This document shows, piece by piece, positions 1-64,000 of a DNA stretch of 64,000 nucleotides. Numbering within the stretch: the stretch's first letter is position 1; the number at the start of each line of letters is the position of its first letter. The notes under the pieces were generated by a model. It ran no database searches. It worked only from the letters and a program-made list of their open reading frames with translations, and was not told the DNA's origin. The stretch spans positions 17,154 through 81,153 of the forward strand of contig JACQJO010000002.1 in NCBI GenBank assembly GCA_016205025.1, in the 5' to 3' direction. The stretch comes from Elusimicrobiota bacterium. Lineage in GTDB: Bacteria; Elusimicrobiota; Elusimicrobia; JACQPE01. The position numbers were made by a program, and so were the translations under genes.

Positions 1-77
1 CTTGGATTCCGAAGGAATTCGAAACACCGTGCTGCGTACCTTTGGCGATAAGCTTCAGGAATTGCCCTCAATTAAGA

Positions 78-1055
78 ATGCTCTATAAAAACAAAACTGT
101 TCTGGTCACCGGCGGGACAGGTTTTGTCGGACTTAATATTGTTCAGGAGTTGCTCAAAACCCAAGCCAAAGTGCGCGTTCCCATCCATAAACGTCCGATG
201 GTCATCAAGAACAAACGCATTGAAACGCTGGACGCCGACTTAACCAGGCAGGAGGATTGCCTTAGAGCGCTGGGCGGAGTTGATTACGTTTTTCATGCCG
301 CCGGCCCCGTTGGCTCAGCTCTCGTGACGTCGAGTAAGCCCGCGCAAGCACTTGAAGGCATCACTACCAATCTAACGCTCACGGCGCAAATTCTTCAAGC
401 AGCTTGGGCCTGCGGGGTCAAACGGACCCTTATCTTTAGCAGCAGCGCCGGCTATCCAGCGGCGGATCATCCAGTTAAAGAGGAGGAGATGTGGTCCGGG
501 CCACCGCATCCTGCCTACTTCGGCTACGGTTGGATGAGACGCTACTTGGAACGTCTAGGCGAGTATGTCGCCTCCCGATCTACCATGAAAATTTCTATCG
601 TTCGTCCTACGGCCGTTTACGGCCGCCACGATAATTTTGATTTAAAAACAGGCCATGTAATCCCGTCACTGGTGCGCAGAGCCCTGGCGCGGCAAAATCC
701 TTTTATTGTTTGGGGAAACGGAGAAGAAGCTCGCGATTTTCTTCATATATCCGACTTGGCTCGGGGCTGCCTGCTTATGCTCGAAAAATATCCGGTCTGC
801 GATCCCGTCAATATCGCTTATGGGCGGTCATTTTCTATCAAAGAAATTACCCGCATCATATTAAAGGCTGCGGGCCACGGCGATGCCGAGGTGCAATTTG
901 ACGCTTCTCAACCCACAACCATCCCTTACCGAGCAACAGATATAACAAAGGCTAAAAAATTACTGGGGTTTGAACCAAAAATTACCCTGGAAGACGGGCT
1001 CATAGATACTATCGAGTGGTATAAATCACAGAAGGCCTCCATCCCACCGACGTAA
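78..1055 (+). CDS. NAD(P)-dependent nucleotide-sugar epimerase/reductase, extended SDR (GDP-L-fucose-synthase-like)
   Basis: Track ORF 42..1055 opens on TTG. The first ATG at 78 gives MLYKNKTVLVTGGTGFVGLNIV (GxxGxxG Rossmann). Size fits an extended SDR. FHAAG, IVRPTAVYG and RDFLHISD blocks present. Clear paralogue of 3250..4206. Confidence 0.75.
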   Translation: MLYKNKTVLVTGGTGFVGLNIVQELLKTQAKVRVPIHKRPMVIKNKRIETLDADLTRQEDCLRALGGVDYVFHAAGPVGSALVTSSKPAQALEGITTNLTLTAQILQAAWACGVKRTLIFSSSAGYPAADHPVKEEEMWSGPPHPAYFGYGWMRRYLERLGEYVASRSTMKISIVRPTAVYGRHDNFDLKTGHVIPSLVRRALARQNPFIVWGNGEEARDFLHISDLARGCLLMLEKYPVCDPVNIAYGRSFSIKEITRIILKAAGHGDAEVQFDASQPTTIPYRATDITKAKKLLGFEPKITLEDGLIDTIEWYKSQKASIPPT

Positions 1056-1192
1056 ACACCCGCCCCGGATTCCCATGCCCTCCTTGATAAGATAAGAATC
1101 CTATATTAAACTAAAGAGGGAGGTCTTCATTTTCAGCGAGGTAATACTATTGACTTAAGTATACGTATAAATAATAGCAAGATAACACAGAT

Positions 1193-3184
1193 ATGGATTC
1201 TCATAATATTAAAGTTGGCTTGGTCCAAATCAATAACAGTTTTTCTGACCAAAATTATTTTCCCTATTCAATTGGCACCCTGCAAGCCTATGCCCAAAAG
1301 AAATTAAGGCACCCGCAGGATTATGAATTTCTTTTGCCCATTTATAAACGATCATCCATCAACGAAGCGCTGGGGAAGCTTTCTGGCGCCGAGCTTATAT
1401 TTTTCAGCTGCTATGTTTGGAATTTTAGAATTTCTCTAGAAATTGCAAGGGCTGTTAAACAGAAAGAACCGGAAACGGTAATTATTTTTGGCGGACCCCA
1501 TGTTCCCGATCACCAAGATGCCCTGGAAGCATTTATGAGAGAGCATCCCTTTATCGATTTGGCTTGTCATGGGGAGGGGGAGCAGGTATTTGCCTCGATT
1601 CTTGAAAACTACCCCCTAAGAAATTGGGATGCCGTTGCTTCGATTAGTTTTTTAAGGAAAGACGATTCCCTTGCTCAGACGGCAAGGGCGGAAAGATTAA
1701 AAGATATTAGTATCATACCGTCTCCTTATACGGAAAAATTTTTCAAACAATTAATGGAAGCCAATCCGCAAGAAAAATGGATCGCGCTCTGGGAAACTAA
1801 TCGGGGGTGCCCGTTTTCTTGTACTTTTTGCGATTGGGGGTCAGCTACGCAAAGTAAAGTCTACCAGTTTAGCATGGAAAGGCTGACCCAAGAAGTTGAT
1901 TGGTTTGCCAAACATAAAATTGAATTTATTTTTTGCGCAGATGCTAACTTTGGAATCTTACCAAGAGATGTCGACCTTGTAAATTATGTGGCTAGCACCA
2001 AAAAAAAATATGGATATCCTCAGGCGCTTTCTGTTCAAAATACCAAAAACGCAACAGAACGCGCTTATAAGGTTCAAAAAATACTGGCGGATGCGGGACT
2101 AAATAAGGGTGTCGTCATTTCTCTCCAATCAGTTAATCCACAAACGCTTAAGGATATCAAGCGGGATAATATTAGCTCTGATTCTTTCCGGGAGTTACAG
2201 CGACGTTTTACACGAGATGGGGTGCAAACCATGAGCGATATGATCTTGGGCTTGCCCGGAGAAACATATGGGTCCTTTGCAGATGGGGTATCTTCCGTAA
2301 TACAGAGCGGTCAACACAATCGCATTCAATTTAACAATTTATCTATTTTGCCCAACGCAGAAATGGGCAATCCAGACTACCAAAAGCAGTATGGGTTGGT
2401 GATGGTGGAGTCTAAGGTAGTTAATATCCATGGAGCGCTAGCCCAGTCTCAAGATGAAATTTATGAAACCCAAATTTTGGTTGTTGGGTCCAACGCTATG
2501 CCCAAGCAGGATTGGGTACGAACCCGCGCCTTCTGTTGGATGGTAGCCCTGTTGCATTTTGACAAAATCGCCCAAATACCAATTATTTTGTTGCATCAAA
2601 TTTGCTCAATAAGCTATCGAGAACTCTTCGAAATTTTCTCCGAGGGCAACCTGGAGGCTTATCCTACGCTGCTAGAGGTGCGGGCATTCTTCCAAGAACA
2701 AGCTCGAGAAATACAGAATGGCGGGGTCGAGTATTGTTACTCCAAAGACTGGCTGGGTATTCATTGGCCTGCGGATGAATTTGTTTTTATTAAGCTATGC
2801 AGGGAAGATAAGCTGGATATTTTTTATAGAGAACTGGAAACAGTTATTAACAAATATCTTGAAGCTAAGCCCATCAAACTTCCATTGCTTCTCTTGCACG
2901 AGGCCATCGAGCTTAATAAATCTTTAATAAAAAAACCCTTTCAAAAAACAAATCTTAACTTAGAACTTTCTTGCAATATTTGGGAATTTTACCAGTCCAT
3001 TTTATCAGGGGCTCCTGTCTTATTGCAAAATAAACCTTCTCGATACCACATTGATAGGGTTGCCAATACTTGGGATTCCTGGGAGCAGTGGTGTCAGCAG
3101 GTTGTGTGGTACGGCAACAAAAGAGGGGCCTACCTCTATGCAAACAAACCTCTAGAATATCCCGACTTAGCTGGGCATTATTAG
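1193..3184 (+). CDS. Cobalamin-binding (class B) radical SAM enzyme
   Basis: N-terminal B12-binding-type Rossmann region (ELIFFSCYVW, VIIFGGPHVP) followed by the radical SAM cluster motif CPFSCTFC (CxxxCxxC). 663 aa with a long C-terminal extension carrying no motif I recognise. Confidence 0.8.
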   Translation: MDSHNIKVGLVQINNSFSDQNYFPYSIGTLQAYAQKKLRHPQDYEFLLPIYKRSSINEALGKLSGAELIFFSCYVWNFRISLEIARAVKQKEPETVIIFGGPHVPDHQDALEAFMREHPFIDLACHGEGEQVFASILENYPLRNWDAVASISFLRKDDSLAQTARAERLKDISIIPSPYTEKFFKQLMEANPQEKWIALWETNRGCPFSCTFCDWGSATQSKVYQFSMERLTQEVDWFAKHKIEFIFCADANFGILPRDVDLVNYVASTKKKYGYPQALSVQNTKNATERAYKVQKILADAGLNKGVVISLQSVNPQTLKDIKRDNISSDSFRELQRRFTRDGVQTMSDMILGLPGETYGSFADGVSSVIQSGQHNRIQFNNLSILPNAEMGNPDYQKQYGLVMVESKVVNIHGALAQSQDEIYETQILVVGSNAMPKQDWVRTRAFCWMVALLHFDKIAQIPIILLHQICSISYRELFEIFSEGNLEAYPTLLEVRAFFQEQAREIQNGGVEYCYSKDWLGIHWPADEFVFIKLCREDKLDIFYRELETVINKYLEAKPIKLPLLLLHEAIELNKSLIKKPFQKTNLNLELSCNIWEFYQSILSGAPVLLQNKPSRYHIDRVANTWDSWEQWCQQVVWYGNKRGAYLYANKPLEYPDLAGHY

Positions 3185-3249
3185 ACCCAAAACTGAAAAC
3201 CCAAGAATGATCGCAATCATCGCTTAACCCAGCATTGGCAACCGTTAAC

Positions 3250-4206
3250 ATGTTTTATAAAGGAAAAAATGTTCTAGTTACGGGAAGCAGCGGCCTTATT
3301 GGATCTCATCTTGTTCTTAAATTGCTAGAAGAAGGAGCGAATATTCGAGCAAGTTATCATCAAAAGCCTCCCATTGTAAAAAATGAAAAAATCCAATATC
3401 TATGCGGCGATTTAACTAAACGAGAGGACTGTCAAGAGTTGGTCGGGGGGATAAATTTTGTTTTCCACTGCGCAGCCAATTCCTTCGGCGCTTTTATAAC
3501 ACACAAAAATCCTATTGCCCAGATTACAGATAATGTTCTTATGAATGCGCAACTCTTGCAAGCAGCCCATGGCGCTAAAGTTGAACGCTTTTTGTATATT
3601 AGCAGTTCGGTTATTTATCCATCCAGCCAGATTCCAATTCAAGAAGAACAAGGTTTTACTGACGATCCTTACGATATTTATTTTGGCGTTGGATGGATGA
3701 AACGCTATGCGGAAAAACTGGCCCAGTTCTATCACCGCAGATACGGCTTGCGCGTAGCGCTGGTACGTCCTACTAACGTTTACGGACCTTACGATAAGTT
3801 CGATCCAGAAACATCCCATGTATTACCCGCCTTGATCCGAAAAGCTATTGAACGAACAGACCCCTATGAGGTGTGGGGCGATGGCAGCAACGTGCGCGAT
3901 TTTGTTTATGTTACGGACATGGTCCAAGCTCTGCTTCTGGCCATGGAAAGAGCTGTGGATGGCAAGCCTGTTAATTTCGGCTCAGGCATTCCCATAACCG
4001 TCAAAAAATCCGTAGAGCTTATTTTGAAACTTACAGGTTACAGCAACGCGCGCGTCATTTTTGACCCCGCCAAGCCTACTGCAATTCCTACCAGGCTTTT
4101 GGATCTAACTTATTCAAAAAAAGTTTTAGGTTTCCAAGCTCAAGTTTCGTTTGAGGATGGTCTTAAAAAGACCATTGATTGGTATCGCTCAACGCTCACA
4201 AACTAA
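3250..4206 (+). CDS. NAD(P)-dependent nucleotide-sugar epimerase/reductase, extended SDR (paralogue of 78..1055)
   Basis: Track ORF opens at TTG 3235; first ATG is at 3250. MFYKGKNVLVTGSSGLIGSHL Rossmann, FHCAA, LVRPTNVYGP and RDFVYVTD blocks. Shares the YFGxGWM(K/R)RY block with 78..1055. Confidence 0.75.
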   Translation: MFYKGKNVLVTGSSGLIGSHLVLKLLEEGANIRASYHQKPPIVKNEKIQYLCGDLTKREDCQELVGGINFVFHCAANSFGAFITHKNPIAQITDNVLMNAQLLQAAHGAKVERFLYISSSVIYPSSQIPIQEEQGFTDDPYDIYFGVGWMKRYAEKLAQFYHRRYGLRVALVRPTNVYGPYDKFDPETSHVLPALIRKAIERTDPYEVWGDGSNVRDFVYVTDMVQALLLAMERAVDGKPVNFGSGIPITVKKSVELILKLTGYSNARVIFDPAKPTAIPTRLLDLTYSKKVLGFQAQVSFEDGLKKTIDWYRSTLTN

Positions 4207-4209
4207 GCC

Positions 4210-4911
4210 ATGAAAACAACACTTTTCATTCCTATCAGAAATGAAATCGACGGTTTAAAACAGATCTTACCTATGATCAAAAAGGAATGGGTGGATGAAA
4301 TTATTTTCGTGGATGGCAACTCTACCGATGGTAGTTTTGAATATCTTAAAAATAACGGCTACTTCGTTATCAAACAGAAATCAAAAGGAACCTGCGGCGC
4401 TTATTGGGAGTGCTGTGAGGTGGCTAAGGGGGATATTATTATCGCCTTTAGTCCTGATGGGAACTCATTGCCGGAATTGATTCCAATTTTAGCGGAAAAA
4501 ATGAAAGACGGCTACGATATGGTTATCGCATCCCGTTACGCTGACGGGGCTAAAAGTTATGATGATGACTTCATCACAGCTTTTGGAAACTGGATGTTCA
4601 CCCAACTTGTGAATGTTCTTTTTTCTGCGCGCTATACGGATTCTATTGTTATGTTCCGTGCTTTCAAAAAAAACTTGTTAAGCCAATTGGAATTAACGAG
4701 CGGTAATCTTCCTGTTCTGGAAATGCAATTGACTATTGGTTGTGCTAAAAAAAAGCTCAAAGTGCTCGATATCCCTGGCGACGAGCCCATAAGGATCGGG
4801 GGCGTTCGGAAAATGAACCCTTTAATAAACGGGTGCGCTCTTCTATGGTGCGTTTTTTGGGAATGGATAACTTGGCGTCGGCAATCAAACGTCTATGGCA
4901 AAAATTTTTGA
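4210..4911 (+). CDS. Glycosyltransferase family 2 (small GT-A)
   Basis: LFIPIRNE ... IIFVDGNSTDGS ... IIAFSPDGN pattern typical of GT2/GT-A enzymes. Start lies 4 nt after the upstream stop. Confidence 0.7.
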   Translation: MKTTLFIPIRNEIDGLKQILPMIKKEWVDEIIFVDGNSTDGSFEYLKNNGYFVIKQKSKGTCGAYWECCEVAKGDIIIAFSPDGNSLPELIPILAEKMKDGYDMVIASRYADGAKSYDDDFITAFGNWMFTQLVNVLFSARYTDSIVMFRAFKKNLLSQLELTSGNLPVLEMQLTIGCAKKKLKVLDIPGDEPIRIGGVRKMNPLINGCALLWCVFWEWITWRRQSNVYGKNF

Positions 4912-5890
4912 GCGTGTTTTAATTACAGGAATTGCGGGCTCTGGGGGGAGCTACCTTGCAGAATATATTGACAATAATCATCCTCATGTTCAAATCCATG
5001 GAATAGTCCGTTGGCACAGCACAACGGCAACGCGTAATTTAGCGAGCATCGCAGACCGGATCACCCTTCATGAATGTGATATGAATGATCTTGGCTCCCT
5101 TGTGCGAGTACTCCAAATAACGAAGCCGGGAGCCATATTTCATTTAGCTTCCCATGCCAATGTGCACGCTTCTTTTCAAGCGCCGCTTGCCGTACTGAAC
5201 AACAATATCATGAGCACAGCTAATTTACTGGAGGCTGTTCGCTTAACAGGAATCCATCCCATTATTCAACTATGCAGCACTTCTGAGGTTTACGGCCAGG
5301 TCAATCCCAAAGATGTGCCTATAGAAGAAAACGCTCCTCTGCGACCAGCAAGTCCCTATGCAGTTTCCAAAGTAACCCAGGATTTATTGGGCTGGTCCTA
5401 TTTCATAAATTATAAAATGAAAATCATTAGAACCCGCATGTTTGCCTATATCAATCCTCGTCGAGATGATCTCTTCGCATCCTCCTTTGCGCGGCAAGTC
5501 GCAAGGATTGAAACGGGTCTACAAAAGGAACTGACGCATGGCAACCTAAATTCTGTTCGCACCTTGATTGACGTTCGCGATGCCATGGAATCCTATTGGA
5601 TCGCTTCGCTTCATTGCAAACCTGGAGAGGCCTATAATATCGGCGGCTTGACAGTGCTCAAAGTTGGGGATTTTCTAAATCGCCTTATTAAGTTAAGCAA
5701 GGTGCCTGTGCGCCTTAGGCAAGATCCGAAACTTTTAAGGCCTTCAGATGTCACTCTGCAAATTCCTTCGGTCAAAAAATTCACCAAGGCAACGGGCTGG
5801 AGACCAAGATATACATTTGAGGAAAGTTTAATTTTTCTATTAGACTACTGGAGACAGCAAACCAGGCGGGAAAAAAATTCGGCGGCATGA
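4895..5890 (+). CDS. GDP-mannose 4,6-dehydratase / GDP-6-deoxyhexose reductase (Gmd/Rmd) family SDR
   Basis: VLITGIAGSGGSYLAEYI Rossmann, STSEVYG, SPYAVSK (YxxxK). GNLNSVRTLIDVRD resembles the GNLDAxRD block of Gmd/Rmd enzymes. Overlaps the upstream gene by 17 nt. Confidence 0.65.
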   Translation: MAKIFERVLITGIAGSGGSYLAEYIDNNHPHVQIHGIVRWHSTTATRNLASIADRITLHECDMNDLGSLVRVLQITKPGAIFHLASHANVHASFQAPLAVLNNNIMSTANLLEAVRLTGIHPIIQLCSTSEVYGQVNPKDVPIEENAPLRPASPYAVSKVTQDLLGWSYFINYKMKIIRTRMFAYINPRRDDLFASSFARQVARIETGLQKELTHGNLNSVRTLIDVRDAMESYWIASLHCKPGEAYNIGGLTVLKVGDFLNRLIKLSKVPVRLRQDPKLLRPSDVTLQIPSVKKFTKATGWRPRYTFEESLIFLLDYWRQQTRREKNSAA

Positions 5891-7128
5891 ACGACTCCTT
5901 AAAGATCAATACCAAGCACGGCTCGAAGGAGGTTTCTTCTAAAAATGGAGATATTGGAAGACCTTTCAGGTATTACTTGGCCGAAGACACGATTGACCAA
6001 AAAGATATCAATCGCCTGATTGCCTGGCTAAAAAAATCTCCACGCCTAACAAAAGGCGAGGTCACTCTAAAATTTGAGGAAAAATGGAACCGTTGGCTGA
6101 AACGATCACACTCCGTATTTTGCAATTCTGGCTCCTCCGCTAATCTTTTAATGTACGATGCCCTCCTTCTATCGGGTAGACTCAAAAACAAAAAGGTTGT
6201 CGTCCCCAGCGTCGGCTGGGTCACAACAATAGCGCCAGCCATTCAGCTCGGATTCGAACCGATTATGTGCGAAGCGGATCCGGACACTTTCGGCCTCGAT
6301 CTTAATCATCTAGAGTCTACACTCAAAAAAGAACATCCTTCCACCGTCGTTTTAGTGCAAGTTTTAGGCATTCCCCATAAAATGAGAGAAATAATGATGC
6401 TGAAAGAAAAATATGGTTTTATTCTCCTGGAAGACGCTTGCGCAGCCATCGGGGCTTCCTACCATGGCCAAAACCTGGGGACCTTTGGTGATATGGCCAG
6501 TTTCTCGTTTTACTTCGGCCATCAATTTTCTACCATAGAGGGCGGCATGGTCTCGACCGACGATAAACAACTCAACGATCTTTTGCTCATGCTGCGTAGC
6601 CATGGTTGGAGCAAAGACCTGGATCGTGAAACACACAATGCCCTTGTGACTAGCCACAATATTGACGACTTCAATGCGCCTTTTGTTTTTTATGAACCCG
6701 GGTTTAACCTGCGCTCCACCGATCTGAATGCCTATATCGGCCTCGGGCAGTTGGATAAAATCGAATGGATTATCTCTCGACGGCAAAAAAATCACCATCG
6801 TTATAAAATGCATCTGGCTCAAAATTTTGTTATCCAAAAAAGCGACCCGGATTCTCGAGTTTGCAGCATACACTTTGGGCTCCTTGCGAAAGACACTGAG
6901 GAGCGGCGCCGCATTGTCCGCGCCCTAACTAACAATAGAATTGAGACGCGTATCTTTTCAGCCGGAAATCTAGGCCTCCATCCTTTTTGGGTTAAACGGT
7001 TTGGCAAAACCAGCTTTCCCATGGCGGATCGAATTCATCGCTGCGGTTTTTTCCTACCCAACAACCCGTCGCTTGGCATCAAGGATGTTGATTTCATTTC
7101 CCGGGTAGTTTTGGCTGGCAGACATTGA
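5887..7128 (+). CDS. DegT/DnrJ/EryC1/StrS-family PLP/PMP enzyme, probable nucleotide-sugar 3-dehydratase (ColD/E1-like)
   Basis: The block FSFYFGHQFSTIEGG aligns with FSFHxxKxxxxxEGG of sugar aminotransferases. It carries His at the Schiff-base Lys position, as in ColD and E1 3-dehydratases. ATGA overlap with the upstream Gmd-like gene. Confidence 0.7.
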   Translation: MNDSLKINTKHGSKEVSSKNGDIGRPFRYYLAEDTIDQKDINRLIAWLKKSPRLTKGEVTLKFEEKWNRWLKRSHSVFCNSGSSANLLMYDALLLSGRLKNKKVVVPSVGWVTTIAPAIQLGFEPIMCEADPDTFGLDLNHLESTLKKEHPSTVVLVQVLGIPHKMREIMMLKEKYGFILLEDACAAIGASYHGQNLGTFGDMASFSFYFGHQFSTIEGGMVSTDDKQLNDLLLMLRSHGWSKDLDRETHNALVTSHNIDDFNAPFVFYEPGFNLRSTDLNAYIGLGQLDKIEWIISRRQKNHHRYKMHLAQNFVIQKSDPDSRVCSIHFGLLAKDTEERRRIVRALTNNRIETRIFSAGNLGLHPFWVKRFGKTSFPMADRIHRCGFFLPNNPSLGIKDVDFISRVVLAGRH

Positions 7129-7142
7129 TCTTGGGTCACGAC

Positions 7143-8084
7143 ATGCCTTCGAGTAAAATTTTGGTAACCGGGGGCGCTGGTTATCTTGGTTCCATTTTAG
7201 TGCCGACCCTGCTTGAAAACGGTTTTCACGTAACGGTGATCGATAATTTTATTTACCGCCAGTCAAGCCTATTAGACATCTGCGCCAACAAGCGCTTTGA
7301 GGTAATCCGCGGCGATTGCAGGGATCCCAGTTTAATGAAAAACACTATAAAGGGAAAAGATATCATCATCCCATTGGCAGCCATCGTTGGGGCTCCCGCC
7401 TGCGATAACGATCGGGTTGCCGCCCAGACAACGAATGTTGATGCCGTTCGCATTGTGGCCAATCTGGCCTCGCGCTCACAAATGATAATCATTCCCACGA
7501 CAAACTCCGGCTACGGCATCGGCGCAAAAAATAAACTCTGCACTGAAGAAAGCGCCTTGAGGCCCATTTCGTTCTATGGCAAATCAAAAGTTCAGGCGGA
7601 AAAAATTTTAATGGATCGGGGCAATGCCATTAGCTTACGATTGGCTACGGTTTTTGGCTCCTCGCCCCGAATGCGCGTAGATTTACTGGTCAATAGTTTC
7701 GTTTATCGAGCTGTTTACGATCGGGCAGTCATAATCTTTGAAGGCCATTTTAAAAGAAACTACATCCACGTCCGTGACGTCGCAAAAGCTTTCCTCCACA
7801 GTATCAACCAATTCAATAAAATGAAAGGACGGGTTTACAACGTGGGACTAGAAAATGCCAATCTATCCAAAATTGAGTTGTGTCAAACGATTAAAAAAAT
7901 CATCCCATCATTCGTATTCCTGGAGGCCCCCGTAGGCGAGGATCTCGATAAAAGAGACTACATTGTTTCCAATGCGCGAATTCTGGCCACGGGCTATAAA
8001 CCCCATTGGACCATTGAAGATGGCGTGCGAGAATTGATTAAATGTTTCACAATAATGCGCAACTCCCAGGCAGGAAATAATTAA
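7143..8084 (+). CDS. NAD-dependent nucleotide-sugar epimerase/dehydratase (extended SDR)
   Basis: Track ORF opens at TTG 7125; ATG 7143 gives MPSSKILVTGGAGYLGSILV. YGKSKVQAEK (YxxxK) and NYIHVRDVA blocks present. Confidence 0.75.
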   Translation: MPSSKILVTGGAGYLGSILVPTLLENGFHVTVIDNFIYRQSSLLDICANKRFEVIRGDCRDPSLMKNTIKGKDIIIPLAAIVGAPACDNDRVAAQTTNVDAVRIVANLASRSQMIIIPTTNSGYGIGAKNKLCTEESALRPISFYGKSKVQAEKILMDRGNAISLRLATVFGSSPRMRVDLLVNSFVYRAVYDRAVIIFEGHFKRNYIHVRDVAKAFLHSINQFNKMKGRVYNVGLENANLSKIELCQTIKKIIPSFVFLEAPVGEDLDKRDYIVSNARILATGYKPHWTIEDGVRELIKCFTIMRNSQAGNN

Positions 8085-8106
8085 ATGCACCGCTGCACCG
8101 ATTGCG

Positions 8107-9156
8107 ATGATCATTAGTCGAACTCCTTATCGCATATCGTTTTTCGGTGGAGGCACGGATTACCCCGCATGGTATAAGGAATATGGCGGCCGCATTCTGG
8201 CGACCACTATAGATAAGTACTGTTACATATCAACGCGTTATCTGCCCCCTTTTTTTAAACATAACAGCCGAATCTTATATTCCAAGATCGAAGAGGTGAA
8301 CTCCGTCGATGAAATTCGCCATCCGGCTGTCCGAGAAATCCTCAAATATTTTCACATTCATGAGGGGGTAGAAATCCATCACGACGGAGATCTGCCAGCC
8401 AGGTCAGGTATCGGGTCAAGCTCTGCCTTTACAGTCGGACTCCTGCACACCCTCTTCGCCTTAAAGGAAAAGATGGTCGCCAAGATCCATCTGGCTAAAG
8501 AAGCTATCCGCATAGAGCAGCATATTCTAAAAGAAAACGTAGGTTGCCAGGATCAGGTTTCCGCTGCTTTCGGAGGTTTCAACCGCGTTGATTTTGCTCC
8601 AAACGATGAAATCAGCATAGTCCCGATCATCCTGAGCCAGGAACGTTTGAACGCTCTGCAAGACCACTTACTCCTCTATTTTACGGGCATTTCCAGGACC
8701 GCCTCGGAAATCGCTAAGGAGCAAATCAAAAAAACAAAGGAGAAAAAAAGAGAACTCACGCTAATGCGTGAGATGGTGGATGAGAGTATTTCTATCCTAA
8801 CGGGTACCCAGGATATGGGCGCTTTTGGGCGGCTACTACACGAACACTGGATGATCAAGCGGAGCTTAAGCAAAAATATTTCCTCAAATGTCATTGATCA
8901 AATTTATGAGAAAGCCCGAAATGCTGGAGCTATCGGAGGAAAAATTCTGGGCGCCGGCGGCGGGGGTTTCATGCTTTTATTTGCCCATCCAAAGGATCAT
9001 GCAAAAATTAAAGAAAAACTCTCGAACCTATTGCGTGTCTCCTTCAGGTTTGAAAACATGGGAAGTCAGATTATTTTTTATCATCCCAACATCTTGATTG
9101 AAGCCGGAAATATTTTCAATCGAAACGCGCAAGAACGGTTTAAGCTGCGCGTATAA
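8107..9156 (+). CDS. GHMP-family sugar kinase (D-glycero-D-manno-heptose 7-phosphate kinase HddA-like / fucokinase-like)
   Basis: MIISRTPYRISFFGGGTDYP N-terminus, GHMP motif II GDLPARSGIGSSSAFTVG and motif III GGKILGAGGGGFMLLF. Confidence 0.8.
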   Translation: MIISRTPYRISFFGGGTDYPAWYKEYGGRILATTIDKYCYISTRYLPPFFKHNSRILYSKIEEVNSVDEIRHPAVREILKYFHIHEGVEIHHDGDLPARSGIGSSSAFTVGLLHTLFALKEKMVAKIHLAKEAIRIEQHILKENVGCQDQVSAAFGGFNRVDFAPNDEISIVPIILSQERLNALQDHLLLYFTGISRTASEIAKEQIKKTKEKKRELTLMREMVDESISILTGTQDMGAFGRLLHEHWMIKRSLSKNISSNVIDQIYEKARNAGAIGGKILGAGGGGFMLLFAHPKDHAKIKEKLSNLLRVSFRFENMGSQIIFYHPNILIEAGNIFNRNAQERFKLRV

Positions 9157-10567
9157 CCCCAACCGCACGCCAATTTCCGAACGCCTTCGAAATTGTAATC
9201 ACCGCATAAGCCGCTAAAACCAAAAGTAAAGCTTTAGGTGGAATAAGGTAGCTGGGCAGCACTTTAATTGGAAGATACCCTGCCATGTAATAAAGAGGGG
9301 TAATCCACAGCACGTAGGTCGCCGTCCAGCGAGACCTGGCGAGCCAAATTCCTAATACCGCCAGAAGAAAAACTAAGCCTTCGCTCACCTTTCCCAAAAG
9401 TCGACCAAAAAATTGCCAGGGATAATAAATCAAGTACCCCCAGGAAGTGCCGCCTGATTTTAAGTAATCCACTAGCCAAGGCTCCCCGGAATAATGGCTG
9501 ATAATTGAATAAGGAAAAATAGTAAATAGGGATATTTGAGGCAGCAAGATGTTTCGCACATACCACCATGGATCCTCCCTGATGACACGCAAAGCTTTCT
9601 CCTTGCAAAAATTCATTCTTTCCACGGTCGCGCCCGCGTAAACAACACCTTTCTCTTCAAGCATAGCTTGTTCCACCGGCTTGTAACCCCAACGCCCTTG
9701 GGTATCTTCAAGCACGATACTGGAATAGATGCCATCCCATATGTGGGGAGTCAGCATAGCAAGGCGGCCTTCCAGCCGATAATTTCTGATGATGTAAGGC
9801 GCCATGCCGAGCAGCATCAACACCATAAGAACAGAAGAATACGCGAGCGCTTTTTTAAAGCCTTTCCAAAAAATCAGCCCGAAACCCCACACAACCGGAA
9901 ACATGAAAGGTTCCTCGCGCATATGCGTCCCGATAATCAAAATAAAGGCCGTCAGTAAAACTAAACGCCAGGAATCTTTTTGCATAGCCAGAATAAAAAA
10001 ATAAAGGGAGCTCAAAATAAAAACTGACATGAAACTGTCTTGATTGGGCATACAGGCAACCAGGGCGTTAGGCAGCCAGAAAGCATACATCCAGGCCGAC
10101 CATAGTCCAACACGATGGTCAAAAATAAGCAGGCCTATGCCATAGATAAAAAGACAAGCCAGGCTGTCCACGACAATTTGGATAATCCGGGCCGGCAAAA
10201 TGCGTTGGGCGCCGAAAAATTGTGTCACCGCCAGGAAAATGCTGTAGCCCGGAAAGCGTCCCCTCCAAAAAATCAGCTCTTCCCTATCTACCTTAACTTC
10301 ATTGGTTTCAATCATACGATGCTCACGTCTGGCGACCTCATGAACCGCTTTCTGGTAAACCTTGTTAAACACCAACCCCCGGCCAGCCAAAAGTTGGCGG
10401 CCGCAATCCCAGAATACATGCGGTTCATTTGGGCGGGTTGCTTGAAATTGGAACCTATAAAGACACGCCCCCCTTACAATTAAGGCGCACAAACACACCA
10501 AGACTAGCTGAAACTTATCGCCGCGGAAGATGTGAGGCACCTCCAATTTGAGATGAGCAATTATCAT
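9140..10567 (-). CDS. Multi-pass membrane protein, putative GT-C fold (ArnT/PMT-like) glycosyltransferase
   Basis: Many hydrophobic segments along about 475 aa. Track ORF opens at TTG 10585, but ATG 10567 is preceded by GGAGGAG at the right spacing. The 3' end overlaps the convergent kinase gene by 17 nt. Confidence 0.5.
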   Translation of the reverse strand: MIIAHLKLEVPHIFRGDKFQLVLVCLCALIVRGACLYRFQFQATRPNEPHVFWDCGRQLLAGRGLVFNKVYQKAVHEVARREHRMIETNEVKVDREELIFWRGRFPGYSIFLAVTQFFGAQRILPARIIQIVVDSLACLFIYGIGLLIFDHRVGLWSAWMYAFWLPNALVACMPNQDSFMSVFILSSLYFFILAMQKDSWRLVLLTAFILIIGTHMREEPFMFPVVWGFGLIFWKGFKKALAYSSVLMVLMLLGMAPYIIRNYRLEGRLAMLTPHIWDGIYSSIVLEDTQGRWGYKPVEQAMLEEKGVVYAGATVERMNFCKEKALRVIREDPWWYVRNILLPQISLFTIFPYSIISHYSGEPWLVDYLKSGGTSWGYLIYYPWQFFGRLLGKVSEGLVFLLAVLGIWLARSRWTATYVLWITPLYYMAGYLPIKVLPSYLIPPKALLLVLAAYAVITISKAFGNWRAVGVIRAA

Positions 10568-10614
10568 ATTTGAACTCTCCTCCAAAAATTCCCACCTCGG
10601 ACCTCGGCGCCTTG

Positions 10615-10643
10615 TTGATATTTGATGATTTCTGGGTTATATT
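10615..10643 (+). promoter_or_regulatory. Candidate sigma70-like promoter (TTGATA-17 nt-TATATT) in the divergent gap
   Basis: TTGATA at 10615..10620, a 17-nt spacer, then TATATT at 10638..10643. The predicted start site would leave a leader of only about 10 nt before ATG 10660, clipping the weak AAAGG Shine-Dalgarno. Confidence is therefore low. Confidence 0.25.
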
Positions 10644-10659
10644 ATAGAAAGGTAAAAAT

Positions 10660-12327
10660 ATGGAACCTATTAGCGAAACACCCTCGGGCACGCGGTCAAT
10701 CTTTGACCCAAGGAGCAAGGCGGCATCGGTCCATATTAGCTTAATTCATCCACCGACTCTAACCAGCGCCGATGCGTATGGTTTAGACGTCGTACCGCCC
10801 CTAGGCCTTGCGTACGTTGCCGGCGCTTTAAAAAGTGTCGGGTATCAGGTTTCTCTCGTGGACGGCATTGGCGAAGCCCTTCATCGGTATGGCCGCGCTT
10901 CAGGATATGACGACCTTCTTATTCACGGTCTGTCTCCATCCGAGGTGATTGATCGCATTGATCCTCGAGCCGACATAATTGGTCTAAGCAATATGTTCTC
11001 AAATCAGTGGCTATTTATTCAGGACCTGGCAATGGCGATCAAGAAAGCCTATCCAGACAAACTCCTGGTTCTGGGCGGCGAACACCCCACCGCCTGTGCC
11101 GATTACATCATCCAAAGCTGCCCAGACATTGATGTATGCGTTCTGGGCGAAGGCGAGGAAACCATCCTTGATTTAGCCGACGCTTACAGACAGGGAAAGG
11201 GCTTCCATAATGTAGCGGGTATCGTATTTCGAAACGACCAGAAGGCGGTAATGACGCCAAAACGAGCTCGCATCAGAGAAATCGATGAAATTCCTGAACC
11301 GGACTGGTCACTTGTGCCTGTCGAAACTTACATTGACAACGCGTGTACCTACGGCGTCAATGTCGGCCGGGCGATGCCGATCTTGGCCAGTCGCGGATGT
11401 CCATATCAATGCACTTTCTGTTCCAGCCCACAAATGTGGACCACGCGCTGGAGTGCCCGAAAACCCGATCTGCTCTTAGCCGAAATGAGAAGGTACATTG
11501 AGCGCTACAATGTCACGAACTTTGATTTTTATGACCTGACCGCCATTGTCAAAAAACAATGGATTATTGATTTTTCCCAACTGCTGATTAAAGAAAAGCT
11601 CAACATAAGGTATCAATTAGCCTCCGGCACAAGAAGCGAAGCCATTGATGAAGATGTCATTGGCTTGTTGCGCGAATCAGGCTGCCGGCTGGTTATTTAC
11701 GCGCCCGAGAGCGGGTCGGTTGAAGAACTGCGTCGAATCAAAAAGAAGGTTAATATCGATAAAATGCTTAGCTCAATGCGCGCCGCGCACGATGCAGGCA
11801 TGGAAACCAAAGCGAATATGATCTTCGGCATGCTTGGCGCGACATGGAAGGATGTTTTTCACTCGTTCATGTTCATTTTTCGTACCGCCGCTGCCGGGCT
11901 GGACAATATGACATGCTACCCGTTCTCACCATATCCTGGTTCCGAGAATTTTCAGACGCTGCTCGCGACCGGGCGCATAAAAATGAACAACGACTACTTC
12001 AAAAGCCTCCAAAATTTGTGCCGAAATCTCCACACAAAAAATACCGTGTCGTATAACGATAGATTCAGCGGAAAAGTCCTTTCGCTTATCTGTTCATGCG
12101 CATTCATCATCTTCTATTCTCTCAATTACCTGATCCGGCCATGGCGAATCGCCGCTCTCTTATACACCTATTTGATAAAAAAAGAGGCGTCTTCTCTTCT
12201 TACCGTAGCCTTTTTAAACATGCGTAAAAAGCGAGCAGCGATAAAGACCATCAAAACCAACCACATCGATAGCGTGATCATTCCGGTCAATCTTCGGGTG
12301 CACAATACAGACGCCAAGCACGCCTAA
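10660..12327 (+). CDS. Cobalamin-binding (class B) radical SAM enzyme with hydrophobic C-terminal tail
   Basis: B12-binding-type N-domain (IIGLSNMFSNQW, LLVLGGEHPT). Cluster motif CPYQCTFC. TM-like segment VLSLICSCAFIIFYSLNYLI near the C-terminus. Confidence 0.8.
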   Translation: MEPISETPSGTRSIFDPRSKAASVHISLIHPPTLTSADAYGLDVVPPLGLAYVAGALKSVGYQVSLVDGIGEALHRYGRASGYDDLLIHGLSPSEVIDRIDPRADIIGLSNMFSNQWLFIQDLAMAIKKAYPDKLLVLGGEHPTACADYIIQSCPDIDVCVLGEGEETILDLADAYRQGKGFHNVAGIVFRNDQKAVMTPKRARIREIDEIPEPDWSLVPVETYIDNACTYGVNVGRAMPILASRGCPYQCTFCSSPQMWTTRWSARKPDLLLAEMRRYIERYNVTNFDFYDLTAIVKKQWIIDFSQLLIKEKLNIRYQLASGTRSEAIDEDVIGLLRESGCRLVIYAPESGSVEELRRIKKKVNIDKMLSSMRAAHDAGMETKANMIFGMLGATWKDVFHSFMFIFRTAAAGLDNMTCYPFSPYPGSENFQTLLATGRIKMNNDYFKSLQNLCRNLHTKNTVSYNDRFSGKVLSLICSCAFIIFYSLNYLIRPWRIAALLYTYLIKKEASSLLTVAFLNMRKKRAAIKTIKTNHIDSVIIPVNLRVHNTDAKHA

Positions 12328-12352
12328 TCGAGGGTTTGTCCTGAACTACGGC

Positions 12353-13906
12353 TTAGGTGATTCCGTCTCTGTTTGGGTTTGTTTGTTTAGAGGTAATACG
12401 GTCCAAATCGCTTTGACTGATGTTCCAGAACGGCCGCTGGGCGAGCGCGTCATTCTCAAATCGTGGATCAGCGGTATGCCTGCGTATATTCATAAATGAT
12501 TGGCGTAAGTGCCACCAGTAAACGATACCGCTCCAGTTAAGCAGGCCAAAAAACTTAGCTTCGGAAAACCAAAATGACTTGTCCGCCAAAGTGGCCACAA
12601 GTTTAACAATTGGATTGGCGGGCCATTTCAACAAAAATCTAGCCGCGCCCTCAAACAGCGACCACTTTGCAACGAACTGGAACATATTATTAAAGATCTT
12701 AAGCTTTTCGGTATCTTTATGCGTTACTGTTGGATAAATCCCCCGGTTAAAGTATTCCACGGAATAATCAGAGGTCAACATGCCATGATCCATTGCATAC
12801 TCAGTGAGTTTTGTACCAGGGAAAGGCCAAAATAACGCCGATCGGGCGGATGTAACTCCTATCGTGTTGTTAAAACGAGCCGTTTGAAAAGCCTCCTCTA
12901 ACCCTTCGCCCGGAAGGCCTATGATATTGCCCGTATGAAATGGAATTTTATACTCTTTGAGGTAACCACAATTTTTCAGGTACAGATCATCAGCAAGGTC
13001 CTTATCAATAAGCCCCCTACGAGTCTTTTCGTTGCCGGATTCAACACCAAAGGTCAGGCCGACGCAACCGTTTTCTTTAAATAACTCAACCATTTTCCGT
13101 GACATGTGGGCGATCCAAATGTTGGCCGACCAGGGAATTCCAATTTCTTTCCAATATATAGGAAGAAACTTCTCAACCCAAGTCTTACTCAAGGAAAAAA
13201 TATCATCGACATAATGAATGCGGCGCAGGGGATACTTTTCCCTTGTGGCTTTCATTTCAGCTATAACGCGGGGGATGCTTTTTCTGCGAAAAAACTTGCC
13301 CTTGCCGTCGTAAATTTCTCGGTAGTTATTAATGTAGCAAAACGAGCATTTATAAGCGCAACCGAAAGAGGTGATAAAGCGTTTTAAGGGCAGTTCCTGC
13401 AAAAACGGATAACGCCAATAAATAGTTCGATCGGGCATAGCTACGTTGTCCCAGTCATCCATTAAAGGCCGTATCTCATTTTTAATGATCCCTCCATCGG
13501 GCGACTTGATATGGATGTTGGGGATATTGTCCGTGCGTCCTTTTATGGCCATGCGGTTTAAAAGATCGACCACTGGCTGCTCACCCTCACCGACGCAAAG
13601 ATAATCGGCGTTGCAGTGCGAAAGAGTCTCCGGATACATGGTTGGATGCGTGCCGCCAATTAAAATGGGGACATCCAAACCCCGGCGTATCTTGTTGATT
13701 TTATTGATGGCCCATTCCTGCTGCCTGGTCATAAAAGAGAAAGCCAAAAGATCGGCTTTCGCATCCTCGATTTGTCCGATAAAATCCCGCTCCTCGGATT
13801 CGATCAAAAGATCGCATTCATGTCCGGCGGCTTTCACCACCCCGGCAAGGGCATGAATACCCAGGGCCTCATACATGGGGCTTTCCTGTAAAAACAATAC
13901 TTTCAT
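12353..13906 (-). CDS. Cobalamin-binding (class B) radical SAM enzyme
   Basis: MKVLFLQESPMYEALGIHALAGV..., LLAFSFMT and ILIGGTHPT B12-binding-type N-domain. Cluster motif CAYKCSFC. Confidence 0.8.
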   Translation of the reverse strand: MKVLFLQESPMYEALGIHALAGVVKAAGHECDLLIESEERDFIGQIEDAKADLLAFSFMTRQQEWAINKINKIRRGLDVPILIGGTHPTMYPETLSHCNADYLCVGEGEQPVVDLLNRMAIKGRTDNIPNIHIKSPDGGIIKNEIRPLMDDWDNVAMPDRTIYWRYPFLQELPLKRFITSFGCAYKCSFCYINNYREIYDGKGKFFRRKSIPRVIAEMKATREKYPLRRIHYVDDIFSLSKTWVEKFLPIYWKEIGIPWSANIWIAHMSRKMVELFKENGCVGLTFGVESGNEKTRRGLIDKDLADDLYLKNCGYLKEYKIPFHTGNIIGLPGEGLEEAFQTARFNNTIGVTSARSALFWPFPGTKLTEYAMDHGMLTSDYSVEYFNRGIYPTVTHKDTEKLKIFNNMFQFVAKWSLFEGAARFLLKWPANPIVKLVATLADKSFWFSEAKFFGLLNWSGIVYWWHLRQSFMNIRRHTADPRFENDALAQRPFWNISQSDLDRITSKQTNPNRDGIT

Positions 13907-14066
13907 AGAGGGCTCATCCTATATTATTCTTACCCCTAAATCTAAGAAATTCAAGAGGGGTACCGGGGATAATAAGAAATTTTGCGCCCCGAAGCTTAAA
14001 AAGGGGTGAGTGGGTCGCGCGAAAACTCAGCGACCCCTCATTTTGATAGAGTTTCCAAGGGAGATC

Positions 14067-15311
14067 ATGCGCCGGATCATTAAGTTTATTGTGTCTGCGG
14101 GGGAGATGGCCGGAATTTATCTTTATTGGAGACTCCGCGGGGACGCCTTTCAACCACTTCAAGCCGGGCAATCGTGCAAAATCCTGGTTTTCGGCTACTG
14201 CGGTTTAGGCGATATGATTTTTCTTCTGCCCACGCTGGAACACCTGCGCCGCTCATTTCCCCAAGGCCGCATCACCATCATCACCGGTCCTCGTTCAGCG
14301 GCCAATGAGCTGGTTCAAGAAACTCACGCCGATAAGCACTGGTCCATTGATTGGACCCGCGCCTCCTGGAGCGAACGCTTGGCCGTCTGCCGGAGAATTC
14401 GCGAGCAAAACTTTGACGCCTGTTTAGTCAGCTACCCCAATCCGGTGCGTTTTTTTCTTTTAGGTCTTTTCACTATCCCCCGGCGCGTCGGGCATTGCCG
14501 CCGACTTGTTTGCAACTACCCTTTAGGTTTGAAATGGCTTAAAACCAAATTTTACAGCGCCATCTGGGAAGAAGAGATGTACCGTTCATTTCTGTTTAAC
14601 AAACGCATACTGATCAATATCAACCAGTCCGAACGCCATGACGTCCAAAAAAATCTGGAGATGGCTATCTCGCTTCACCCGGATGCCGCGCCGGCGATTC
14701 AAGATGGCCCTCATTTAGCTATCCCTGCCGCGTCGCGGCAGTTTGCCGCGTCGCTCCTGCAAAACGCGGGAGGGGGAAACAACGCCCCGATCGCTTTAAG
14801 TTTGGGGGTCAGCCGCCAAATGGATTGGAAAAGGTGGAAAATTCAAAAATTCGCCCATCTCCTAGAAAAAATTAACCAAAAGTTTCCATCCTCTCTTTTA
14901 CTTCTTGGAACCTCTGAAGAGACCGGGTTAAACGAAGAATTCCGGCGTTATTATAAGGGCCCGATCATCGATGCCTTAGGCAAATCCAACGTTTATCAAA
15001 CAGCGGCTCTGCTGGAGCAATGCCGCCTTTTTGTAGGCAATGACTGCGGTCCGGCCAAATTAGCCATGGCGCTGGGAATTCCGACTGCGATTATCTGGGG
15101 GCCGTCGGACCGGCAGGGAGCCGGTCCCTGGAAAAAAGGACCTTTTAAAACGATCCATAACAATATGCCCTGCAGTCCTTGTTTCGCGGCTGGGATGCTT
15201 AAGATGGGCGAAGGGGTCATTAACCACACCAACTGCGGCCATCACAACTGCTTGCGCGAGCTTACCGTTGATTTCGCCTACCGACAAATCGAAGAGCTTT
15301 TAAAAAAATAA
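14067..15311 (+). CDS. Glycosyltransferase family 9 (heptosyltransferase-like)
   Basis: ILVFGYCGLGDMIFLLPTLEHLRRSFPQGRITIITGP and GNDCGPAKLAMALGIPTAIIWGP match the two GT9 signature regions. Track ORF opens at GTG 14010. ATG 14067 is preceded by AGGGAG. Confidence 0.75.
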   Translation: MRRIIKFIVSAGEMAGIYLYWRLRGDAFQPLQAGQSCKILVFGYCGLGDMIFLLPTLEHLRRSFPQGRITIITGPRSAANELVQETHADKHWSIDWTRASWSERLAVCRRIREQNFDACLVSYPNPVRFFLLGLFTIPRRVGHCRRLVCNYPLGLKWLKTKFYSAIWEEEMYRSFLFNKRILININQSERHDVQKNLEMAISLHPDAAPAIQDGPHLAIPAASRQFAASLLQNAGGGNNAPIALSLGVSRQMDWKRWKIQKFAHLLEKINQKFPSSLLLLGTSEETGLNEEFRRYYKGPIIDALGKSNVYQTAALLEQCRLFVGNDCGPAKLAMALGIPTAIIWGPSDRQGAGPWKKGPFKTIHNNMPCSPCFAAGMLKMGEGVINHTNCGHHNCLRELTVDFAYRQIEELLKK

Positions 15312-15324
15312 AATAACATGCGGC

Positions 15325-16383
15325 ATGTGGAAAAAATACTGGAACACTTTTTTAAGCCGGTTTGCTTATCATAACAGGTTCATCAGACCGCCTAACAGCC
15401 CGAATCTGTTCGCCATTGAAACAACCAGCGTCTGCAATTTAGCCTGCGTGATGTGTCCTTATCCCATTATGGAAAGGCCAAAAGAATTTATGGATGAAGC
15501 TCTATTTAAAAAGATCGTGGATCAATGGAGCCATTCCTCCTATCTGGTCAGGCTTCACAACCTGGGTGAACCCCTTTTGGATAAACGCATCGCCTCGTTG
15601 ATTAATTACGCGGCTTCACGCGGTGTGCGCGCCGAAATTTCAACGAATTGCACTGCCTTGACCGAAACGCGTGGCCGCGAAATTTTGGGCTCCCGCCTTT
15701 TCCAAATCATCCTATCTCTAGACGGCGCTTCAAAAACAACCTACGAACACATCAGAAAACGCGCCGAGTTCGACCGGGTTGTGGCCAACATTCATGCTTT
15801 TTTGAAGATCAAAGAGGAAATAAACTCTCCCGTGCGTGTCGTTCTGCAAATTATCCTGATGAATGAAACAGTCAGCGAGGTTGACAACTTCATCCGCCAG
15901 TGGCATTCCTATAGGGACAAAGGCATCGTCAATGAACTGCGCATTAAGCGCTTCAGCACTTGGGCTAATCAGGTTCAAAAAATTTCCCAATTGGCGGATA
16001 ACAAACTGCGCTATTACCCGCAACAAGAGTCCCAAAGGGTTCCCTGCCGCTATCTCTGGGAATCGGTCGTGGTTTTGCAAGACGGCCGGGTTGTGCCCTG
16101 CTGTTTCGATTACGAAGGAAAGCTTGCCCTGGGAGATTTAAACAAACAAACGCTCCAGGAAATCTGGCAGGGGGAACCCCTGCGCCAACTGCGCCAATCG
16201 CACCTTGAGGGAAAATTTGACAACGAGCTTTGCCGCAGCTGCTCGGAATACCCGCGCTCCACGTTCCAAATGTTTTATCCTTTCAACCGGGCCGGAGCGC
16301 GCAGCCTGTGGACCTGGATCCAGATTTTATTGGGTAAAAAACAGATCATTGAAAACATCCCCGTCGATGTAACCCCTCCTTAA
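15325..16383 (+). CDS. Radical SAM enzyme with C-terminal SPASM/twitch-type Cys-rich domain
   Basis: ETTSVCNLACVMCPY (CxxxCxxC). C-terminal CRYLW...VVPCCFDY...CRSC auxiliary-cluster cysteines. Paralogue of 27954..29201. Confidence 0.8.
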   Translation: MWKKYWNTFLSRFAYHNRFIRPPNSPNLFAIETTSVCNLACVMCPYPIMERPKEFMDEALFKKIVDQWSHSSYLVRLHNLGEPLLDKRIASLINYAASRGVRAEISTNCTALTETRGREILGSRLFQIILSLDGASKTTYEHIRKRAEFDRVVANIHAFLKIKEEINSPVRVVLQIILMNETVSEVDNFIRQWHSYRDKGIVNELRIKRFSTWANQVQKISQLADNKLRYYPQQESQRVPCRYLWESVVVLQDGRVVPCCFDYEGKLALGDLNKQTLQEIWQGEPLRQLRQSHLEGKFDNELCRSCSEYPRSTFQMFYPFNRAGARSLWTWIQILLGKKQIIENIPVDVTPP

Positions 16384-16396
16384 AGTCGCGGCCTGA

Positions 16397-17839
16397 ATGA
16401 AAACAATCGCGATTACGATTCCTCTCGGGATGTCAGCGCGCAATATCTTGCGATCAGATGCTTTCCGGATTCTGCCCAAGCATGCCCGCCTGGTTATCCT
16501 GACTCCTTTCGCCGGGGACGCGAAATTCCACGCCGAATTCGACCGCCCGAACGTAAACTTTGAGCTTCTTCGATTTCGATCCTCTGTTGTGGGCAAAATC
16601 CTGCGCCGCCTGGCGGATCCCGTTGAAACCTATCTATTTACCCAAAAAACGCACATTGAAACCCTGCTGTTTTTAAAAAAGTGGCTGCAAAACGAACGTC
16701 CGTTTGAATACTTCAAGACGCGTTTGCTGGCGGCTTCCTTTGAATGGCGCCCCATGCTTTCTTGGTTGCGATGCTGGCATATTAAATGCCTGCGGGATCA
16801 GGCTTACGGCGCTATTTTTAAAAAATACGAAGTCAATCTTGTCTTAATCACCCACCTTTTTAATCTCGCTGACCAACAGGTGGCGGCGACCGCCCTGCAT
16901 TGCGGCATTCCGGTCATCGGCATGCCCCACAGCTGGGACAATTTAACCTCCAAATCGGGCATCCGCCAGGGAACCAACGCTGACCCGGGCCGGACGGTGC
17001 CCGTTCGTTTCGATAAGGTTATCGTCTGGAACGACGTCTCACGCCAGGAACTTTTGGAGTTCTACGGCTATACCCATGACAGCATCGTCACTGTCGGCAT
17101 CCCGCAGTTTGATATTTACATGAACAAGGAACGCTTTAAAAAACGAGAACAATTCATGGCTGATTATGGATTCGATCCGGCAGCTAAGCTAATTTTATAC
17201 GCCGCCGGAACGCCGCAGTACCTTCCCTATCAAGACGAAATCATTGATGCCTTAGTGGAAATTATTCGCAGCGGACGCCTTGGCCAACGCGCCCAGCTTT
17301 TAGTCAGGGGGCACCCCAATAGAATGGCGTTAGAGGCTTCAAAAAAAGTCAGAACGCGCTACCAGGGTTCAAGCGATGTGCGTTTTCAGGAACCATCCTC
17401 GGCCTATACGGCGCTTTCAGATACGGCATGGAATTCCGTGCCCGGCGATGAATATGAACTAGCCAACACCATCGCGGCCGCGGATGTTGTAGTCACCATG
17501 GGTTCAACAATCATTTTAGATGCCGCTGCTTTAGATAAGCCCATCGTTAACATGATGTTTGACGGCGGCCCGGTAGATTCCTCGTTCCATTCCATTAAAA
17601 AATACCTGCACTATACGCATTACATAAAAATCGAAAAAACAGGAGCCTTTCAAACAGCTTATAATCCCCAAGAAATGGAGGCTCAAATCCAACGTTATCT
17701 TCGTGATCCATCGTTGGAATCCAAGGAGCGCCGGGATTTGGTTGCGATGGAATGCTTTAAAATAGACGGCAAGGCGGGCGAAAGAATAGCCGGGGCAATC
17801 CTTGATTATTTAGAACCAAATAAAATGCTGGCTAACTAA
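16397..17839 (+). CDS. Uncharacterised 480-aa protein, possible GT-B transferase with TagF/KpsS-like signatures
   Basis: Long clean ORF tightly packed in the operon. KLILYAAGTP resembles the ILYAPT block and LLVRGHPN the xHP block of TagF/capsule (KpsS/C)-type transferases. I see no stronger motif, so the function is tentative. Confidence 0.4.
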   Translation: MKTIAITIPLGMSARNILRSDAFRILPKHARLVILTPFAGDAKFHAEFDRPNVNFELLRFRSSVVGKILRRLADPVETYLFTQKTHIETLLFLKKWLQNERPFEYFKTRLLAASFEWRPMLSWLRCWHIKCLRDQAYGAIFKKYEVNLVLITHLFNLADQQVAATALHCGIPVIGMPHSWDNLTSKSGIRQGTNADPGRTVPVRFDKVIVWNDVSRQELLEFYGYTHDSIVTVGIPQFDIYMNKERFKKREQFMADYGFDPAAKLILYAAGTPQYLPYQDEIIDALVEIIRSGRLGQRAQLLVRGHPNRMALEASKKVRTRYQGSSDVRFQEPSSAYTALSDTAWNSVPGDEYELANTIAAADVVVTMGSTIILDAAALDKPIVNMMFDGGPVDSSFHSIKKYLHYTHYIKIEKTGAFQTAYNPQEMEAQIQRYLRDPSLESKERRDLVAMECFKIDGKAGERIAGAILDYLEPNKMLAN

Positions 17840-18558
17840 TGTATAAAAACTGGAAAATTTTAGCGCTCATCACCGCCCGCGGAGGGTCAAAGGGCGTTCC
17901 GAAAAAAAATATACGCCCATTGGGGGGGGTTCCGCTCATCGCGCACAGCATCGTAACGGCGCGCCAATGCTGCTACGTGGACCGCACCATCGTTTCAACA
18001 GATGATCCCGAAATCCAAAAAGTGGCCGAGTCTTATCAGGCGGAAATTCCTTTTTTGCGCCCGGCGGAGTTGGCCGATGATCTGGTCCCGGATTATCCGG
18101 TTATCCAACACTGCCTGGACTGGTTGCGCGAACATGAGGCGTATCAACCCGACATCATCGTTCATTTAAGGCCGACTGGCCCCTTGCGCAAGGCCAGGGA
18201 CGTGGAGAAAGGCGTTGAACTATTGGGCGCCAATCCCGATGCCGATTCCGTGCGTTCGGTAAATGAGCCGCGAACGTCTCCTTATAAAATGTGGACAATC
18301 CAAGAAAAATTTATGCGGCCGCTTCTAACGCTTGAAGGCCATCCCGACGCCCATCACGGCCCGCGCCAAGCTCTGCCCAAGGTGTACCAGACCAACCCCT
18401 ACGTAGGGGTTATGTGGAGTAAAACAGTAACGCAAAAAAAATCTATTATTGGCGATAAAGTTCTGCCCATGATTATGGAAGAGCCGATCGTGGACATTGA
18501 TACGGAATTCGATTTTGCGGTAGCTGAACTATTGCTGAAAAATAAAAACGATCAATGA
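17839..18558 (+). CDS. CMP-sugar synthetase (acylneuraminate/nonulosonate cytidylyltransferase family)
   Basis: ILALITARGGSKGVPKKNIRPLGGVPLIAHSI is the hallmark N-terminus of the NeuA/PseF/LegF-type CTP_transf_3 family. TAATG overlap with the upstream gene. Confidence 0.8.
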   Translation: MYKNWKILALITARGGSKGVPKKNIRPLGGVPLIAHSIVTARQCCYVDRTIVSTDDPEIQKVAESYQAEIPFLRPAELADDLVPDYPVIQHCLDWLREHEAYQPDIIVHLRPTGPLRKARDVEKGVELLGANPDADSVRSVNEPRTSPYKMWTIQEKFMRPLLTLEGHPDAHHGPRQALPKVYQTNPYVGVMWSKTVTQKKSIIGDKVLPMIMEEPIVDIDTEFDFAVAELLLKNKNDQ

Positions 18559-19094
18559 AGAAACTCCACCTCGGCTGCGGTTTTCAAATCCTACCGGGCT
18601 ACGTTAATGTAGACCGGGCCGCTATTAAGGGCGTTGACGTGGTTTGCGATCTACGGGTCATACCCTGGCCCTTCCCCGACAACGAATTTAACGCAATTCT
18701 TTTGACCCATGTCTTAGAGCACCTGCCGGACACCCTGCCGGCGATCGAAGAGCTCTGGCGCATCGCCAAACCCGGCGCCAAGGTAACCCTTCGGGTTCCC
18801 TTCTGGAACAGCTTTCACGCGTTCAGAGACCCGACTCATTATCGAACCTTTCACAGCGAATCCTTTGACTTTTATGACCCAAATACCGCTTTAAACAAGC
18901 AGTGCTCCTACTACACCCACGCCCGTTTTAAAATAGCCCGCAAAGATTACTTTATCAGCCTGGCCGGGGGTCGCGATGATCGCGGTTGGTACCAGGTTCG
19001 CTTGCCTTTGGTCAAGTGGTTCCTTGATTTATTGGCCAGGCATATCTGCGGAATCATCTACTTCATCGAAGTTGACCTAATCGCGGTCAAGTAG
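18555..19094 (+). CDS. Class I SAM-dependent methyltransferase (small, Methyltransf_11-like)
   Basis: KLHLGCG ... AILLTHVLEHL ... AKPGAKVTLRVP. ATGA overlap with the upstream gene. Confidence 0.65.
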   Translation: MKKLHLGCGFQILPGYVNVDRAAIKGVDVVCDLRVIPWPFPDNEFNAILLTHVLEHLPDTLPAIEELWRIAKPGAKVTLRVPFWNSFHAFRDPTHYRTFHSESFDFYDPNTALNKQCSYYTHARFKIARKDYFISLAGGRDDRGWYQVRLPLVKWFLDLLARHICGIIYFIEVDLIAVK

Positions 19095-21056
19095 AACGTC
19101 AAAAATATAAATATCTTCTTCGTGATCTCTTAAGGTCACCGGCCAGAAGCGTTCGATCCGCTCAAAAAGAGCGGGGGGAGTGCGATTTTTCTCCACAATA
19201 ATGTATTTAACGCCCCATCGCCGCAAACCCTGGCGAACTAATGGGCCTTCGATCATGTGCTGCGACAGCCGGCCCGTTTCCTGCGCCAAGTTCAGCTGAA
19301 ACAAAAAAGGATCATCGCGGTACAGCTCAAAAACATATTTAGGCATTCCTCCGGCAAAACCGGCCACCAGCGGATGCTGATGCACTATTTGGTTGACCAA
19401 ATACTGCCGCTCATCGCGATAGGGAGTTCGCGCGTAGCGGAAGCTGGCGCTAAAAGGAACGGTCAAAGCGGCGCCCGCCGGCGCCGGCTTAAAGCGCTCA
19501 TAAATCGCGGGCACGGACCAAGGCCTCAACGGTCTCGGGATGTTGAAAAGATGTTCGAAGGCGAACACGGACCAGGCAATCGTTAGAAAGCTTGCCGAAA
19601 AAAAGCCGATGCGGATTTTTTCTTTATAGCGCTCGCAAGCCAAAGCCAGGGCTATGCCAAAAAAGAAATAGTTGGCAACCGCCAGCCGAGCCGTTCCCTT
19701 GAGATTGGAAAAAAACGGCAGTTGGTGCAAAAAATAAAAAGGCATCGGAAAATAGGTATTAAAACCAAAAAATTTAAAATAGGAACCCAGTTCCAGAACA
19801 ACAGAGCAGAGGCCAAGCGCCAGCCACAACCGGGCTTGGGGCAAAAAGTATTTGCGAAAGTACCAAATGAGCAACAAGGGTAGACTCCATCCCAGGCCGT
19901 AAATCCACCCCGTATCCCAAAGCGATGTGCCACGAAAAAATGAAGCCCACAAAGGGTGCCCTAAGTTCGGCTGAAAAAAATTGGCCAGGTCAAAAGTGGT
20001 GCCTCCGCCCCGCCAGCGTCCCGGCGATTCGATATGAATGCCGTGGTAGGAAAGAACCGCGATCACAGCCACAGTCGGAGCAATGATCAGGCCCCACCAA
20101 AAAAGCGTGCTGACCATGGGGAAAAAAATATCGAACAGACTTTCCTGCGGGCGCCACCGGCCATAAGGCAGACCGCCTCGCCAAAGAATAAAAAAAACCA
20201 GGGCCGAACCCAAGGTCAGCCAGTAAGGAAAAACATACCGTAAAATATCCCGGAAACCGCCGCTGCCTTCAAAAGCGATCTGTCCCCATGCCGTTAAATC
20301 GTAATAGAGCCACGCCGCGCCGCCCAAAAAAGCGGCCAGGCCAAGATAGCGGGCCCGCCTGATCCAAGGACGGTTGGCGTCAAAGTTAAGGACCGCCAGC
20401 TCGATATGGGGAATAAAAGTCATGGCGCCTAAGAAAAACAAACAAAATATCTGGTAGTAAGGGGTGTAAAGCCAAGTCCAAAATAAAAACAAAGCCGCTA
20501 AAAATAAATTTCTTCCCGTGGGGTCCTGCTGGGCTTTGTAATAACGCCATGCGAAGAATATGATGGGCCAATAGCCCGGATATTCCGAGCCCCCCTTGGG
20601 AAGCGCCACGGCGTAAGCGTTAAAGGAAGCGATGTAGCCCGCGAAAAGAGCGGTTTTAAAACCGCAGCCCAGCTCGCGGGCCATCAAAAAAGCGCCGTAA
20701 GCGCCAAGCAAGGGACAAATCAAAACGGAAAGATTAAGCGCGGCCAAAAATCCGACGAGGGGACCGATAAAATAAACTACCAAGCAATGCATTAAGGCGT
20801 AATTGTGGAAGATCATGTTGTAACCAGCCGGCCAAAAATGAAGATCGTTCCAGAGCGGATTTTGCCCTTGGCTTATCTGATGCTGAAAAAACCAGGAGTT
20901 CCAGACAAAGACAAGCTCGTCGCCCGCTTTAATCTCTCCCATGGTCACTTCGTTGAGATGAAAAATTAAAGGGTACTGGGCAAGGATGGTCAGGACTCCG
21001 AAAAACAAAAGAACCACGATGTGTTCCAAGCCTGCTTTAAAAACGGAACTCTTCAT
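19077..21056 (-). CDS. Large multi-pass membrane protein (659 aa), putative GT-C-type polyprenyl-phosphate-sugar-dependent glycosyltransferase
   Basis: More than 12 hydrophobic segments, then a soluble C-terminal domain of about 150 aa. Starts 8 nt downstream of the GT2 gene 21064..21774 on the same strand. Confidence 0.45.
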   Translation of the reverse strand: MKSSVFKAGLEHIVVLLFFGVLTILAQYPLIFHLNEVTMGEIKAGDELVFVWNSWFFQHQISQGQNPLWNDLHFWPAGYNMIFHNYALMHCLVVYFIGPLVGFLAALNLSVLICPLLGAYGAFLMARELGCGFKTALFAGYIASFNAYAVALPKGGSEYPGYWPIIFFAWRYYKAQQDPTGRNLFLAALFLFWTWLYTPYYQIFCLFFLGAMTFIPHIELAVLNFDANRPWIRRARYLGLAAFLGGAAWLYYDLTAWGQIAFEGSGGFRDILRYVFPYWLTLGSALVFFILWRGGLPYGRWRPQESLFDIFFPMVSTLFWWGLIIAPTVAVIAVLSYHGIHIESPGRWRGGGTTFDLANFFQPNLGHPLWASFFRGTSLWDTGWIYGLGWSLPLLLIWYFRKYFLPQARLWLALGLCSVVLELGSYFKFFGFNTYFPMPFYFLHQLPFFSNLKGTARLAVANYFFFGIALALACERYKEKIRIGFFSASFLTIAWSVFAFEHLFNIPRPLRPWSVPAIYERFKPAPAGAALTVPFSASFRYARTPYRDERQYLVNQIVHQHPLVAGFAGGMPKYVFELYRDDPFLFQLNLAQETGRLSQHMIEGPLVRQGLRRWGVKYIIVEKNRTPPALFERIERFWPVTLRDHEEDIYIFDVLLDRD

Positions 21057-21063
21057 CGGTAGG

Positions 21064-21774
21064 TCAAAAAGGAAGGAAACGCCACTTAACGATGGTCCAG
21101 ATCATGCGCATCCCGTCAAGCCATTTAATTTTTTTTCCGGCCTCGTAAGTTCTAGGCGCGTAAGTGATCGGCACCTCCGCCAAACGCCATCCGCGCCGCA
21201 GAATCTTGCAAATCAGTTCATTGTCGTATTCAAATCCATCGGCCTTAATGGAGATCGTTTCGATCACATTCCTTGAGAAAGCTTTATAGCATCCTTCATA
21301 ATCGGTGGCCCGGTAGCCATAAAGAAAATTGGTGAGATAAATGATGAGAAGATTGCCAATGTAATGCGTAAAGAAGGGGGATTTCGGCTTTCCAAAAAAG
21401 TAGCGGGGTTTCTCCCGGACAAATCGCGAGCCCAACGCCGCGTCCGCGCGTCCTTCGGCTATTGGTCTGACCACCTCTTTGATATCTTTCGGGTCATATT
21501 CAAGATCGGCATCCTGAATGGCCAAAATATCGCCCGAGGCCGCCTTAAAACCGGTTTTAACCGCGGCTCCCTTGCCCCCATTTTTTTCATGCAGGATCAC
21601 TTTGATGCCGGGAAGGGATTTTAAAATTTCTCTGGTCCTGTCCTTTGAGGCATCGTCAACGACAACAATCTCGCGCTCCAGGCCGCCAAGGCCGGCCGCT
21701 TTGACGCGCTCGATAATTTGGGCGATCGTCCCTTCTTCATTATAAGCCGGAATGATAATGCTGACTTTTAACAT
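21064..21774 (-). CDS. GT2 polyprenyl-phosphate glycosyltransferase (DPM1/GtrB-like)
   Basis: VSIIIPAYNEEGTI, VVVDDASKDRT and IQDADLEYDP (DxD). Paralogue of 50374..51090. Confidence 0.8.
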   Translation of the reverse strand: MLKVSIIIPAYNEEGTIAQIIERVKAAGLGGLEREIVVVDDASKDRTREILKSLPGIKVILHEKNGGKGAAVKTGFKAASGDILAIQDADLEYDPKDIKEVVRPIAEGRADAALGSRFVREKPRYFFGKPKSPFFTHYIGNLLIIYLTNFLYGYRATDYEGCYKAFSRNVIETISIKADGFEYDNELICKILRRGWRLAEVPITYAPRTYEAGKKIKWLDGMRMIWTIVKWRFLPF

Positions 21775-21815
21775 CTGTTGAAGTGTTTGAAAGGCTCTGC
21801 TATATTGCGGTATCC

Positions 21816-22208
21816 ATGCAGGACGTCAAAGATACGTTGATCGCGCTTCCCGCTCCTTTTGTTGATGAACGCGGGTTGATCCAACCGCTGTTGGAACGCG
21901 CCATGCAGAGCGCCTTGATCATTCATTCCAAAAAGGGGAGCCTGCGCGCCAACCATTACCATAAGACAGACTGGCATTACTGCTACCTGGTGACCGGTTC
22001 CATGGAATACTACTATCGAAAAACAAACAGCGCCGAAAAACCGGCATGCCTGAAGGTAAAGGCAGGACAGATGATATTTACCCCTCCCATGGTAGATCAC
22101 GCTATGAAATTTCTTGAAGATACCATTTTTGTCGCTCTTTCCCGAAATCAGCGCGACCAAGAAAATTACGAAGACGACGTCATCCGGGTTGAGCTCGTCC
22201 GGCCGTGA
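21816..22208 (+). CDS. Cupin-fold NDP-sugar epimerase/ketoisomerase-like protein
   Basis: FVDERGLIQPL ... RANHYHKTDWHYCYLVTGSMEYY resembles RmlC/FdtA/WxcM-type cupins. Track ORF opens at GTG 21783; the first ATG is at 21816. Confidence 0.5.
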   Translation: MQDVKDTLIALPAPFVDERGLIQPLLERAMQSALIIHSKKGSLRANHYHKTDWHYCYLVTGSMEYYYRKTNSAEKPACLKVKAGQMIFTPPMVDHAMKFLEDTIFVALSRNQRDQENYEDDVIRVELVRP

Positions 22209-23479
22209 TGAGTTCGATGCCCGCCGCCCAAACTAAAAAAATCGCGTGCCGGCGGCGCTCCACCTGCCGGCTGTGTTCGGCAACCAAACTGACACCCGTT
22301 ATTTCACTCGCGCCGACGCCGCCGGCTAACGCCTTCGTGGATAAAGAGCACATTCAGGAAAAGCAAGAGCTCTTCCCCTTGGATGTTTTTCTCTGCCAAT
22401 CCTGCGCCCATCTTCAACTCTTGGACGTGGTTGATCCCGGCGTTCTTTTCAGCGACTATGTGTATGTATCCGGAACCTCGCCGGTATTTGTGGAGCATTT
22501 TAAAAACTACGCGCGCTACGCGATCGAGCATTTTAAGCTTAAGAAGGATTCCTTTGTTATTGATATCGGTTCCAATGACGGAACGCTTCTTAAATTTTTC
22601 AAAGAAGAGGGCTTTCGCGTGCTGGGTATTGACCCTGCCGTTAACATCGCCAAGGCGGCCACGGCTGAGGGTATTGAAACAATTCCGGCTTTTTTCGACC
22701 TTTCCTTGGCCAAAAAAATCCGGACTAACCACGGCCAAGCCGGCATCGTCACCGCCAACAACGTGTTCGCGCATAGCGATCATTTAAAGGAATTCACCGA
22801 AGGCGTGCGCGAACTCCTCGGACCAGACGGCGTTTTTATTTTTGAGGTTTCTTATCTGGCCGACGTGGTGACCAAAATTCTTTTTGACACGATTTATCAC
22901 GAACATGTGGCCTATCATTCGGTAAAACCCTTGGTTAAATTCTTTGATTCCCAAGGAATGAGGCTCATTGACGCTTTGCGCGTCGACAGCCACGGCGGCT
23001 CGCTTCGAGCCAGCGCCGCCTTGGCCCAGGGATCAAGGAAAACGAGCCCGGCTGTCGCCGAACTTTTGCGCCTGGAAGAAGACTTGAAGTTAAACCGCCC
23101 CGAAACATTTCGCGCCTTTGAAACCAGGATTAACAAGCGCAAAGAGGAACTGGTCAACTTGGTTCGCAGTCTTAAGGCCCAGGAAAAAAGCATTGGGGGA
23201 TTCGGAGCGCCGGCCAAAGCCACCACCCTGATGTATCACTTCGGCCTGGGTCCCGACCTTATCGATTTCATCGTTGATGACAGCCCCTTAAAACAAGGCC
23301 TCTTCTCTCCGGGCCACCATATCCCTGTTTTGCCGTCAAAAGCCATCGAGGAGCGCCGGCCGGATTACCTGGTTATCTTCGCCTGGAATTTCGCCGAATC
23401 CATCATCGCCAAAAACCAAAAGTATCTGCAGGGCGGCGGGCATTTCATCGTGCCCTTGCCGGAATTAAAAATTTATTAG
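22208..23479 (+). CDS. NDP-hexose C-methyltransferase (TylCIII family, SAM-dependent)
   Basis: N-terminal 4-Cys zinc site (CRLCSATKL ... CQSCAHLQL). SAM-binding VIDIGSNDGTLLKFF. Long C-terminal domain typical of sugar C-methyltransferases. Confidence 0.75.
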   Translation: MSSMPAAQTKKIACRRRSTCRLCSATKLTPVISLAPTPPANAFVDKEHIQEKQELFPLDVFLCQSCAHLQLLDVVDPGVLFSDYVYVSGTSPVFVEHFKNYARYAIEHFKLKKDSFVIDIGSNDGTLLKFFKEEGFRVLGIDPAVNIAKAATAEGIETIPAFFDLSLAKKIRTNHGQAGIVTANNVFAHSDHLKEFTEGVRELLGPDGVFIFEVSYLADVVTKILFDTIYHEHVAYHSVKPLVKFFDSQGMRLIDALRVDSHGGSLRASAALAQGSRKTSPAVAELLRLEEDLKLNRPETFRAFETRINKRKEELVNLVRSLKAQEKSIGGFGAPAKATTLMYHFGLGPDLIDFIVDDSPLKQGLFSPGHHIPVLPSKAIEERRPDYLVIFAWNFAESIIAKNQKYLQGGGHFIVPLPELKIY

Positions 23480-23482
23480 ACC

Positions 23483-24541
23483 ATGGCGCTTAAATCGGAT
23501 ATTCTGCAGGCCGCCGGAGCCATTGATGACATAGCGGACGCTTTTGCGGGAAAAACAGTTCTTTTATGCGGCGGCCGGGGATTTATAGGGCGCTATCTCT
23601 GCGCTGTTCTTCTTGAATTAAACCAACGCCGTCTCAAAAAAAACCCCTGTACCCTGTTGGTGCTGGATAACTTGATTACCTCGGGCAAATCCAAGCTCGC
23701 TTTTCCAAAAACACCGCATTTTCGGTTTATGAAACACAACATCATTGAACCCTTTACAACAAACATCCACATTGACTTTATTCTGCAGACAGCCGGAATC
23801 GCCAGCCCCTATTACTACCGCGCTTATCCCCTGGAAACCCTGGAGGTGGCGATTGCAGGCACTAAAAACATGCTGGAGCTCGCCGAAAAAAACCGCTCCC
23901 GGCTTCTTTTCTTTAGTTCCAGTGAAATCTACGGAGATCCGGATCCCAAATATGTGCCCACGCGGGAAAGCTATCGAGGCTATGTTTCCTGCCTGGGGCC
24001 AAGGGCTTGTTATGACGAATCAAAACGCTTGGGAGAAACGCTCTGCTATGTTTTCCATGAAAAATTCGGCACCGCAGCCGTCATTGTGCGCCCATTTAAT
24101 GTGTTTGGTCCCGGCATGCAGGAAGCCGACTACCGCATTCTGCCCAATATCGCCAGCCGCATAAAAGCCGGCAAACCCGTCAACATTTACGGCACGGGGA
24201 AACAAACGCGCACCTTTTGCTACATTACCGACGCGATCGAAGGTTTTTTGCGAGCTCTTGCCTTGGGCCTGCCCGGGGAGGCCTACAACATCGGCAATCC
24301 AAAACCAGAAATATCCATGACTGACCTAATCAAAATTATATCGCGCGTCCTCGGACGGCCGGTTGCCCACCATCTAGTGGAATATCCCGACAGCTATCCG
24401 GCCGATGAACCCAACCGCCGCTGTCCGGATATCACCAAAGCCAAGCTTCAGCTGGGATTCAAACCCAAGGTGCCTCTCGAGGAAGGCCTGGAGCGCTTTT
24501 TCACCTGGACCGAAAAAACCTATACCGGAAACGATAAATAA
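23483..24541 (+). CDS. UDP-glucuronate decarboxylase (UDP-xylose synthase)-like SDR
   Basis: VLLCGGRGFIGRYL, SSSEIYGDP, CYDESKR (YxxxK), RPFNVFGPGM and GTGKQTRTFCYITD. Confidence 0.75.
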   Translation: MALKSDILQAAGAIDDIADAFAGKTVLLCGGRGFIGRYLCAVLLELNQRRLKKNPCTLLVLDNLITSGKSKLAFPKTPHFRFMKHNIIEPFTTNIHIDFILQTAGIASPYYYRAYPLETLEVAIAGTKNMLELAEKNRSRLLFFSSSEIYGDPDPKYVPTRESYRGYVSCLGPRACYDESKRLGETLCYVFHEKFGTAAVIVRPFNVFGPGMQEADYRILPNIASRIKAGKPVNIYGTGKQTRTFCYITDAIEGFLRALALGLPGEAYNIGNPKPEISMTDLIKIISRVLGRPVAHHLVEYPDSYPADEPNRRCPDITKAKLQLGFKPKVPLEEGLERFFTWTEKTYTGNDK

Positions 24542-24545
24542 CAAC

Positions 24546-25460
24546 GTGACGGTTCGTTTAGCTTTAATCGGAGCCGGTCATTGGGGACGCGCCTACATTC
24601 GAACCATCAAAACAATACCTGGAGCGCTTTTGGTCCGCGTTGCCAGCAAAAATCCGCAAACCCGCTCCCTGGTTGATCCTGAAGTCAAAATCAGCGGCGA
24701 CTGGTGTCAAGTTGTCGGGTCTCAAGACATCGACGGCGTTATCGTGGCCACCCCGCCCGCGACTCACTTTGAAATTGGGATGCAAGCCCTGCGCTCGGGA
24801 TTGGCGGTTTTAATGGAGAAGCCCTTAACTCTGGATTTGGGACAAGCGCAAAATCTATTGAAATTTACGGCCAAACAAAATGGCCTGTTTATGGTGGATC
24901 ACACTTATCTATTTCATCCGGCTTATCGCCTTATTAAAAAAAAGAGCCGCGAACTGGGGGCGATCAAGCTGATCGTTTCAAGGGCCGGCAACAGAGGGCC
25001 ATTTCGAGAGGACACGCCCCCCTTGTGGGATTACGCGGCGCATGACCTGGCCATATGCCTTGACCTGGTGGGAAAACCACCCTCAAGCATCAGGGCTTTA
25101 AGAGAAAAAAAAGAAACCCTGCCGCAAGGACGGGGGGAAATCATTCGGTTAAAACTTGAGTTTCCCGGCTCCATTAAAGCCGATATCCAGATTGGCAACA
25201 TCCTGCCCGCCAAAGAACGTTTTTTTGAGGTTCAATTGAACGACGGCGCGTTGACGTTTGACAACATCGCGCAAACGCTCAAAGACGCGGGTAAAACCAT
25301 TCCTTATCCGCCGACGCCGCCTTTAACCCAGGCGGTTAAAGAATTCATCGAGATGATTGCCCTTGGCCGCTCTGATCATGAAAATTTAAAACTAGGCGTC
25401 GAGGTTATCCGGCTCCTGGCCCAATGCGACCGGATGTTATCGCCAAGCGAAAAGGTTTAG
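24546..25460 (+). CDS. Gfo/Idh/MocA-family oxidoreductase
   Basis: Track ORF 24405 overlaps the preceding gene. GTG 24546, 5 nt after the TAA of the upstream gene, gives VTVRLALIGAGHWGRAYI. VLMEKP motif present. Confidence 0.75.
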   Translation: MTVRLALIGAGHWGRAYIRTIKTIPGALLVRVASKNPQTRSLVDPEVKISGDWCQVVGSQDIDGVIVATPPATHFEIGMQALRSGLAVLMEKPLTLDLGQAQNLLKFTAKQNGLFMVDHTYLFHPAYRLIKKKSRELGAIKLIVSRAGNRGPFREDTPPLWDYAAHDLAICLDLVGKPPSSIRALREKKETLPQGRGEIIRLKLEFPGSIKADIQIGNILPAKERFFEVQLNDGALTFDNIAQTLKDAGKTIPYPPTPPLTQAVKEFIEMIALGRSDHENLKLGVEVIRLLAQCDRMLSPSEKV

Positions 25461-25582
25461 CGCAGGGGAGTCACCCTTGAACCCAGCGGAGGCAAAACCC
25501 CTCTCCTCCCTTCGGATCCTCTCCCCGCAATGCGGGGAGAGGATGGTTCTCGGGTCTGGGGGCAAGGGTGACTCCCCTGCGC
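25460..25582. repeat. Structured palindromic repeat, copy A (123 nt, nested hairpins)
   Basis: Perfect 20-bp outer stem (25460..25479 with 25563..25582) and perfect 13-bp inner hairpin (25516..25544). Second family member at 50234..50356. Confidence 0.7.
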
Positions 25583-25608
25583 TATACCCTTATCGGCAAG
25601 CTGATTTC

Positions 25609-26958
25609 TTAGCGAAAGCTGTCAAAACCTAAATTACTGTAGTGCAGACCCGGGCGGCGCATAATCTCTTGGCGCGCGTGCATCTGCCAGGGATCAAAAA
25701 ACAGGCCCGGCTTATTCATCAAAAAAAGGTGATTTAAAAGACTTCGATTGCGGTAAGAAGCGTGGTTGGTCATCACGATCACGGCGTCGGCTCCCTTAAA
25801 ACAGCCGGCGACATTCCTGGAATACTGGATTCCCAGACGCCGGATTTCAGCCGGATCCACGATAGGATCGTGACCGATAATTTTTTTAATGCCGGCCTGC
25901 CCAAGAAGAGCGGTCACATCCATGGTGGGGGAAAACCGGATATCCGCGGTCTCCGGGTGCCCCTTGTAAGCGAATCCCAAAATGCCTACGGTGGCTTGGG
26001 AAGGCGGTTTTCTGGCTATCTTGGTCAAAAAACGCTTGACCTTGGTCACGGCGTGAGAAGGCATAAGACTGTTGACGCGACGGCCATGAAACACAATATA
26101 GGGCTTAAACGCGATTTCCTTGGCGCTGTGCAGAAGAATAAAAGGGTCTTTGGTCAAACAGTAGCCGCCGACTCCGGGACTGGGATACGGCATGGAACTA
26201 CGGGGATAATCCTTATTGGAAGCCCCGATAATCTCAACGGGATCGAGATTAAACCCATCGCATATCAAAGCCACCTCATTGGCGAACCCGAAAATGACGT
26301 CGCGATAGCAGTTATTGAAAAGCTTGACCAACTCGGCCGCCTCAAGGCTTGAAACAGGAATAATTTGCGGCGTCATGAAACGGAAAAACCGGGCGGCTTT
26401 AGTCACGGAGGCGTCATCAACGCCTCCGATAATCTGCGGCAGGAATCGAAGCTCGGTCAAAGCGCTGCCTTCCGACGTTCGTTCAGGGGCGAAGACGACG
26501 GAAAAATCCCGGCCGGCCTTCAAACCGGAAACCCTTTCCACAATCGGAATAAACACATCGCGCGTTGTTCCGACCGGAACCGTGGAGCGAAGAAGCGCCA
26601 GGTTGCCCTGGCGGATCAACCGGCCGATCGACTCGGCCGCGGATTCGATATATTCAAGATTGGGCACTTTGTCGGCGCTGTCGACCGGCGTGCCGACCGC
26701 AACCACATAAATATCCGCCCGCGCCTCCCGCGGACCGTCAAAAACTTTAAAGCGGCGGTTAATATGCTTTTTAAGCATTTCGGTTAATCCCTTCTCGTGA
26801 ATGGGAGCGATGCCTTTTCTTAAATTCCGAACATTTCTTTTTCTAGGTTCCACCCCCAAAACCGTAAATCCCAGATCAGCCAAAACCGTCCCCATGGTCA
26901 GACCCACGTAACCCAAACCAAAAATAGCCACCTTGGGTTTTTCAATCGCCGGGCTCAC
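25609..26958 (-). CDS. Nucleotide-sugar (UDP-glucose/GDP-mannose family) 6-dehydrogenase
   Basis: KVAIFGLGYVGLTMG Rossmann and the catalytic-Cys block GVGGYCLTKDP. 449 aa. Confidence 0.85.
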   Translation of the reverse strand: MSPAIEKPKVAIFGLGYVGLTMGTVLADLGFTVLGVEPRKRNVRNLRKGIAPIHEKGLTEMLKKHINRRFKVFDGPREARADIYVVAVGTPVDSADKVPNLEYIESAAESIGRLIRQGNLALLRSTVPVGTTRDVFIPIVERVSGLKAGRDFSVVFAPERTSEGSALTELRFLPQIIGGVDDASVTKAARFFRFMTPQIIPVSSLEAAELVKLFNNCYRDVIFGFANEVALICDGFNLDPVEIIGASNKDYPRSSMPYPSPGVGGYCLTKDPFILLHSAKEIAFKPYIVFHGRRVNSLMPSHAVTKVKRFLTKIARKPPSQATVGILGFAYKGHPETADIRFSPTMDVTALLGQAGIKKIIGHDPIVDPAEIRRLGIQYSRNVAGCFKGADAVIVMTNHASYRNRSLLNHLFLMNKPGLFFDPWQMHARQEIMRRPGLHYSNLGFDSFR

Positions 26959-27947
26959 GAGCGGGGTCCTCCCGACACTTGCAAGTCACGCTTAGCCTGA
27001 AACACCGGATCCATGGCTCTCAAACTTAATTTAAACTCCTCGCGGTCAAACCGGCCGCGCGAGGCCGCGACGCTAAAAAATTCCTTCTGCGCCATCTGCA
27101 AGCTTTCCATCCAGGCCAAAGCGTAATCCAGCTTAACGCGCTTGACAATGGGAGGGGCGCCAAAGCGCCCTTTTTTGTCCAAGGTTTCGCGAGGAGCGCA
27201 AAGTCTAGCCTCCTTGCCGTCATATTCCCAAAAACCGTCGGTTCCCAATAAAAACCAACGGCTGCAGTACGGGGCGGCGTAACTCAAACGAATCCTGACC
27301 CTAAGGTCATTATCCATTGTTAAGTGAAAAACACCGGTATCGGGCGGACCCTGGCGTTTAGCCAGCCACATCATATCCGTCCGGCTTTGAGCGATCCCGC
27401 CAAAAAGGGCCAGGGCCAAATGGGTATAGTGAACACCCACGTTTTCCATCACGCCCAATGAAGTCTCGGCCCGGCTTCTCCAAGAATCCGGATAACCCGG
27501 CTTAAATGCCAAACCGTGGCTGGCATGAACGTCAAACGCGGCCAAACGGCCCAACCGCCCGCTCGCGATCGCCTCTGTCATCGACGCGGTAAGTTTGGAA
27601 AACAAGAGATTAAAGTTAACCCGCGTGCGCGATTTTAAATCATCGCTCCAATCCAAGAATATCTTTTCTTCTTCTTTGAAGGATACGGCCGGTTTTTCCA
27701 AGAGAATGTAGCCACGGTAAGCTTTAAGCCGGCTCAAATAATGCGCGTGGGTGGGCGTGGGGCTGGCCACGATAACGGCGTCAGCGCGCAAAACATCATC
27801 AAAATCATCCGTTAAGGGCAGGCCCGCGGCTTCGGCTTTTCCCGGACAATAAACCGCCGCCAAGCGCGCGTCGCGCTGTTTTTTGATGAACTCAATATGG
27901 CGCGCCGCTTGATTTCTTTTTCCGATAACGGCGACGTTGATGGGCAT
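26955..27947 (-). CDS. Gfo/Idh/MocA-family oxidoreductase
   Basis: MPINVAVIGKRNQAARHIEFI and YILLEKP motif. 4-nt overlap with the dehydrogenase gene. Confidence 0.75.
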   Translation of the reverse strand: MPINVAVIGKRNQAARHIEFIKKQRDARLAAVYCPGKAEAAGLPLTDDFDDVLRADAVIVASPTPTHAHYLSRLKAYRGYILLEKPAVSFKEEEKIFLDWSDDLKSRTRVNFNLLFSKLTASMTEAIASGRLGRLAAFDVHASHGLAFKPGYPDSWRSRAETSLGVMENVGVHYTHLALALFGGIAQSRTDMMWLAKRQGPPDTGVFHLTMDNDLRVRIRLSYAAPYCSRWFLLGTDGFWEYDGKEARLCAPRETLDKKGRFGAPPIVKRVKLDYALAWMESLQMAQKEFFSVAASRGRFDREEFKLSLRAMDPVFQAKRDLQVSGGPRS

Positions 27948-27953
27948 TGAAAA

Positions 27954-29201
27954 TTAATAAATAGGACAGCGATCGCAGGGAACCCGGCCAGCGCGCCGCT
28001 TATCAAGGTGATCCTGCCGGAGCTTCTCATAAGACTCGCCGCGCCAAATTTCGGAAATCGGGGTTTTCAAGGCGTCGCCGACGCACAGATAGGACTTGTA
28101 ATCAAAATCGCACGGATTGACCTTGCCGTCGTACCAGACATAAGTGCGCTCCCATAAAAACCCGCAGGGGTTTCCAACATGCGTGGGAGCGTTGTTGTAA
28201 CTATCCCAGCGGGGCGTGGCGCGTTTAATGGTAACTTGGTCTACTAATTTAGACCAAAAATTGGTCATCTGATCGACATCCTGATCATCACGGACCAAAA
28301 CACCGGAAATGCGCGTAATCGTGGGAGCTTTGGGATAGTACCGGGCCCGGATTTCATTAAACCGCTCGATATTAGCGAGAACCTCGTCGAACTTGCCCAG
28401 GACTCGAATTTCCTCATAGGACTGCTTGGTGCCCGCGTCCACCGAAAAAACAACCTCACTGACGCCGGCCGAAAAAATATCGTGGCAAAGCTCTTCGGTC
28501 AGCTTGGTGGCATTAGTATTAATTTTGATATCCATGATCCCGGCCTCGCCGCAGTAGCGCAGCATCTTGCCGAAGGGTTTAGCCATGGTCGGCTCTCCGC
28601 GTGAGGCCATGGTAATGGCATGGCAATTGTGCTCTTTAGCCTGATCCACGACATTGGCGAAAAGTTCCCAGGGAATAAAACCCATAAATTCTTTTTTTGT
28701 GAATGACGCATCCACCTGAAAACACATAACGCAGCGCAAATTGCAAACCGAGGTGGGTTCAATCAAAAGATGCAGGGGGAAAGCGCGCAACTTGCGGGTT
28801 TTGGGATAGATCTTAAACTGGTAGCGATACACTAGGTAATCCATCCACAGGGAGTCCTGGCGACGCCCCATCCAATCCACTTCCTGTTTGGTTAAAAAGA
28901 ATCGCGAGGTTAGGCTCTCTTCCTGGATGTTGCTGGAAACCTGGCTTTGGGAAAGGTCACGATGCAGGGCATCCACCGTCTCCTTGCGCTCTTTGTCCGT
29001 TGGCGCCTTGGCCAGCTCCCTTTCAAAACAACCGGCTAATTTTCCGGCAAACTCGGCGGAAATATTCTTGATGGTCCCTAAAAAAGTGCCGTAGCGGTTG
29101 AGCGTGATGCCAGCAGCCTCCCGGATCACCTTCGTTTCTTTGGTGGGTTTTTTATCCACTTTTAATAGTGTAACGCAAATTACAAGACCTGTCCAGAACA
29201 C
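27954..29201 (-). CDS. Radical SAM/SPASM enzyme (paralogue of 15325..16383); start uncertain
   Basis: EPTSVCNLRCVMCFQ cluster motif. C-terminal CGFLW...VNPCDFDY...CDRCP. Internal ATGs at 28871 and 28844 would give an N-terminus the same length as the paralogue. Confidence 0.75.
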   Translation of the reverse strand: MFWTGLVICVTLLKVDKKPTKETKVIREAAGITLNRYGTFLGTIKNISAEFAGKLAGCFERELAKAPTDKERKETVDALHRDLSQSQVSSNIQEESLTSRFFLTKQEVDWMGRRQDSLWMDYLVYRYQFKIYPKTRKLRAFPLHLLIEPTSVCNLRCVMCFQVDASFTKKEFMGFIPWELFANVVDQAKEHNCHAITMASRGEPTMAKPFGKMLRYCGEAGIMDIKINTNATKLTEELCHDIFSAGVSEVVFSVDAGTKQSYEEIRVLGKFDEVLANIERFNEIRARYYPKAPTITRISGVLVRDDQDVDQMTNFWSKLVDQVTIKRATPRWDSYNNAPTHVGNPCGFLWERTYVWYDGKVNPCDFDYKSYLCVGDALKTPISEIWRGESYEKLRQDHLDKRRAGRVPCDRCPIY

Positions 29202-29229
29202 CGTTAATAATTTTTATACTGTTCCGGCT

Positions 29230-30285
29230 TTGGATATAGAAACATTAGGGCGGCGAGCCAGCGATCGCTGGCTCGATTTAAACAGATTGCAAGCCGTTGC
29301 TTGCAATCTCTGCGGCGAAAATGACACTCAAACTTTTGGTGTCATGAGCCGTTTTAAAATACCCCTCAATTCCGTCATTTGCAGACGTTGCGGCTTAATG
29401 TATCTTAACCCGCGCATGTCCACAGATCAATATGCCGTTTTCTACAAGGAAACCTACCGCAAATTCATCCGCAACCGTCGCTCCACCGAGGAAATTTTCG
29501 AAGAAGAGGAAAAGGAGGGCCAAGACATCTTGGCCTTCTGCTCCTCTATTTTAAAACCAGGGACCAAGGTGGTTGATATCGGCTGTGGACCGGCAGGTAC
29601 CTTATCTTATTTAAAATCGAAGGGTTTCGAAGTTTTGGGCGTTGAGCCTTCGCAGAAAGAATCCACTTTCGCCAAAGATCGCGGCATTCCGGTAATCAGC
29701 AAAATGCTTGAAGATATCAATCCCAAAGAAGTGCAGGCGGACATGGCGATTCTTTCAAGAAGTCTCAATCATTTCGCCGATCCAAGCCGATCACTGACTC
29801 GATTGCGGGATTTTCTGGCGCCGGAAGGTTTGCTATTTCTAAAACTTCTGGATTATCCCGCGCAGTGCCATTTTGGACTGATCCAGGAGTGTTCTCAGGC
29901 GGATCATCTCTATATGTTCTGCCCGGAAACTAGCCGGGCCATGTTAAACAAAGCGGGTTTCCAGGTTTTAAAAATGACGACTAATGAAAATGCCATTGAG
30001 GGTTTGACATCCCTGTGGCATGAGCCTAAGTATCACATTAGAATTTTAGCCCGCAAAACAGCTCTACCGGCGGTGCCATCTTGGCCACAATCAAACACCA
30101 TCCTCGAACGAGTTCACCGTGGGCAGTTGATGTTTAAGATCCGGCGCCTGCGGTTTTTTTCAACTTACCGCCACTGGGCAGCCGTGTTAATACGCCGTTT
30201 ATTCGGAGAAAAATTTTTTCTAACCTTAAAAAAATCCTTACCCCAAACAGCAAAAAACCATCATAGAACTCACCTTTCCGAGTAA
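29230..30285 (+). CDS. Class I SAM-dependent methyltransferase with N-terminal zinc-ribbon
   Basis: CNLCGEND...CRRCG, then VVDIGCGPAGTLSYLKSKGFEVLGVEPS. The ORF is open from TTG 29098. TTG 29230 avoids overlap with the divergent gene. The start is uncertain. Confidence 0.6.
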   Translation: MDIETLGRRASDRWLDLNRLQAVACNLCGENDTQTFGVMSRFKIPLNSVICRRCGLMYLNPRMSTDQYAVFYKETYRKFIRNRRSTEEIFEEEEKEGQDILAFCSSILKPGTKVVDIGCGPAGTLSYLKSKGFEVLGVEPSQKESTFAKDRGIPVISKMLEDINPKEVQADMAILSRSLNHFADPSRSLTRLRDFLAPEGLLFLKLLDYPAQCHFGLIQECSQADHLYMFCPETSRAMLNKAGFQVLKMTTNENAIEGLTSLWHEPKYHIRILARKTALPAVPSWPQSNTILERVHRGQLMFKIRRLRFFSTYRHWAAVLIRRLFGEKFFLTLKKSLPQTAKNHHRTHLSE

Positions 30286-30303
30286 AATTTTCAGGTGAGT
30301 TCT
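30265..30303. terminator. Hairpin in convergent gap (11-bp perfect stem, stop codon in loop)
   Basis: agaactcacct (30265..30275) pairs with aggtgagttct (30293..30303) around a 17-nt loop. An A-run follows on the + strand. No canonical U-tract for either direction. Confidence 0.3.
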
Positions 30304-30323
30304 AAAAATCGGACAACCTGGAA

Positions 30324-31640
30324 TTAACGCAAAAAATATTTAGCTCGTAAGATAAGCTGGCGACATAAGTCAAAATCCTGACACGCCGGCAGCAACAGAA
30401 CCCGGGCTTGGGCAGGTATTCCCCGCTTAAAAGAAACCAGAAAGGCGGCCAGCGTTCCCGCGTAAGTCAAAGCTGAGGCCAAGGCGGCTCCTTCCATTCC
30501 CCAGACAGGAATGAAAAAAAGATCGGCGGTAATGTTGGCGAACGCGGCGGTGAGCTGAATCCAAAAAACGCCGGAAAGCCGGTTGAGTCCCAAAAAATGG
30601 TTCATCAAAACCCGGGAAAGGCCCAGGCAAACCGTGCCAGGCAAAAGAATGAAAAAAGGCGTGACAAGTTCCATGAAATTGGAGCCATAAAACACCCTCG
30701 TGACGGGGCGTATCGCGACGGCGCCGCAAGCGGCCATGGCGATCATGATAACGGCGGTGCATCGAAATGTTTTGGCGGTGAGCTCGAAGGCCTCCTTAAT
30801 TTCAAGACGGCTGACCTTAGGGAACAAGAGCGCGTTGACCGAATTGGGCAGTTTCCAAATCATCTCGCCGGCCGTGACCGCCAAAGAATAAAAGGCGACC
30901 TCGCGCGTCGACAAAAAATATCCAACCATAAAAATATCCAGCCGCAATTGAAGAAAAGCGGGCGTTGTAGCCACAAAATACCTGAATCCCTCTTTGATCA
31001 GGCGTCCCAAAAGGCCCGGCGCAGGCGTCATTTCAGCTTCCTTTATATGACCGGCATTGCGTGCGCTTGACCACAGGACGATCCATAGGTGAACCAGGAA
31101 GCTCACCGCAAGCACCCAGCCTAAATTAATCTCCACCATCGTTGAAGCCGATAACAAAACAATAACCTGTCCCAGGGGAATAAACCAGAGCGTGCGGCCG
31201 TAAGCCCTGACTTCATCAAGAGCCAATAAAAATTTGCGTTGGTTAGTCAATAAAAATATCATAGGTATGTGGGCCAGCGCTAGAAAATACCACAACCGCG
31301 CAACCTCTCTTTTGAATAAATAGCGCTCCAAAACAGGATAGCCGGCGCCCAGCGCCATAACCCAAATGAAGCTGACAACCAAAGATAAGCCGGCGACATA
31401 ACGGCTGATTCTGGCCGGCCCGTACTCTTTTTTGCCCAGAAGATAAACCGCCGCGTCGTCCCAACGCCAGCGCCCCAGCTTATCCACCCACTGGATAACA
31501 GCCCACAAAAGAACTAAAAGGCCCAGGTCTCCCGGGCCTAGCAGGCGCGCCACCGCGATGCTTAGAAGAAAACTAAAGCCGGTGCCGGCAAGATCAGAAG
31601 TAAAAATCGTAAAAATTTGGCCGGAAAATGACGGATTCAA
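30324..31640 (-). CDS. Polysaccharide flippase (Wzx / MOP superfamily)
   Basis: 438 aa with about 12 hydrophobic segments. Composition and length are typical of O-unit/polysaccharide flippases, and it sits in a glycan locus. Confidence 0.65.
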   Translation of the reverse strand: MNPSFSGQIFTIFTSDLAGTGFSFLLSIAVARLLGPGDLGLLVLLWAVIQWVDKLGRWRWDDAAVYLLGKKEYGPARISRYVAGLSLVVSFIWVMALGAGYPVLERYLFKREVARLWYFLALAHIPMIFLLTNQRKFLLALDEVRAYGRTLWFIPLGQVIVLLSASTMVEINLGWVLAVSFLVHLWIVLWSSARNAGHIKEAEMTPAPGLLGRLIKEGFRYFVATTPAFLQLRLDIFMVGYFLSTREVAFYSLAVTAGEMIWKLPNSVNALLFPKVSRLEIKEAFELTAKTFRCTAVIMIAMAACGAVAIRPVTRVFYGSNFMELVTPFFILLPGTVCLGLSRVLMNHFLGLNRLSGVFWIQLTAAFANITADLFFIPVWGMEGAALASALTYAGTLAAFLVSFKRGIPAQARVLLLPACQDFDLCRQLILRAKYFLR

Positions 31641-31709
31641 ATCAGGAATACCTCAAAAATAATCCCTATCCCACGCGGTATATTGTCCCAAAAATAAAGA
31701 TATAGTTGA

Positions 31710-32984
31710 ATGTTTCAAATTTTTATGAAAATCCCGTTAATTGAAAATTTAAAATTCAAAATTCGAAATTATTTTCTCAACTATCCCAAAACAGCTTTAT
31801 TTTTAACGGCTCTTTTGATCCGTGTCGCGGCCGCTTTAATCATCGGGCCGGGCAGCGGCGAGGAAGACGGCGCCTACGTTAACTTGGCGAACAAAGTTAT
31901 AGCCGGCCAGCCTTACGCGGTTGAGCAGGAGCGCGGCGGGCCTTTGCTGTCCTGGCTGCCGCCGGGTTTTTGCGTTGTGCTGGTGGCCAGTTTCCGGCTC
32001 TTCGGAGAAAGCTTGGAACCCTTGCGCTGGATGCAGATTCTCCTTTCGGCCGTATCCTGCATAGCGATGCTTGATATCGGCAGACGCCTTTTTCGTTCGG
32101 ATTTATTGGGATTTTTCTGCGGATGGGCCATGGCCATTTATCCGGCCCGCGTTTTCTGGTCAACCCGCGTAGGAAGCCGGGAAATCGCGTTTCTTCTCTT
32201 CGTGGCCGCCCTGTGGCTCCTGGCTCGAATAACCATCAAAGAAAATTCCGCCGCGCGGCTTAAAGAAAACCTGGGCATCTTTTTTGTGGGCCTGCTGTGG
32301 GCCTTTCTCTCCTTGACACGGGGGGAATTCTTAACCGGAATCCTGGCGATAATGGGCTACTTTTGGATAAACCAACAAAAACCCCTGCTCTTCACTTCAC
32401 TATTCTTGGCGGGCATGGCTCTGGGTTTTGTTCCCTGGGTAGGGCGCAACTGGAAAATCCATCACAAAATCGTCATAACATCAACCAATTACGGGGATAA
32501 CTTCTGGTTTTCTTTCAACCCCAAATACCGGTTCACCGGCCATGAAGTTCCCTTAACACCGGAACTTAAAAAATTGGTAGCCGGAAAAACTGAAATCGAA
32601 AGAGCCGGCATTCTGGTTCAAGCCGGGCTCGATTTCATTAAAAATAATCCGCTTCGCGGGCTTTACATCTGGACCGGCAACCTTATCCACTTTTGGAGGC
32701 CGTACCTCTCGCTCGATGCCGTTTCTATTTCCCAAAATCTCATCTACATGACAGGATGGCTGCCATTGTTCACGCTGTTTCTTTTAGGACTGCGCCGTTT
32801 GCCGGTCATGCGCGAGCCCTTCTGGGCGTTAATTGTGGGCATGATTGCCATTAAGTGGTTGGGCCACTCCTTTTTCTACGTTATTGTGAGCTTTCGCGAA
32901 GCGATTGTGCCGCTGTTCATCCTTGTCGGCGCCAACGCGGTGCGGAATTTCCAAAATCAATGGTATTTAAATGAGTCAAACTAA
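31710..32984 (+). CDS. ArnT/PMT-like (GT-C, family 39/83-like) membrane glycosyltransferase
   Basis: N-terminal LLTALLIRVAAALIIGPG...EDGAYVNLANKV, followed by about 10 TM segments. Same operon as a methyltransferase and a GT2. Confidence 0.55.
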   Translation: MFQIFMKIPLIENLKFKIRNYFLNYPKTALFLTALLIRVAAALIIGPGSGEEDGAYVNLANKVIAGQPYAVEQERGGPLLSWLPPGFCVVLVASFRLFGESLEPLRWMQILLSAVSCIAMLDIGRRLFRSDLLGFFCGWAMAIYPARVFWSTRVGSREIAFLLFVAALWLLARITIKENSAARLKENLGIFFVGLLWAFLSLTRGEFLTGILAIMGYFWINQQKPLLFTSLFLAGMALGFVPWVGRNWKIHHKIVITSTNYGDNFWFSFNPKYRFTGHEVPLTPELKKLVAGKTEIERAGILVQAGLDFIKNNPLRGLYIWTGNLIHFWRPYLSLDAVSISQNLIYMTGWLPLFTLFLLGLRRLPVMREPFWALIVGMIAIKWLGHSFFYVIVSFREAIVPLFILVGANAVRNFQNQWYLNESN

Positions 32985-33666
32985 AACTGAATCCAGGGAA
33001 CTCTTTGACGAGCACGCCCATAACTACGACGCCCTGATTCCCCGGCACATCCAAAGCCATTATCTCGAGAAACGCGCGGCATTTTTGAAAAACCTTCTTG
33101 CCGGCGGCCGCGTCTTAGATGCCGGCTGCGGAACAACGGTCCTCATGGAACGCATAAAGCGAGAAGGTTACGCGGTTTTTGGCATTGATGAATCTCTGAC
33201 CATGCTTAAACAAAGCAGTTCATGCAAAAATCTAGTGCTTCAGGGCGATCTGGCTCGCCTACCCTACCAAAATGAAACCTTTGATCTGGTCTACAGCGTC
33301 GCGGTTTTCCATCATATCGGGGACGCCGGCAGAATCGCCGCAACATTGGGAGAAATGGCTAGAATTACCAAAAAAAGAGGGAAAATCGTGATCTGGGATC
33401 ACAATCCCAGAAATCCCTACTGGAAATTTTTTATGAAAAAACTGCCTTGGGACAACCATGTCCACCGCTTAATCGGCGCGCGGGAAATTCGCAAGGGATT
33501 TGAATCTGCCGGCGTTTCGAATGTCGAGGTTTATCTCTCGGGACTGGTGCCGGATTTCGCGCGGGAATCGCAGCTTGGCTTTTGGCGGCGATTAGAACGC
33601 TGCGTCGAAAAAAATATTCTTCTTCGCAATTTCTGCGCTCATCACATGGTGGTAGGCCACAAATAA
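32971..33666 (+). CDS. Class I SAM-dependent methyltransferase
   Basis: VLDAGCGTTVLMERI (motif I), FDLVYSVAVFHHI and GKIVIWDHN. Confidence 0.75.
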   Translation: MSQTKTESRELFDEHAHNYDALIPRHIQSHYLEKRAAFLKNLLAGGRVLDAGCGTTVLMERIKREGYAVFGIDESLTMLKQSSSCKNLVLQGDLARLPYQNETFDLVYSVAVFHHIGDAGRIAATLGEMARITKKRGKIVIWDHNPRNPYWKFFMKKLPWDNHVHRLIGAREIRKGFESAGVSNVEVYLSGLVPDFARESQLGFWRRLERCVEKNILLRNFCAHHMVVGHK

Positions 33667-33669
33667 CTT

Positions 33670-34392
33670 ATGTATCAAGATCAAAAGATCAGCCTTATTC
33701 TGCCCGCCTATAACGAACAGGAACACATTGAGGAGGCGGTCAAAGAATTTAGGTCGATGGGCATCATCGATGAAATCCTGGTCATTGACAATAACAGCAG
33801 GGATCAAACGGCCGATCTGGCTCGCCGCGCCGGCGCCACCGTCATTGGCGAAAGCAAGCAGGGACTTGGCAACGCGATTTTAAGAGGCTTCAACTCCGCC
33901 ACGGGAGACCTGGTCTTCGTGGCGGAACCTGACGGAACTTTCGTAGCCAACGATGTCTGGAAATTTTTGGCCTATATAGGCGATTTTGATATCGTCTTGG
34001 GCACCCGAACAGCCAAGGAGCTGATTTGGCAGGGGGCCAATATGAAATTTTTCCTGCGCGTGGGCAACACGACCGTGGCTAAAATGCTGGAACTTCTTTT
34101 CAGCGGATGCTCTCTCTCGGATTGCGGCTGCACCTTCCGCTTGATCCGGAAATCCTCTTTGAAAAAAATTATGCCTCATATGACGGTGGGGGGCAGTCAC
34201 TGCAATCCGGAACTTGTGATATGGGCGTTTCGAAAGAAATTTAAAGTCATTGAAATTCCGATCAATTACCGCCCTCGCGTAGGGATTTCTAAAATCACGG
34301 GCAGTTGGAAAGGCGTTTGGCGCACCGGCCTGGGCATGATCGCCCTGATATTGCTCTACCGATTAAAATTTTTGATTTATGACCCAAGGTAA
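33670..34392 (+). CDS. GT2 polyprenyl-phosphate glycosyltransferase (DPM1-like)
   Basis: ISLILPAYNEQEHI, VIDNNSRDQT and VFVAEPDG. Overlaps the downstream GT-C-like gene by 14 nt. Confidence 0.8.
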   Translation: MYQDQKISLILPAYNEQEHIEEAVKEFRSMGIIDEILVIDNNSRDQTADLARRAGATVIGESKQGLGNAILRGFNSATGDLVFVAEPDGTFVANDVWKFLAYIGDFDIVLGTRTAKELIWQGANMKFFLRVGNTTVAKMLELLFSGCSLSDCGCTFRLIRKSSLKKIMPHMTVGGSHCNPELVIWAFRKKFKVIEIPINYRPRVGISKITGSWKGVWRTGLGMIALILLYRLKFLIYDPR

Positions 34393-36253
34393 AGCCGAAA
34401 AATCCCCTTCTTCTGGAGCGCTCAACGAATTAAAAAAATTTGACTTCTGGACAATCAATCGAATCGTGTCAGCCATCATGCTCGCCATGGGATTGCTCTA
34501 TGCTATAGGTCTTTTCTGGGGGCTACCGTCAAAAGAACGGGCCCGCCTTGTTCTCGGCAGCCGCCTTGAAGAAAACACAACCTTCCTATATAAACAGCTC
34601 CAAAAAGCCCGCTCAAGAACATATGCCATGGCTCTCCCCGTTGAATACATCGCCACCGGAAAAATACGGACTGCCCCCTACAACCCAAACCCCAAGGAAA
34701 ATCTCAAGATCAGGGGGTGGGAAGATCCCTACAATCACCTTCTGCTTCTCGCTTACAGCGGTTTTCTTTTACGCAGCACCGATGGAGATGAACAGCTTCA
34801 TCTGAATTCTCTCGCTCAAATGAAACCAAAGCAATTTGATTTTAATCCTCACTACGCCATTCATGCGGGAATTTTTATTTATGGACTAGGGGCCGTCTAT
34901 CAACTAGCCGGCTTAACCAAATGGCTTAAACTGAATCCGGATATCAAATTCTTTTATAAAAACCCCCAGGAGATGGCTAAATTCTATGTTGTGGGTAGAT
35001 TTTACAATCTGGCTTGGACGCTCATGGGAGCATGGTTTTTATTTCTGATTGCTCGCCGGCTAACGGACCAAGAGGCCAGCGCAATAGCGCCCTTCCTTTA
35101 CTTGGCCGCTCCCGTCGTCATTGGCATGGGGCATGTGATGAAAGGGCACGCCACGGGCGCCGCAATAGCCCTGTTTCTTCTGTATAGCTCTTTACGCCTG
35201 CTGGAAGAAGGCCGGAATCCTTGGTATTTGATCAGCGGAGTTACGGCGGGTATGCTGATGGGTACTCAGCCCCATCACTGGCATATCTGTCTAGTTGTCC
35301 CCCTGGCACACTTTTTACGGGGTTTCTGGAACAATAAACAAACCTGGCGCCAAATCATCAGTGACATCCGATTGTGGCTTCTTCCTGTCGCGGGCATAGC
35401 TGGATTTATCATCGTGACTCCTTACATCTTTACCGCCTTTAAGGAATGGTATTACCTCTCCATTGGCGCTGGCCTCGTACATCAATCACCCACGCTAAAA
35501 ATTTGGCAATGGCTGCGACCCTGGGTCATTGGCCTGGGCCTTGGGCTCAACCACGCCGCCTATTTTTCTTTCTGTCTTGGCTTCGCTTTATTTTGCAAAG
35601 ATTTTAAAAAAAAATCCCCCGCCCAGCGATTTCTGTTCATTGTCACCATGTTTAACATTCTTCTTTTTGGATTCTACTGCGGGTCGGCTGCCGAAGATGC
35701 CGCCACTCAATCCCGACGTTTTCTCCCCTTAATTGGTCTTTGTTGTCTTTGGAGCGCCTCGGCCCTAAGTTGGCTGTGGCGCCGAAGCCTTGGAAAAAAA
35801 TTTCATGGATCATGGCTGGCCATCGCAATCTTGATCTACACCGCCGGTGTCGCTATTTTTCTTTGCTTCAACTACTACCTAGATTATCGGAGAGCCTCCT
35901 GTATCCAGGCAGGACATTGGATTAACGAAAACATTCCCAAACGATCTTCCATTGCCATCAGGAGTATCCCACATACTGACTTTGAACCCCCGTTTGATTT
36001 TGCGAATTATGGACTTTGGATAGCGGCCTCCGAAAATTTTGATCCCGCTAAAAGCGAACTGCCTCTGTACGCGATTTTGCAACGCAACCCTGTCCTGTCT
36101 TCGCCACCCATTAAATGGCCGCAGCCCTTCACCGACTTTTTTAGATACTATGAACCGGTAAAGTTTTTTGGACCCAAGCCTCGATGGTGGGATTTTACAA
36201 ACCATTTCTCGGCGGCTAATGTTCCAATATGCATTTTTAAGCGCAAGATATGA
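34379..36253 (+). CDS. Large multi-pass membrane protein (624 aa), putative GT-C glycosyltransferase
   Basis: Numerous TM segments plus a C-terminal soluble domain. Translationally coupled to the preceding GT2. Confidence 0.5.
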   Translation: MTQGKAEKSPSSGALNELKKFDFWTINRIVSAIMLAMGLLYAIGLFWGLPSKERARLVLGSRLEENTTFLYKQLQKARSRTYAMALPVEYIATGKIRTAPYNPNPKENLKIRGWEDPYNHLLLLAYSGFLLRSTDGDEQLHLNSLAQMKPKQFDFNPHYAIHAGIFIYGLGAVYQLAGLTKWLKLNPDIKFFYKNPQEMAKFYVVGRFYNLAWTLMGAWFLFLIARRLTDQEASAIAPFLYLAAPVVIGMGHVMKGHATGAAIALFLLYSSLRLLEEGRNPWYLISGVTAGMLMGTQPHHWHICLVVPLAHFLRGFWNNKQTWRQIISDIRLWLLPVAGIAGFIIVTPYIFTAFKEWYYLSIGAGLVHQSPTLKIWQWLRPWVIGLGLGLNHAAYFSFCLGFALFCKDFKKKSPAQRFLFIVTMFNILLFGFYCGSAAEDAATQSRRFLPLIGLCCLWSASALSWLWRRSLGKKFHGSWLAIAILIYTAGVAIFLCFNYYLDYRRASCIQAGHWINENIPKRSSIAIRSIPHTDFEPPFDFANYGLWIAASENFDPAKSELPLYAILQRNPVLSSPPIKWPQPFTDFFRYYEPVKFFGPKPRWWDFTNHFSAANVPICIFKRKI

Positions 36254-36506
36254 GAAATCTGGGTTAATTTGGTTATCGATGAATCGCCGGTTTCACGTTT
36301 TTCAAAAGCTGACCGCCTTTTACCAAGCGGTCAATAAGGTCCCACGGGGACATCTCCAGACGCGACTCATGCTCTCTTGCCGCAAGATTGCGCAGGTGAC
36401 GATCTACGAGTTGCATTTTTTGAAAAAAGTTAAAATTCTAACAATCATTTCCATGGAACAAATTTTCCAGTTCGGATATATTAAAAAATTGCTAGACAAC
36501 TAAAAC

Positions 36507-37478
36507 ATGTACGATCTTAGTCTAATTATTCCCATTTTTAATGAACAGGATCTAATTTCTGAGCTTTACCGGCGCGTTTCTGAAACTCTCGACAAATTGC
36601 ATATTTCTCATGAAGTTATCGTTGTTAGCGACGGCAGTACGGACCAAAGCGTTGCCAAAATTATCGAATTACGGAAATATAATTCCGCATGGAAAATTAT
36701 CGAATTATCAAAAAATTTTGGACACCATAGCGCCTGTACAGCAGGATTAGATTACGCAAGAGGAAAATGCGTTATTTTTATGGATGCGGATTTGCAAGAC
36801 CCTCCCGAAATGATCGCGGCCTTTGTAGAAAAATGGAAAGAGGGATACGAAATCATCTATGCAGTCAAGAAAAAACGCAAGGAATCATTTTTTAGGCGTT
36901 ATGTTTTTATTCTCTTCTATAGAGTTCTTAATTTTTTGAGCGCTATTGATCTTCCCCTGGACGCCGGCGTTTTCTGCTTGCTAGACAGCAAGGCAGCCCA
37001 AGCTTTGCGCCTGATTAAGGAACGGCATAGATATTTAGCTGGTCTTAGGGCATGGATCGGGTTTCGGCAGATTGCAGTTCCATATGAACGCGAGGAACGG
37101 TTTGCCGGGACAAGAAAACAAACTACTGCAAAACTGCTAAGTCTGGCTTTCGACGCCATTTTTTCCTTCTCTTATATCCCGCTAAGATTAGCCACTGGAA
37201 TTGGGATTGTTTTTGCCGCGTTTTCTGCGATTGTTATAACCCATGCTCTTTACGAAAAATTTATCACCCATCAAGCTCTCTTGGGATGGACGTCAATTTT
37301 AGGGGCGGTCATTCTTACCGGGGGACTGATCCTATTTATGTTAGGTATTATTGGAGAGTATATTGCCCGCATATATGATGAGATAAAGGAGCGTCCTATT
37401 TATCTTGTTCGTAATTTCATTGGTTTTGACAAAATTCTCGAAGCTCCTCCCGAAAATCCAACGAAATCAAGACTCTAG
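36507..37478 (+). CDS. GT2 bactoprenol-phosphate glycosyltransferase (GtrB/ArnC-like, two C-terminal TM helices)
   Basis: LSLIIPIFNEQDLI, VVSDGSTDQS and FMDADLQDPPE. C-terminal TM pair IGIVFAAFSAIVIT and ILGAVILTGGLILFMLGIIGEY, typical of GtrB/ArnC. Confidence 0.8.
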   Translation: MYDLSLIIPIFNEQDLISELYRRVSETLDKLHISHEVIVVSDGSTDQSVAKIIELRKYNSAWKIIELSKNFGHHSACTAGLDYARGKCVIFMDADLQDPPEMIAAFVEKWKEGYEIIYAVKKKRKESFFRRYVFILFYRVLNFLSAIDLPLDAGVFCLLDSKAAQALRLIKERHRYLAGLRAWIGFRQIAVPYEREERFAGTRKQTTAKLLSLAFDAIFSFSYIPLRLATGIGIVFAAFSAIVITHALYEKFITHQALLGWTSILGAVILTGGLILFMLGIIGEYIARIYDEIKERPIYLVRNFIGFDKILEAPPENPTKSRL

Positions 37479-37536
37479 CTCAAGAGTTGGCGATCTTAAA
37501 ATTAAAAATTCAGAAAAAAGGTCAAAACCAGAAGGA

Positions 37537-38904
37537 CTAGTGCAATGATTTTATGCGGCAAAGGCTGCCGGCTGAAAGCAAAAAGAGGGGCCAAAAACCA
37601 GGCAAAAGGTACCGGTATTCAAGATGCATGGGGATATGCGTGGCCCAATAATAACAAGTGATCATCGCCGCGCAAAAAAGAATTTTCCTCATCTCCGGAT
37701 ATAGAAAAAAAGCCAACACCGACAGGGGCCACAGAAGGAGGGCCAGGAACTTTAGGCCAAAATGAGCGGCTGCGGCCCATGGAAATTCCCGCAGATACGC
37801 CAGCCCCCCGCCGCCAAAATCCCGCTCGTATTCATAGGGTCCGGGATAAACCGGCATAAAAGTGGGCGCAAGCGAACGCGCGAATCTCTTAACCATTGTT
37901 TTTAAATAAAAAAAGGGATGGCTTTTTATAATTCTTAAGGCTTCTTGCGTAGCGATCCTGTCAAATTCCTCGGAAAAATAAAGAGCGCTGGATCCGCGCT
38001 TTTGAACAAATTTCTTTAACTCCTCATCGTTTGCCGGAAGATTCCAAGGATTGGGGTGCTCCCCCAATCCAATCAGCAAATTTGCTCCGAGAACCGGCGG
38101 GGTCAAAGAAACTCTGCCGAAGACAACTTTATTGCGTAAGGCCCAAGGAACAACCACAAGCAAACAAAGACCTGAACCAAGCGCCAAGGCCTGCAAGGAC
38201 CGCCTGGGGCCCGCCAAAAAAAAGATAGGAACGGCCATAAATACAGCCACCAGTAAGGCATCCTGACGCAATAGAGAAGCCACGCCAAGAATCAATCCGG
38301 CCGCAGAAAAGGCCGCTATCGGCCGGCTCCGCGTTCCCCGAAGAAAAAAATAGAAGGCAAAGATGATCAAAGAGGCCTGCGGCGCGTCATGTCCCGGAGT
38401 AATGCTTAGAAGCGCCAAGGGCGGCCACAAAGCATACAAACATCCGGCGCAAAGACCCGCCGCCATGCCCCAGAGCTCAAGTGCCATCAGGGTTAGTATT
38501 GCCGCCGCCACGGAATCCATCGCTAAGGTTAAAAATTGAGCATGAATAAACCTTTTTGACCCTGTGATCTTCCAGATGGCGGCCAAAAACAAGGGGTAAC
38601 CGGGCATGCGGCCCATGTAAGGCTGCGGATTCTCTTGATTGGGATCGCCGACATCGTCAGGGTCAATAAGGACCTGCCGGTCACCCTCCTTGCTTTTAGC
38701 CGTCAATTTGGCCAGATATTCTGGACTGATCGAAAAGGCTCCAAACTGCACAAGATTTCTGGCTACAGCCGCATGTTTTAAGGCCATGTTAATTCCAAAA
38801 ATAAAATCTTCCTTGCCATACTTCATCAACAAAATAAATCGAAAGCAAAAAGCGGCTAAAAAAATGGCGGCCAGGAGAAGACTCTTGTGCTTAATCACAA
38901 ACAA
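37537..38904 (-). CDS. ArnT/PMT-like (GT-C) membrane glycosyltransferase
   Basis: 455 aa, N-terminal LLAAIFLAAFCFRFILL..., many TM segments. Convergent with the GtrB/ArnC-like GT2. Start is TTG 38904 or GTG 38898. Confidence 0.55.
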   Translation of the reverse strand: MFVIKHKSLLLAAIFLAAFCFRFILLMKYGKEDFIFGINMALKHAAVARNLVQFGAFSISPEYLAKLTAKSKEGDRQVLIDPDDVGDPNQENPQPYMGRMPGYPLFLAAIWKITGSKRFIHAQFLTLAMDSVAAAILTLMALELWGMAAGLCAGCLYALWPPLALLSITPGHDAPQASLIIFAFYFFLRGTRSRPIAAFSAAGLILGVASLLRQDALLVAVFMAVPIFFLAGPRRSLQALALGSGLCLLVVVPWALRNKVVFGRVSLTPPVLGANLLIGLGEHPNPWNLPANDEELKKFVQKRGSSALYFSEEFDRIATQEALRIIKSHPFFYLKTMVKRFARSLAPTFMPVYPGPYEYERDFGGGGLAYLREFPWAAAAHFGLKFLALLLWPLSVLAFFLYPEMRKILFCAAMITCYYWATHIPMHLEYRYLLPGFWPLFLLSAGSLCRIKSLH

Positions 38905-38976
38905 CGGTTATTCTAGAAAACTCTTGCTTGAGCTGCGAACAGATGCTAAAAGATAATAGTGACCAAAGAAGAATCC

Positions 38977-39759
38977 ATGAAAGTTGTCATTCTCTGCGGC
39001 GGCCAAGGCACTCGCCTGCGTGAGGAAACGGAGTTTAAACCAAAACCGATGGTGGAAATCGGCGGCCGCCCCATCTTGTGGCACATCATGAAAATTTACT
39101 CCTTTTTTGGGTTTAACGACTTTATTTTGTGCCTAGGCTATAAAGGGGAAAAAATAAAAGAATACTTCCTCAATTACCAAACATCGCGCAATGACTTCAC
39201 TATCGACTTGGGGCATAGCTCTAAAATTACCTACCATGGCCGCAGCGAGCGAAACCGGTGGAAAATTACCCTGGCCGACACGGGAATTGAAAACCAAACA
39301 GGAGCCCGTCTCAAACTCATTGAGCGCTATGTTGACACCCCTGATTTCATGGTCACCTACGGCGACGGGGTCGCTAATATCGCTATTAACAAACTCGTCC
39401 ATTTCCATCAAAAACATGGCAAGACCGCCACGGTAACGGGAGTGCGCCCCCCTTCCCGTTTCGGAGAACTCCTCATCAAAGATGACCGCGTCGTTGATTT
39501 CAATGAAAAACCGGCCATTTCCGGGGGTTATATCAATGGAGGCTTCTTTGTCTTTAATAAAAAAATTTTTCAGTATCTAAGCAAGAATGCAAACTGCGCC
39601 CTTGAACGCGATCCGCTGGTCAAATTAAGCGGCGCCGGTCAATTAATGGTCTACTGCCACCAAGAATTCTGGCAGTGCATGGATACCTATCGCGACCTGC
39701 AGTTTTTAGAACGCTGCTGGCAAGAACAAAAAATCCCATGGAAAATTTGGAACGACTAA
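38977..39759 (+). CDS. rfbF: Glucose-1-phosphate cytidylyltransferase
   Basis: MKVVILCGGQGTRLREETEFKPKPMVEIGGRPILWHIMKIYSFFGFNDFILCLGYKGE matches the RfbF/DdhA N-terminus closely. GTG 38959 is an alternative start. Confidence 0.9.
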   Translation: MKVVILCGGQGTRLREETEFKPKPMVEIGGRPILWHIMKIYSFFGFNDFILCLGYKGEKIKEYFLNYQTSRNDFTIDLGHSSKITYHGRSERNRWKITLADTGIENQTGARLKLIERYVDTPDFMVTYGDGVANIAINKLVHFHQKHGKTATVTGVRPPSRFGELLIKDDRVVDFNEKPAISGGYINGGFFVFNKKIFQYLSKNANCALERDPLVKLSGAGQLMVYCHQEFWQCMDTYRDLQFLERCWQEQKIPWKIWND

Positions 39760-40736
39760 AAATTAACACAAATTTCTGGAGAGACAGAAACGTTCTGGTT
39801 ACCGGCGCGGCCGGTTTTCTGGGTTCCTGGCTAACAGAGGCGCTTATCCGGATGGATGCTCATGTCATTGCTCTAGTTTGGGACAAGGCGGGCCATAGCC
39901 GCTTTTTCCGGGAAAAGCTATACCAAAACACCATCGTGGCGGAGGGCGCTGTTCAGGACTATGCGCTAGTGGAACGCGCTCTCAATGAATACGCCGTGGA
40001 GATCGTTTTCCACCTGGCGGCCCAGCCCTTGGTTACCGTGGCCAACCGAAACCCCGTTTCCACCTTCAAAACGAACATCGAAGGAACGTGGACGGTGCTT
40101 GAAGCTTGCCGCAAAAGCCCCTCGGTGCGCCGCATCGTGGTCGCTTCAAGCGACAAGGCCTACGGCGAGCTGGCCAATGGCCATGGTTACGCGGAAAATT
40201 CGTCTCAATTTAATCCCCATTTTCCCTACGATGTCTCCAAGGCTTGCGCCGACCTAATCACGCAATCCTATCATCAAACCTATAATCTGCCCGTGGCCGT
40301 CACCCGCTGCGGCAATCTTTTTGGCGGAGGCGATCTTAATTTCGACCGCCTAATTCCGGGAACGATCCGCTCGGCATTGAGAAACGAACCGCCCCTTATC
40401 CGCTCTAACGGCCGTTATACCAGGGATTATCTCTATGTCAAAGACAGCGTCGGCGCCTGCCTGCTTCTTGCCGAAAATCTTCATCGCAAACAGATTCAGG
40501 GCCAAGCTTTTAATTTTTCAGGCAACAATGTCAAGCCTGTCATAGAAGTAGTTCAAAAAATTCTTCATTTAATGGGAAGTAATCTGAAACCAAAAATTTT
40601 AAACACGGCCAGGCATGAAATCCGTGAACAAGCGCTCAATTGTTCTAAAGCAAAAAAGACGTTAGGCTGGACTCCCGTCCACGACTTTAATAAAGCCCTT
40701 CAGGAAACGATCGCTTGGTATAAAAATTTTCCGTAA
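39738..40736 (+). CDS. rfbG: CDP-glucose 4,6-dehydratase
   Basis: ATG 39738 gives MENLERLKINTNFWRDRNVLVTGAAGFLGSWLTEAL, the typical RfbG N-terminus. SSDKAYG and YDVSKACAD (YxxxK) present. Overlaps the rfbF end by 22 nt. Confidence 0.85.
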   Translation: MENLERLKINTNFWRDRNVLVTGAAGFLGSWLTEALIRMDAHVIALVWDKAGHSRFFREKLYQNTIVAEGAVQDYALVERALNEYAVEIVFHLAAQPLVTVANRNPVSTFKTNIEGTWTVLEACRKSPSVRRIVVASSDKAYGELANGHGYAENSSQFNPHFPYDVSKACADLITQSYHQTYNLPVAVTRCGNLFGGGDLNFDRLIPGTIRSALRNEPPLIRSNGRYTRDYLYVKDSVGACLLLAENLHRKQIQGQAFNFSGNNVKPVIEVVQKILHLMGSNLKPKILNTARHEIREQALNCSKAKKTLGWTPVHDFNKALQETIAWYKNFP

Positions 40737-41447
40737 TCAATCTTTTCTGGCAATAATCGCGTACTGACCGCCTAAAGGCAGCCATTTCAGATAACGCTCC
40801 AACGGCCGAAAAAATTTTAAAAAAGCAGGGAAAAAAACAACATAATCCTTGCGAGCAACCTGCCACCCGGTCTCCCGCAGCAACTGCGCGCATCTTCTTC
40901 TTGAAAAAATATCAGCATCAACGTCAAAGGGGCAATGCCGGACAATCCAGCGAGTCACGGGATTGTAAGGATTATGTTCGAATATGGCGAGATACCCGCC
41001 GGGTCTAATCCAACGAGAGGTCTCTTTTAAAAAAAGAATCCTTTTAGACGGCGGGATGTGGTGCAGAACGTTGGCTAGAACCACCGCCTCAAACGCCCGT
41101 TGCGTCAGTTCGTCGGGCTTGGAAAAAAAAGACACATTGTCACCCGCGATTGCGGTCCGCGCCAAGCGAATAGATTCTGCGGAAGGATCATAACCAACGA
41201 CCGTCGTGCCCTTATGGAAAACCTTTGCTAAAGTTTCGGTGAGCAACCCGACGCCGCATCCAATTTCCAAAATTGAACGAGGGGGGCTTCCCAGATCATC
41301 AAAAAATTGGCTCAAATAAGCGGCTTTTAAAAAAGCAAACCCTCGAACCGTTTCTCCAAAAACACGCAAACTGCTGTTCAGGCAAGTTTCATAACTGTGA
41401 GCAAAATGATCAAATATCTGATCATGGTGGGGGGATAGATCGCGCAT
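40737..41447 (-). CDS. Class I SAM-dependent methyltransferase
   Basis: ILEIGCGVGLLTETL motif I, VVLANVLHHI and GGYLAIFEHNP. The stop abuts the rfbG stop. Confidence 0.7.
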   Translation of the reverse strand: MRDLSPHHDQIFDHFAHSYETCLNSSLRVFGETVRGFAFLKAAYLSQFFDDLGSPPRSILEIGCGVGLLTETLAKVFHKGTTVVGYDPSAESIRLARTAIAGDNVSFFSKPDELTQRAFEAVVLANVLHHIPPSKRILFLKETSRWIRPGGYLAIFEHNPYNPVTRWIVRHCPFDVDADIFSRRRCAQLLRETGWQVARKDYVVFFPAFLKFFRPLERYLKWLPLGGQYAIIARKD

Positions 41448-41499
41448 TTTTTATACTCTATCATAGCGTCGATAACAATTAAACTAATAAACCGCTCGA

Positions 41500-42273
41500 A
41501 TGGTGCAAGACAAAATAAAAAACCATCCTTCCTTCTCTCTTATTCTTCCCTTCTATAATGAAGAAAAAGTTGCCGGTGCGGTCATTGAAAACTACTGGCA
41601 AAGCCTCAAAAAAGAAAACCTTTCATTCGAATTAATTTTGGTCAACAACGGCTCCGGGGACCATACCGGCGCAATACTGCAAGATTGGGTTAACAGCCAC
41701 CCCGAAGACGCCCAAATTGTTCAAATCCAAACCAACCAAGGTTACGGCTGGGGAATTCTTCAGGGAGCGGCCGCGGCAACGGGGCGCTGGCTGGTTATGG
41801 CCCCGGGAGACGGCGAACTGGGCGCCGGCGATCTAATCTCTGCTCTGGTAATGACCGAAAGGGTTCAAGCCTTAGCTGCTAAAGGCAAACGGATCAGCCG
41901 CAGCGATGGAATGGTTCGTTCGTTGGTTTCTAAAATCTATAATGGTATTTTTCATCTTCTTTTTCCCCGAGTCGCCATTGATGACATTAATGGTTGGCCG
42001 AAAGTTATCGCAAGAGACCTCTGGTATTCCCTGGGTCTGGTCTCTAAAGATTGGTTTATTGACGCCGAGATTATCTTAAAACTGACAAAACGAAATATAC
42101 CTATAATGGAAGCGCCTTTTGCCATGCAGCGCAGAAAAGGCGGCTCTTCTCACGTAGCTTTAGGCACTATAGTTGAATTTTTCAAAAATCTAGCTCGCTG
42201 GAAACTTACCGGTGGAAAACCGTGGAAAATCCCAGTTGGCCAAAAAATGGAAAAAATTAATGCCCGCCGCTAG
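41500..42273 (+). CDS. Glycosyltransferase family 2
   Basis: FSLILPFYNEEKV, ILVNNGSGDHT and MAPGDGE. Confidence 0.7.
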   Translation: MVQDKIKNHPSFSLILPFYNEEKVAGAVIENYWQSLKKENLSFELILVNNGSGDHTGAILQDWVNSHPEDAQIVQIQTNQGYGWGILQGAAAATGRWLVMAPGDGELGAGDLISALVMTERVQALAAKGKRISRSDGMVRSLVSKIYNGIFHLLFPRVAIDDINGWPKVIARDLWYSLGLVSKDWFIDAEIILKLTKRNIPIMEAPFAMQRRKGGSSHVALGTIVEFFKNLARWKLTGGKPWKIPVGQKMEKINARR

Positions 42274-43126
42274 GCGTCTCTTGATAACCGGGGCCAACGG
42301 CTTCATAGGATCAACCCTAGGCCTTATGCTGAATAATTCTAAAAATTGGAAAATCTATCCCCTGACCAGAACAACTTGCGATCTACTTAGCTTTCAGAAA
42401 ACCAAAAAAATTATTCAAGCTATCCAACCGCACGGCGTTGTGCACTTGGCAGCCCACACCCCACAAAAAATAAATGACCCCTGGTTGGCGGCTTCTCGCA
42501 ATATTCAGATGACCCACCATCTCGCGGCCGCTCTGAAAGAGTACCCTCCTCAAAGAATTATTCACATTGGAACCATCCAGGAATACGGCTCATCCACCTG
42601 TCACGAAGATCGGACTCCTTGCCCAAGAAATCCCTACGCCCTTTCGAAATACGTTGGTCTTGAATTATTAAAAGCAAGCGGTCTGCCCTTTGTACACCTT
42701 AGATTTCCTATCGTTTATGGCCCCAATCAAAAGGGCGGCTACTTTCTCTCTTCTTTAATTGCCAGCACTCTAAAAAATCAGGCCATGTCGGCCGCTTCCG
42801 GAGGAAAACAAAAACGCGACTTTCTCTATGTGGATGACGCCGCAAAAGCCATTATCCTGGCTCTTGAAACGACAAAAGTCAGCGGCCAAGAAATTATTAA
42901 CGTGGCTTATGGCCATAGCTACGCCCTGCGCCAAGTGGCCCAATTAATCGGCCAAATAACGCGTAAAAAAATCAAAATTCATTGGAAAGCGCGGCCTTAT
43001 CCTTGCAACCAACCCAAAACGGTAGCTATCCCAACGCTTAAGGCAAAAAAACTCCTTAATTTTTCTGCGCAACATTCTCTTGAGGAAGGATTAAGGCAAA
43101 CCCTACTGCGCTGGCGCGATCTCTAA
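42260..43126 (+). CDS. NAD-dependent nucleotide-sugar epimerase/reductase (SDR)
   Basis: ATG 42260 gives MPAARRLLITGANGFIGSTL. YALSKYVGLE (YxxxK) and RDFLYVDDAA present. Track ORF opens upstream at 42212. Confidence 0.7.
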   Translation: MPAARRLLITGANGFIGSTLGLMLNNSKNWKIYPLTRTTCDLLSFQKTKKIIQAIQPHGVVHLAAHTPQKINDPWLAASRNIQMTHHLAAALKEYPPQRIIHIGTIQEYGSSTCHEDRTPCPRNPYALSKYVGLELLKASGLPFVHLRFPIVYGPNQKGGYFLSSLIASTLKNQAMSAASGGKQKRDFLYVDDAAKAIILALETTKVSGQEIINVAYGHSYALRQVAQLIGQITRKKIKIHWKARPYPCNQPKTVAIPTLKAKKLLNFSAQHSLEEGLRQTLLRWRDL

Positions 43127-43129
43127 GTC

Positions 43130-45064
43130 ATGTGCGGCATCGCAGGAATTCTTGATTTAACGGGCCACAACGCCGTTCGACCCGAAATCGTCCGGCAAAT
43201 GACAAAAAATCTTATCCATCGGGGCCCCGATGGCGAAGGAACTTTTACCGATGGACCATTAGGTTTTGGGTTTCAAAGACTGGCCATCATTGATCTGGCC
43301 ACCGGCGATCAACCCATGTCGAGCGCCTGCCAGAACGGCCGCTATGTCATTATTTTTAACGGCGAGATCTACAACTTTCCGGAATTAAGGCGCACGCTGG
43401 AACAAAAGGGGCACCCTTTCGCCACCAAAAGCGACACCGAGGTTATCCTGCACCTGTTCGAAGATAAACAAGAAAAATGCTTGGATGATCTGATCGGGAT
43501 GTTCGCCCTGGCCATATGGGACAAAAAAGAGCGCCGGCTTTTTGTGGCGCGCGACCGTTTGGGCAAAAAACCGCTTTATTACGGCGTTTTTAACGGTCAA
43601 TTCGTTTTCGGTTCCGAAATCAAGGCCTTGGCCAAGCACCCTGATTTTCAAGCCGAAATTGATCCTAAAGCGCTTGATCTTTACCTAACTTACCAGGCGG
43701 TGCCCACGCCTTTAACGATTTATAAAAACGTGCGACGGTTGCCGCCGGCCAGTTTTCTCTGGATCGACGCGGCCAAGGGCCCGGGGGAACCGGTCCCTTA
43801 TTGGCGTTTAAATTACACCCCTAAATTCAGCGGCAACGTTGAGGAAGCCAAAGAGCGGCTTTTAGGTATCTTAGAAACAGTCACCCGCGGCCGGCTGATT
43901 TCGGATGTTCCCTTGGGGGCTTTTCTGTCAGGCGGAATTGATTCCAGCGCGGTTGTGGCCATGATGGCCAGGGCTTCATCGTCGCCGGTTAAAACCTTCA
44001 CAATCGGGTTTAATGAAAAAAATTTTTCCGAAGCCGAATACGGCCGGATGGTGGCCGAACAGTACGGCTGTGACCACACCGAATTCACGGTCCAATCCAA
44101 TATGCTCGAAGCGCTCCCTAAAATCCTGTGGCATTATGACCAGCCCTTCGCGGACCCTTCGGCAGTGCCCAGCTATTACGTGGCCCGGGAAACAAGACGC
44201 GCGGTCACCGTGGCTTTAAACGGAGACGGGGGGGACGAAGCGTTCGGCGGGTATCTACGCTACAGCGGGGATCACCTTAATATGGTCATCAACCAATGGC
44301 TGCCCGCCGGCCTATCGCGCCCCATTTTTAAAACACTCGGCCATCTCCCCGCCAATCTAGCTAAACCATTAAATTACTTAAGACGCTTCGGGCAGGCCTT
44401 GGAAAACGATGTCTATGAAACCAACTACCGGCTTTTCTGCTATTTTGATCTGGCTCAAAAGCGGGAACTCTACAGCGCCGAATGGCTTAACCGAATCAGC
44501 CAACCCATAGGCCGCGAACACCTTGACCGGTTAAGCCAGAATGGAAACGCGTCTCATCCGCTGGACAAAATTTTCGCGGCCGACTACAGGGGTTACCTTC
44601 CGGATTGTCTTTTAGTCAAAATGGACATCGCCTCTATGGCTAATTCGCTGGAAGCCAGATCGCCTTTCTTGGATCACCGGCTGGCGGAGTTCGCGGCCAG
44701 TCTTCCGGTGGAATGGAAAATTAAGGGATTAACCACCAAATGGATACTCAAAACCGCTCTGGAAGAAAAAAAGATTCTACCCCCAGCCATCACCAGACGC
44801 CGCAAAATGGGTTTTGGCGCTCCGGTCGGCCGCTGGCTAAAAGAGGATTTTAAGGATTTCACCCGCTCAACGATTCTTAACCCAAAGGCGATCAACCGCG
44901 GCTACTTTAAAAAAGAAGCGGTCGAAAGACTAATTACCGAACACCAAACCGGAAAAGAAAACCACGACTACCGCCTCTGGGCCCTCTTGTGCCTGGAACT
45001 CTGGCACCAAATTTTCATAGATAAAACCCTCAAACCCTCCGACACGCTGACAACCGCCAAGTGA
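43130..45064 (+). CDS. asnB: Asparagine synthase (glutamine-hydrolysing) family amidotransferase
   Basis: MCGIAG N-terminal nucleophile Cys and PP-loop FLSGGIDSS. 644 aa. Context suggests a WbpS-like sugar amidotransferase role rather than Asn synthesis. Confidence 0.85.
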   Translation: MCGIAGILDLTGHNAVRPEIVRQMTKNLIHRGPDGEGTFTDGPLGFGFQRLAIIDLATGDQPMSSACQNGRYVIIFNGEIYNFPELRRTLEQKGHPFATKSDTEVILHLFEDKQEKCLDDLIGMFALAIWDKKERRLFVARDRLGKKPLYYGVFNGQFVFGSEIKALAKHPDFQAEIDPKALDLYLTYQAVPTPLTIYKNVRRLPPASFLWIDAAKGPGEPVPYWRLNYTPKFSGNVEEAKERLLGILETVTRGRLISDVPLGAFLSGGIDSSAVVAMMARASSSPVKTFTIGFNEKNFSEAEYGRMVAEQYGCDHTEFTVQSNMLEALPKILWHYDQPFADPSAVPSYYVARETRRAVTVALNGDGGDEAFGGYLRYSGDHLNMVINQWLPAGLSRPIFKTLGHLPANLAKPLNYLRRFGQALENDVYETNYRLFCYFDLAQKRELYSAEWLNRISQPIGREHLDRLSQNGNASHPLDKIFAADYRGYLPDCLLVKMDIASMANSLEARSPFLDHRLAEFAASLPVEWKIKGLTTKWILKTALEEKKILPPAITRRRKMGFGAPVGRWLKEDFKDFTRSTILNPKAINRGYFKKEAVERLITEHQTGKENHDYRLWALLCLELWHQIFIDKTLKPSDTLTTAK

Positions 45065-46296
45065 GCCCTGTCACCGTTCTCTACATCATTACTGATCTTG
45101 ATTTCGGCGGCACCGAAAGGCAGTTATCTTATCTCGTTGAAAATCTCGATCAAAACAGATACGAACCGGTCGTCCTTTCCCTTAAAACCCAAGGGCGCGC
45201 GGCCAAAGAGCTGGCAGATAAAAATTTTTCAATTTATTCAGTAAGCTCGCCTATGAATCCTTTTGTAATCTGGCAAAAACTGCGCGAAATCCGCGACAAG
45301 CATCGGCCCAAAATTATTCATACATTCTTATTCCGGGCCAACATCGTGGGCAGAATTTTTGGGCGTTTTGGATTCAAAAAAGAAAATCGTCCGGTAGTAA
45401 TCTCATCCGTCCGGGTTTGGGACAACCGATGGCTGGCGCTTCGGTTGGAAAAATGGACAAAAAACTGGGCCGATTTTTTTATTTTTAATTCCGCGATCGT
45501 TCAACAAAAATATGGCCTAGCCATTGGCATCAAAAATGACGACAAAAACTGCAGAACGATCTTAAACGCTATTGATCCCGAACCCTACAAAAGAGCCTGC
45601 GCCAACAGAAAAGAAACGCGCGCATCGCTGGGATTTTACGACTCCCACCGCGTCATTATTAGTATAGGCCGCTTAGATGAGCAAAAGGGATTTCTCTATC
45701 TAATAGAAGCTTTTAAGACTGTATACGAAAACAACAAATCAGTCCGCCTTATTATCGTAGGCGATGGCCCCATGCGAGAAAAACTGAATCAAGGGATTGA
45801 TCGGTTTTTTCCGTCTCCCTCTCCCTTGCCCTTTTCGCAGAGCTTCAAGGACGCGGGCCCGCCAGAGGCGGGACGATCCCCGCAGAGGGGAGGGGGTTGG
45901 GGTGAGGGTGATAAAGCAGTTCGTCTTCTGGGTTACCGCAACGATATCCCTGAACTTTTAGCCGCCAGCGACTGCCTTGTTCTGGCCTCCCTTTGGGAAG
46001 GCTCCCCAAACGTCATCCTGGAAGCCTGGGCCACGGGAACCGTTCCAGTTGTGGCGACTGGCGTGGGGGGAACGCCGGATATAATCAAGGATGAACAATC
46101 CGGCCTGCTGGTGCCTCCCAAAAATCCGGAAGCTTTGGCCAACGCGATTAAAAAGATATTCCGAGAAAACCTAGGTCCTCATTTAGCTGCCCAGGGGGGA
46201 CAAAAATTAAGTCATCACCTGCCGCCCGCCATGGCCGCCAGCGTCCAGGCGATCTACGATAAACTCTTCCAAGCTCGCATTGCTTACCCCTCTTGA
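45061..46296 (+). CDS. Glycosyltransferase family 4 (GT-B, Glycos_transf_1)
   Basis: VLYIITDLDFGGTERQ N-domain and EGSPNVILEAWATGTVPVVATGVGGTPDII (EX7E). GTG start overlaps the asnB stop. Contains an in-frame GC-rich insertion. Confidence 0.8.
   Translation: MSPVTVLYIITDLDFGGTERQLSYLVENLDQNRYEPVVLSLKTQGRAAKELADKNFSIYSVSSPMNPFVIWQKLREIRDKHRPKIIHTFLFRANIVGRIFGRFGFKKENRPVVISSVRVWDNRWLALRLEKWTKNWADFFIFNSAIVQQKYGLAIGIKNDDKNCRTILNAIDPEPYKRACANRKETRASLGFYDSHRVIISIGRLDEQKGFLYLIEAFKTVYENNKSVRLIIVGDGPMREKLNQGIDRFFPSPSPLPFSQSFKDAGPPEAGRSPQRGGGWGEGDKAVRLLGYRNDIPELLAASDCLVLASLWEGSPNVILEAWATGTVPVVATGVGGTPDIIKDEQSGLLVPPKNPEALANAIKKIFRENLGPHLAAQGGQKLSHHLPPAMAASVQAIYDKLFQARIAYPS
45805..45912. repeat. GC-rich imperfect-palindromic insertion inside the GT4 CDS (possible decayed copy of the 25460/50234 repeat family)
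   Basis: Encodes FPSPSPLPFSQSFKDAGPPEAGRSPQRGGGWGEG, placed where GT4 enzymes normally run GDGPxR...xRVxxLG with only a short linker. The DNA contains the hairpin cccgcc-agag-ggcggg and CT-rich/GA-rich flanks. It shares ttgccctt with copy B and gggtga with copy A. Confidence 0.35.
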
Positions 46297-46305
46297 AAAT
46301 AATCT

Positions 46306-46326
46306 TACTATAGGTATACTATAGTA
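46306..46326. promoter_or_regulatory. Inverted repeat tactatag-N5-ctatagta upstream of the toxin-antitoxin operon (candidate operator)
   Basis: 8-bp perfect arms at 46306..46313 and 46319..46326, overlapping TATACT-like -10 elements. Lies 20 nt upstream of the RHH antitoxin ATG. Confidence 0.35.
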
Positions 46327-46345
46327 GTATCGTTGGAGTATTATC

Positions 46346-46600
46346 ATGGGCAAAACGATAAAACTGACAGTCAGCGTGCCTCGGGATGAATTCAAAAAGG
46401 CCATCCGCTACGCCAAACGCGAAGGTATCTCCAAACCAAGCCACCTTATCCGCGAAGCGATTGAAGCTTGGCTTGAGCCAAGGCAATCCGTGCAAACCGT
46501 CAGGGAAGCAAAAGCGCTCTACGATGCCGTTAGGCCGGAGTCGTCATCCCTAGGCAAGGCGGGCGCCAGAATCGCTTCACGGCACTGGCCCAAAGATTAA
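46346..46600 (+). CDS. Ribbon-helix-helix (CopG/MazE-like) antitoxin
   Basis: KLTVSVPRDEFKKAIRYAKREGISKPSHLIREAIEAWL is a typical RHH beta-alpha-alpha pattern. GGAG Shine-Dalgarno present. Lies 2 nt upstream of the MazF-like gene. Confidence 0.65.
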   Translation: MGKTIKLTVSVPRDEFKKAIRYAKREGISKPSHLIREAIEAWLEPRQSVQTVREAKALYDAVRPESSSLGKAGARIASRHWPKD

Positions 46601-46602
46601 CC

Positions 46603-46953
46603 GTGGATTCAATAGGATTTCCCTTACGCGGTGAGCTCTATCTTTTGACTCTGGACAAGCTTCGGCCGGCCGTTGTCGTTTCCAATAACATCCGCAACGA
46701 GGCGGCGCGCCATATTACGGTGGCCGCTGTTCGCTCAAATCCAAAGGCGGCGCTGATCCCCGAATGTTTTACCCTTAAAGCCTCTGCGACTAACGGCCTC
46801 GATCATGACTCCGTGGTGGATTGCGGTCATCTATTCACGCTGGACAAGTCCCTATTTAACCGGCAGTTGGGCCGCCTAGAACCCCAGAATCTTCGACTGC
46901 TTAATCAAGCGATCTCGATCAGCCTCGCCCTCGCGCCCTACGATAAACATTGA
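46603..46953 (+). CDS. mazF: MazF/PemK-family toxin (mRNA interferase)
   Basis: LRGELYLLTLDKLRPAVVVSNNIRNEAARHITVAAV matches the PemK/MazF core (G-x-hydrophobic...RPxVVVS). GTG start. Confidence 0.7.
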   Translation: MDSIGFPLRGELYLLTLDKLRPAVVVSNNIRNEAARHITVAAVRSNPKAALIPECFTLKASATNGLDHDSVVDCGHLFTLDKSLFNRQLGRLEPQNLRLLNQAISISLALAPYDKH

Positions 46954-47018
46954 ACGAGGGTGCCCGTAATAACTGCTGGCATAGGTTAACTTAACCTCCG
47001 TTTTTCTATACTGGCTCT

Positions 47019-47555
47019 GTGGCCATCCAAATAGGAAACAAGGCGCCGGATTTTGATCTGACCGGCGTTGACGGAAAAAAGTGCAGCTTAAAAAATTTCG
47101 CGGATAAACCCGCGCTGGCGGTAATTTTTTCCTGCAACCATTGCCCCTACGTGATCGCTTACGAAGACCGGATGGCGGCGATTCAAAAAGAGTTCGGCTC
47201 CAAGGGGCTGCAAGTCGTGACGATCAATTCCAACGAGGATCAAAACTACCCCGAGGACAGCTTTGACAACATGAAAAAGCGCGCGAAAGAGAAAAATTTT
47301 CCTTTTCCTTATCTGCGCGACGAAACGCAAGCCGTGGCCAAGGCTTATGGCGCGGCTAAAACGCCGCACGTTTTTCTTTTTGATAAAAACCGCGCCCTGG
47401 TTTATGCCGGAACCATTGACGACAATTGGGAACACCCGGAAAAAGTCAAACTGCGCTACTTGGCCTTAGCCATAGAAGCGGTTCTCTCCGGCCGGCCGCC
47501 CAACCCGAAAGAAACGTTTCCGGTGGGCTGCTCCATTAAGTGGCGAAAAAATTAG
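47019..47555 (+). CDS. Thioredoxin-fold thiol-disulfide oxidoreductase (AhpC/TSA/redoxin family)
   Basis: IGNKAPDFDLTGVDGKKCSLKNF, FSCNHCPYV (CxxC) and TPHVFLFD. Confidence 0.75.
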   Translation: MAIQIGNKAPDFDLTGVDGKKCSLKNFADKPALAVIFSCNHCPYVIAYEDRMAAIQKEFGSKGLQVVTINSNEDQNYPEDSFDNMKKRAKEKNFPFPYLRDETQAVAKAYGAAKTPHVFLFDKNRALVYAGTIDDNWEHPEKVKLRYLALAIEAVLSGRPPNPKETFPVGCSIKWRKN

Positions 47556-47645
47556 GATTTAGTATTTAGGATATAGGATTTAGCAAATGAAAGAAGCCCT
47601 CGTTTCCGACTCCCAAATCCTAAATCCTAACTCCTAAATCCTTTT
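47554..47645 (+). terminator. Long imperfect hairpin (30-nt arms, 26/30 paired, 29-nt loop) plus TTTT; candidate intrinsic terminator/attenuator
   Basis: Left arm 47554..47583 (aggatttagtatttaggatataggatttag) and right arm 47613..47642 (ccaaatcctaaatcctaactcctaaatcct). The arms are built from short aggattt/aaatcct units. A T-run follows, then ATG 47646. Confidence 0.45.
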
Positions 47646-48902
47646 ATGCTCTGTCCCAAACGCTCTTGGTATCCCCATTCTCCGCCTGTTCTGCGTTGGT
47701 TTAGCTGGTTTTGCTGCAGGTTATTGGCGCTGGCTTTCGGCATTAGGGGCAAGGGTTTAGACCGGCTGGCCAAAGGGCCCGTTCTGGTCATCGCCCCTCA
47801 CGTCAATTTCTTGGACCCAATTTTTATTCTGGGAACCATGCCGCGGCCGCCGCGGTTTATCGCAGACTCTTACTTCACTTTCCTTAATCCCTTCTTGGCG
47901 TGGGCCATGTGGTTGGCCGGCGTCACTCCGGTGGACCGCACCAAGACCGATCCCTACGCAGTGCGCCAATTCTTAAGGCTTCTGACGCAAAATGAGCTTT
48001 GTATTTTATTTCCGGAGGGGGGAAGATCGCTGGATGGAAAAATCCTGCCTCCTTTGGCCCAGGCGGTCAAATTGGCGGCCAAACTCAAGGTACCGGTGGC
48101 CAGCGTGGCCCTTAAAGGAGCCTACGACTCTTGGCCTCGATGGGATCCCCTGATCCGCCAGCCTTGGGGCCGCGTAACGGTGCAGTTCGTTGAATTTCTA
48201 AGGCCGGCCACGGCAGACCAAGGCTCACAGCACCCGCCCAGCCTGGCCAAAGTTTATGATTTCAAAAAAAAGATCGCCCTTGAGGAGGAAAAAATCCTCC
48301 TCACCCAGGCTCTCTCCAGGGCAGCCGAAGGGGAATCGCGAGCCATTAATCTTTTGCGCTGGGGAAGACCCGGGGCAATCCCCCGGCTCCTCTGCTTTTG
48401 CCCGGACTGCGTCAAGCCCAACGGCCTTTCCTGGCGAAGCCGAGAAAACATCCTGGCCTGCTCGGCCTGCGGCCTGCGCCTGAAGGTCGGCCGCCGCGAA
48501 TTAATCCGGATTAACGAAGGCCAAAACTCCGCGCCCATGCCCATTGATCAATGGTTTGAAACGATGCAAAACGCGTTCAGGAAAAACGAGTCGTCAAGCT
48601 ATCTCTTCGCCTCAAAAGTCCTGGCTAGAATCCAAAAAACTTTCCAAAAAAATTCCACGCCGCTTGAACCCTCTTCCCTGCGCGTTGACAGCAAAACGTT
48701 CGCCTTGAGAACCGCTTCCCATGGAATGGCCCAGATGCCGGTATCCGTAGCGGCGCGGGGCAATCTCAAGGGCACCGAGGCGCTTGAAATTATTCATGGC
48801 GGCCAAAAAATTACCGTTCAAACGAACGGTGAATCCCTTGTTCCCTGGCTGATCTTGATGCGTAAAGCCGCGGGCTGGAGCGATTTCTTTTCAGAAATCT
48901 AG
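47646..48902 (+). CDS. Lysophospholipid (PlsC-family) acyltransferase with C-terminal zinc-ribbon-containing extension
   Basis: HX4D motif in APHVNFLDP and FPEGGRS motif. Extra 200 aa or so with CFCPDC...CSACG. Confidence 0.7.
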   Translation: MLCPKRSWYPHSPPVLRWFSWFCCRLLALAFGIRGKGLDRLAKGPVLVIAPHVNFLDPIFILGTMPRPPRFIADSYFTFLNPFLAWAMWLAGVTPVDRTKTDPYAVRQFLRLLTQNELCILFPEGGRSLDGKILPPLAQAVKLAAKLKVPVASVALKGAYDSWPRWDPLIRQPWGRVTVQFVEFLRPATADQGSQHPPSLAKVYDFKKKIALEEEKILLTQALSRAAEGESRAINLLRWGRPGAIPRLLCFCPDCVKPNGLSWRSRENILACSACGLRLKVGRRELIRINEGQNSAPMPIDQWFETMQNAFRKNESSSYLFASKVLARIQKTFQKNSTPLEPSSLRVDSKTFALRTASHGMAQMPVSVAARGNLKGTEALEIIHGGQKITVQTNGESLVPWLILMRKAAGWSDFFSEI

Positions 48903-48964
48903 CATGCGCCAGAATTACTACAATAAATCCGTACAGTCCCAAAAATCGTTGCAAGGAGGAACAA

Positions 48965-49288
48965 ATGCCCGCGCCTAAATCAAAAAAACAATCTAAAAAG
49001 ACCACCGTAAGCCGCGTAAAAACAAAAACTTCTAAAATAGCTTTCAAAAAAACAAACGGTCACGGTCAGGTCTCCCCTGTTTCCCCAACCACGGTTCCTT
49101 GGGGATATCGCGAACAGATTAAAACCATTAACTCGGCCTTCGTAAAAATAACATCATGGCGCCACGGCCCGGGTTACAAGGCGGTGGCGGAGCTCTACGA
49201 CAAAGGGACCGCCCTGGCCACGATTCAAGACTCCAACCGCGACACGGCCGAAATTAAGGCGTTTGAAGCGGCCGAGGCGAAACTATAG
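48965..49288 (+). CDS. Hypothetical small protein with lysine-rich N-terminus
   Basis: Strong Shine-Dalgarno AAGGAGGA 5 nt upstream of the ATG. 107 aa with no motif I recognise. Confidence 0.5.
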   Translation: MPAPKSKKQSKKTTVSRVKTKTSKIAFKKTNGHGQVSPVSPTTVPWGYREQIKTINSAFVKITSWRHGPGYKAVAELYDKGTALATIQDSNRDTAEIKAFEAAEAKL

Positions 49289-50217
49289 AACGCGTCGTTT
49301 CCCTGATCGCCAGCGCGACCGAAATCGTCTGCGCGTTAGGTTTTGAAAAAAACCTGGTCGGCCGCTCCCACGAATGCGACTTTCCGTCGTATGTTAAGAA
49401 ATTGCCTGTTTGCACCCAACCCAAGCTCCGCGTCAATGCTTCCAGCTTTAAGGTTGACCGCCAGGTCAAAACCCTGCTGGAACAAGGGCTGTCGGTTTAC
49501 AAGGTTCACGCGGATAAATTCAGGAAACTCAAGCCAACCGTCATCATTACCCAGACGCAATGCGAGGTTTGCGCCGTTTCCGAATCAGACGTCAAAGCGG
49601 CTGTTGACCAATGGCTGGGCGCCAACGGACACGCCGGTAAAAAACCGGCGGTCGTTTCACTTAAGCCGAATTGTTTGGCGGACGTATGGAAAGATATCAA
49701 GCGCGTCGCCGTGGCCCTGGGCAAATCGCGAAAAGGTCAAAACGTTGTCACGCGCCTGCAAAAGAGAATGAAAACGATCAAAACGCGAGCCCAGCGCCTG
49801 TCCGAGCGGCCCAGCGTGGCCTTTATTGAATGGATCGAGCCTCTGATGACCGGAGGAAACTGGATGCCCGAATTAATCGAAATGGCCGGGGGTATCAATT
49901 TATTTGGGCAGGCCGGCCGCCATTCGCCCTATCTCAAATGGCAAGACCTTGTGGCTAAAAATCCCGAGACCATTATCATCGCTCCCTGCGGATATGACAT
50001 CAGAAAAACCAAACAAGAGATCAAGGCGCTGCTTAGAAAACCCGAATGGCCGGGTCTCAAAGCAGTCCGCGCCAACCGCGTCTATTTGGCGGACGGAAAT
50101 CAATACTTTAACCGCCCCGGCCCACGGTTGGTCGAATCCCTCGAAATTCTGGCCGAAATCCTGCACCCCCAAGAATTCAACTTCGACCACGCCGGCAAAG
50201 GCTGGCAAAAAGTTTAG
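49285..50217 (+). CDS. Cytoplasmic BtuF-like (Peripla_BP_2/TroA-fold) cobalamin/metal-chelate binding protein; start codon non-canonical or lost
   Basis: The frame is open from 49267. (I)ERVVSLIASATEIVCALGFEKNLVGRSHECDFP matches the conserved extreme N-terminus of this family, yet the first canonical start in frame is TTG 49402. ATA at 49285 overlaps the upstream TAG. No signal peptide. Confidence 0.6.
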   Translation: MERVVSLIASATEIVCALGFEKNLVGRSHECDFPSYVKKLPVCTQPKLRVNASSFKVDRQVKTLLEQGLSVYKVHADKFRKLKPTVIITQTQCEVCAVSESDVKAAVDQWLGANGHAGKKPAVVSLKPNCLADVWKDIKRVAVALGKSRKGQNVVTRLQKRMKTIKTRAQRLSERPSVAFIEWIEPLMTGGNWMPELIEMAGGINLFGQAGRHSPYLKWQDLVAKNPETIIIAPCGYDIRKTKQEIKALLRKPEWPGLKAVRANRVYLADGNQYFNRPGPRLVESLEILAEILHPQEFNFDHAGKGWQKV

Positions 50218-50233
50218 TAATCTAAATGTACGG

Positions 50234-50356
50234 GTTTAGCATGGGGGAGTTGCCCTTGAACCCAGTAGCGGAGGGGGCCCCGACCCAGCAGGGTTGGGGG
50301 AACCGCCGGGACTGGTTCCCGGGTCTGGGGGCAAGGGCAACTCCCCCATGCTAAAC
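50234..50356. repeat. Structured palindromic repeat, copy B (123 nt)
   Basis: Perfect 25-bp outer stem (50234..50258 with 50332..50356). Shares the cccttgaacccag and ggttcYcgggtctgggggcaaggg blocks with copy A. Confidence 0.7.
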
Positions 50357-50373
50357 CTTTACATCTAAATTCA

Positions 50374-51090
50374 ATGAAGCTTTCCATTATCATCTCCGCC
50401 TACAATGAAGCGGCGACCATCGGAACCATCTTAAAACGCGTTCAGGACGCCCCCGTCGGCAACTGGGAAAAAGAGATCATCGTGGTGGACGACGGCTCCA
50501 CGGATCAAACGCAAGAGATAGTCGAAGATTACCTTCGCACGACAAAAACAACTATCCGTTTTCTCAAGCACCCCGTTAATCAAGGCAAGGGAGCGGCGGT
50601 GCGTACCGGCGTTGCAAGCTCCACGGGGGATGCGATTTTGATCCAGGACGCTGATCTAGAATACGACCCGAAAGATTACCCCGCGCTTTTGGATCCCATT
50701 GAACGCGACGTCGCGGATGTCGTGCTTGGATCCCGTTTTCTGGGTCAATCTCACCGCGTTCTTTTCTTTTGGCATATGGTGGGCAATAAAATCGTGACCC
50801 TGATTTCCAACATCGCAACGGATCTTAACCTGACCGACATGATGGCCGGCTATAAAGTATTTAAATCTTCAGCCATTAAAAAAATTCCCCTGCAATCCAA
50901 AGGTTTCGACTTCGAGCCCGAAATCACGGTCAAAATGGCCAAACAAGGCTGGCGCATTTACGAAGTACCCGTTTCCTATCAAGGAAGAACCTACGCCGAG
51001 GGCAAAAAAATACGCTGGTGGGTTATTTTTTCCGTCATCTACGCTCTCATAAAGTACACCTTGGCCACTCCCAGCGTGAACCGCAAATAA
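50374..51090 (+). CDS. GT2 polyprenyl-phosphate glycosyltransferase (paralogue of 21064..21774)
   Basis: LSIIISAYNEAATI, IVVDDGSTDQT, IQDADLEYDP and RTYAEGKKIRW shared with the paralogue. Confidence 0.8.
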   Translation: MKLSIIISAYNEAATIGTILKRVQDAPVGNWEKEIIVVDDGSTDQTQEIVEDYLRTTKTTIRFLKHPVNQGKGAAVRTGVASSTGDAILIQDADLEYDPKDYPALLDPIERDVADVVLGSRFLGQSHRVLFFWHMVGNKIVTLISNIATDLNLTDMMAGYKVFKSSAIKKIPLQSKGFDFEPEITVKMAKQGWRIYEVPVSYQGRTYAEGKKIRWWVIFSVIYALIKYTLATPSVNRK

Positions 51091-51199
51091 TCCGGAACGA
51101 CTCGCGGACTTGGCAAAACAGAGAGCAATGCCCGATCAAAGTGAAACTCTTGGGGCTTTAAACCACCAAAAAAAGGTTGGCAAGAAATTGCCGCTAGTC

Positions 51200-52366
51200 C
51201 TAAGGTCTGACCCCGCCAAAAACCTGCAAAGCCGCACTGTGATCCTGAAGGGGTAAAAAATTTCTTTTTCGTATCTTCGGAACCGTGGATTTTTTAGATA
51301 ACGCCTCGTAGGGATCCTTGGCCATGGCAATTAAATAAAGAAAGGGGTTGATGTTGGTTTGAAAAACGCCGTCAATGACGCCGCTGCCGGGATAAAACAT
51401 TTTTTGCGCATCTTCTTGTCGCTTGGGAGGCAGCTCAAAAGAAAAAGAGAATATCCCGTGTTCGCCGTAAGCCCAGTCCCCAAAATCACCGGAGTAAATA
51501 TAAAGCCCGCTTGACTGCATAGCCTTATACCCATTCCACCGGGACATAATCCGGGCCATTGTTTCAAAAACCTCGCGATCCCTGGAATTGGCGATCGGAT
51601 CCAGGGTGTGCGCCCAGGGATAAAGGATCTGCTCTCCCGAACTGTGAATATCGAGAATAATCCGTATATTTTTATGCGTTTCAATAAAATTTTTCACGGC
51701 CTGCGTCTCGGGTTCCGAAAAAGGACCCGGACCATGATAGTTTTCGTCGGCAGGATCGGCAGAGGAACGGCCGCTCGGACCCCACTGGTAACTATAGTTG
51801 CGGTTTAGATCAACGCCAAAAGCGTCCTCTTCCGAAGGCCTTCTATTTTTGCGCCAAGAACGATACGTTCCGTCTTCGATGTCGTATTCCACGCCGTCGG
51901 AATTAAGCATGGGCACAATAAAAATATCGCGCTCATCGAGAAGGGATTTTAAATTCTTATCTTGGGAATACCCCCGGACCAGGTAGCGGGCCAAGAGTAA
52001 CGTGATTTCCGTCGTCAAATGCTCCCGGGCGTGGTGAGCCGCGGTGAACAAAATACCCGGCCGGTTATCGGGGGCGTCTCCTTTTTTAGCCCTGTTGATC
52101 CGCAAAACATCAATGGACCTGCCCTCATGGGTCTGGCCGATGGAAAATACGGAAACACGGGGATTAGCAGCCTCAAGCTTCCGGAGTTCTTCCCGCGTCT
52201 CTTTAAAATTGTGGTATCGCTCATCTTCGGGGGGAAAATCAAGAAAAGCGGGATCAACCGCAAAATCAAGGGCAAAGCCTTCGACGTTGACCGGCCGGTT
52301 AAGGCCAATAAGCAGGAACAACCAAGCGAACCGGGCGGCAAGACCCAAAAAAATATTGTTTTTCAC
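51200..52366 (-). CDS. Secreted M14-family zinc carboxypeptidase
   Basis: Signal-like N-terminus MKNNIFLGLAARFAWLFLLIGL. Zinc motif HAREHLTTE (HxxE). NRNYSYQW block. Confidence 0.8.
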   Translation of the reverse strand: MKNNIFLGLAARFAWLFLLIGLNRPVNVEGFALDFAVDPAFLDFPPEDERYHNFKETREELRKLEAANPRVSVFSIGQTHEGRSIDVLRINRAKKGDAPDNRPGILFTAAHHAREHLTTEITLLLARYLVRGYSQDKNLKSLLDERDIFIVPMLNSDGVEYDIEDGTYRSWRKNRRPSEEDAFGVDLNRNYSYQWGPSGRSSADPADENYHGPGPFSEPETQAVKNFIETHKNIRIILDIHSSGEQILYPWAHTLDPIANSRDREVFETMARIMSRWNGYKAMQSSGLYIYSGDFGDWAYGEHGIFSFSFELPPKRQEDAQKMFYPGSGVIDGVFQTNINPFLYLIAMAKDPYEALSKKSTVPKIRKRNFLPLQDHSAALQVFGGVRP

Positions 52367-52647
52367 CTTAGTAAGTATCCCCAGGGCATCCCTGCTAACT
52401 TAATTCTTTCTGAACGTATAAAAACGTCTTAAAATAAGGGGTTTTCGCTGTGTCCCTGGCTTTTGACCAGAAATACCCTGTAGAGGGAAATTTGAGTTAA
52501 CTTAGCGGGGATGATCCCCAGGGGCCTGCCGAAAAACCAGGGACTAAAGTCCTAGGGTTCACTGGGTCTTCTTACCCTTACAGCAATAAGAGGCCCCACG
52601 GAAATAAGCGGTGCGCCCTTAGGACAGGAGACTCCGATCTTGGTAAA

Positions 52648-53733
52648 ATGAATGGCATGCCCGACCAAAACGACATTTTCGAAGCCTTATCCCAGGTTCA
52701 AGATCCTGATCTTCACCGGGACATAGTGTCTTTGGGGATGATCCGAAATCTAACCATAGACAAGGGGAGTGTCTCCTTTGATTTTGTCTTAACAACCCCG
52801 GCCTGCCCGGTTAGAGATCAGCTCCAGGAAGAGGCCCGCCAAGCCGTTCTAGGCGTGCCGGGCGTCACCCAGGTCGCGGTTAACATGAAATCAGAAACCT
52901 ACAAAGACAGCCGCATGGGACAACTCGAACTGCCGAATATCAAAAATATCATCGCGGTTGCCAGCGGCAAGGGCGGCGTAGGCAAATCTACCGTCGCGGT
53001 CAACCTGGCCGCCACGCTGGCGCGTCTGGGCGCCAGGGTCGGTCTTTTAGATGCCGATTTTTACGGCCCCAACCAACCCCAGATGCTGGGTATTGATCGG
53101 GCCGCCTTGATTCCGGATGAAAACAACAAAATGACACCGCCTGAAAATTTCGGCGTCAAGCTGATGTCTTTGGGATTTTTTTTGGAAGGCGACAATCCCG
53201 TCATGTGGCGGGGCCCCATGCTTCACGGCGCCCTGACCCAGTTTCTGCATGATGTCAAATGGGGGGAAACCGACTACCTCGTTATTGACCTGCCGCCCGG
53301 AACCGGAGACGTTCAGATCACTTTGGTGCAAAACGTTCCTTTAACCGGATGCGTGATCGTGACCACTCCGCAAACCGTGGCTCTCTCGGACGTGCGCAAA
53401 ACCATACGGATGTTTGAAAAAGCCAAAACTAACGTTTTAGGCGTCATCGAAAACATGTCGGGATTCATGTGTCCGCACTGCCAAAAATCCACCAAAATTT
53501 TCACCGAGGGCGGCGGCGAAACCCTGCAAAAAGATTACCAAGTGGAGCTTCTCGGCCAAATTCCGCTGGATGGCGAAATCTGCCGCTTAGCGGAGAAAGG
53601 CGCTCCCATTAGCGCTTCAAACCCGGATCATCCCGTTTCAAAAATCTACGAAACCATCGCTAAGCGCCTGGCGGCCAAAATCAGCACCTTAAACGCCAAA
53701 GCCCCCCTGGAACTCAAAATTGTTCAATCCTGA
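52648..53733 (+). CDS. apbC: Fe-S cluster carrier ATPase Mrp/ApbC/NBP35 family with N-terminal DUF59 domain
   Basis: VQDPDLHRDIVSLGMI (DUF59), deviant Walker A VASGKGGVGKST, and CPHC. Confidence 0.9.
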   Translation: MNGMPDQNDIFEALSQVQDPDLHRDIVSLGMIRNLTIDKGSVSFDFVLTTPACPVRDQLQEEARQAVLGVPGVTQVAVNMKSETYKDSRMGQLELPNIKNIIAVASGKGGVGKSTVAVNLAATLARLGARVGLLDADFYGPNQPQMLGIDRAALIPDENNKMTPPENFGVKLMSLGFFLEGDNPVMWRGPMLHGALTQFLHDVKWGETDYLVIDLPPGTGDVQITLVQNVPLTGCVIVTTPQTVALSDVRKTIRMFEKAKTNVLGVIENMSGFMCPHCQKSTKIFTEGGGETLQKDYQVELLGQIPLDGEICRLAEKGAPISASNPDHPVSKIYETIAKRLAAKISTLNAKAPLELKIVQS

Positions 53734-53756
53734 TAAGCGCATAAGCGGAGGAAACC

Positions 53757-55259
53757 ATGTCTTTAACTATTGATTGCCTTGACCGGTCCCGTTTTAAGGG
53801 AGAAAAAGATTCCCTGGTTCTTTTTGCCTGGGAACCCGAACGGCTGGACGCCGAAGGATGGCTTGACGCGCGCAAAGAAAAAGGGCTTGAAGAAATCGCC
53901 CAGCGCGAAAATTTCAAGGGAAAACCCGCCGAAATCTTGATCCACTATCCGGAAAAAGGCGAACCCGTGACGCGCCTGGTGGTGGCAGGATTGGGCCGCA
54001 AGAAAGAGGCCAAGGCCGATTCTTTCCGCGACGCGGTCGCCGCCGCAATCAAAGCGTCCTTGAAACAAACGGATGCCATTTGGGTGGATATTCCCCGCTG
54101 GCCTGAAAAAATTTCTTTAACCATTTTGGCGCAAGCAGCCGCCGAGGGCGCGATTTTAGCCAGTTATCGCTATGCCAAGCACAAATCCAGCGACGCGGAC
54201 AAGAAAGACATTCTCAAAAAAGTCACCCTAGTTGTTGAAAAACCGGAAGAGGTGGAAGCCGTTAAAACCGGAATTAAAAAAGGCCAAATTTTAGCCGAAG
54301 CCGTCAACTTCACGCGCGATCTGGTCAATGAACCGCCCAGCCGCAAGCGCCCCCTGGACCTGGCCAAAACAGCCAAGTCGCTCGGCTCCAAACAGATCAG
54401 CGTGCGTATCTACACCAAAGCGGAACTGCAAAAAATGGGGATGAACGCCGTCCTGGGAGTCAATGCCGGCTCGGTCAATGAACCGGTCTTCGTTCACGCT
54501 GTTTACAAACCAAAAAATAACCCCAAGAAAAAAATAGGTCTGGTAGGCAAAGGAATCACTTTTGATTCAGGCGGCTTAAACATCAAAACGCCCTACAACC
54601 ACATGCTCACCATGAAAATGGACATGGCAGGCGGCGCTACGGTTTTAGCCTGCCTTAAAGCGGCCGAAAAGCTCGAACTGCCCGTTGAGGTGCAGGCTTT
54701 CGCGCCCTTCACGGAAAATATGCCGGGCAACAACGCCTATAAGCCCGGCGACGTGATCCAAGCTTATAACGGTAAAACAATCGAGATTTTAAACACCGAT
54801 GCCGAAGGCCGCGTGGTTTTAGCCGACGCCCTAGCCTTCGCCTCTAAACAGAAACTCGATGCCATCGTTGATGTCGCCACTTTAACCGGAGCCGTGCTGG
54901 TCGCGCTGGGAGACAAAATCACCGGCTTGCTGGCCAACAACGAAAAACTGGCCCAGGAACTGATTGCGGCCTCGAAAATTTCTGGTGAAAAAATTTGGCA
55001 GCTTCCCTTGGCCCAGGAATATAAAGACCGCATCCGCGGCAAGGTGGGCGATTGGGCCAATATTTCGACCCGGGGCGCTACCGAACCGGGCACCATTATC
55101 GGCGGACTGTTTTTGGAAGAGTTTGTGGACTCGGCGCCCTGGGCGCACCTTGACGTCGCGGGCACCGCCTGGACCGATACGGACATCCCCACCTGCCCGC
55201 CGGGGGGAACCGGCGCCATCGTAAGAACCCTGCTGGAATATCTGTCCAACGCAAATTAA
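53757..55259 (+). CDS. pepA: Leucyl aminopeptidase (M17)
   Basis: VGKGITFDSGG and NTDAEGRVVLADAL signatures. GGAGGA Shine-Dalgarno. Confidence 0.9.
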   Translation: MSLTIDCLDRSRFKGEKDSLVLFAWEPERLDAEGWLDARKEKGLEEIAQRENFKGKPAEILIHYPEKGEPVTRLVVAGLGRKKEAKADSFRDAVAAAIKASLKQTDAIWVDIPRWPEKISLTILAQAAAEGAILASYRYAKHKSSDADKKDILKKVTLVVEKPEEVEAVKTGIKKGQILAEAVNFTRDLVNEPPSRKRPLDLAKTAKSLGSKQISVRIYTKAELQKMGMNAVLGVNAGSVNEPVFVHAVYKPKNNPKKKIGLVGKGITFDSGGLNIKTPYNHMLTMKMDMAGGATVLACLKAAEKLELPVEVQAFAPFTENMPGNNAYKPGDVIQAYNGKTIEILNTDAEGRVVLADALAFASKQKLDAIVDVATLTGAVLVALGDKITGLLANNEKLAQELIAASKISGEKIWQLPLAQEYKDRIRGKVGDWANISTRGATEPGTIIGGLFLEEFVDSAPWAHLDVAGTAWTDTDIPTCPPGGTGAIVRTLLEYLSNAN

Positions 55260-55265
55260 AAAGTA

Positions 55266-56252
55266 ATGATTTTTTCTCCTGCTCACCCCTCACCCCTCAC
55301 CCCTCACCCCTCCAAGAAGCTTTTCATTGTTGCTCCCCGCGGCTGGTGCGCCGGGGTGGAGCGCGCCATCGAAATTCTAGACGTGGCTCTAACAAACTTT
55401 CCGCCGCCTATCTATGTGCGCAAAGAAATTGTGCACAATAAAATAGTCGTTGAAGCCTACAGAAAAAAAGGCGTCGTTTTTATCGATGAACTGGGTCAAG
55501 TTCCGGATCATCAAACCGTTATTTTTTCGGCTCACGGCATTTCTCCGCAGGTGCACGAAGCCGCCGAAAAACGCGGCTTAAACGCCATTGACGCCACCTG
55601 TCCGCTGGTCACCAAAGTCCATAGCGAAGTTTTACGGTTTGTAAAAAACGGTTATAAAATATTTTATATCGGGCACAAAAATCATGAGGAAGCCGTCGGG
55701 GTTTTAGGCGAAGCCCCCGAACATATCCGCATCGTCGAAACCGAAGAAGAGGCTCAAAAAATCCCAGTCGCTTCCGGAAAAATCGTTGTCCTGACTCAAA
55801 CCACGCTTTCTGTGGATGACACCCAAAAAATTATCGATGTTTTAAAAACGCGCATGCCGCAGTTGCAAACAGCCGCCAAGGAAGACATCTGCTACGCCAC
55901 ATCGAACCGGCAAGCCGCCGTCAAACTGCTTGCCGCGGCTTACCAGCCCGAACTTATTTACGTGATCGGGTCGGCCAATAGCTCGAATTCCAACCGGCTC
56001 TGCGAAGTGGCCGAAAGCCTGGGGATCAAAGCGCGCCTGATTGACGGCGCGGCCGACATCCGCCAAGAGGACTGGGTGGGAAAAACAAGCCTCGGGTTGA
56101 CCGCCGGAGCCAGCGCGCCCGAAAGCTTAGTTCAGGACGTGGCGCTCTATTTTAAGGACAAGGGATACAACGTCGAAGAAACAATTTTTGAAAGAGAAGA
56201 CGTTAATTTCGCTCTTCCCAAAAATTTGGTTGAATTAGCGGTCAATGTCTAG
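55266..56252 (+). CDS. ispH: 4-hydroxy-3-methylbut-2-enyl diphosphate reductase
   Basis: [22 protein letters not shown] and ICYATSNRQ contain the three cluster cysteines. ATG 55266 is the only start upstream of the conserved core. Confidence 0.9.
55283..55312 (+). repeat. Heptanucleotide tandem repeat (TCACCCC) x4 plus a partial unit within the ispH 5' coding extension
   Basis: Four perfect copies at 55283..55310 followed by tc. Translated as [10 protein letters not shown]. Confidence 0.85.
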
Positions 56253-56829
56253 AACCATGCTGGAAACACAAAAAATTCGCTCTATTCCGGATGTAGCCAG
56301 AGAGCTCCTTGAGTTAATTGGAGAGGACCCCAATCGCCGCGGCGTTAAGAAAACGCCGGAAAGATTCGCCAGGGCGATCTCCGAGTTGGCCGGCGGTTAC
56401 AATCAAGACATCGACGCTCTTATTAATGGCGCCATTTATCCGGCCGAGGGCAATACCGGTCTGGTTTTAGTCAAAGACATCAGCTTTCATTCCCTATGCG
56501 AACACCACCTTCTGCCTTTTAGCGGCAAAGTGAGCGTGGCTTACCTCCCCAATGAAAAAATTATCGGACTTTCCAAGATTCCCAGAATCGTGCAGGTTTT
56601 CAGCCGACGGCTTCAGCTTCAAGAGCGATTGACCAACCAGATTGCTCAAACGGTTGAAGCTAAATTAAATCCTTTGGGCGTCGGGGTTTTAATCAAAGGA
56701 CGGCACATGTGCCTTGAAATGCGCGGCGCCAAGGCCACAGGCTCTGAAATGATCACCAGCGCCTACCTCGGCAAAATCAAGGACTGCCCCACCACCCGCG
56801 CCGAGTTCCTAAATCTAATTAACCGCTAA
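56245..56829 (+). CDS. folE: GTP cyclohydrolase I
   Basis: [12 protein letters not shown] and [14 protein letters not shown] signatures. 8-nt overlap with ispH. Confidence 0.9.
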
Positions 56830-56968
56830 ATCTCTCTAGAAATCGACAAAAGTCCTAATCCAAACAGGGACCCTGGGCCCTGGCGACACCCCCGATGGAC
56901 GAGTAAGCTCGACTTGCGGCTAAAACCGCGTCAAATTTATCCATATCCGCAAAGCTAAGGGGGCAAAA

Positions 56969-57667
56969 ATGACAAAGTACACCAATCTATTAACGGCCGT
57001 GATTTTTTCAACCAGCGCGAATCCGGGCTGGGCTAAAAATAATCTCGAAGGGTTAAGAATTCCGGTCGTGCAGGCCGTTGAGTCCGAAGGAAAAAAACCG
57101 GGAACTATTGCTCCCAATGAAATTCCCGCCGCTATTGCCGGCAACATCAGATCCATCATGGAGAAAACAATCCGCAAAGGCATCCTTAAAACAGGGGCCG
57201 TTGTATTTGGGATGGACAAGCAGGGCAGAACTGTTAACTCTCGCGTCACGCGCTATGTTCACAGTTTTATCGAGGACACATCGTTGAGTTCCGAATCTCA
57301 ACTGGAAAAAACTGATCTCGGCGTTCTTGATGACGAAAAAATTTTCTTAAAGCAAACCGTCATTCGTTCCCAAGGACCAATCGGGGGCATTATGGAATAT
57401 GCACTGTATTACTTCCTGCCATCGGGACAGCTCGAATCCGTTGGATTGCAACTGCAACTGAAAGATGTGCTCCTGATCTTCTCCTGCTCCTACCCGGCGG
57501 CGCCGGATGAAAGCCGCGCTGAATTTTGCAAAAACCTAAAGGATATAACGCCGCAGCTTTCGCCTAAAAAACCTCTGGTGTACTCGATCAAAGAGAAGCT
57601 TAAGAATCAGCTTGAAGAGCCTCGGCCAGGACCAAAAATACCGTCATCGCCAACGATTAAATCCTAA
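56969..57667 (+). CDS. Hypothetical protein with signal-like N-terminus
   Basis: AAGGGGG Shine-Dalgarno. MTKYTNLLTAVIFSTSANPGWA is hydrophobic at the N-terminus. No recognisable domain. Confidence 0.45.
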   Translation: MTKYTNLLTAVIFSTSANPGWAKNNLEGLRIPVVQAVESEGKKPGTIAPNEIPAAIAGNIRSIMEKTIRKGILKTGAVVFGMDKQGRTVNSRVTRYVHSFIEDTSLSSESQLEKTDLGVLDDEKIFLKQTVIRSQGPIGGIMEYALYYFLPSGQLESVGLQLQLKDVLLIFSCSYPAAPDESRAEFCKNLKDITPQLSPKKPLVYSIKEKLKNQLEEPRPGPKIPSSPTIKS

Positions 57668-57671
57668 CTGT

Positions 57672-58586
57672 CTAATTATTAATTCGGACGTTTCTATACC
57701 TGGCAAATTCAGTCAGGACCATAGCCGTCACAATCAAACCGCCGCCTAAAACGCCTATTAAACGGAATTCCTCCGCGCCCAGCGTCCACGCAAACATAGC
57801 CGCGAATACGGGTTCCAGGGAAAATATGAGGGAAACCTTAAGCGGCGCGATATATTTTTGAGCCGTCATCTGGATAAAAAAGGCGGTCAGGGTGGGGAAA
57901 AGGGCTAAAAAGAGAATAACCCATGCGCCTTTTGCGGAACTAATGCCGAAAGAACTGCCGGAAATGCCGGCCAACGTCAAACAAAAAAGACCGGTCATCC
58001 AAAATTGGTGAAAAGAAAGGCTGGGAATGTCTAAATCCCGGCGGACATACCGGTCCGTCATTAAAAGATGGCTGGCATAAGCCAGGGCCGACAAAATGGT
58101 CAACCCGTCGCCTAAGTTAAACTCCCGGATGCCGCCGGTTAAAATCCAGAGGCCCAAAACAGCCAGGCCAACCGCGGCCCACTGGATCGCCAAAACAGGT
58201 TGGCCAAAAAGGAAGCGTAAAATCAGAGGGACAAACAGCACGAAAAGGCCGGTAATGAAACCGGAATTGGAAGCGCTAGTGTAGCGAAGTCCGATAGTCT
58301 GCGTGATATAAAGCAGCGTCAGCCAAAAAGCCAGCACCGCCGCCTCTTTCAGGATACCCCAACCGGATGGTACCAGGTACCAAATGGACGAAAATGGCCA
58401 TTTGGTACCTGGTACCATCCACGGAGTCAAACATAAGGCCGCCAATAAAAACCTATACCCCACCAAAACGACCGGGTCAACGCTGGAAAGGGCGTCTTTG
58501 ACAAGATAAAAGGTGGCCCCCCAAATCGCGGCGCAGTAAAAAAGACCTAAATAATAAAAACCTACAGGCATGGCAGGGCACATCAT
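57672..58586 (-). CDS. EamA/DMT-superfamily transporter
   Basis: About ten TM segments in two EamA-like halves (YTSASNSGFI, LEPVFAAMFAW). Track ORF extends to 58655 and would overlap the upstream ATPase gene. ATG 58586, 58583 or 58571 is a more plausible start. Confidence 0.7.
   Translation of the reverse strand: MMCPAMPVGFYYLGLFYCAAIWGATFYLVKDALSSVDPVVLVGYRFLLAALCLTPWMVPGTKWPFSSIWYLVPSGWGILKEAAVLAFWLTLLYITQTIGLRYTSASNSGFITGLFVLFVPLILRFLFGQPVLAIQWAAVGLAVLGLWILTGGIREFNLGDGLTILSALAYASHLLMTDRYVRRDLDIPSLSFHQFWMTGLFCLTLAGISGSSFGISSAKGAWVILFLALFPTLTAFFIQMTAQKYIAPLKVSLIFSLEPVFAAMFAWTLGAEEFRLIGVLGGGLIVTAMVLTEFARYRNVRINN
58364..58419. repeat. Perfect 23-bp inverted repeat with 10-nt spacer inside the EamA CDS
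   Basis: ggatggtaccaggtaccaaatgg (58364..58386), acgaaaatgg, ccatttggtacctggtaccatcc (58397..58419). Contains four GGTACC sites. Confidence 0.9.
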
Positions 58587-58620
58587 ATTAAGAAGGGAAG
58601 GCCTACTCTTATACTGTCTT

Positions 58621-59955
58621 TTACAGCATAGCCTTGGTGACGCGCATGACCTCATCCCACGTGGTCACACCCATCGCCACCTTGGCCGCTCCGTCCATCC
58701 AGAGGGTGCGCATGCCGCTCTGAATAGCGGAATTCCGGATCACCTCTCCGGACGATCTGTTTAAGGTATGGTTTCTCAAAGCTTCATTGAAATGCATGAC
58801 TTCAAAAATGCCCAACCGGCCGACGTAACCCCGGCCCCCGCAGTTGGAACAACCCATGGGCTGTTTAAATTGAGCCGTGGGTTGCTGCAAAATTTTATAC
58901 ACCTGATCGGCCTCCTCTTTGGTCATCCAGGGAAGGCTGGCCTGCAACTGCTCCTGCGTGGGAGGATTGGTCGGCTGGGCGCAATGCACGCAAAGCTTTC
59001 TGACCAGCCTCTGCGCGATGGCTCCCAAAATAGACGACGTCATCAAATAGGGCGGCATGCCGACTTCAAACAAGCGCTCGATAACCGCGGTGGCGTTGAT
59101 GGTATGAAGGGTGGTTAAAACCAAGTGACCGGTCAAGCTGGCGCGCATCGCGATTTCGGCGGTGGAAGCATCGCGGATTTCGCCCACCATAATGACATTG
59201 GGGTCTTGCCTTAAGATTACGCGCAGTCCTTCTTCAAAAGTGAACCCGGTTCGCGCGCTGATTTGAGCTTGATTCATGCCGTCTAAACGATACTCCACCG
59301 GATCTTCCAACGTCATAATATTGGTTTCTTTTCTGTTTAAACGCTGCAACATGGCGTAAAGCGTGGTGGTTTTTCCGGAACCCGTGGCGCCGGTAACGAA
59401 AATAATGCCGTAGGTGCTCTGAATCAGCTTGGCCATCAAAGTTAAATCATCCGGCAAAAATCCGACCTGCTCTAATGGAAGACCGATGGCGGCGTGGTCC
59501 ATGACCCTCAAAACTAATTTCTCGCCGTCAACGGTTGGGAAAGAAGAAACGCGAAATTGAACGGGCCGCCCCGTTACGTTCTTCATAAAACGGCCGTCCT
59601 CAACGCGGAAAGGATTGGGGGGGGTGGGATCAAATCCCGCCAAAATCCTGAAACGCACGTTCAAAGGAAAATTGGGATGAGACGGTCCGTGAATGTAATC
59701 TTCAAGCAAGCCGTCAACGCGAAACCGGACCTTCATCTGCTCGCCGTGAAGCTCGATATGGATGTCGGAAGCCCTCTCTTTGATGGCGGAGTCCAAAACG
59801 GAGTCCGCCATCTGAACTACCAGAGCGGAAGAATCCTCGCCCCCCTGGACTACGCGGCCTATGCTGTCGGTGTAATTCTCCTGCAGATTTGAAAAAACCC
59901 TGGGCTGGCCCGGTGTTGCGACCTCATCTTTTTTGGTCTTACCGAAGAATTCCAT
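58621..59955 (-). CDS. GspE/PilB-family secretion/pilus-assembly ATPase (short form)
   Basis: Walker A GATGSGKTTT, IMVGEIRD, GHLVLTTLHT and tetracysteine CVHC...CSNCGGRGY. At 444 aa it lacks the long N-terminal domains of canonical PilB/GspE. Confidence 0.85.
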   Translation of the reverse strand: MEFFGKTKKDEVATPGQPRVFSNLQENYTDSIGRVVQGGEDSSALVVQMADSVLDSAIKERASDIHIELHGEQMKVRFRVDGLLEDYIHGPSHPNFPLNVRFRILAGFDPTPPNPFRVEDGRFMKNVTGRPVQFRVSSFPTVDGEKLVLRVMDHAAIGLPLEQVGFLPDDLTLMAKLIQSTYGIIFVTGATGSGKTTTLYAMLQRLNRKETNIMTLEDPVEYRLDGMNQAQISARTGFTFEEGLRVILRQDPNVIMVGEIRDASTAEIAMRASLTGHLVLTTLHTINATAVIERLFEVGMPPYLMTSSILGAIAQRLVRKLCVHCAQPTNPPTQEQLQASLPWMTKEEADQVYKILQQPTAQFKQPMGCSNCGGRGYVGRLGIFEVMHFNEALRNHTLNRSSGEVIRNSAIQSGMRTLWMDGAAKVAMGVTTWDEVMRVTKAML

Positions 59956-60019
59956 CTTGTCCTCCTTGCGTAATAAGCGTAACCCCGAAAAGGAAGTTTC
60001 GCAAGGACAAGCAAGCTGC

Positions 60020-61984
60020 TTAAAGGGGGGAAGGGCAAAACCGGCAAGAGCCGTACCGGCTCGATTTTGAGCCCAATGGCCTAACGCCGAAACCGACTTT
60101 CTTCAAAATTCGCGTCAAAAGACACAAGGGCAAAGACAACACCTTCACCATGGAAAGAGGGCTGCTTGTATCCGCCTGCCAAAACTCAAGAGCACCGATG
60201 TCCGGCCTTGCCCCGCGGGACACCGGTGTTCCCGAAAAATCAGAAGTGAGCCCCACCTCAATTCCCGCATTTATAGCCGGCGAACCGTGCCGCAAGCCAA
60301 ACGATCCCGCAGCAGCATTGATCAATAAGGGATCTGCGGCCAGCCCATGCCCCTCATTGGCGCCGACAGCCGCCTGGTAAGCGGGGAATTGGCTATTGCT
60401 GTAAAGACTGCCGTTGTAATAAATCGTAAACGCGCTGGGACTCCAGTAAAGGTTGTGATCAAAACTAGCCATAGTAGAAATGCTCACGCTGGCAAAAAAA
60501 GCCAAACCAGCAATGCCATAAAAAATATTATTTTTAATAGTTCCGGTACTGGCATTATCCAGAATCGCGACATTGGGATTGCTAAGGGTAAAATCACCAT
60601 TGTCATAAAAGGTGTTATTGTAAATCTGATAACCTCTGCCAAAAGGCGCGTAATAGCGCAACCCTGCCCAACCACCCGCCAGCTTGGAGTTACTGTAAAC
60701 AAGGTTGTAGTTAACCCTGGCGTCAAAATTGCTTGCGGCCGTGTTGTCATAAAGAAATATGCCGTCTTCGCCGTTGTTATGAATGTCATTTCGTGAAATA
60801 GTGACAGGCCCGCTGTGGCCAGTTACCAAGATTCCGCTTTTTAAATTATCAGCGATCGTGTTATTGTTCACCATTACGTTCTCGATTTGAGTCCCGGATG
60901 TCGCGTTAAAAATCCCAACACCGGTTCCGCCCCTGCTGGACCAGCCCTTTCCCGTGCGCTTGACCGTATTGTTGGCAATGGTGATGTTTCGGATGCTGGA
61001 GTTGGAATAGGCCAGAGGGATACTGACCTCGACCCCCCACATACCATTTAAATCAAAGACATTATTTGAAATGGTCAAATTGTCCATCACAAAATTGGAA
61101 TTATTCATTTGAGGGCTCGCTCCGGTATCAAACATTTCGACAACGCTGGAATTGGTCAATGAGCTGTTCGTTGTTGCATCCTGCCACTCAACACCGTTAC
61201 CCGCCGACAACCCGGCCCCCGGCAGATACCGGCCCCCGCATTGACTCAAAACCACGCTGTTGATATGAATATTATCCACGGAAGCGAACCTCGCGCAGTG
61301 AAATGCCGCACGCTGCAACGTTATATTTTCGATATTGACATAGCTAATTGAGGCAGCTTGAACGCAGTAGTTGCGCGTAGCGATATGAATCGTATGCGTG
61401 TCGGGATCAGCGTCATCTGTTGCCCAAACATACATAATGTTTGTGTTGTAATCGAATGCGAAGGAGCCTGCCGTGGCAGTAGAAAAAGTCGTGGCAACAT
61501 CCGTATTCCAACTTCGGTAAATAAGCGGCGCATTATCCTGGATAACAATGCCGGCCTGCCCTGCCGAAGGTGCAACGCCGGCTTTTCTGTAAATGGCGCC
61601 TGTTTCCAGTATCCAGCCCGTAAAAATGTCACTGCCGTCAATGACAGGATTATTGCCGTTACCGTAAGCGCTGATTGCAATAGGCCGGCCGGCCGTACCC
61701 GAAGAGGGCAAAACCATCTCTTCTTTCCAGGTTTCTCCCCGTTTGAGAAAAATATTGTCACAGGGATTAAAGGTGAACGAATTAAACTTTCCGATGCTTT
61801 TCCAAGCCAGGCCCGCGCTTAAACCGCTGTTAGAATCATTGCCGGAGGTGGCGTCTATATAGTAGCTCGCTCCCAGACCGGTGCAGTCGGCCCAAGCCTT
61901 GCTGATGCCGGCAACCGCTAACAACAAAACGCTAAGTCCAAGAAAAAACCTGAATCTGCGCAGCACTCCAGAATTATTGCACAT
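60020..61984 (-). CDS. Secreted right-handed parallel beta-helix repeat protein (pectate-lyase-fold)
   Basis: Signal peptide RFRFFLGLSVLLLAVAGISKAWA. YYIDATSGNDSNSG start typical of beta-helix proteins. Repeated N/G/I-rich coils (NNTIADN, ISRNDIHNN, IKNNIFYG). Confidence 0.65.
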   Translation of the reverse strand: MCNNSGVLRRFRFFLGLSVLLLAVAGISKAWADCTGLGASYYIDATSGNDSNSGLSAGLAWKSIGKFNSFTFNPCDNIFLKRGETWKEEMVLPSSGTAGRPIAISAYGNGNNPVIDGSDIFTGWILETGAIYRKAGVAPSAGQAGIVIQDNAPLIYRSWNTDVATTFSTATAGSFAFDYNTNIMYVWATDDADPDTHTIHIATRNYCVQAASISYVNIENITLQRAAFHCARFASVDNIHINSVVLSQCGGRYLPGAGLSAGNGVEWQDATTNSSLTNSSVVEMFDTGASPQMNNSNFVMDNLTISNNVFDLNGMWGVEVSIPLAYSNSSIRNITIANNTVKRTGKGWSSRGGTGVGIFNATSGTQIENVMVNNNTIADNLKSGILVTGHSGPVTISRNDIHNNGEDGIFLYDNTAASNFDARVNYNLVYSNSKLAGGWAGLRYYAPFGRGYQIYNNTFYDNGDFTLSNPNVAILDNASTGTIKNNIFYGIAGLAFFASVSISTMASFDHNLYWSPSAFTIYYNGSLYSNSQFPAYQAAVGANEGHGLAADPLLINAAAGSFGLRHGSPAINAGIEVGLTSDFSGTPVSRGARPDIGALEFWQADTSSPLSMVKVLSLPLCLLTRILKKVGFGVRPLGSKSSRYGSCRFCPSPL

Positions 61985-62052
61985 TGACTTTTTGGTCTTT
62001 CAAAAATGGGCCGGCATAAATGGGAAGATCGGCAGTAAAATAAGGAGTTATT

Positions 62053-63030
62053 ATGCGCATTGGCCCGGTTGCTCTAACCTCTCCCTTAAGATTGGCGCCC
62101 ATGGCGGATATCAGCAGCGCGCCTTTTCGCCTCATCGCCAAAGAATGCGGCAGCGCCATGGTTACTTCCGAAGAAATTGACGCCACAGCCCTGATGAGAG
62201 AAAACGAAAGGACCCTGCGGCTGGCTTTTTATCTTGCCGAAGAGCGGCCCATTGCGATGCAGCTTTTAGGCGAAAATCCGGAAAACTTGGCCCAAGCCGC
62301 CAAGAAGCTCGAAAGCGTGGGCGCTGATATCATTGATCTCAACATGGGATGCCCGGTTCCCAAGGTCACCAAGCAAGGCAAGGGCGCCGCTTTAATGCGT
62401 GATCCTTTAAAAGCGGCCGAAATTTTTAAAAGCATCCGGCGGGCGATCCGCATTCCTTTCACCATCAAAATCAGAGGTGGGTGGGACCAAGAACGTTTAA
62501 ATGCCGTTGAGATCGCCAAAATCGCCGAAACCGAGGGCGTTGACGCGGTCACGGTGCACCCGCGAACCCGCTCCCAGCAATTCACCGGCAAAGCGCCCTG
62601 GGATATTATTCGCGATGTCGTTGATGCCGTCAAAATCCCGGTCACCGGAAACGGCGACGTCAAAAACCAGCGGGACGCCCAGAGTATGATGAAAGAAACC
62701 GGCTGCCAATCGGTCATGATCGGACGCGGCGCCCTGGGGCAACCCTGGATTTTTGACCCTAATTTCGAAAGCTTGGGCGAACAAGCCAAAAAAGCTTACA
62801 AATGGCGCGTTATCACCAGGCACCGCGACCTGATGCTCAAATACACCCCAGAACACCAAGTCGCTTTTCAAATCAAAAAGCATCTGGTCTGGTACGCCAA
62901 GGGTTCACCCAACGCCGCCCTGCTAAGGCATCAAATTTTTACGGCTGAAAATTGGGAAACCGCCTGGAAATCTTTTGAACAAGCGTGGAACCGCCCGCTT
63001 AGCGGATTAGTCTTCTTGGGCTCTCTTTGA
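62053..63030 (+). CDS. tRNA-dihydrouridine synthase
   Basis: LAPMADISSAPFRLI, DLNMGCP (catalytic Cys), VHPRTR and MIGRGALGQPWIF. AAGGAG Shine-Dalgarno. Confidence 0.85.
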   Translation: MRIGPVALTSPLRLAPMADISSAPFRLIAKECGSAMVTSEEIDATALMRENERTLRLAFYLAEERPIAMQLLGENPENLAQAAKKLESVGADIIDLNMGCPVPKVTKQGKGAALMRDPLKAAEIFKSIRRAIRIPFTIKIRGGWDQERLNAVEIAKIAETEGVDAVTVHPRTRSQQFTGKAPWDIIRDVVDAVKIPVTGNGDVKNQRDAQSMMKETGCQSVMIGRGALGQPWIFDPNFESLGEQAKKAYKWRVITRHRDLMLKYTPEHQVAFQIKKHLVWYAKGSPNAALLRHQIFTAENWETAWKSFEQAWNRPLSGLVFLGSL

Positions 63031-63175
63031 CCCTAATCCAACCTCTTGCCGATCACCAAAACGATCACCTCCACCGAACAAGACGGGGACCCCCCAGAAC
63101 GGCCAGCTAATTCCAATGCTCCCCCTCTGACCCACCGTTAACATTTGTAGCCTCTGGCATTTTAGGCCTATTTCC

Positions 63176-63181
63176 TATAAT
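63176..63181 (+). promoter_or_regulatory. Consensus -10 hexamer TATAAT 6 nt upstream of ATG 63188 (possible leaderless transcript)
   Basis: tataat-ctattt-atg. No good -35 at 16 to 18 nt and no Shine-Dalgarno. Confidence 0.3.
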
Positions 63182-63187
63182 CTATTT

Positions 63188-63382
63188 ATGAGGACTATTG
63201 AGAAAAAGCCAATGCCCAAGACAGAAAAAAGGCACGCCAAAAAGGTCATGGATCAAATAAATGCTGCCCTTGAAAAAGGGGAAACCAAAATTCTTACCGC
63301 GAAAGAAGTTGAAAAAGCCCTTGAACGCATAAGAAAAACCCGCGAAGACCTCTGGAAAGAACGCCTTGCTTCTCGTCATTGA
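63188..63382 (+). CDS. Small charged protein, putative antitoxin of the downstream PIN toxin
   Basis: 64 aa, overlaps the PIN gene start by 17 nt, which is typical type II TA geometry. No recognisable DNA-binding motif. Confidence 0.4.
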   Translation: MRTIEKKPMPKTEKRHAKKVMDQINAALEKGETKILTAKEVEKALERIRKTREDLWKERLASRH

Positions 63383-63788
63383 TACCAACGAGTATCTTTT
63401 CGCCTTTGGCCGCGAAAAATACCAGCCCGCCATTGAACTATTGACCCTTCTGGAGAATTCTTGCGAACGCCATCAAATTCGCATCTGCCAAACAATCGTC
63501 GAAGAAGTGCGGCGCAACATCCCTGCAGAGCTTATGCGCCCATTCATTGCGTACGCCCAATCTCTGACTACGGTTGACGACGATTACCTTATTCCCGCCA
63601 ACCTGTTCGCCAAATACGAATCTATCGGTCTAAAGCCTGGCGACGCATTTATCGGGGCCTATGCCGAATTTGTAGGCGCCCAGGCCATTGTTTCTGAGAA
63701 CCGCAGGCACTTCCACAAATATCGAGACAAGTTTCCATTCGCCGTTTGGGACGCCGCCGCCTGTTTAAAAGAACTTAAAAAGGGGTGA
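63366..63788 (+). CDS. PIN-domain (VapC-like) ribonuclease toxin
   Basis: TTG start. LLVIDTNEYLFAF carries the first acidic residue; later acidic residues lie in VEEV and GDAFIGAYA. 140 aa. Confidence 0.6.
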   Translation: MLLVIDTNEYLFAFGREKYQPAIELLTLLENSCERHQIRICQTIVEEVRRNIPAELMRPFIAYAQSLTTVDDDYLIPANLFAKYESIGLKPGDAFIGAYAEFVGAQAIVSENRRHFHKYRDKFPFAVWDAAACLKELKKG

Positions 63789-63832
63789 GCTTTGTATTCT
63801 TTCAATATTTACAAAAGGCAATAAGGGGTCAA

Positions 63833-64000
63833 ATGAATCTTAGCAGGCTCAATTTAAATACGGTACTAAAAATATGCGCTTGCGTTGGAATTGTGCTCGG
63901 CAGTCTTTCCATTTTCTACTACCTCGTTATTTTTCTTCCGAGAATAGCGCAACAAAAAATAGACATCCGGCAACAAGAAAAAGAAGAAGCTAAGAGAAAG
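63833..64000 (+). CDS. Partial CDS (5' end) of a membrane-anchored protein
   Basis: AAGGGG Shine-Dalgarno 4 nt upstream. MNLSRLNLNTVLKICACVGIVLGSLSIFYYLVIFLP, then a charged segment. Runs off the window. Confidence 0.35.
   Translation, partial: MNLSRLNLNTVLKICACVGIVLGSLSIFYYLVIFLPRIAQQKIDIRQQEKEEAKRK

Follow-up and report, generated by a model that had tools for sequence, protein, structure and literature searches.

The window, i.e., the whole 64,000-nucleotide stretch of DNA analyzed here, begins within an operon of predicted nucleotide-sugar genes. The gene of interest, an open reading frame at 1193–3184 (forward strand) with an ATG start, encodes a protein of 663 aa. Judging from its domains, homologues and fold, the product is a putative C-methyltransferase, a cobalamin-dependent (class B) radical SAM (rSAM) enzyme of the TokK/CysS clade. 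The preceding gene at 78–1055 (+) encodes an extended SDR (epimerase/reductase) similar to GDP-L-fucose synthase (Pfam Epimerase, E 2e-46; NCBIfam Fcl, 155 bits, below the cutoff). Its probable start is the ATG at 78, as in the gene call on contig L016; the longest open reading frame extends from the TTG at 42. A second Fcl-like SDR is encoded immediately downstream of the rSAM gene, at 3235–4206 (+). The two share 42% identity and are true paralogues, and the best solved relatives of both are GDP-fucose synthases.

Further downstream on the forward strand, a GT2 glycosyltransferase of the polyprenyl-phosphate type (AglJ, dolichyl-P-hexose transferase or ArnC-like) is located at 4210–4911, recognized by Pfam Glycos_transf_2 and by the NCBIfam models AglJ (89 bits) and DPhHxTase (55 bits), both below cutoff. 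The gene at 4895–5890 (+) encodes an SDR similar to GDP-sugar 4,6-dehydratases (Pfam GDP_Man_Dehyd, E 3.8e-64); among solved structures, it is closest to 7us5, a GDP-D-glycero-D-manno-heptose 4,6-dehydratase (183 bits), and next to Rmd 2pk3. The next gene, at 5887–7128 (+), encodes a PLP/PMP-dependent sugar 3-dehydratase of the ColD type (DegT family), with ColD/WbdK 2gms as the best solved relative (170 bits). The residue aligned with ColD His188 is histidine and not the lysine found in genuine aminotransferases of the family. At 7125–8084 (+) lies another extended SDR (GalE/RmlD-like; Pfam Epimerase and RmlD_sub_bind, with family-level NCBIfam matches only), probably a ketoreductase or epimerase. 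The last gene of the operon, at 8107–9156 (+), encodes a GHMP sugar kinase (Pfam GHMP_kinases_N and _C) closest to the heptose-7-phosphate kinase HddA, although its score of 148 bits is below the NCBIfam cutoff of 600. A GT-C membrane glycosyltransferase (PMT_2/ArnT-like; Pfam PMT_2, E 1.1e-10) is encoded convergently at 9140–10,585 on the reverse strand. It probably works together with the GT2 and would use the polyprenyl-phosphate sugar supplied by the latter.

The upstream end of the operon lies beyond the window. Contig L016 overlaps the window by 8,853 bp at 100% identity and adds 1,665 bp upstream, where two genes at 81–851 and 848–1753 of that contig carry transketolase Pfam families directly before the first SDR. 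Thus, the Transketolase_N subunit gene is situated upstream of the window edge, while the 3′ end of the gene for the second subunit of this split transketolase (Transket_pyr/Transketolase_C) occupies positions 1–88 (+) of the window. The gene order given in a preliminary description of this DNA (SDR, rSAM, paralogous SDR, GT2, dehydratase, 3-dehydratase, SDR, GHMP kinase) was recovered in full, including the 3-dehydratase-like assignment, now backed by the ColD match and the histidine. The very small gaps and overlaps noted there, e.g., the ATGA overlap at 5887–5890, are also present, with junctions of 3–50 bp gaps or 4–17 bp overlaps; the exception is a gap of 137 bp, the largest in the operon, directly 5′ of the rSAM gene. 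Rfam and tRNA scans of the window returned nothing, including no cobalamin riboswitch, and a promoter and terminator scan of positions 1–10,700 gave no signal above the shuffled background.

Two Pfam domains were identified in the 663-aa protein: B12-binding at aa 65–136 (35.9 bits; cutoff 32.1) and Radical_SAM at aa 202–363 (E 2.7e-15). The cluster motif CPFSCTFC occupies aa 206–213 with the spacing C206-x3-C210-x2-C213, and all three cysteines are invariant in 21 homologues. In the AlphaFold model, the cobalamin Rossmann domain is predicted with pLDDT of ~80–95 and superposes on that of TokK. Hence, the protein combines a CxxxCxxC motif in the rSAM core with an N-terminal Rossmann cobalamin domain, as is typical of class B enzymes, and the B12-type N-domain and the CPFSCTFC motif of the preliminary description are both substantiated, as is the reading frame itself, which has full-length homologues at E = 0.

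The protein has two matches among solved structures at E ≤ 0.01 in sequence searches, namely, TokK (333 bits, aa 19–481 of the query) and CysS (207 bits). TokK/ThnK, the carbapenem C6 alkyl-chain methylases (PDB 7kdx, 7kdy), provide the best match both in sequence and in fold. Foldseek aligns 640 of the 663 residues of the model to TokK with a TM-score of 0.78 over 640 columns, the C-terminal domain included. The fold of CysS (PDB 9n1b-d), an iterative methylase that converts the cystobactamid methoxy group to larger alkoxy groups, is matched at TM 0.66–0.68 over 648–696 columns. Because the model matches TokK over 640 columns and CysS at TM ~0.67, all three domains are considered to be of the TokK/CysS type, i.e., a cobalamin Rossmann domain, an rSAM core and a large, helical C-terminal substrate-binding domain, as found across the TokK/ThnK/CysS clade. 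A C-terminal half of about 300 aa had been noticed before and described as lacking any recognizable motif. The half exists and is conserved; by its modeled fold, it is a substrate-binding domain of the TokK/CysS type.

The residues around the cofactors are conserved. Trp76 of the query, in the stretch SCYVWNF, which is identical in TokK, aligns without gaps with TokK W76, the tryptophan under the corrin that CysS also has and that goes with base-off/His-off cobalamin binding in these enzymes; it is invariant in the family. The cluster motif ETNRGCP..C..C.WGS is likewise identical in the two proteins, W215 is retained within it, and so is L383. Loss of the cobalamin-binding residues, which was named in advance as grounds for abandoning the assignment, was not observed: the B12-binding domain exceeds its cutoff, the Rossmann domain is well modeled within the TM 0.78 match, and Trp76 is invariant. 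Judged by these sequence features, the cobalamin module is intact. On the other hand, the whole protein shares ~29% identity with TokK and its core 40%, and the substrate anchors of TokK are not retained. Arg280 is replaced by an invariant Ser280, Glu19/Tyr20 by Asp19/Gln20, and Tyr410 by Val410, Ser280 and Gln20 being invariant in the family. As these TokK residues contact the carbapenam, their replacement fits a different substrate. R53, K305, R377, R445 and K458 are further invariant residues of the family and, with the motif GQHNRIQFNNL, are candidates for a diphosphate or nucleotide site. The genomic context differs as well, i.e., tailoring of a putative GDP-sugar with no β-lactam cluster, pantetheine or carrier logic.

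The best NCBIfam model is KedN5 (NF033712), which matches aa 64–416 of the query with 275.7 bits over model positions 61–410 of 624. The C-terminal half of the query is not covered by this model, and family membership is defined at 700 bits over all 624 positions. The score of 276 bits therefore does not license transfer of the KedN5 function. The aminoglycoside enzymes GenK, GenD1/GntE and Fms7 and the moenomycin enzyme MoeK5 belong to the same enzyme class and provide a functional precedent, as GenK, GenD1, Fms7 and MoeK5 act on carbohydrate carbon and methylate backbone carbons. GenK methylates at C6′, and Fom3 acts at a CH2OH carbon. However, the substrates of GenK, GenD1, Fms7 and MoeK5 are pseudo-oligosaccharide or lipid-linked antibiotic intermediates, whereas the query is surrounded by genes for nucleotide sugars of surface glycans. 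None of these four was found among the solved-structure or NCBIfam matches of the query. A 2026 review lists them among the cobalamin-rSAM methylases (PMC12931638). In the literature found, solved structures of cobalamin-rSAM methylases are limited to TsrM, OxsB, TokK, Mmp10 and now CysS. The preliminary description placed the protein in the correct enzyme class and proposed structural comparison with GenK, Fom3 and TokK, of which TokK was matched. The nearest characterized relatives are the iterative methylases TokK, CysS and KedN5, and not GenK, Fom3, TsrM or HpnP, which it gave as examples of the class.

The family is large and widespread, with more than 7,700 homologues (E < 1e-30) in 1,853 clusters at 50% identity from many phyla. 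Scanning of a genome collection with the single protein yielded 11 loci, and scanning of metagenomes with an alignment yielded 80. The conservation of the neighborhood was assessed for 45 non-redundant orthologous loci (53–66% identity, at least 8 kb of flank) with partners identified by tblastn. This census replaced an earlier one based on open reading frame calls and Louvain clustering that undercounted partners in GC-rich loci, where long antisense reading frames (clusters 9 and 15) displaced real genes; with the replacement, co-occurrence with a ThDP enzyme rose from 76 to 93%.

Nucleotide-sugar genes are present at 44 of the 45 loci. The remaining locus, L002, has no sugar genes except Wzy_C and a GT2 5–9 kb away. 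An adjacent aldo-keto (AKR) or Fcl-like reductase is found at 43 loci, a ThDP (thiamine-dependent C–C-forming) enzyme at 42 and Fcl-like SDRs at 40, while the 4,6-dehydratase (23/45), the 3-dehydratase (23/45) and the kinase (25/45) are each found in approximately one-half of the same flanks. Of 77 loci, 41 encode an AKR and 15 an SDR immediately after the rSAM gene, and the AKR starts at a median distance of 17 bp. In the window, the second Fcl-like SDR fills the slot held by this AKR in most orthologous loci. The ColD-type histidine is present in 19 of 26 DegT neighbors of orthologues. Even paralogues at 31–43% identity are situated in glycan clusters. With full-length homologues at E = 0 and the context recurring in 44 of 45 independent loci, these observations are far beyond chance. 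They are in agreement with the earlier view, based on the operon partners, that the substrate is a nucleotide sugar or glycan, for which the support is likewise contextual. The orthologues do keep SDR neighbors, and the lipid or tetrapyrrole contexts that would have spoken against this view were not seen. The strongest conserved partner besides the SDRs is the ThDP enzyme, which the preliminary description did not consider.

The content of the operon resembles the yersiniose pathway, which consists of a 4,6-dehydratase, a 3-deoxygenation enzyme, the ThDP enzyme YerE and the reductase YerF, and has relatives in ErwE/ErwF. Enzymes for all four steps are encoded in the window and the adjoining part of L016. 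Unlike the yersiniose enzymes, those of the operon have relatives of the GDP rather than the CDP series (ColD, Fcl, GDP-heptose dehydratase), and the ThDP step generally falls to a split transketolase or an E1 alpha/beta pair, L015 having a YerE-like enzyme of the acetolactate-synthase type. The cobalamin-rSAM enzyme and a second reductase are additional to the described pathways of this type. Given the ThDP enzyme at 42 of 45 loci, the pathway appears to be a GDP-series analogue of yersiniose-type branched-sugar synthesis, in which, by analogy, the ThDP enzyme would branch the sugar at C4. Erwiniose (3,6,8-trideoxy-4-C-hydroxyethyl-octose) was also considered as a product, its 8-deoxy-octose backbone arising through action of the rSAM enzyme on the C7 CH2OH of a 6-deoxyheptose. 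This candidate was rejected, as no rSAM enzyme takes part in erwiniose synthesis, in which ErwE, a ThDP enzyme, uses a keto-acid donor of greater length (PMC9306805).

Two further pathways share components with the operon. As in colitose synthesis (Gmd, ColD, ColC), there is a ColD-like 3-dehydratase with the catalytic histidine, flanked by Fcl/ColC-like SDRs. As in GDP-heptose modification in Campylobacter jejuni, the nearest relative of the dehydratase acts on GDP-D-glycero-D-manno-heptose, and the kinase is HddA-like. Neither pathway has a ThDP or rSAM step, and all scores of the operon enzymes are below the equivalog cutoffs. The partners in the window (ColD, GDP-heptose 4,6-dehydratase, Fcl and HddA-like proteins), together with HddC/ManC-like nucleotidyltransferases at orthologous loci, point to GDP-sugars. 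In contrast to the C. jejuni system, GmhA, GmhB and HddC were not found when looked for in the window. GmhA, GmhB and HddC are present in L014 and L015, of which L014 belongs to a cultured cyanobacterium, Kovacikia minuta CCNUW1 (CP083582.1, about 6.765–6.787 Mb). As the operon has no nucleotidyltransferase, GmhA or GmhB, the starting sugar may be either a hexose or a heptose.

Taken together, the domain architecture and the genomic context suggest, with a probability of about 0.6, that the rSAM protein is a cobalamin-dependent C-methyltransferase of the TokK/CysS structural type acting within a GDP-sugar tailoring pathway. The best reading of the tailored sugar is a GDP-linked, yersiniose-like branched 3,6-dideoxy sugar. 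The order of steps that we infer is as follows. A GDP-hexose or GDP-heptose would be 4,6-dehydrated by the product of 4895–5890 and then 3-deoxygenated by the ColD-type enzyme of 5887–7128. The split transketolase encoded just upstream of the window would add a short carbon branch at the 4-keto position in the manner of YerE. The rSAM enzyme would use one SAM to form methylcobalamin and a second to generate the 5′-deoxyadenosyl radical. The radical would remove a hydrogen from the sugar nucleotide at an unactivated sp3 carbon, with methylcobalamin then donating one or more methyl groups. The remaining carbonyl would be reduced by the adjacent reductase, i.e., the Fcl-like SDR here and the AKR in most orthologous loci. 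Finally, the GT2 would load the finished sugar on polyprenyl phosphate, and the GT-C enzyme would transfer it outside the cytoplasm.

The gene neighborhood is compatible with methylation at several carbons and with either a nucleotide sugar or a later, lipid-linked substrate. The terminal carbon of the side chain installed by the ThDP enzyme is the slightly favored candidate, although itself less likely than not. Methylation of the sugar backbone instead, at C6/C7 (chain extension as by GenK or Fom3) or at C3/C5 beside the 4-keto group, is nearly as likely. The resemblance of the dehydratase and kinase in the window to GDP-heptose enzymes would fit a backbone target, as would the GHMP kinases in 56–75% of loci, the sugar-acting methylases GenK, GenD1, Fms7 and MoeK5 (PMC12931638) and three loci (L002, L082 and L086) that have the rSAM gene and no ThDP enzyme within 10 kb. 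However, the rSAM gene co-occurs with the ThDP enzyme far more consistently than with either dehydratase or the kinase, and its nearest characterized relatives elongate side chains at a terminal methyl or methylene group rather than methylating ring carbons. The same relatives, CysS as the second-closest solved structure and KedN5 as the best NCBIfam model, suggest yet another target, as CysS acts on a methoxy group and KedN5 has been proposed to extend an O-methyl group. In this reading, the rSAM enzyme would enlarge an O-methyl substituent of the sugar to O-ethyl or O-isopropyl. SAM-dependent methyltransferases (Methyltransf_25-like or TylF-like) are encoded within 10 kb of 18 of the 45 orthologues. 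This is just 40% of loci, and the operon itself contains none, the nearest being at 18,555 in the window, so that such a target seems improbable.

Action after the nucleotide-sugar stage, on a polyprenyl-phosphate-linked sugar or an assembled glycan, is unlikely. In the window, a single gene (~1 kb) separates the rSAM gene from that of the polyprenyl-phosphate-type GT2 downstream, and in L012, L019 and L020 the two adjoin; one distant relative of the rSAM protein is fused to a GT2 domain, and MoeK5 acts on a lipid-linked moenomycin sugar. At the same time, the GT2 co-occurs at just 11 of 45 loci, compared with 40–43 for the reductases, soluble enzymes that normally act on nucleotide sugars, and the model is a globular three-domain fold resembling soluble TokK with no apparent membrane segment. 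Class B also includes enzymes other than methylases (PMC12931638), and weak NCBIfam matches to HpnJ, BchE and AprD4, with weaker Foldseek matches to OxsB and AprD4, could hint that the sugar undergoes another kind of radical reaction, e.g., a rearrangement, a ring contraction or the formation of a C–C bond. We consider this very unlikely given the TM-scores (0.78 and 0.67 for TokK and CysS vs. 0.46–0.49 for OxsB), the bit scores (333 and 207 vs. no sequence match to OxsB) and the conserved tryptophan under the corrin that is common to TokK and CysS. Least probable is a non-carbohydrate substrate, i.e., a pantetheine- or carrier-bound small molecule whose methylase is sited among sugar genes by chance. 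This explanation draws on the observation that both TokK and CysS bind pantetheine-tailed substrates rather than nucleotides, with the C-terminal domain contributing to the substrate channel. It does not explain the nucleotide-sugar clusters, rather than secondary-metabolite genes, at 44 of 45 independent loci from many phyla, or the loss of the TokK carboxylate anchor Arg280. Moreover, a search with three ACP/PCP queries against reading frames of at least 55 aa, which has limited sensitivity, revealed no ACP/PCP-like protein in 98 loci, and the annotated gene tables of the loci contain no PP-binding, PKS, NRPS or β-lactam genes.

Nearly all known cobalamin-rSAM methylases belong to the biosynthesis of antibiotics or cofactors. 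The literature yielded no published link between these enzymes and nucleotide sugars, heptose, yersiniose or O-antigen, and no precedent was found for radical C-methylation of a GDP-linked branched deoxysugar. The earlier remark that this chemistry has little precedent outside aminoglycoside pathways was nearly right; the review PMC12931638 also lists MoeK5. If the proposed function is correct, the family, with its more than 1,800 clusters at 50% identity, would comprise the first cobalamin-rSAM methylases acting on nucleotide sugars of cell-surface glycans. Radical C-methylation would then be a new type of reaction in deoxysugar biosynthesis, beside the enolate-type TylC3 methyltransferases and ThDP-dependent branching, and sugars not described previously would be expected. 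The relevance of vitamin B12 to the making of the envelope in many uncultured bacteria would be explained. The enzymes would also be probably soluble, TokK-like catalysts for late-stage alkylation.

A broader proposal, which we regard as speculative, is that the family builds longer alkyl side chains, such as ethyl or isopropyl, on GDP-linked branched deoxysugars by iterative radical methylation, and that TokK and ThnK are its specialized offshoots. If so, many uncultivated phyla would produce a class of rare sugars absent from glycan databases, and TokK/ThnK would have arisen within a much larger radiation dedicated to glycans. In a rough NJ tree, CysS is located outside the radiation that holds both the query and TokK.

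The open reading frame at 1193–3184 (+) of the window starts with ATG and encodes a 663-aa predicted cobalamin (Cbl, B12)-dependent radical SAM (rSAM) protein. The preliminary description had ascribed to it a B12-type N-terminal domain and the [4Fe-4S] cluster motif CPFSCTFC, and both were recovered: the Pfam B12-binding domain covers residues 65–136 (35.9 bits vs. a cutoff of 32.1), the Radical_SAM domain residues 202–363 (E = 2.7e-15), and the motif residues 206–213. Pfam and NCBIfam also returned the same neighbors as had been listed, all on one strand from the first short-chain-type epimerase/reductase (SDR) to the GHMP kinase. The rSAM gene is flanked by two Fcl-like (fucose-synthase-like) SDRs (42/78–1055 and 3235–4206, both +), whose closest solved relatives are GDP-fucose synthases; as they are 42% identical, the second is a true paralog of the first. 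Further downstream are a GT2 glycosyltransferase of the polyprenyl-phosphate type (AglJ, DPM, or ArnC-like by NCBIfam; 4210–4911, +), a GDP-mannose-dehydratase-family protein (4895–5890, +), a DegT-family protein (5887–7128, +), a further SDR (7125–8084, +), and the GHMP kinase (8107–9156, +). The ATGA overlap described at 5887 was confirmed, the other junctions being small gaps or overlaps. A PMT_2-type GT-C glycosyltransferase (Pfam; 9140–10585, −) converges with the operon. The identical rSAM protein is encoded on two short-read contigs, L016 and L017, the former coinciding with the window at 8,853 of 8,853 bases. The operon start lies upstream of the window edge, where L016 carries two further genes immediately before the first SDR, one for a Transketolase_N subunit and then one for a Transket_pyr/Transketolase_C subunit, the latter ending at window position 88.

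Judging by closest relatives, every classifiable partner in the window points to GDP-sugars. The dehydratase is closest to GDP-D-glycero-D-manno-heptose 4,6-dehydratase (7us5), followed by Rmd (2pk3); the DegT protein to ColD, a GDP-4-keto-6-deoxymannose 3-dehydratase, with the catalytic His retained; and the kinase to HddA. Nucleotidyltransferases of sister loci are ManC/HddC-like. Two homologous loci, L014 and L015, add SIS (GmhA-like) and HAD (GmhB-like) genes, and hence the GDP-heptose route is complete there; neither gene was found in the window, so that its operon is compatible with a hexose as well as a heptose. Yersiniose synthesis relies on a 4,6-dehydratase, a 3-dehydratase, a thiamine diphosphate (ThDP) enzyme, and a reductase (PMC9306805); the operon studied here combines the same four enzyme types, but in a GDP-series version. 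The GT2 gene, presumably paired with the GT-C gene on the opposite strand, suggests that the finished sugar is loaded on a lipid phosphate and passed from there to an extracytoplasmic acceptor.

Genomic neighborhoods were compared in loci from reference genomes (11) and metagenomes (80), plus several annotated contigs. In a first census of 77 loci with our own ORF calls, the gene directly downstream of the rSAM gene encodes an aldo-keto reductase (AKR) at 41 and an Fcl-like SDR at 15. In GC-rich loci, the overlap filter retained antisense ORFs at the expense of some genes, and the census was therefore repeated with tblastn, using for each family reference proteins taken from the same set of loci. 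The tblastn census covered 45 non-redundant ortholog loci (53–66% identity) with at least 8 kb of flank. As contigs are of limited length, its counts are lower bounds: nucleotide-sugar genes were found near the rSAM gene at 44 loci, a ThDP enzyme (a PDH-E1 α/β pair, a split transketolase, or a YerE-like acetolactate-synthase homolog) at 42, and an AKR or Fcl-like SDR at 43. Reductase or SDR neighbors are thus kept among orthologs, and the earlier argument from operon partners for a putative nucleotide-sugar or glycan substrate is supported by this context. The AKR specifically occurs at 31 loci, and its median start lies 17 bp from the rSAM gene, hence the two are probably translationally coupled. 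ManC/HddC-like guanylyltransferases accompany 26 loci, GHMP kinases 25, and DegT proteins and 4,6-dehydratases 23 each. A His at the position of ColD His188 in 19 of 26 distinct DegT neighbors marks these as predicted 3-dehydratases rather than aminotransferases. The ThDP enzyme was not found at three of the 45 loci (L002, L082, and L086); at L002, the rSAM gene is surrounded by housekeeping genes, the only glycan-related ones being Wzy_C and a GT2 gene at a distance of 5–9 kb. No acyl or peptidyl carrier proteins were found at any locus searched or in the annotated gene tables of contigs.

Only two distinct solved structures match the rSAM protein by sequence at E ≤ 0.01, the carbapenem side-chain methylase TokK (7kdx; 333 bits, residues 19–481 aligned nearly gap-free) and the cystobactamid methoxy methylase CysS (9n1b; 207 bits). 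The best NCBIfam model, that of the KedN5 family of methylcobalamin-dependent C-methyltransferases, scores 276 bits against a cutoff of 700, the match being limited to the N-terminal 350 positions. Foldseek comparison of an AlphaFold2 model built from a 21-sequence alignment (mean pLDDT 81.6, pTM 0.83) gave TokK as the best fold match (TM 0.78 over 640 columns), with CysS at 0.66–0.68 and OxsB at only 0.46–0.49. The C-terminal part of about 300 aa, in which no motif had been recognized, can be assigned from the TokK match: it is the counterpart of the domain described as "distinct to TokK" in the TokK paper, where it forms part of the substrate channel.

Key TokK residues were mapped through the ungapped part of the alignment. 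Among those singled out in the TokK paper, Trp76, located beneath the corrin, corresponds to W76 (in an identical motif, SCYVWNF), Trp215 to W215, and Leu383 to L383. Arg280, the anchor of the carbapenam carboxylate, is replaced by Ser280, Glu19/Tyr20 by Asp19/Gln20, and Tyr410 by Val410. Residues W76, W215, S280, Q20, and L383 are invariant in 21 homologs (59–68% identity), as are GQHNRIQFNNL (373–383), other long family-specific motifs, and many C-terminal residues. From this conservation pattern, the cofactor machinery looks intact; the substrate pocket seems remodeled relative to TokK, yet strongly constrained. The protein falls within the class B radical SAM definition and has the TokK/CysS architecture. 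Nevertheless, as it scores below the KedN5 cutoff, lacks the substrate-binding residues of TokK, and has no carrier or pantetheine context of the TokK/CysS kind, it is not a member of the KedN5, TokK, or CysS functional families; it belongs to a sister radiation, whose substrates are presumably of another class.

If the reaction follows that of the homologs TokK and CysS, one SAM would methylate cob(I)alamin, while a second would be cleaved at the [4Fe-4S] cluster, yielding a 5'-deoxyadenosyl radical; the latter would take a hydrogen from an unactivated sp3 carbon, and the substrate radical would pick up the methyl from methylcobalamin. The most likely substrate is a GDP-linked intermediate of a yersiniose-like GDP pathway (a probability of roughly 0.6–0.65). 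As the methylation site, we tentatively favor the side chain installed by the ThDP enzyme, because the rSAM gene almost never occurs without the latter (42/45 loci). ThDP branching pathways without an rSAM gene exist, namely those of yersiniose and erwiniose (PMC9306805), and this one-sided association suggests that the branch is a prerequisite for the rSAM step. Moreover, a keto group on the side chain would fit with the additional, tightly coupled reductase, and the first carbon that TokK methylates lies alpha to a carbonyl, the TokK clade then extending terminal methyls.

Nearly as likely as the side chain, although doubtful in itself, is methylation of backbone carbons, either by a GenK/Fom3-like C6/C7 extension or at C3/C5 next to the 4-keto group. 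Extension of an O-methyl group, as in CysS or KedN5, is rather improbable, since a candidate O-methyltransferase is present in only 40% of loci. Action after sugar transfer to a lipid carrier and non-methylating chemistry are minor alternatives.

Cbl-rSAM methylases with sugar substrates are already known, namely GenK, GenD1/GntE, and Fms7 from aminoglycoside biosynthesis and MoeK5 from that of moenomycin; to our knowledge, none has as its substrate a nucleotide sugar destined for a surface glycan. All four are listed among Cbl-rSAM methylases in PMC12931638. No paper tying this class to nucleotide sugars, heptoses, yersiniose-type sugars, or O-antigen loci was found in the full-text literature, with few subscription journals covered, which is no proof of absence. 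The family is very large, its context is unusually consistent, and the hypothesis is directly testable with enzymes of the same operon.

A word-indexed search yielded more than 7,700 homologs at E ≤ 1e-10. The best 120 are all full-length and 59–68% identical; named sources among them are cyanobacteria (Kovacikia), Betaproteobacteria, Omnitrophota, Gemmataceae, Nitrospirota, and Chloroflexota, and further loci come from MAGs of Patescibacteria, Elusimicrobiales, and Rhodospirillaceae. When representatives of clusters at 50% identity were searched exhaustively, 1,853 clusters matched at E < 1e-30; each of the best 150 scores at least at the TokK level, and none of these has an informative name. 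Over the core region (residues 65–392), TokK, at 40% identity to the studied protein, falls in the same range as glycan-cluster paralogs (39–48%). A rough, unbootstrapped NJ tree puts TokK among environmental representatives and CysS outside them. Many family members, about 1,000–1,120 aa long, contain inteins (Intein_splicing/Hint, often with a LAGLIDADG homing endonuclease) at or beside the CxxxCxxC motif, corresponding to residues ~205–212 (e.g., P0122, P0124, P0126, P0152, and P0237, the last apparently with two Hint modules). Other architectures include a fusion to a C-terminal GT2 domain (P0234; 876 aa, 31% identity) and tandem double B12-rSAM proteins (P0136 and P0145; ~1,280 aa).

Paralogs at 31–43% identity also sit in glycan clusters (P0140 in L098, P0158 in L101, P0181 in L099, and P0211 in L100), next to SDRs, glycosyltransferases, GHMP kinases, Wzm/Wzt-type ABC transporters, a TylC3-like C-methyltransferase, and further B12-rSAM genes. 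L098 contains two modules about 8 kb apart: a 43% paralog directly beside the TylC3-like gene, and a 53% ortholog in the arrangement E1α-E1β-rSAM-AKR. Some glycan clusters combine two or three B12-rSAM genes of the wider family (868–2820, 10746–12659, and 12656–end in L100; 1099–3018 and 10001–11965 in L012) with two ThDP pairs and Rieske/PhyH oxygenases, suggesting very heavily tailored sugars.

Positions ~1–47000 of the window form one continuous glycan-biosynthesis island. Two B12-binding radical SAM proteins of other subfamilies (10660–12327, +, with weak BchE/Sden_1168-like matches, and 12353–13906, −) are only 19–22% identical to the studied protein; their relatives occur near 6 of the 45 ortholog loci. 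Of two SPASM-domain radical SAM proteins (15325–16383, +; 27954–29201, −), one adjoins a GT9 heptosyltransferase-like gene (14010–15311), the other GFO/IDH/MocA oxidoreductases and a UDP-glucose/GDP-mannose dehydrogenase. A TylC3-type NDP-hexose C-methyltransferase (Methyltransf_13/14; 22205–23479, +), directly followed by an SDR (23483–24541, +), constitutes a separate conventional C-methyl-branching module. Small GT2 genes are unusually many, and every one has a PMT_2-type GT-C membrane glycosyltransferase as its partner; the pairs, four or more in number (sites at 4210/9140(−), 21064(−)/19077(−), 31710, 33670/34379, and 36507/37537(−)), suggest several parallel polyprenyl-phosphate-sugar decoration systems. 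The 659-aa protein at 19077–21056 has no Pfam match. The island also holds Glyphos_transf and CTP_transf_3 genes, an AsnB-like amidotransferase, several SAM methyltransferases, NTP_transferase, GT4, and a Wzx-like flippase (30324–31640, −). Just past it, a Peripla_BP_2 periplasmic binding protein of the BtuF/siderophore type (49402–50217, +) might help to supply the three B12 enzymes with corrinoids; a cobalamin riboswitch was looked for in the window but not found. Among the housekeeping genes after the island, that of IspH (55266–56252, +) has its best named matches (62–72% identity) in Elusimicrobiota MAGs only, which puts the window in an uncultivated member of this phylum; the others encode Mrp/ApbC, PepA, FolE, Dus, and a T2SSE ATPase.

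Follow-up and report, generated by a model that had tools for sequence, protein, structure and literature searches.

The Correia/NEMIS elements of Neisseria and the ERIC/IRU sequences of Enterobacteria are 100-155 bp long, carry terminal inverted repeats and form long RNA hairpins when they are co-transcribed. Both insert near gene ends and can alter the 3' or 5' ends of transcripts as well as open reading frames. The Rickettsia palindromic elements (RPE) and the nested small dispersed repeats of cyanobacteria can join coding sequence or nest in one another, and IS66 members make 8-bp duplications. The inverted repeats of IS66 members start with GTAAGCG or GTAACCG (PMC12888890). In the Bacillus cereus group, compensatory base-pair changes keep the fold of bcr1 stable, a MITE-like element of about 155 bp (PMC3184786). 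Compensatory changes on both sides of the hairpin are also common in REPINs, whose fold is thought to be needed by the mobilising enzyme (PMC3116915).

Our analysis concerns a 64-kb stretch of a groundwater Elusimicrobia genome (hereafter the window), in which an initial annotation had noticed a 123-nt nested hairpin and a second copy covarying with it. This hairpin is the middle of a larger, 145-bp non-coding repeat (copy A). We consider it likely that the corresponding family is a previously undescribed group of MITE-like mobile elements, small (about 135-147 bp), palindromic, rich in GC, without coding sequence, and marked by terminal inverted repeats and target-site duplications. So far, members are found in two groundwater Elusimicrobia genomes only, that of the window and the MAG JACQWW01.

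Extent and architecture of the two copies in the window

The nested hairpin is present as first described, but not at its full size: the terminal repeats extend copy A to 25449-25593. Its features are the following:

25449-25593, plus strand: copy A, 145 nt, an inverted repeat (match of model R1 at 25450-25594, 74.7 bits, E 2e-16; fold -94.4 kcal/mol, z -9.3 against shuffles)
25441-25448, no strand: left target-site duplication, CGCCAAGC, within the 3' end of the oxidoreductase gene that lies upstream
25449-25461, plus strand: left terminal inverted repeat, GAAAAGGTTTAGC, with two mismatches to the subfamily consensus GTAAGGGTTTAGC; now coding
25460-25479, plus strand: 5' arm of the perfect 20-bp outer stem, gcgcaggggagtcacccttg
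25482-25486, plus strand: CCCAG, 5' strand of the short helix that closes the junction (partner CTGGG at 25556-25560)
25516-25544, plus strand: 13-bp inner hairpin, ATCCTCTCCCCGC-AAT-GCGGGGAGAGGAT, a module from another family of small hairpin repeats
25545-25562, plus strand: conserved 3' core block, GGTTCTCGGGTCTGGGGG, with only two matches in the window and 0 expected by chance
25563-25582, plus strand: 3' arm of the outer stem, caagggtgactcccctgcgc, pairing perfectly with 25460-25479
25581-25593, plus strand: right terminal inverted repeat, GCTATACCCTTAT
25594-25601, no strand: right target-site duplication, CGGCAAGC, 7/8 identical to the left copy
25602-25604, plus strand: TGA in frame with the right duplication, the presumed pre-insertion stop of the oxidoreductase (...M L S P S *)

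The perfect outer stem and, as sequence, the perfect inner hairpin agree with the initial annotation. The element had also been said to start at the final G of the upstream gene's TAG stop; position 25460 is indeed that G, the plus-strand gene ends there, and the gap is convergent, as the gene 3' of the repeat (25609-26958) lies on the minus strand. Because the true extent of copy A is 25449-25593, the last three codons of the upstream gene (GAA AAG GTT) and its TAG stop (25458-25460) lie within the element, which supplies them. The inverted-repeat arms span 25451-25486 and 25556-25591. The best ungapped match between the flanks is TTATCGCCAAGC / TTATCGGCAAGC (score 9, null tail 0.007); the listed 8-bp reading adjoins the terminal repeats.

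The second copy (copy B) has the canonical form:

50228-50362, plus strand: copy B, 135 nt (match of model R1 at 50229-50363, 146.5 bits; fold -104 kcal/mol, z -10.1 against shuffles)
50220-50227, no strand: left target-site duplication, ATCTAAAT, an exact 8/8 direct repeat (null tail 0.019)
50363-50370, no strand: right target-site duplication, ATCTAAAT, 3 nt 5' of the ATG of a GT2 gene

Its terminal repeats GTACGGGTTTAGC / GCTAAACCTTTAC lead into an outer stem of 31 bp, followed by an AA/GG loop, the CCCAG/CTGGG helix and GTAGCGGAG. Two hairpins are enclosed: CCCCGACCC-AGCA-GGGTTGGGG at 50278-50299 and GGAACC-GCCGGGACT-GGTTCC at 50299-50319; the inverted-repeat arms comprise 50219-50265 and 50325-50371. 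As claimed, the blocks CCCTTGAACCCAG and GGTTCYCGGGTCTGGGGGCAAGGG of copy A are kept here. They occur at only two sites in the 64 kb, where the long block is expected 0 times by chance. No record was found for the GT2 protein adjoining copy B. A third candidate copy in the window (47731-47761, 77% to the 3' block) falls within a gene for an acyltransferase, lacks a partner arm and was rejected as a chance match. A related GC-rich repeat runs in frame within a glycosyltransferase gene (45805-45912).

Further copies and subfamilies

The search for more copies that had been proposed yielded four, all in MAG JACQWW01: three canonical ones (L002c, L003 and L004) and the divergent L002d, which has the same junction architecture on a wholly different stem. 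Six copies (A, B, L002c, L003, L004, L002d) are thus known in all. Copies from the two genomes are 92-94% identical, as high as within a genome. The tetranucleotide correlation of the two host genomes is 0.88-0.92, compared with 0.97-0.98 within a genome, and the hosts are therefore different but probably related organisms. Elsewhere, searches returned no copy: a scan of JGI metagenomes with a 20-mer gave one chance match without a partner arm (L005), scans of IMG/VR were empty apart from a terminator hairpin matched by chance in the high-GC contig L018, and the PLSDB plasmids gave none. A search of Logan for an extension of the window's own contig, or for empty-site alleles from the same samples, gave only short contigs, which end inside the arms of the element.

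The family core is a three-way junction composed of GTAGCGGAG, a hairpin CCCGCC..GGCGGG and a hairpin GGGAACC..GGTTCCC; CCCAG/CTGGG and a perfect stem of 30 bp close it. The AA/GG internal loop beside the CCCAG/CTGGG helix is invariant in all five copies with the canonical shell. Stem and terminal sequences vary by subfamily (termini GTAAGGGTTTAGC, CTGCGATTCAGAC and GGCGATAAATTCG), and the internal junction is conserved; this is the reverse of the conservation seen in classical MITEs. In copy A the canonical central hairpins are lost. In their place, and outside the family core, stands the inner hairpin atcctctccccgc-aat-gcggggagaggat, whose relatives are found at L003 5982-6021, L003 5395-5440 and L002 7745-7783; the nesting of another repeat family's hairpin within A is read from this one chimeric copy. 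Two oddities thus stand side by side: an internal three-way junction conserved though the termini differ by subfamily, and an inner hairpin in copy A that comes from a separate hairpin family.

Evidence for insertion

Several hallmarks of MITEs are found in this family. The elements are small (135-147 bp, the usual limit being about 400 bp) and have no coding capacity: when the open frames of the six-frame peptides were concatenated, no protein was matched in a database of 5.8 billion sequences. The arms are 87-89% complementary over 36-47 nt, with termini paired up to the last 1-3 bases. Direct repeats of 7-10 bp flank four of the five canonical copies within 12 nt of their ends, e.g. ACAGTCG (7/7) at L004 and TTCATTTT(AT) at L002c; L003 shows no clear target duplication. 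The null tails of these flank repeats are 0.007 for A, 0.019 for B, 0.051 for L004 and 0.019 for L002c, and Fisher's combination over all five copies gives p about 3e-4. Insertion duplicates about 8 bp of target (7-10 bp observed). The direct repeats of L002c and L004 are separated from the palindrome by 2-10 nt, and subfamily 2 is uniform neither in their length nor in their offset; duplication length and termini are poorly defined because only six copies are known.

In-silico removal of the copies supports the same history. With A excised, the upstream gene ends at an in-frame TGA, 4 nt away from where the convergent gene stops. The duplicated ATAAAATGAA at L002c contains both the stop of accB and the start of accC, and removal of the element restores an ATGA overlap of the two genes. 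In four contigs (L010-L013) of a related Elusimicrobia genome, accB and accC form precisely this uninterrupted ATGA overlap without the element. This comparison covers the sole site at which an orthologous empty site could be compared, and the relatives are distant (AccC 68% identical); a search for the AccC of the window's own organism did not recover it. Target-site duplications and the empty orthologous site show that the copies arrived by insertion.

The initial annotation had named membership of a known REP or MITE family as evidence against its reading. No known family was matched, but the hallmarks of MITEs are present.

Compensated changes in the stems

Copies A and B differ at 5 of 20 stem positions, and all five differences are compensated, just as had been reported. 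Across five copies from two genomes, the 20-bp outer stem is Watson-Crick paired in 100 of 100 cells, with nine variable pair columns and at least seven independent double changes, including a transversion pair (C-G vs A-T at stem position 18). Among the four canonical copies, ten pairs have changed on both sides and 99.5% of the cells are paired; the covariation score of these four is reached by none of 500 shuffles, and a shift of the partners by a single column makes the signal collapse. The inner hairpin is compensated as well (CCCGCCC/GGGCGGG vs CCCGTCC/GGACGGG). The six bases that differ between the sister copies L002c and L004 amount to three compensated pairs, and none of their 35 unpaired sites differs. 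The latter suggests that the core is constrained in its sequence, as would also be seen in a functional RNA. Mismatches occur only in the outermost few base pairs and in the short inner hairpins. The only single-sided changes among the canonical copies, three in number, are all G-T on the sense strand, which gives a weakly RNA-like flavour.

Given the covariation in five copies and the shuffle and slide controls, more than simple sequence repetition is involved: the fold, or the complementarity of the arms, is actively maintained. The compensated changes are real and extend beyond A and B, but their attribution to selection for an RNA or cruciform with a host function is not established, because of the marks of transposition, the occurrence of both orientations, the missing T-run and outer stems without G-T pairs. 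The absence of G-T in 100 outer-stem cells fits arm-to-arm correction at the DNA level, or structure-dependent mobilisation, at least as well as selection on RNA.

It is possible, although doubtful, that complementarity is kept purely by symmetrisation of a long quasi-palindrome, through template switching in replication or mismatch repair in extruded hairpins, with no structural selection at all. Correction of imperfect inverted repeats by template switching is an established mutational mechanism (PMC7202029) and provides a precedent; strictly Watson-Crick outer stems, free of G-T intermediates despite the many independent double changes, are what it would leave behind, and the restriction of mismatches to the ends and the short inner hairpins agrees with it. 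On the other hand, such a process leaves unexplained both the invariant unpaired core beside changing stems and the recurrence of the same junction with a wholly different stem in L002d. It accounts for how complementarity is kept, not for the nature of the element, and is compatible with the mobile-element reading, to which it probably contributes.

Genomic setting and a possible RNA function

The surviving copies occupy gene boundaries – immediately 5' or 3' of a stop codon, where a stop and a start overlap, or beside the 3' end of a tRNA – and, as copy A illustrates, can give a neighbouring gene a few codons and a stop. The genes next to them have unrelated functions: a sugar oxidoreductase, an ABC binding protein and GT2, accB/accC, tRNA-Pro, DUF4175, and a shikimate kinase and peptidase. 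A, B, L003 and L002d lie in the sense orientation with respect to flanking transcription; L004 and L002c, the latter within the accB-accC operon, lie in the antisense orientation. The Rfam search suggested earlier matched no family: there were 0 matches in the whole window at gathering thresholds, and at an E-value threshold the two copies gave only sub-threshold generic long-hairpin miRNA models and RT-13 at noise level (13.6 bits). Readings as a tRNA-like or a retron-like element were weighed and dismissed, the latter with no reverse transcriptase nearby.

That the copies represent a structured RNA selected by the host is clearly unlikely. They would then form a dispersed gene family rather than parasites, acting as small RNAs or as cis-acting intergenic or 3'-UTR elements whose core binds a factor or protects mRNA ends, and in which the closing stem could covary freely. 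Such a role would be consistent with a core conserved across three unrelated outer stems, including that of L002d, with the compensated inner-hairpin changes, with wobble-compatible G-T as the sole single-sided change, on the sense strand, with unpaired sites identical between sister copies, and with the sense orientation of four of the six copies. It is at odds with the arrival by insertion seen in the target-site duplications and the empty site, with the two antisense copies, the unrelated neighbours and the lack of an Rfam match. Furthermore, outer helices without G-U in 100 cells are unusual for RNA-selected stems, copy A lacks the central hairpins, and model R1 finds no match in 106 kb from seven related Elusimicrobia loci sets.

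The conserved part of the family is the internal three-way junction, present in at least three unrelated perfect stems, and not the termini. This could mean that a folded single-stranded intermediate, recognised by its shape and core motif, is mobilised by a novel enzyme, perhaps along an RNA-templated (SINE-like) route that would also agree with duplications varying over 7-10 bp; or else that a functional RNA or protein-binding module forms the core and spreads by riding along in palindromic shells of different kinds. We regard this proposal as quite improbable.

A bidirectional terminator or mRNA-stabilising hairpin evolved in place in a convergent gap is a very remote prospect: A does lie between convergent genes and forms a very stable hairpin (-94 kcal/mol), but a scan of both strands found no terminator-like site at A or B and no T-run on either side, as an intrinsic (Rho-independent) terminator would have; B and L002d lie between co-directional genes; L002c sits inside the accB-accC junction, where relatives' genes overlap and termination would cut off accC; and the pre-insertion stops at A, 4 nt apart, indicate that the hairpin arrived as a unit. 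Equally remote is a known structure-specific recombination system, i.e. REP/REPIN-RAYT (Y1 transposase), an IS200/IS605-type end or an integron attC, even with a folded palindrome of about 130 nt just 3' of stop codons, GTAG in the core (CCCAGTAGCGG) and in the subfamily-2 stem, and the compensatory changes known for REPINs: direct repeats flank the element, while RAYT/IS200-type and attC recombination make none, the arms are not REP-like short palindromes, the neighbours are operon genes and not cassettes, and no Y1 domain or integrase occurs among the window ORFs. An attC site would be an imperfect palindrome bracketed by R''(RYYYAAC)...R'(GTTRRRY), in cassette arrays next to intI; here the ends GGTTTAGC...GCTAAACC (GTT.../...AAC) are, by eye, opposite in polarity.

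Mode of mobilisation

The best reading is that either a mobilisation step that depends on structure or correction of one DNA arm against the other maintains the fold of these MITE-like elements, with a host RNA function not necessarily involved. Movement would rely on an enzyme supplied in trans by a putative partner: the window ORFs of 150 aa or more include no transposase, integrase or reverse transcriptase, and neither the window nor the fetched loci hold a full-length IS with matching terminal repeats. Only copies folding into the long hairpin would propagate, the mobilising machinery presumably needing the fold as a single strand or as a cruciform; in addition or instead, template switching or repair inside the quasi-palindrome may remove arm mismatches from the DNA. 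Any host effect, e.g. a 3' hairpin on an mRNA, would be secondary. Termini that differ by subfamily around a conserved junction are awkward for a transposase reading terminal repeats; if the machinery does recognise the junction, this would be an unusual mode of mobilisation.

The family has practical consequences. It explains assembly breaks, three independent Logan contigs ending inside its arms, and it changes gene annotation, since one gene owes its final codons and stop to the element. It serves as a marker for recent genome change in a poorly known phylum that, to our knowledge, has no cultured close relatives. It is also a clean bacterial case in which nearly every difference between copies is a compensated base pair, and can be used to ask whether selection on the fold for mobility, palindrome correction in DNA or RNA function is responsible.

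Comparison with known systems

Some likeness to IS66 makes this group a candidate source of subfamily 1: GTAAG stands at both ends of L003, GTACG/GTAAA at those of B, and the duplications beside A and B measure 8 bp. The agreement is limited to 4-5 terminal bases, though, and the ends of subfamily 2 and L002d are unrelated; the likeness is a lead, not a classification. The conserved termini and TA or short duplications of Correia/NEMIS and ERIC/IRU differ from the subfamily-variable termini and conserved junction seen here, and there is no sequence similarity. As in RPE and the nested cyanobacterial repeats, copy A contributes three codons and a stop and holds another family's hairpin in its centre; sequences and hosts are different.

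With REPINs and REP sequences the family shares the nature of long, hairpin-forming, non-autonomous repeats with compensatory changes. REPINs consist of two inverted REPs (short palindromes with 5' GTAG), occur in hundreds of copies without target duplication and have a RAYT gene alongside; the present elements are flanked by direct repeats, lack a REP substructure, are few in number and have no RAYT in the window. The resemblance to bcr1 comprises a similar size, a non-coding, intergenic and dispersed nature, short flanking direct repeats and variable presence among relatives, in another phylum and without sequence similarity. bcr1 makes 5-bp duplications and adopts a cruciform-like fold of two stem-loops, whereas here about 8 bp are duplicated and a single 30-bp stem closes a three-way junction; transcription of bcr1 is documented, and the present family is known from its DNA. 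Bacterial MITEs and REPINs with compensatory stem changes have been documented before; what is new is the family.

Copies and distribution

The element is a dispersed non-coding palindromic repeat that inserts at gene boundaries with target duplication, and its arms remain complementary despite sequence change. Besides copies A and B in the window there are four additional copies, all in the groundwater Elusimicrobia MAG JACQWW01. A scan of species-representative genomes with the pattern TTGAACCCAG-N(42-72)-GGTCTGGGGGCAA gave three matches, all in this MAG (loci L002, L003 and L004). A covariance model was built on the four canonical copies (B, L003, L004 and L002c, the canonical copy of L002); it also recovers a divergent sixth copy, L002d, while its search of the window finds no element beyond A and B.

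Copies of the element and genes beside copy A (window coordinates unless a locus is named)
Ending at 25460, + strand: GFO/IDH/MocA oxidoreductase gene, upstream of A
25449-25593: copy A, 75 bits
25609-26958, - strand: UDP-glucose dehydrogenase gene, downstream of A
50228-50362: copy B; together with L002c, L003 and L004 the canonical copies, 146-161 bits
L002 2937-3083: L002d, 44.7 bits, E 8e-9

The JGI metagenomes yielded a single match, judged to be chance, and IMG/VR none in one scan and one chance match in another; the plasmid collection and 106 kb of related Elusimicrobia loci yielded none. Because matches are confined to JACQWW01 and the window, the family is rare and lineage-restricted as far as the searched collections show.

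Anatomy of the element

From the outside inward, canonical copies consist of a terminal repeat, a perfect stem of 30-32 bp, an invariant AA/GG internal loop, CCCAG/CTGGG, GTAGCGGAG(GGGG), the hairpin CCCGCCC-AGCA-GGGCGGG, GGGAACC-GCCGGGACT-GGTTCCC, and GGGT. The shell (outer stem and termini) reads GTAAGGGTTTAGC-NN-GGGGGAGTTG in A, B and L003, which we call subfamily 1, and CTGCGATTCAGACAGTAGGGG-NN-TG in L002c and L004. L002d carries a third shell, distinct from both, and its outer stem is unrelated to the other copies (GGCGATAAATTCGTT.../...AACGAATTTATCGCC); it retains GTAGCGGAG and both the CCCGCC-loop-GGCGGG and GGGAACC-loop-GGTTCCC hairpins (fold z -9.4).

The initial annotation described copy A as a 123-nt element in a convergent gap, and the gap is there: the oxidoreductase gene stops at 25460, facing the - strand gene. 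The outer stem gcgcaggggagtcacccttg (25460-25479) / caagggtgactcccctgcgc (25563-25582) indeed pairs perfectly, and the block GGTTCYCGGGTCTGGGGGCAAGGG is shared by A and B and occurs nowhere else in the window with up to 3 mismatches (0 expected by chance). The extent was too small, since the arms reach 25451-25591 in A and 50219-50371 in B. The inner hairpin atcctctccccgc-aat-gcggggagaggat (25516-25544) is a perfect 13 bp as described, but it does not belong to the family core. Copy A retains the shell and the core edges (GCGGAGG ... GGTTCTCGGGT), its centre being swapped for CCCCTCTCC...CCTCTCCCCGC-AAT-GCGGGGAGAGG. This hairpin belongs to another, small hairpin family, (CCCCTCACCCTSCC)CTCTCCCCGC-NNN-GCGGGGAGAGG, with relatives at L003 5982-6021, L003 5395-5440 and L002 7745-7783; copy A is thus a chimera carrying a foreign hairpin module. 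A 43-nt stretch of the hairpin family resembles many unannotated sites on Sinorhizobium/Rhizobium replicons (86-91% identity; 81 records, at most 8 places per record); a very small GC-rich hairpin thus has look-alikes in another phylum.

Compensatory changes in the stem

Copies A and B fold as RNA at -94.4 kcal/mol (z -9.3; equalled by 0 of 200 shuffles) and -104 kcal/mol (z -10.1), respectively. Between them, 5 of the 20 outer-stem positions differ and all five are compensated, as first reported. With five copies compared, 100 of 100 cells at the 20 stem positions closest to the junction are Watson-Crick pairs, 9 of the columns being variable; for stem positions 1-26 the figure is 129 of 130. 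The four canonical copies are paired in 99.5% of cells and hold 10 pairs with both sides changed. Within the outer 12 bp, some of the apparent covariation stems from the presence of two non-homologous shells and not from point substitutions; genuine double substitutions occupy at least 7 columns (stem positions 7, 8, 9, 11, 16, 17 and 18), one transversion pair included. For the four canonical copies the covariation score was attained by 0 and the count of doubly changed pairs by 1 of 500 shuffles; sliding the partners by one column lowers pairing to 55-62% and leaves zero double changes. L002c and L004, from one genome and 95.5% identical, differ at six bases which make up exactly three compensated pairs (one in the inner hairpin), and at none of 35 unpaired sites. 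All three single-sided changes among canonical copies give G-T on the sense strand.

Insertion at gene boundaries

Direct repeats flanking each copy were compared with a null of 20,000 window positions of identical geometry.

Flanking direct repeats (null tail)
A: CGCCAAGC (25441-48) / CGGCAAGC (25594-601) (0.007)
B: ATCTAAAT (50220-27 / 50363-70), 8/8 (0.019)
L004: ACAGTCG / ACAGTCG (0.05)
L002c: TTCATTTT(AT) / TTCATTTT(TTAT) (0.019)
L003: no convincing direct repeat (0.5)

Fisher's combination of the per-copy tails gives about 3e-4. At copy A, the right-hand repeat is followed by an in-frame TGA (25602-25604). The oxidoreductase now ends ...MLSPSEKV*, its last three codons and TAG being element-derived; judging from the reading frame, it would formerly have ended ...MLSPS*, 4 nt from the convergent gene's stop. 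At L002c, one copy of the duplicated ATAAAATGAA ends accB with its stop codon and the other supplies the start of accC. The nearest relative available, whose AccC is 68% identical, has accB and accC overlapping as ATGA and nothing between them in four independent contigs. The L003 and L002d copies adjoin a stop codon, and L004 the 3' end of tRNA-Pro.

The element-derived C-terminus is reproduced in two independent Logan assemblies; copy A is therefore no product of misassembly in the window. Logan contigs break off in the arms of A from both sides: three independent ones (the L001 end 6808-6843 and the L022 and L023 ends; two samples) stop 15-50 nt into them. The long perfect inverted repeat of the element breaks de Bruijn assemblies, and the family is thus probably under-represented in short-read assemblies.

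The gene upstream of B has a native end AAAAGTTTAG (K V stop; 50208-50217), 10 nt before the insertion, nearly matching the element-derived end AAAAGGTTTAG of the gene upstream of A (25450-25460); this may be chance or an insertion preference near end-like sequence. In JACQWW01 the accC frame (L002 5368-6800) is broken from roughly residue 325 onward, against 452 aa in relatives; this is probably an error of sequencing or assembly, the MAG being of low coverage.

Gene context and other repeats

Window positions 1-47000 are mostly one very large glycan-biosynthesis locus with many epimerase/dehydratases, GT2/GT4/GT9 and PMT_2 transferases, four B12-binding or SPASM radical-SAM enzymes, several methyltransferases and one asparagine synthase. 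The nearest homologue of the oxidoreductase beside copy A is only 45% identical.

Other repeats
L003 5911-6047: 137-nt composite palindrome (outer stem CCCCGAACCTCCT/AGGAGGTTCGGGG) holding three small hairpins, one of the CTCTCCCCGC family; likewise nested, and in the size class of the element itself
L003 4065-4140 and L004 2441-2528: long palindromes with common ends ATGGGGTCAGGTCTTCAT...ATGAAGACCTGACCCCAT and different centres; apparently a further palindromic family in JACQWW01
45805-45912: GC-rich stretch (...CCGTCTCCCTCTCCCTTGCCC...GGGCCCGCCAGAGGCGGGAC...GGGGAGGGGGTTGGGGTGAGGG), in frame within a GT1-family glycosyltransferase ORF (45061-46296, +)
47555-47646: AT-rich intergenic inverted repeat between redoxin and acyltransferase genes, three AGGATTTAG-like units opposite three CTAAATCCT units; the unit is similar, possibly by chance, to the GGGTTTAGC end of the element
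58365-58420: perfect 23-bp inverted repeat GGATGGTACCAGGTACCAAATGG / CCATTTGGTACCTGGTACCATCC with a 10-nt spacer, in the 3' part of an EamA-family gene (57672-58655, -), about 200 nt from its overlap with a T2SSE ATPase gene (58621-59955, -)

The 45805-45912 stretch adds about 36 residues (FPSPSPLPFSQSFKDAGPPEAGRSPQRGGGWGEGD), divides the Pfam Glycos_transf_1 match in two and resembles the small GGGGAGAGGGTTGGGGTGA repeat of L003; at z -0.9 it shows no significant fold. An RPE-like repeat inserted in frame is one possible reading.

Interpretation and comparison with known repeats

How arm complementarity is kept can plausibly be explained by two non-exclusive routes. The mobilising step could require hairpin and junction, so that only foldable copies would propagate, as previously argued for REPINs (PMC3116915) and bcr1 (PMC3184786). 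Arm mismatches could also be erased via template switching (PMC7202029) or repair inside the quasi-palindrome, which would account for the long stem's total lack of G-T pairs.

The initial annotation read the compensated changes as selection for structure. Complementary arms and covariation beyond shuffles show that the fold or the pairing of the arms is maintained, and the conserved core, the wobble-only single-sided changes and the high identity between the two genomes would suit an RNA serving the host. However, such a function is disfavoured by the insertional origin of the copies, their mixed orientation (4 sense, 2 antisense to flanking transcription), unrelated neighbour genes, the lost core centre of copy A and the absence of the element from the related loci searched. 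It seems rather unlikely to us that mobilisation is guided by structure or core via a folded single strand, or that the family is a mobile functional RNA module. As to termination, A and B have no T-run and no detected terminator-like site; at L002c, which lies antisense to both genes at the accB-accC junction, efficient termination would deprive accC of transcript. End polarity and gene context speak against attC; direct repeats and absent REP substructure speak against a REP/REPIN.

No transposase, integrase or reverse-transcriptase domain occurs in window ORFs of at least 150 aa. The GTAAG termini and 8-bp duplications of subfamily 1 recall the ends of the IS66 family, whose duplication size is 8 bp; the ends of the other shells differ, and IS66 as a possible source of subfamily 1 is only a lead. 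Since Rfam holds no family matching the element, the collections searched gave no match and the literature searched contains no description of this Elusimicrobia repeat family, we regard it as undescribed. Mobile repeats of this kind, small palindromes whose stems vary by compensatory changes, are already known from bcr1, REPINs, ERIC and Correia; what is unusual in this family is that its internal junction is conserved while its termini are interchangeable, and that one copy is a chimera.
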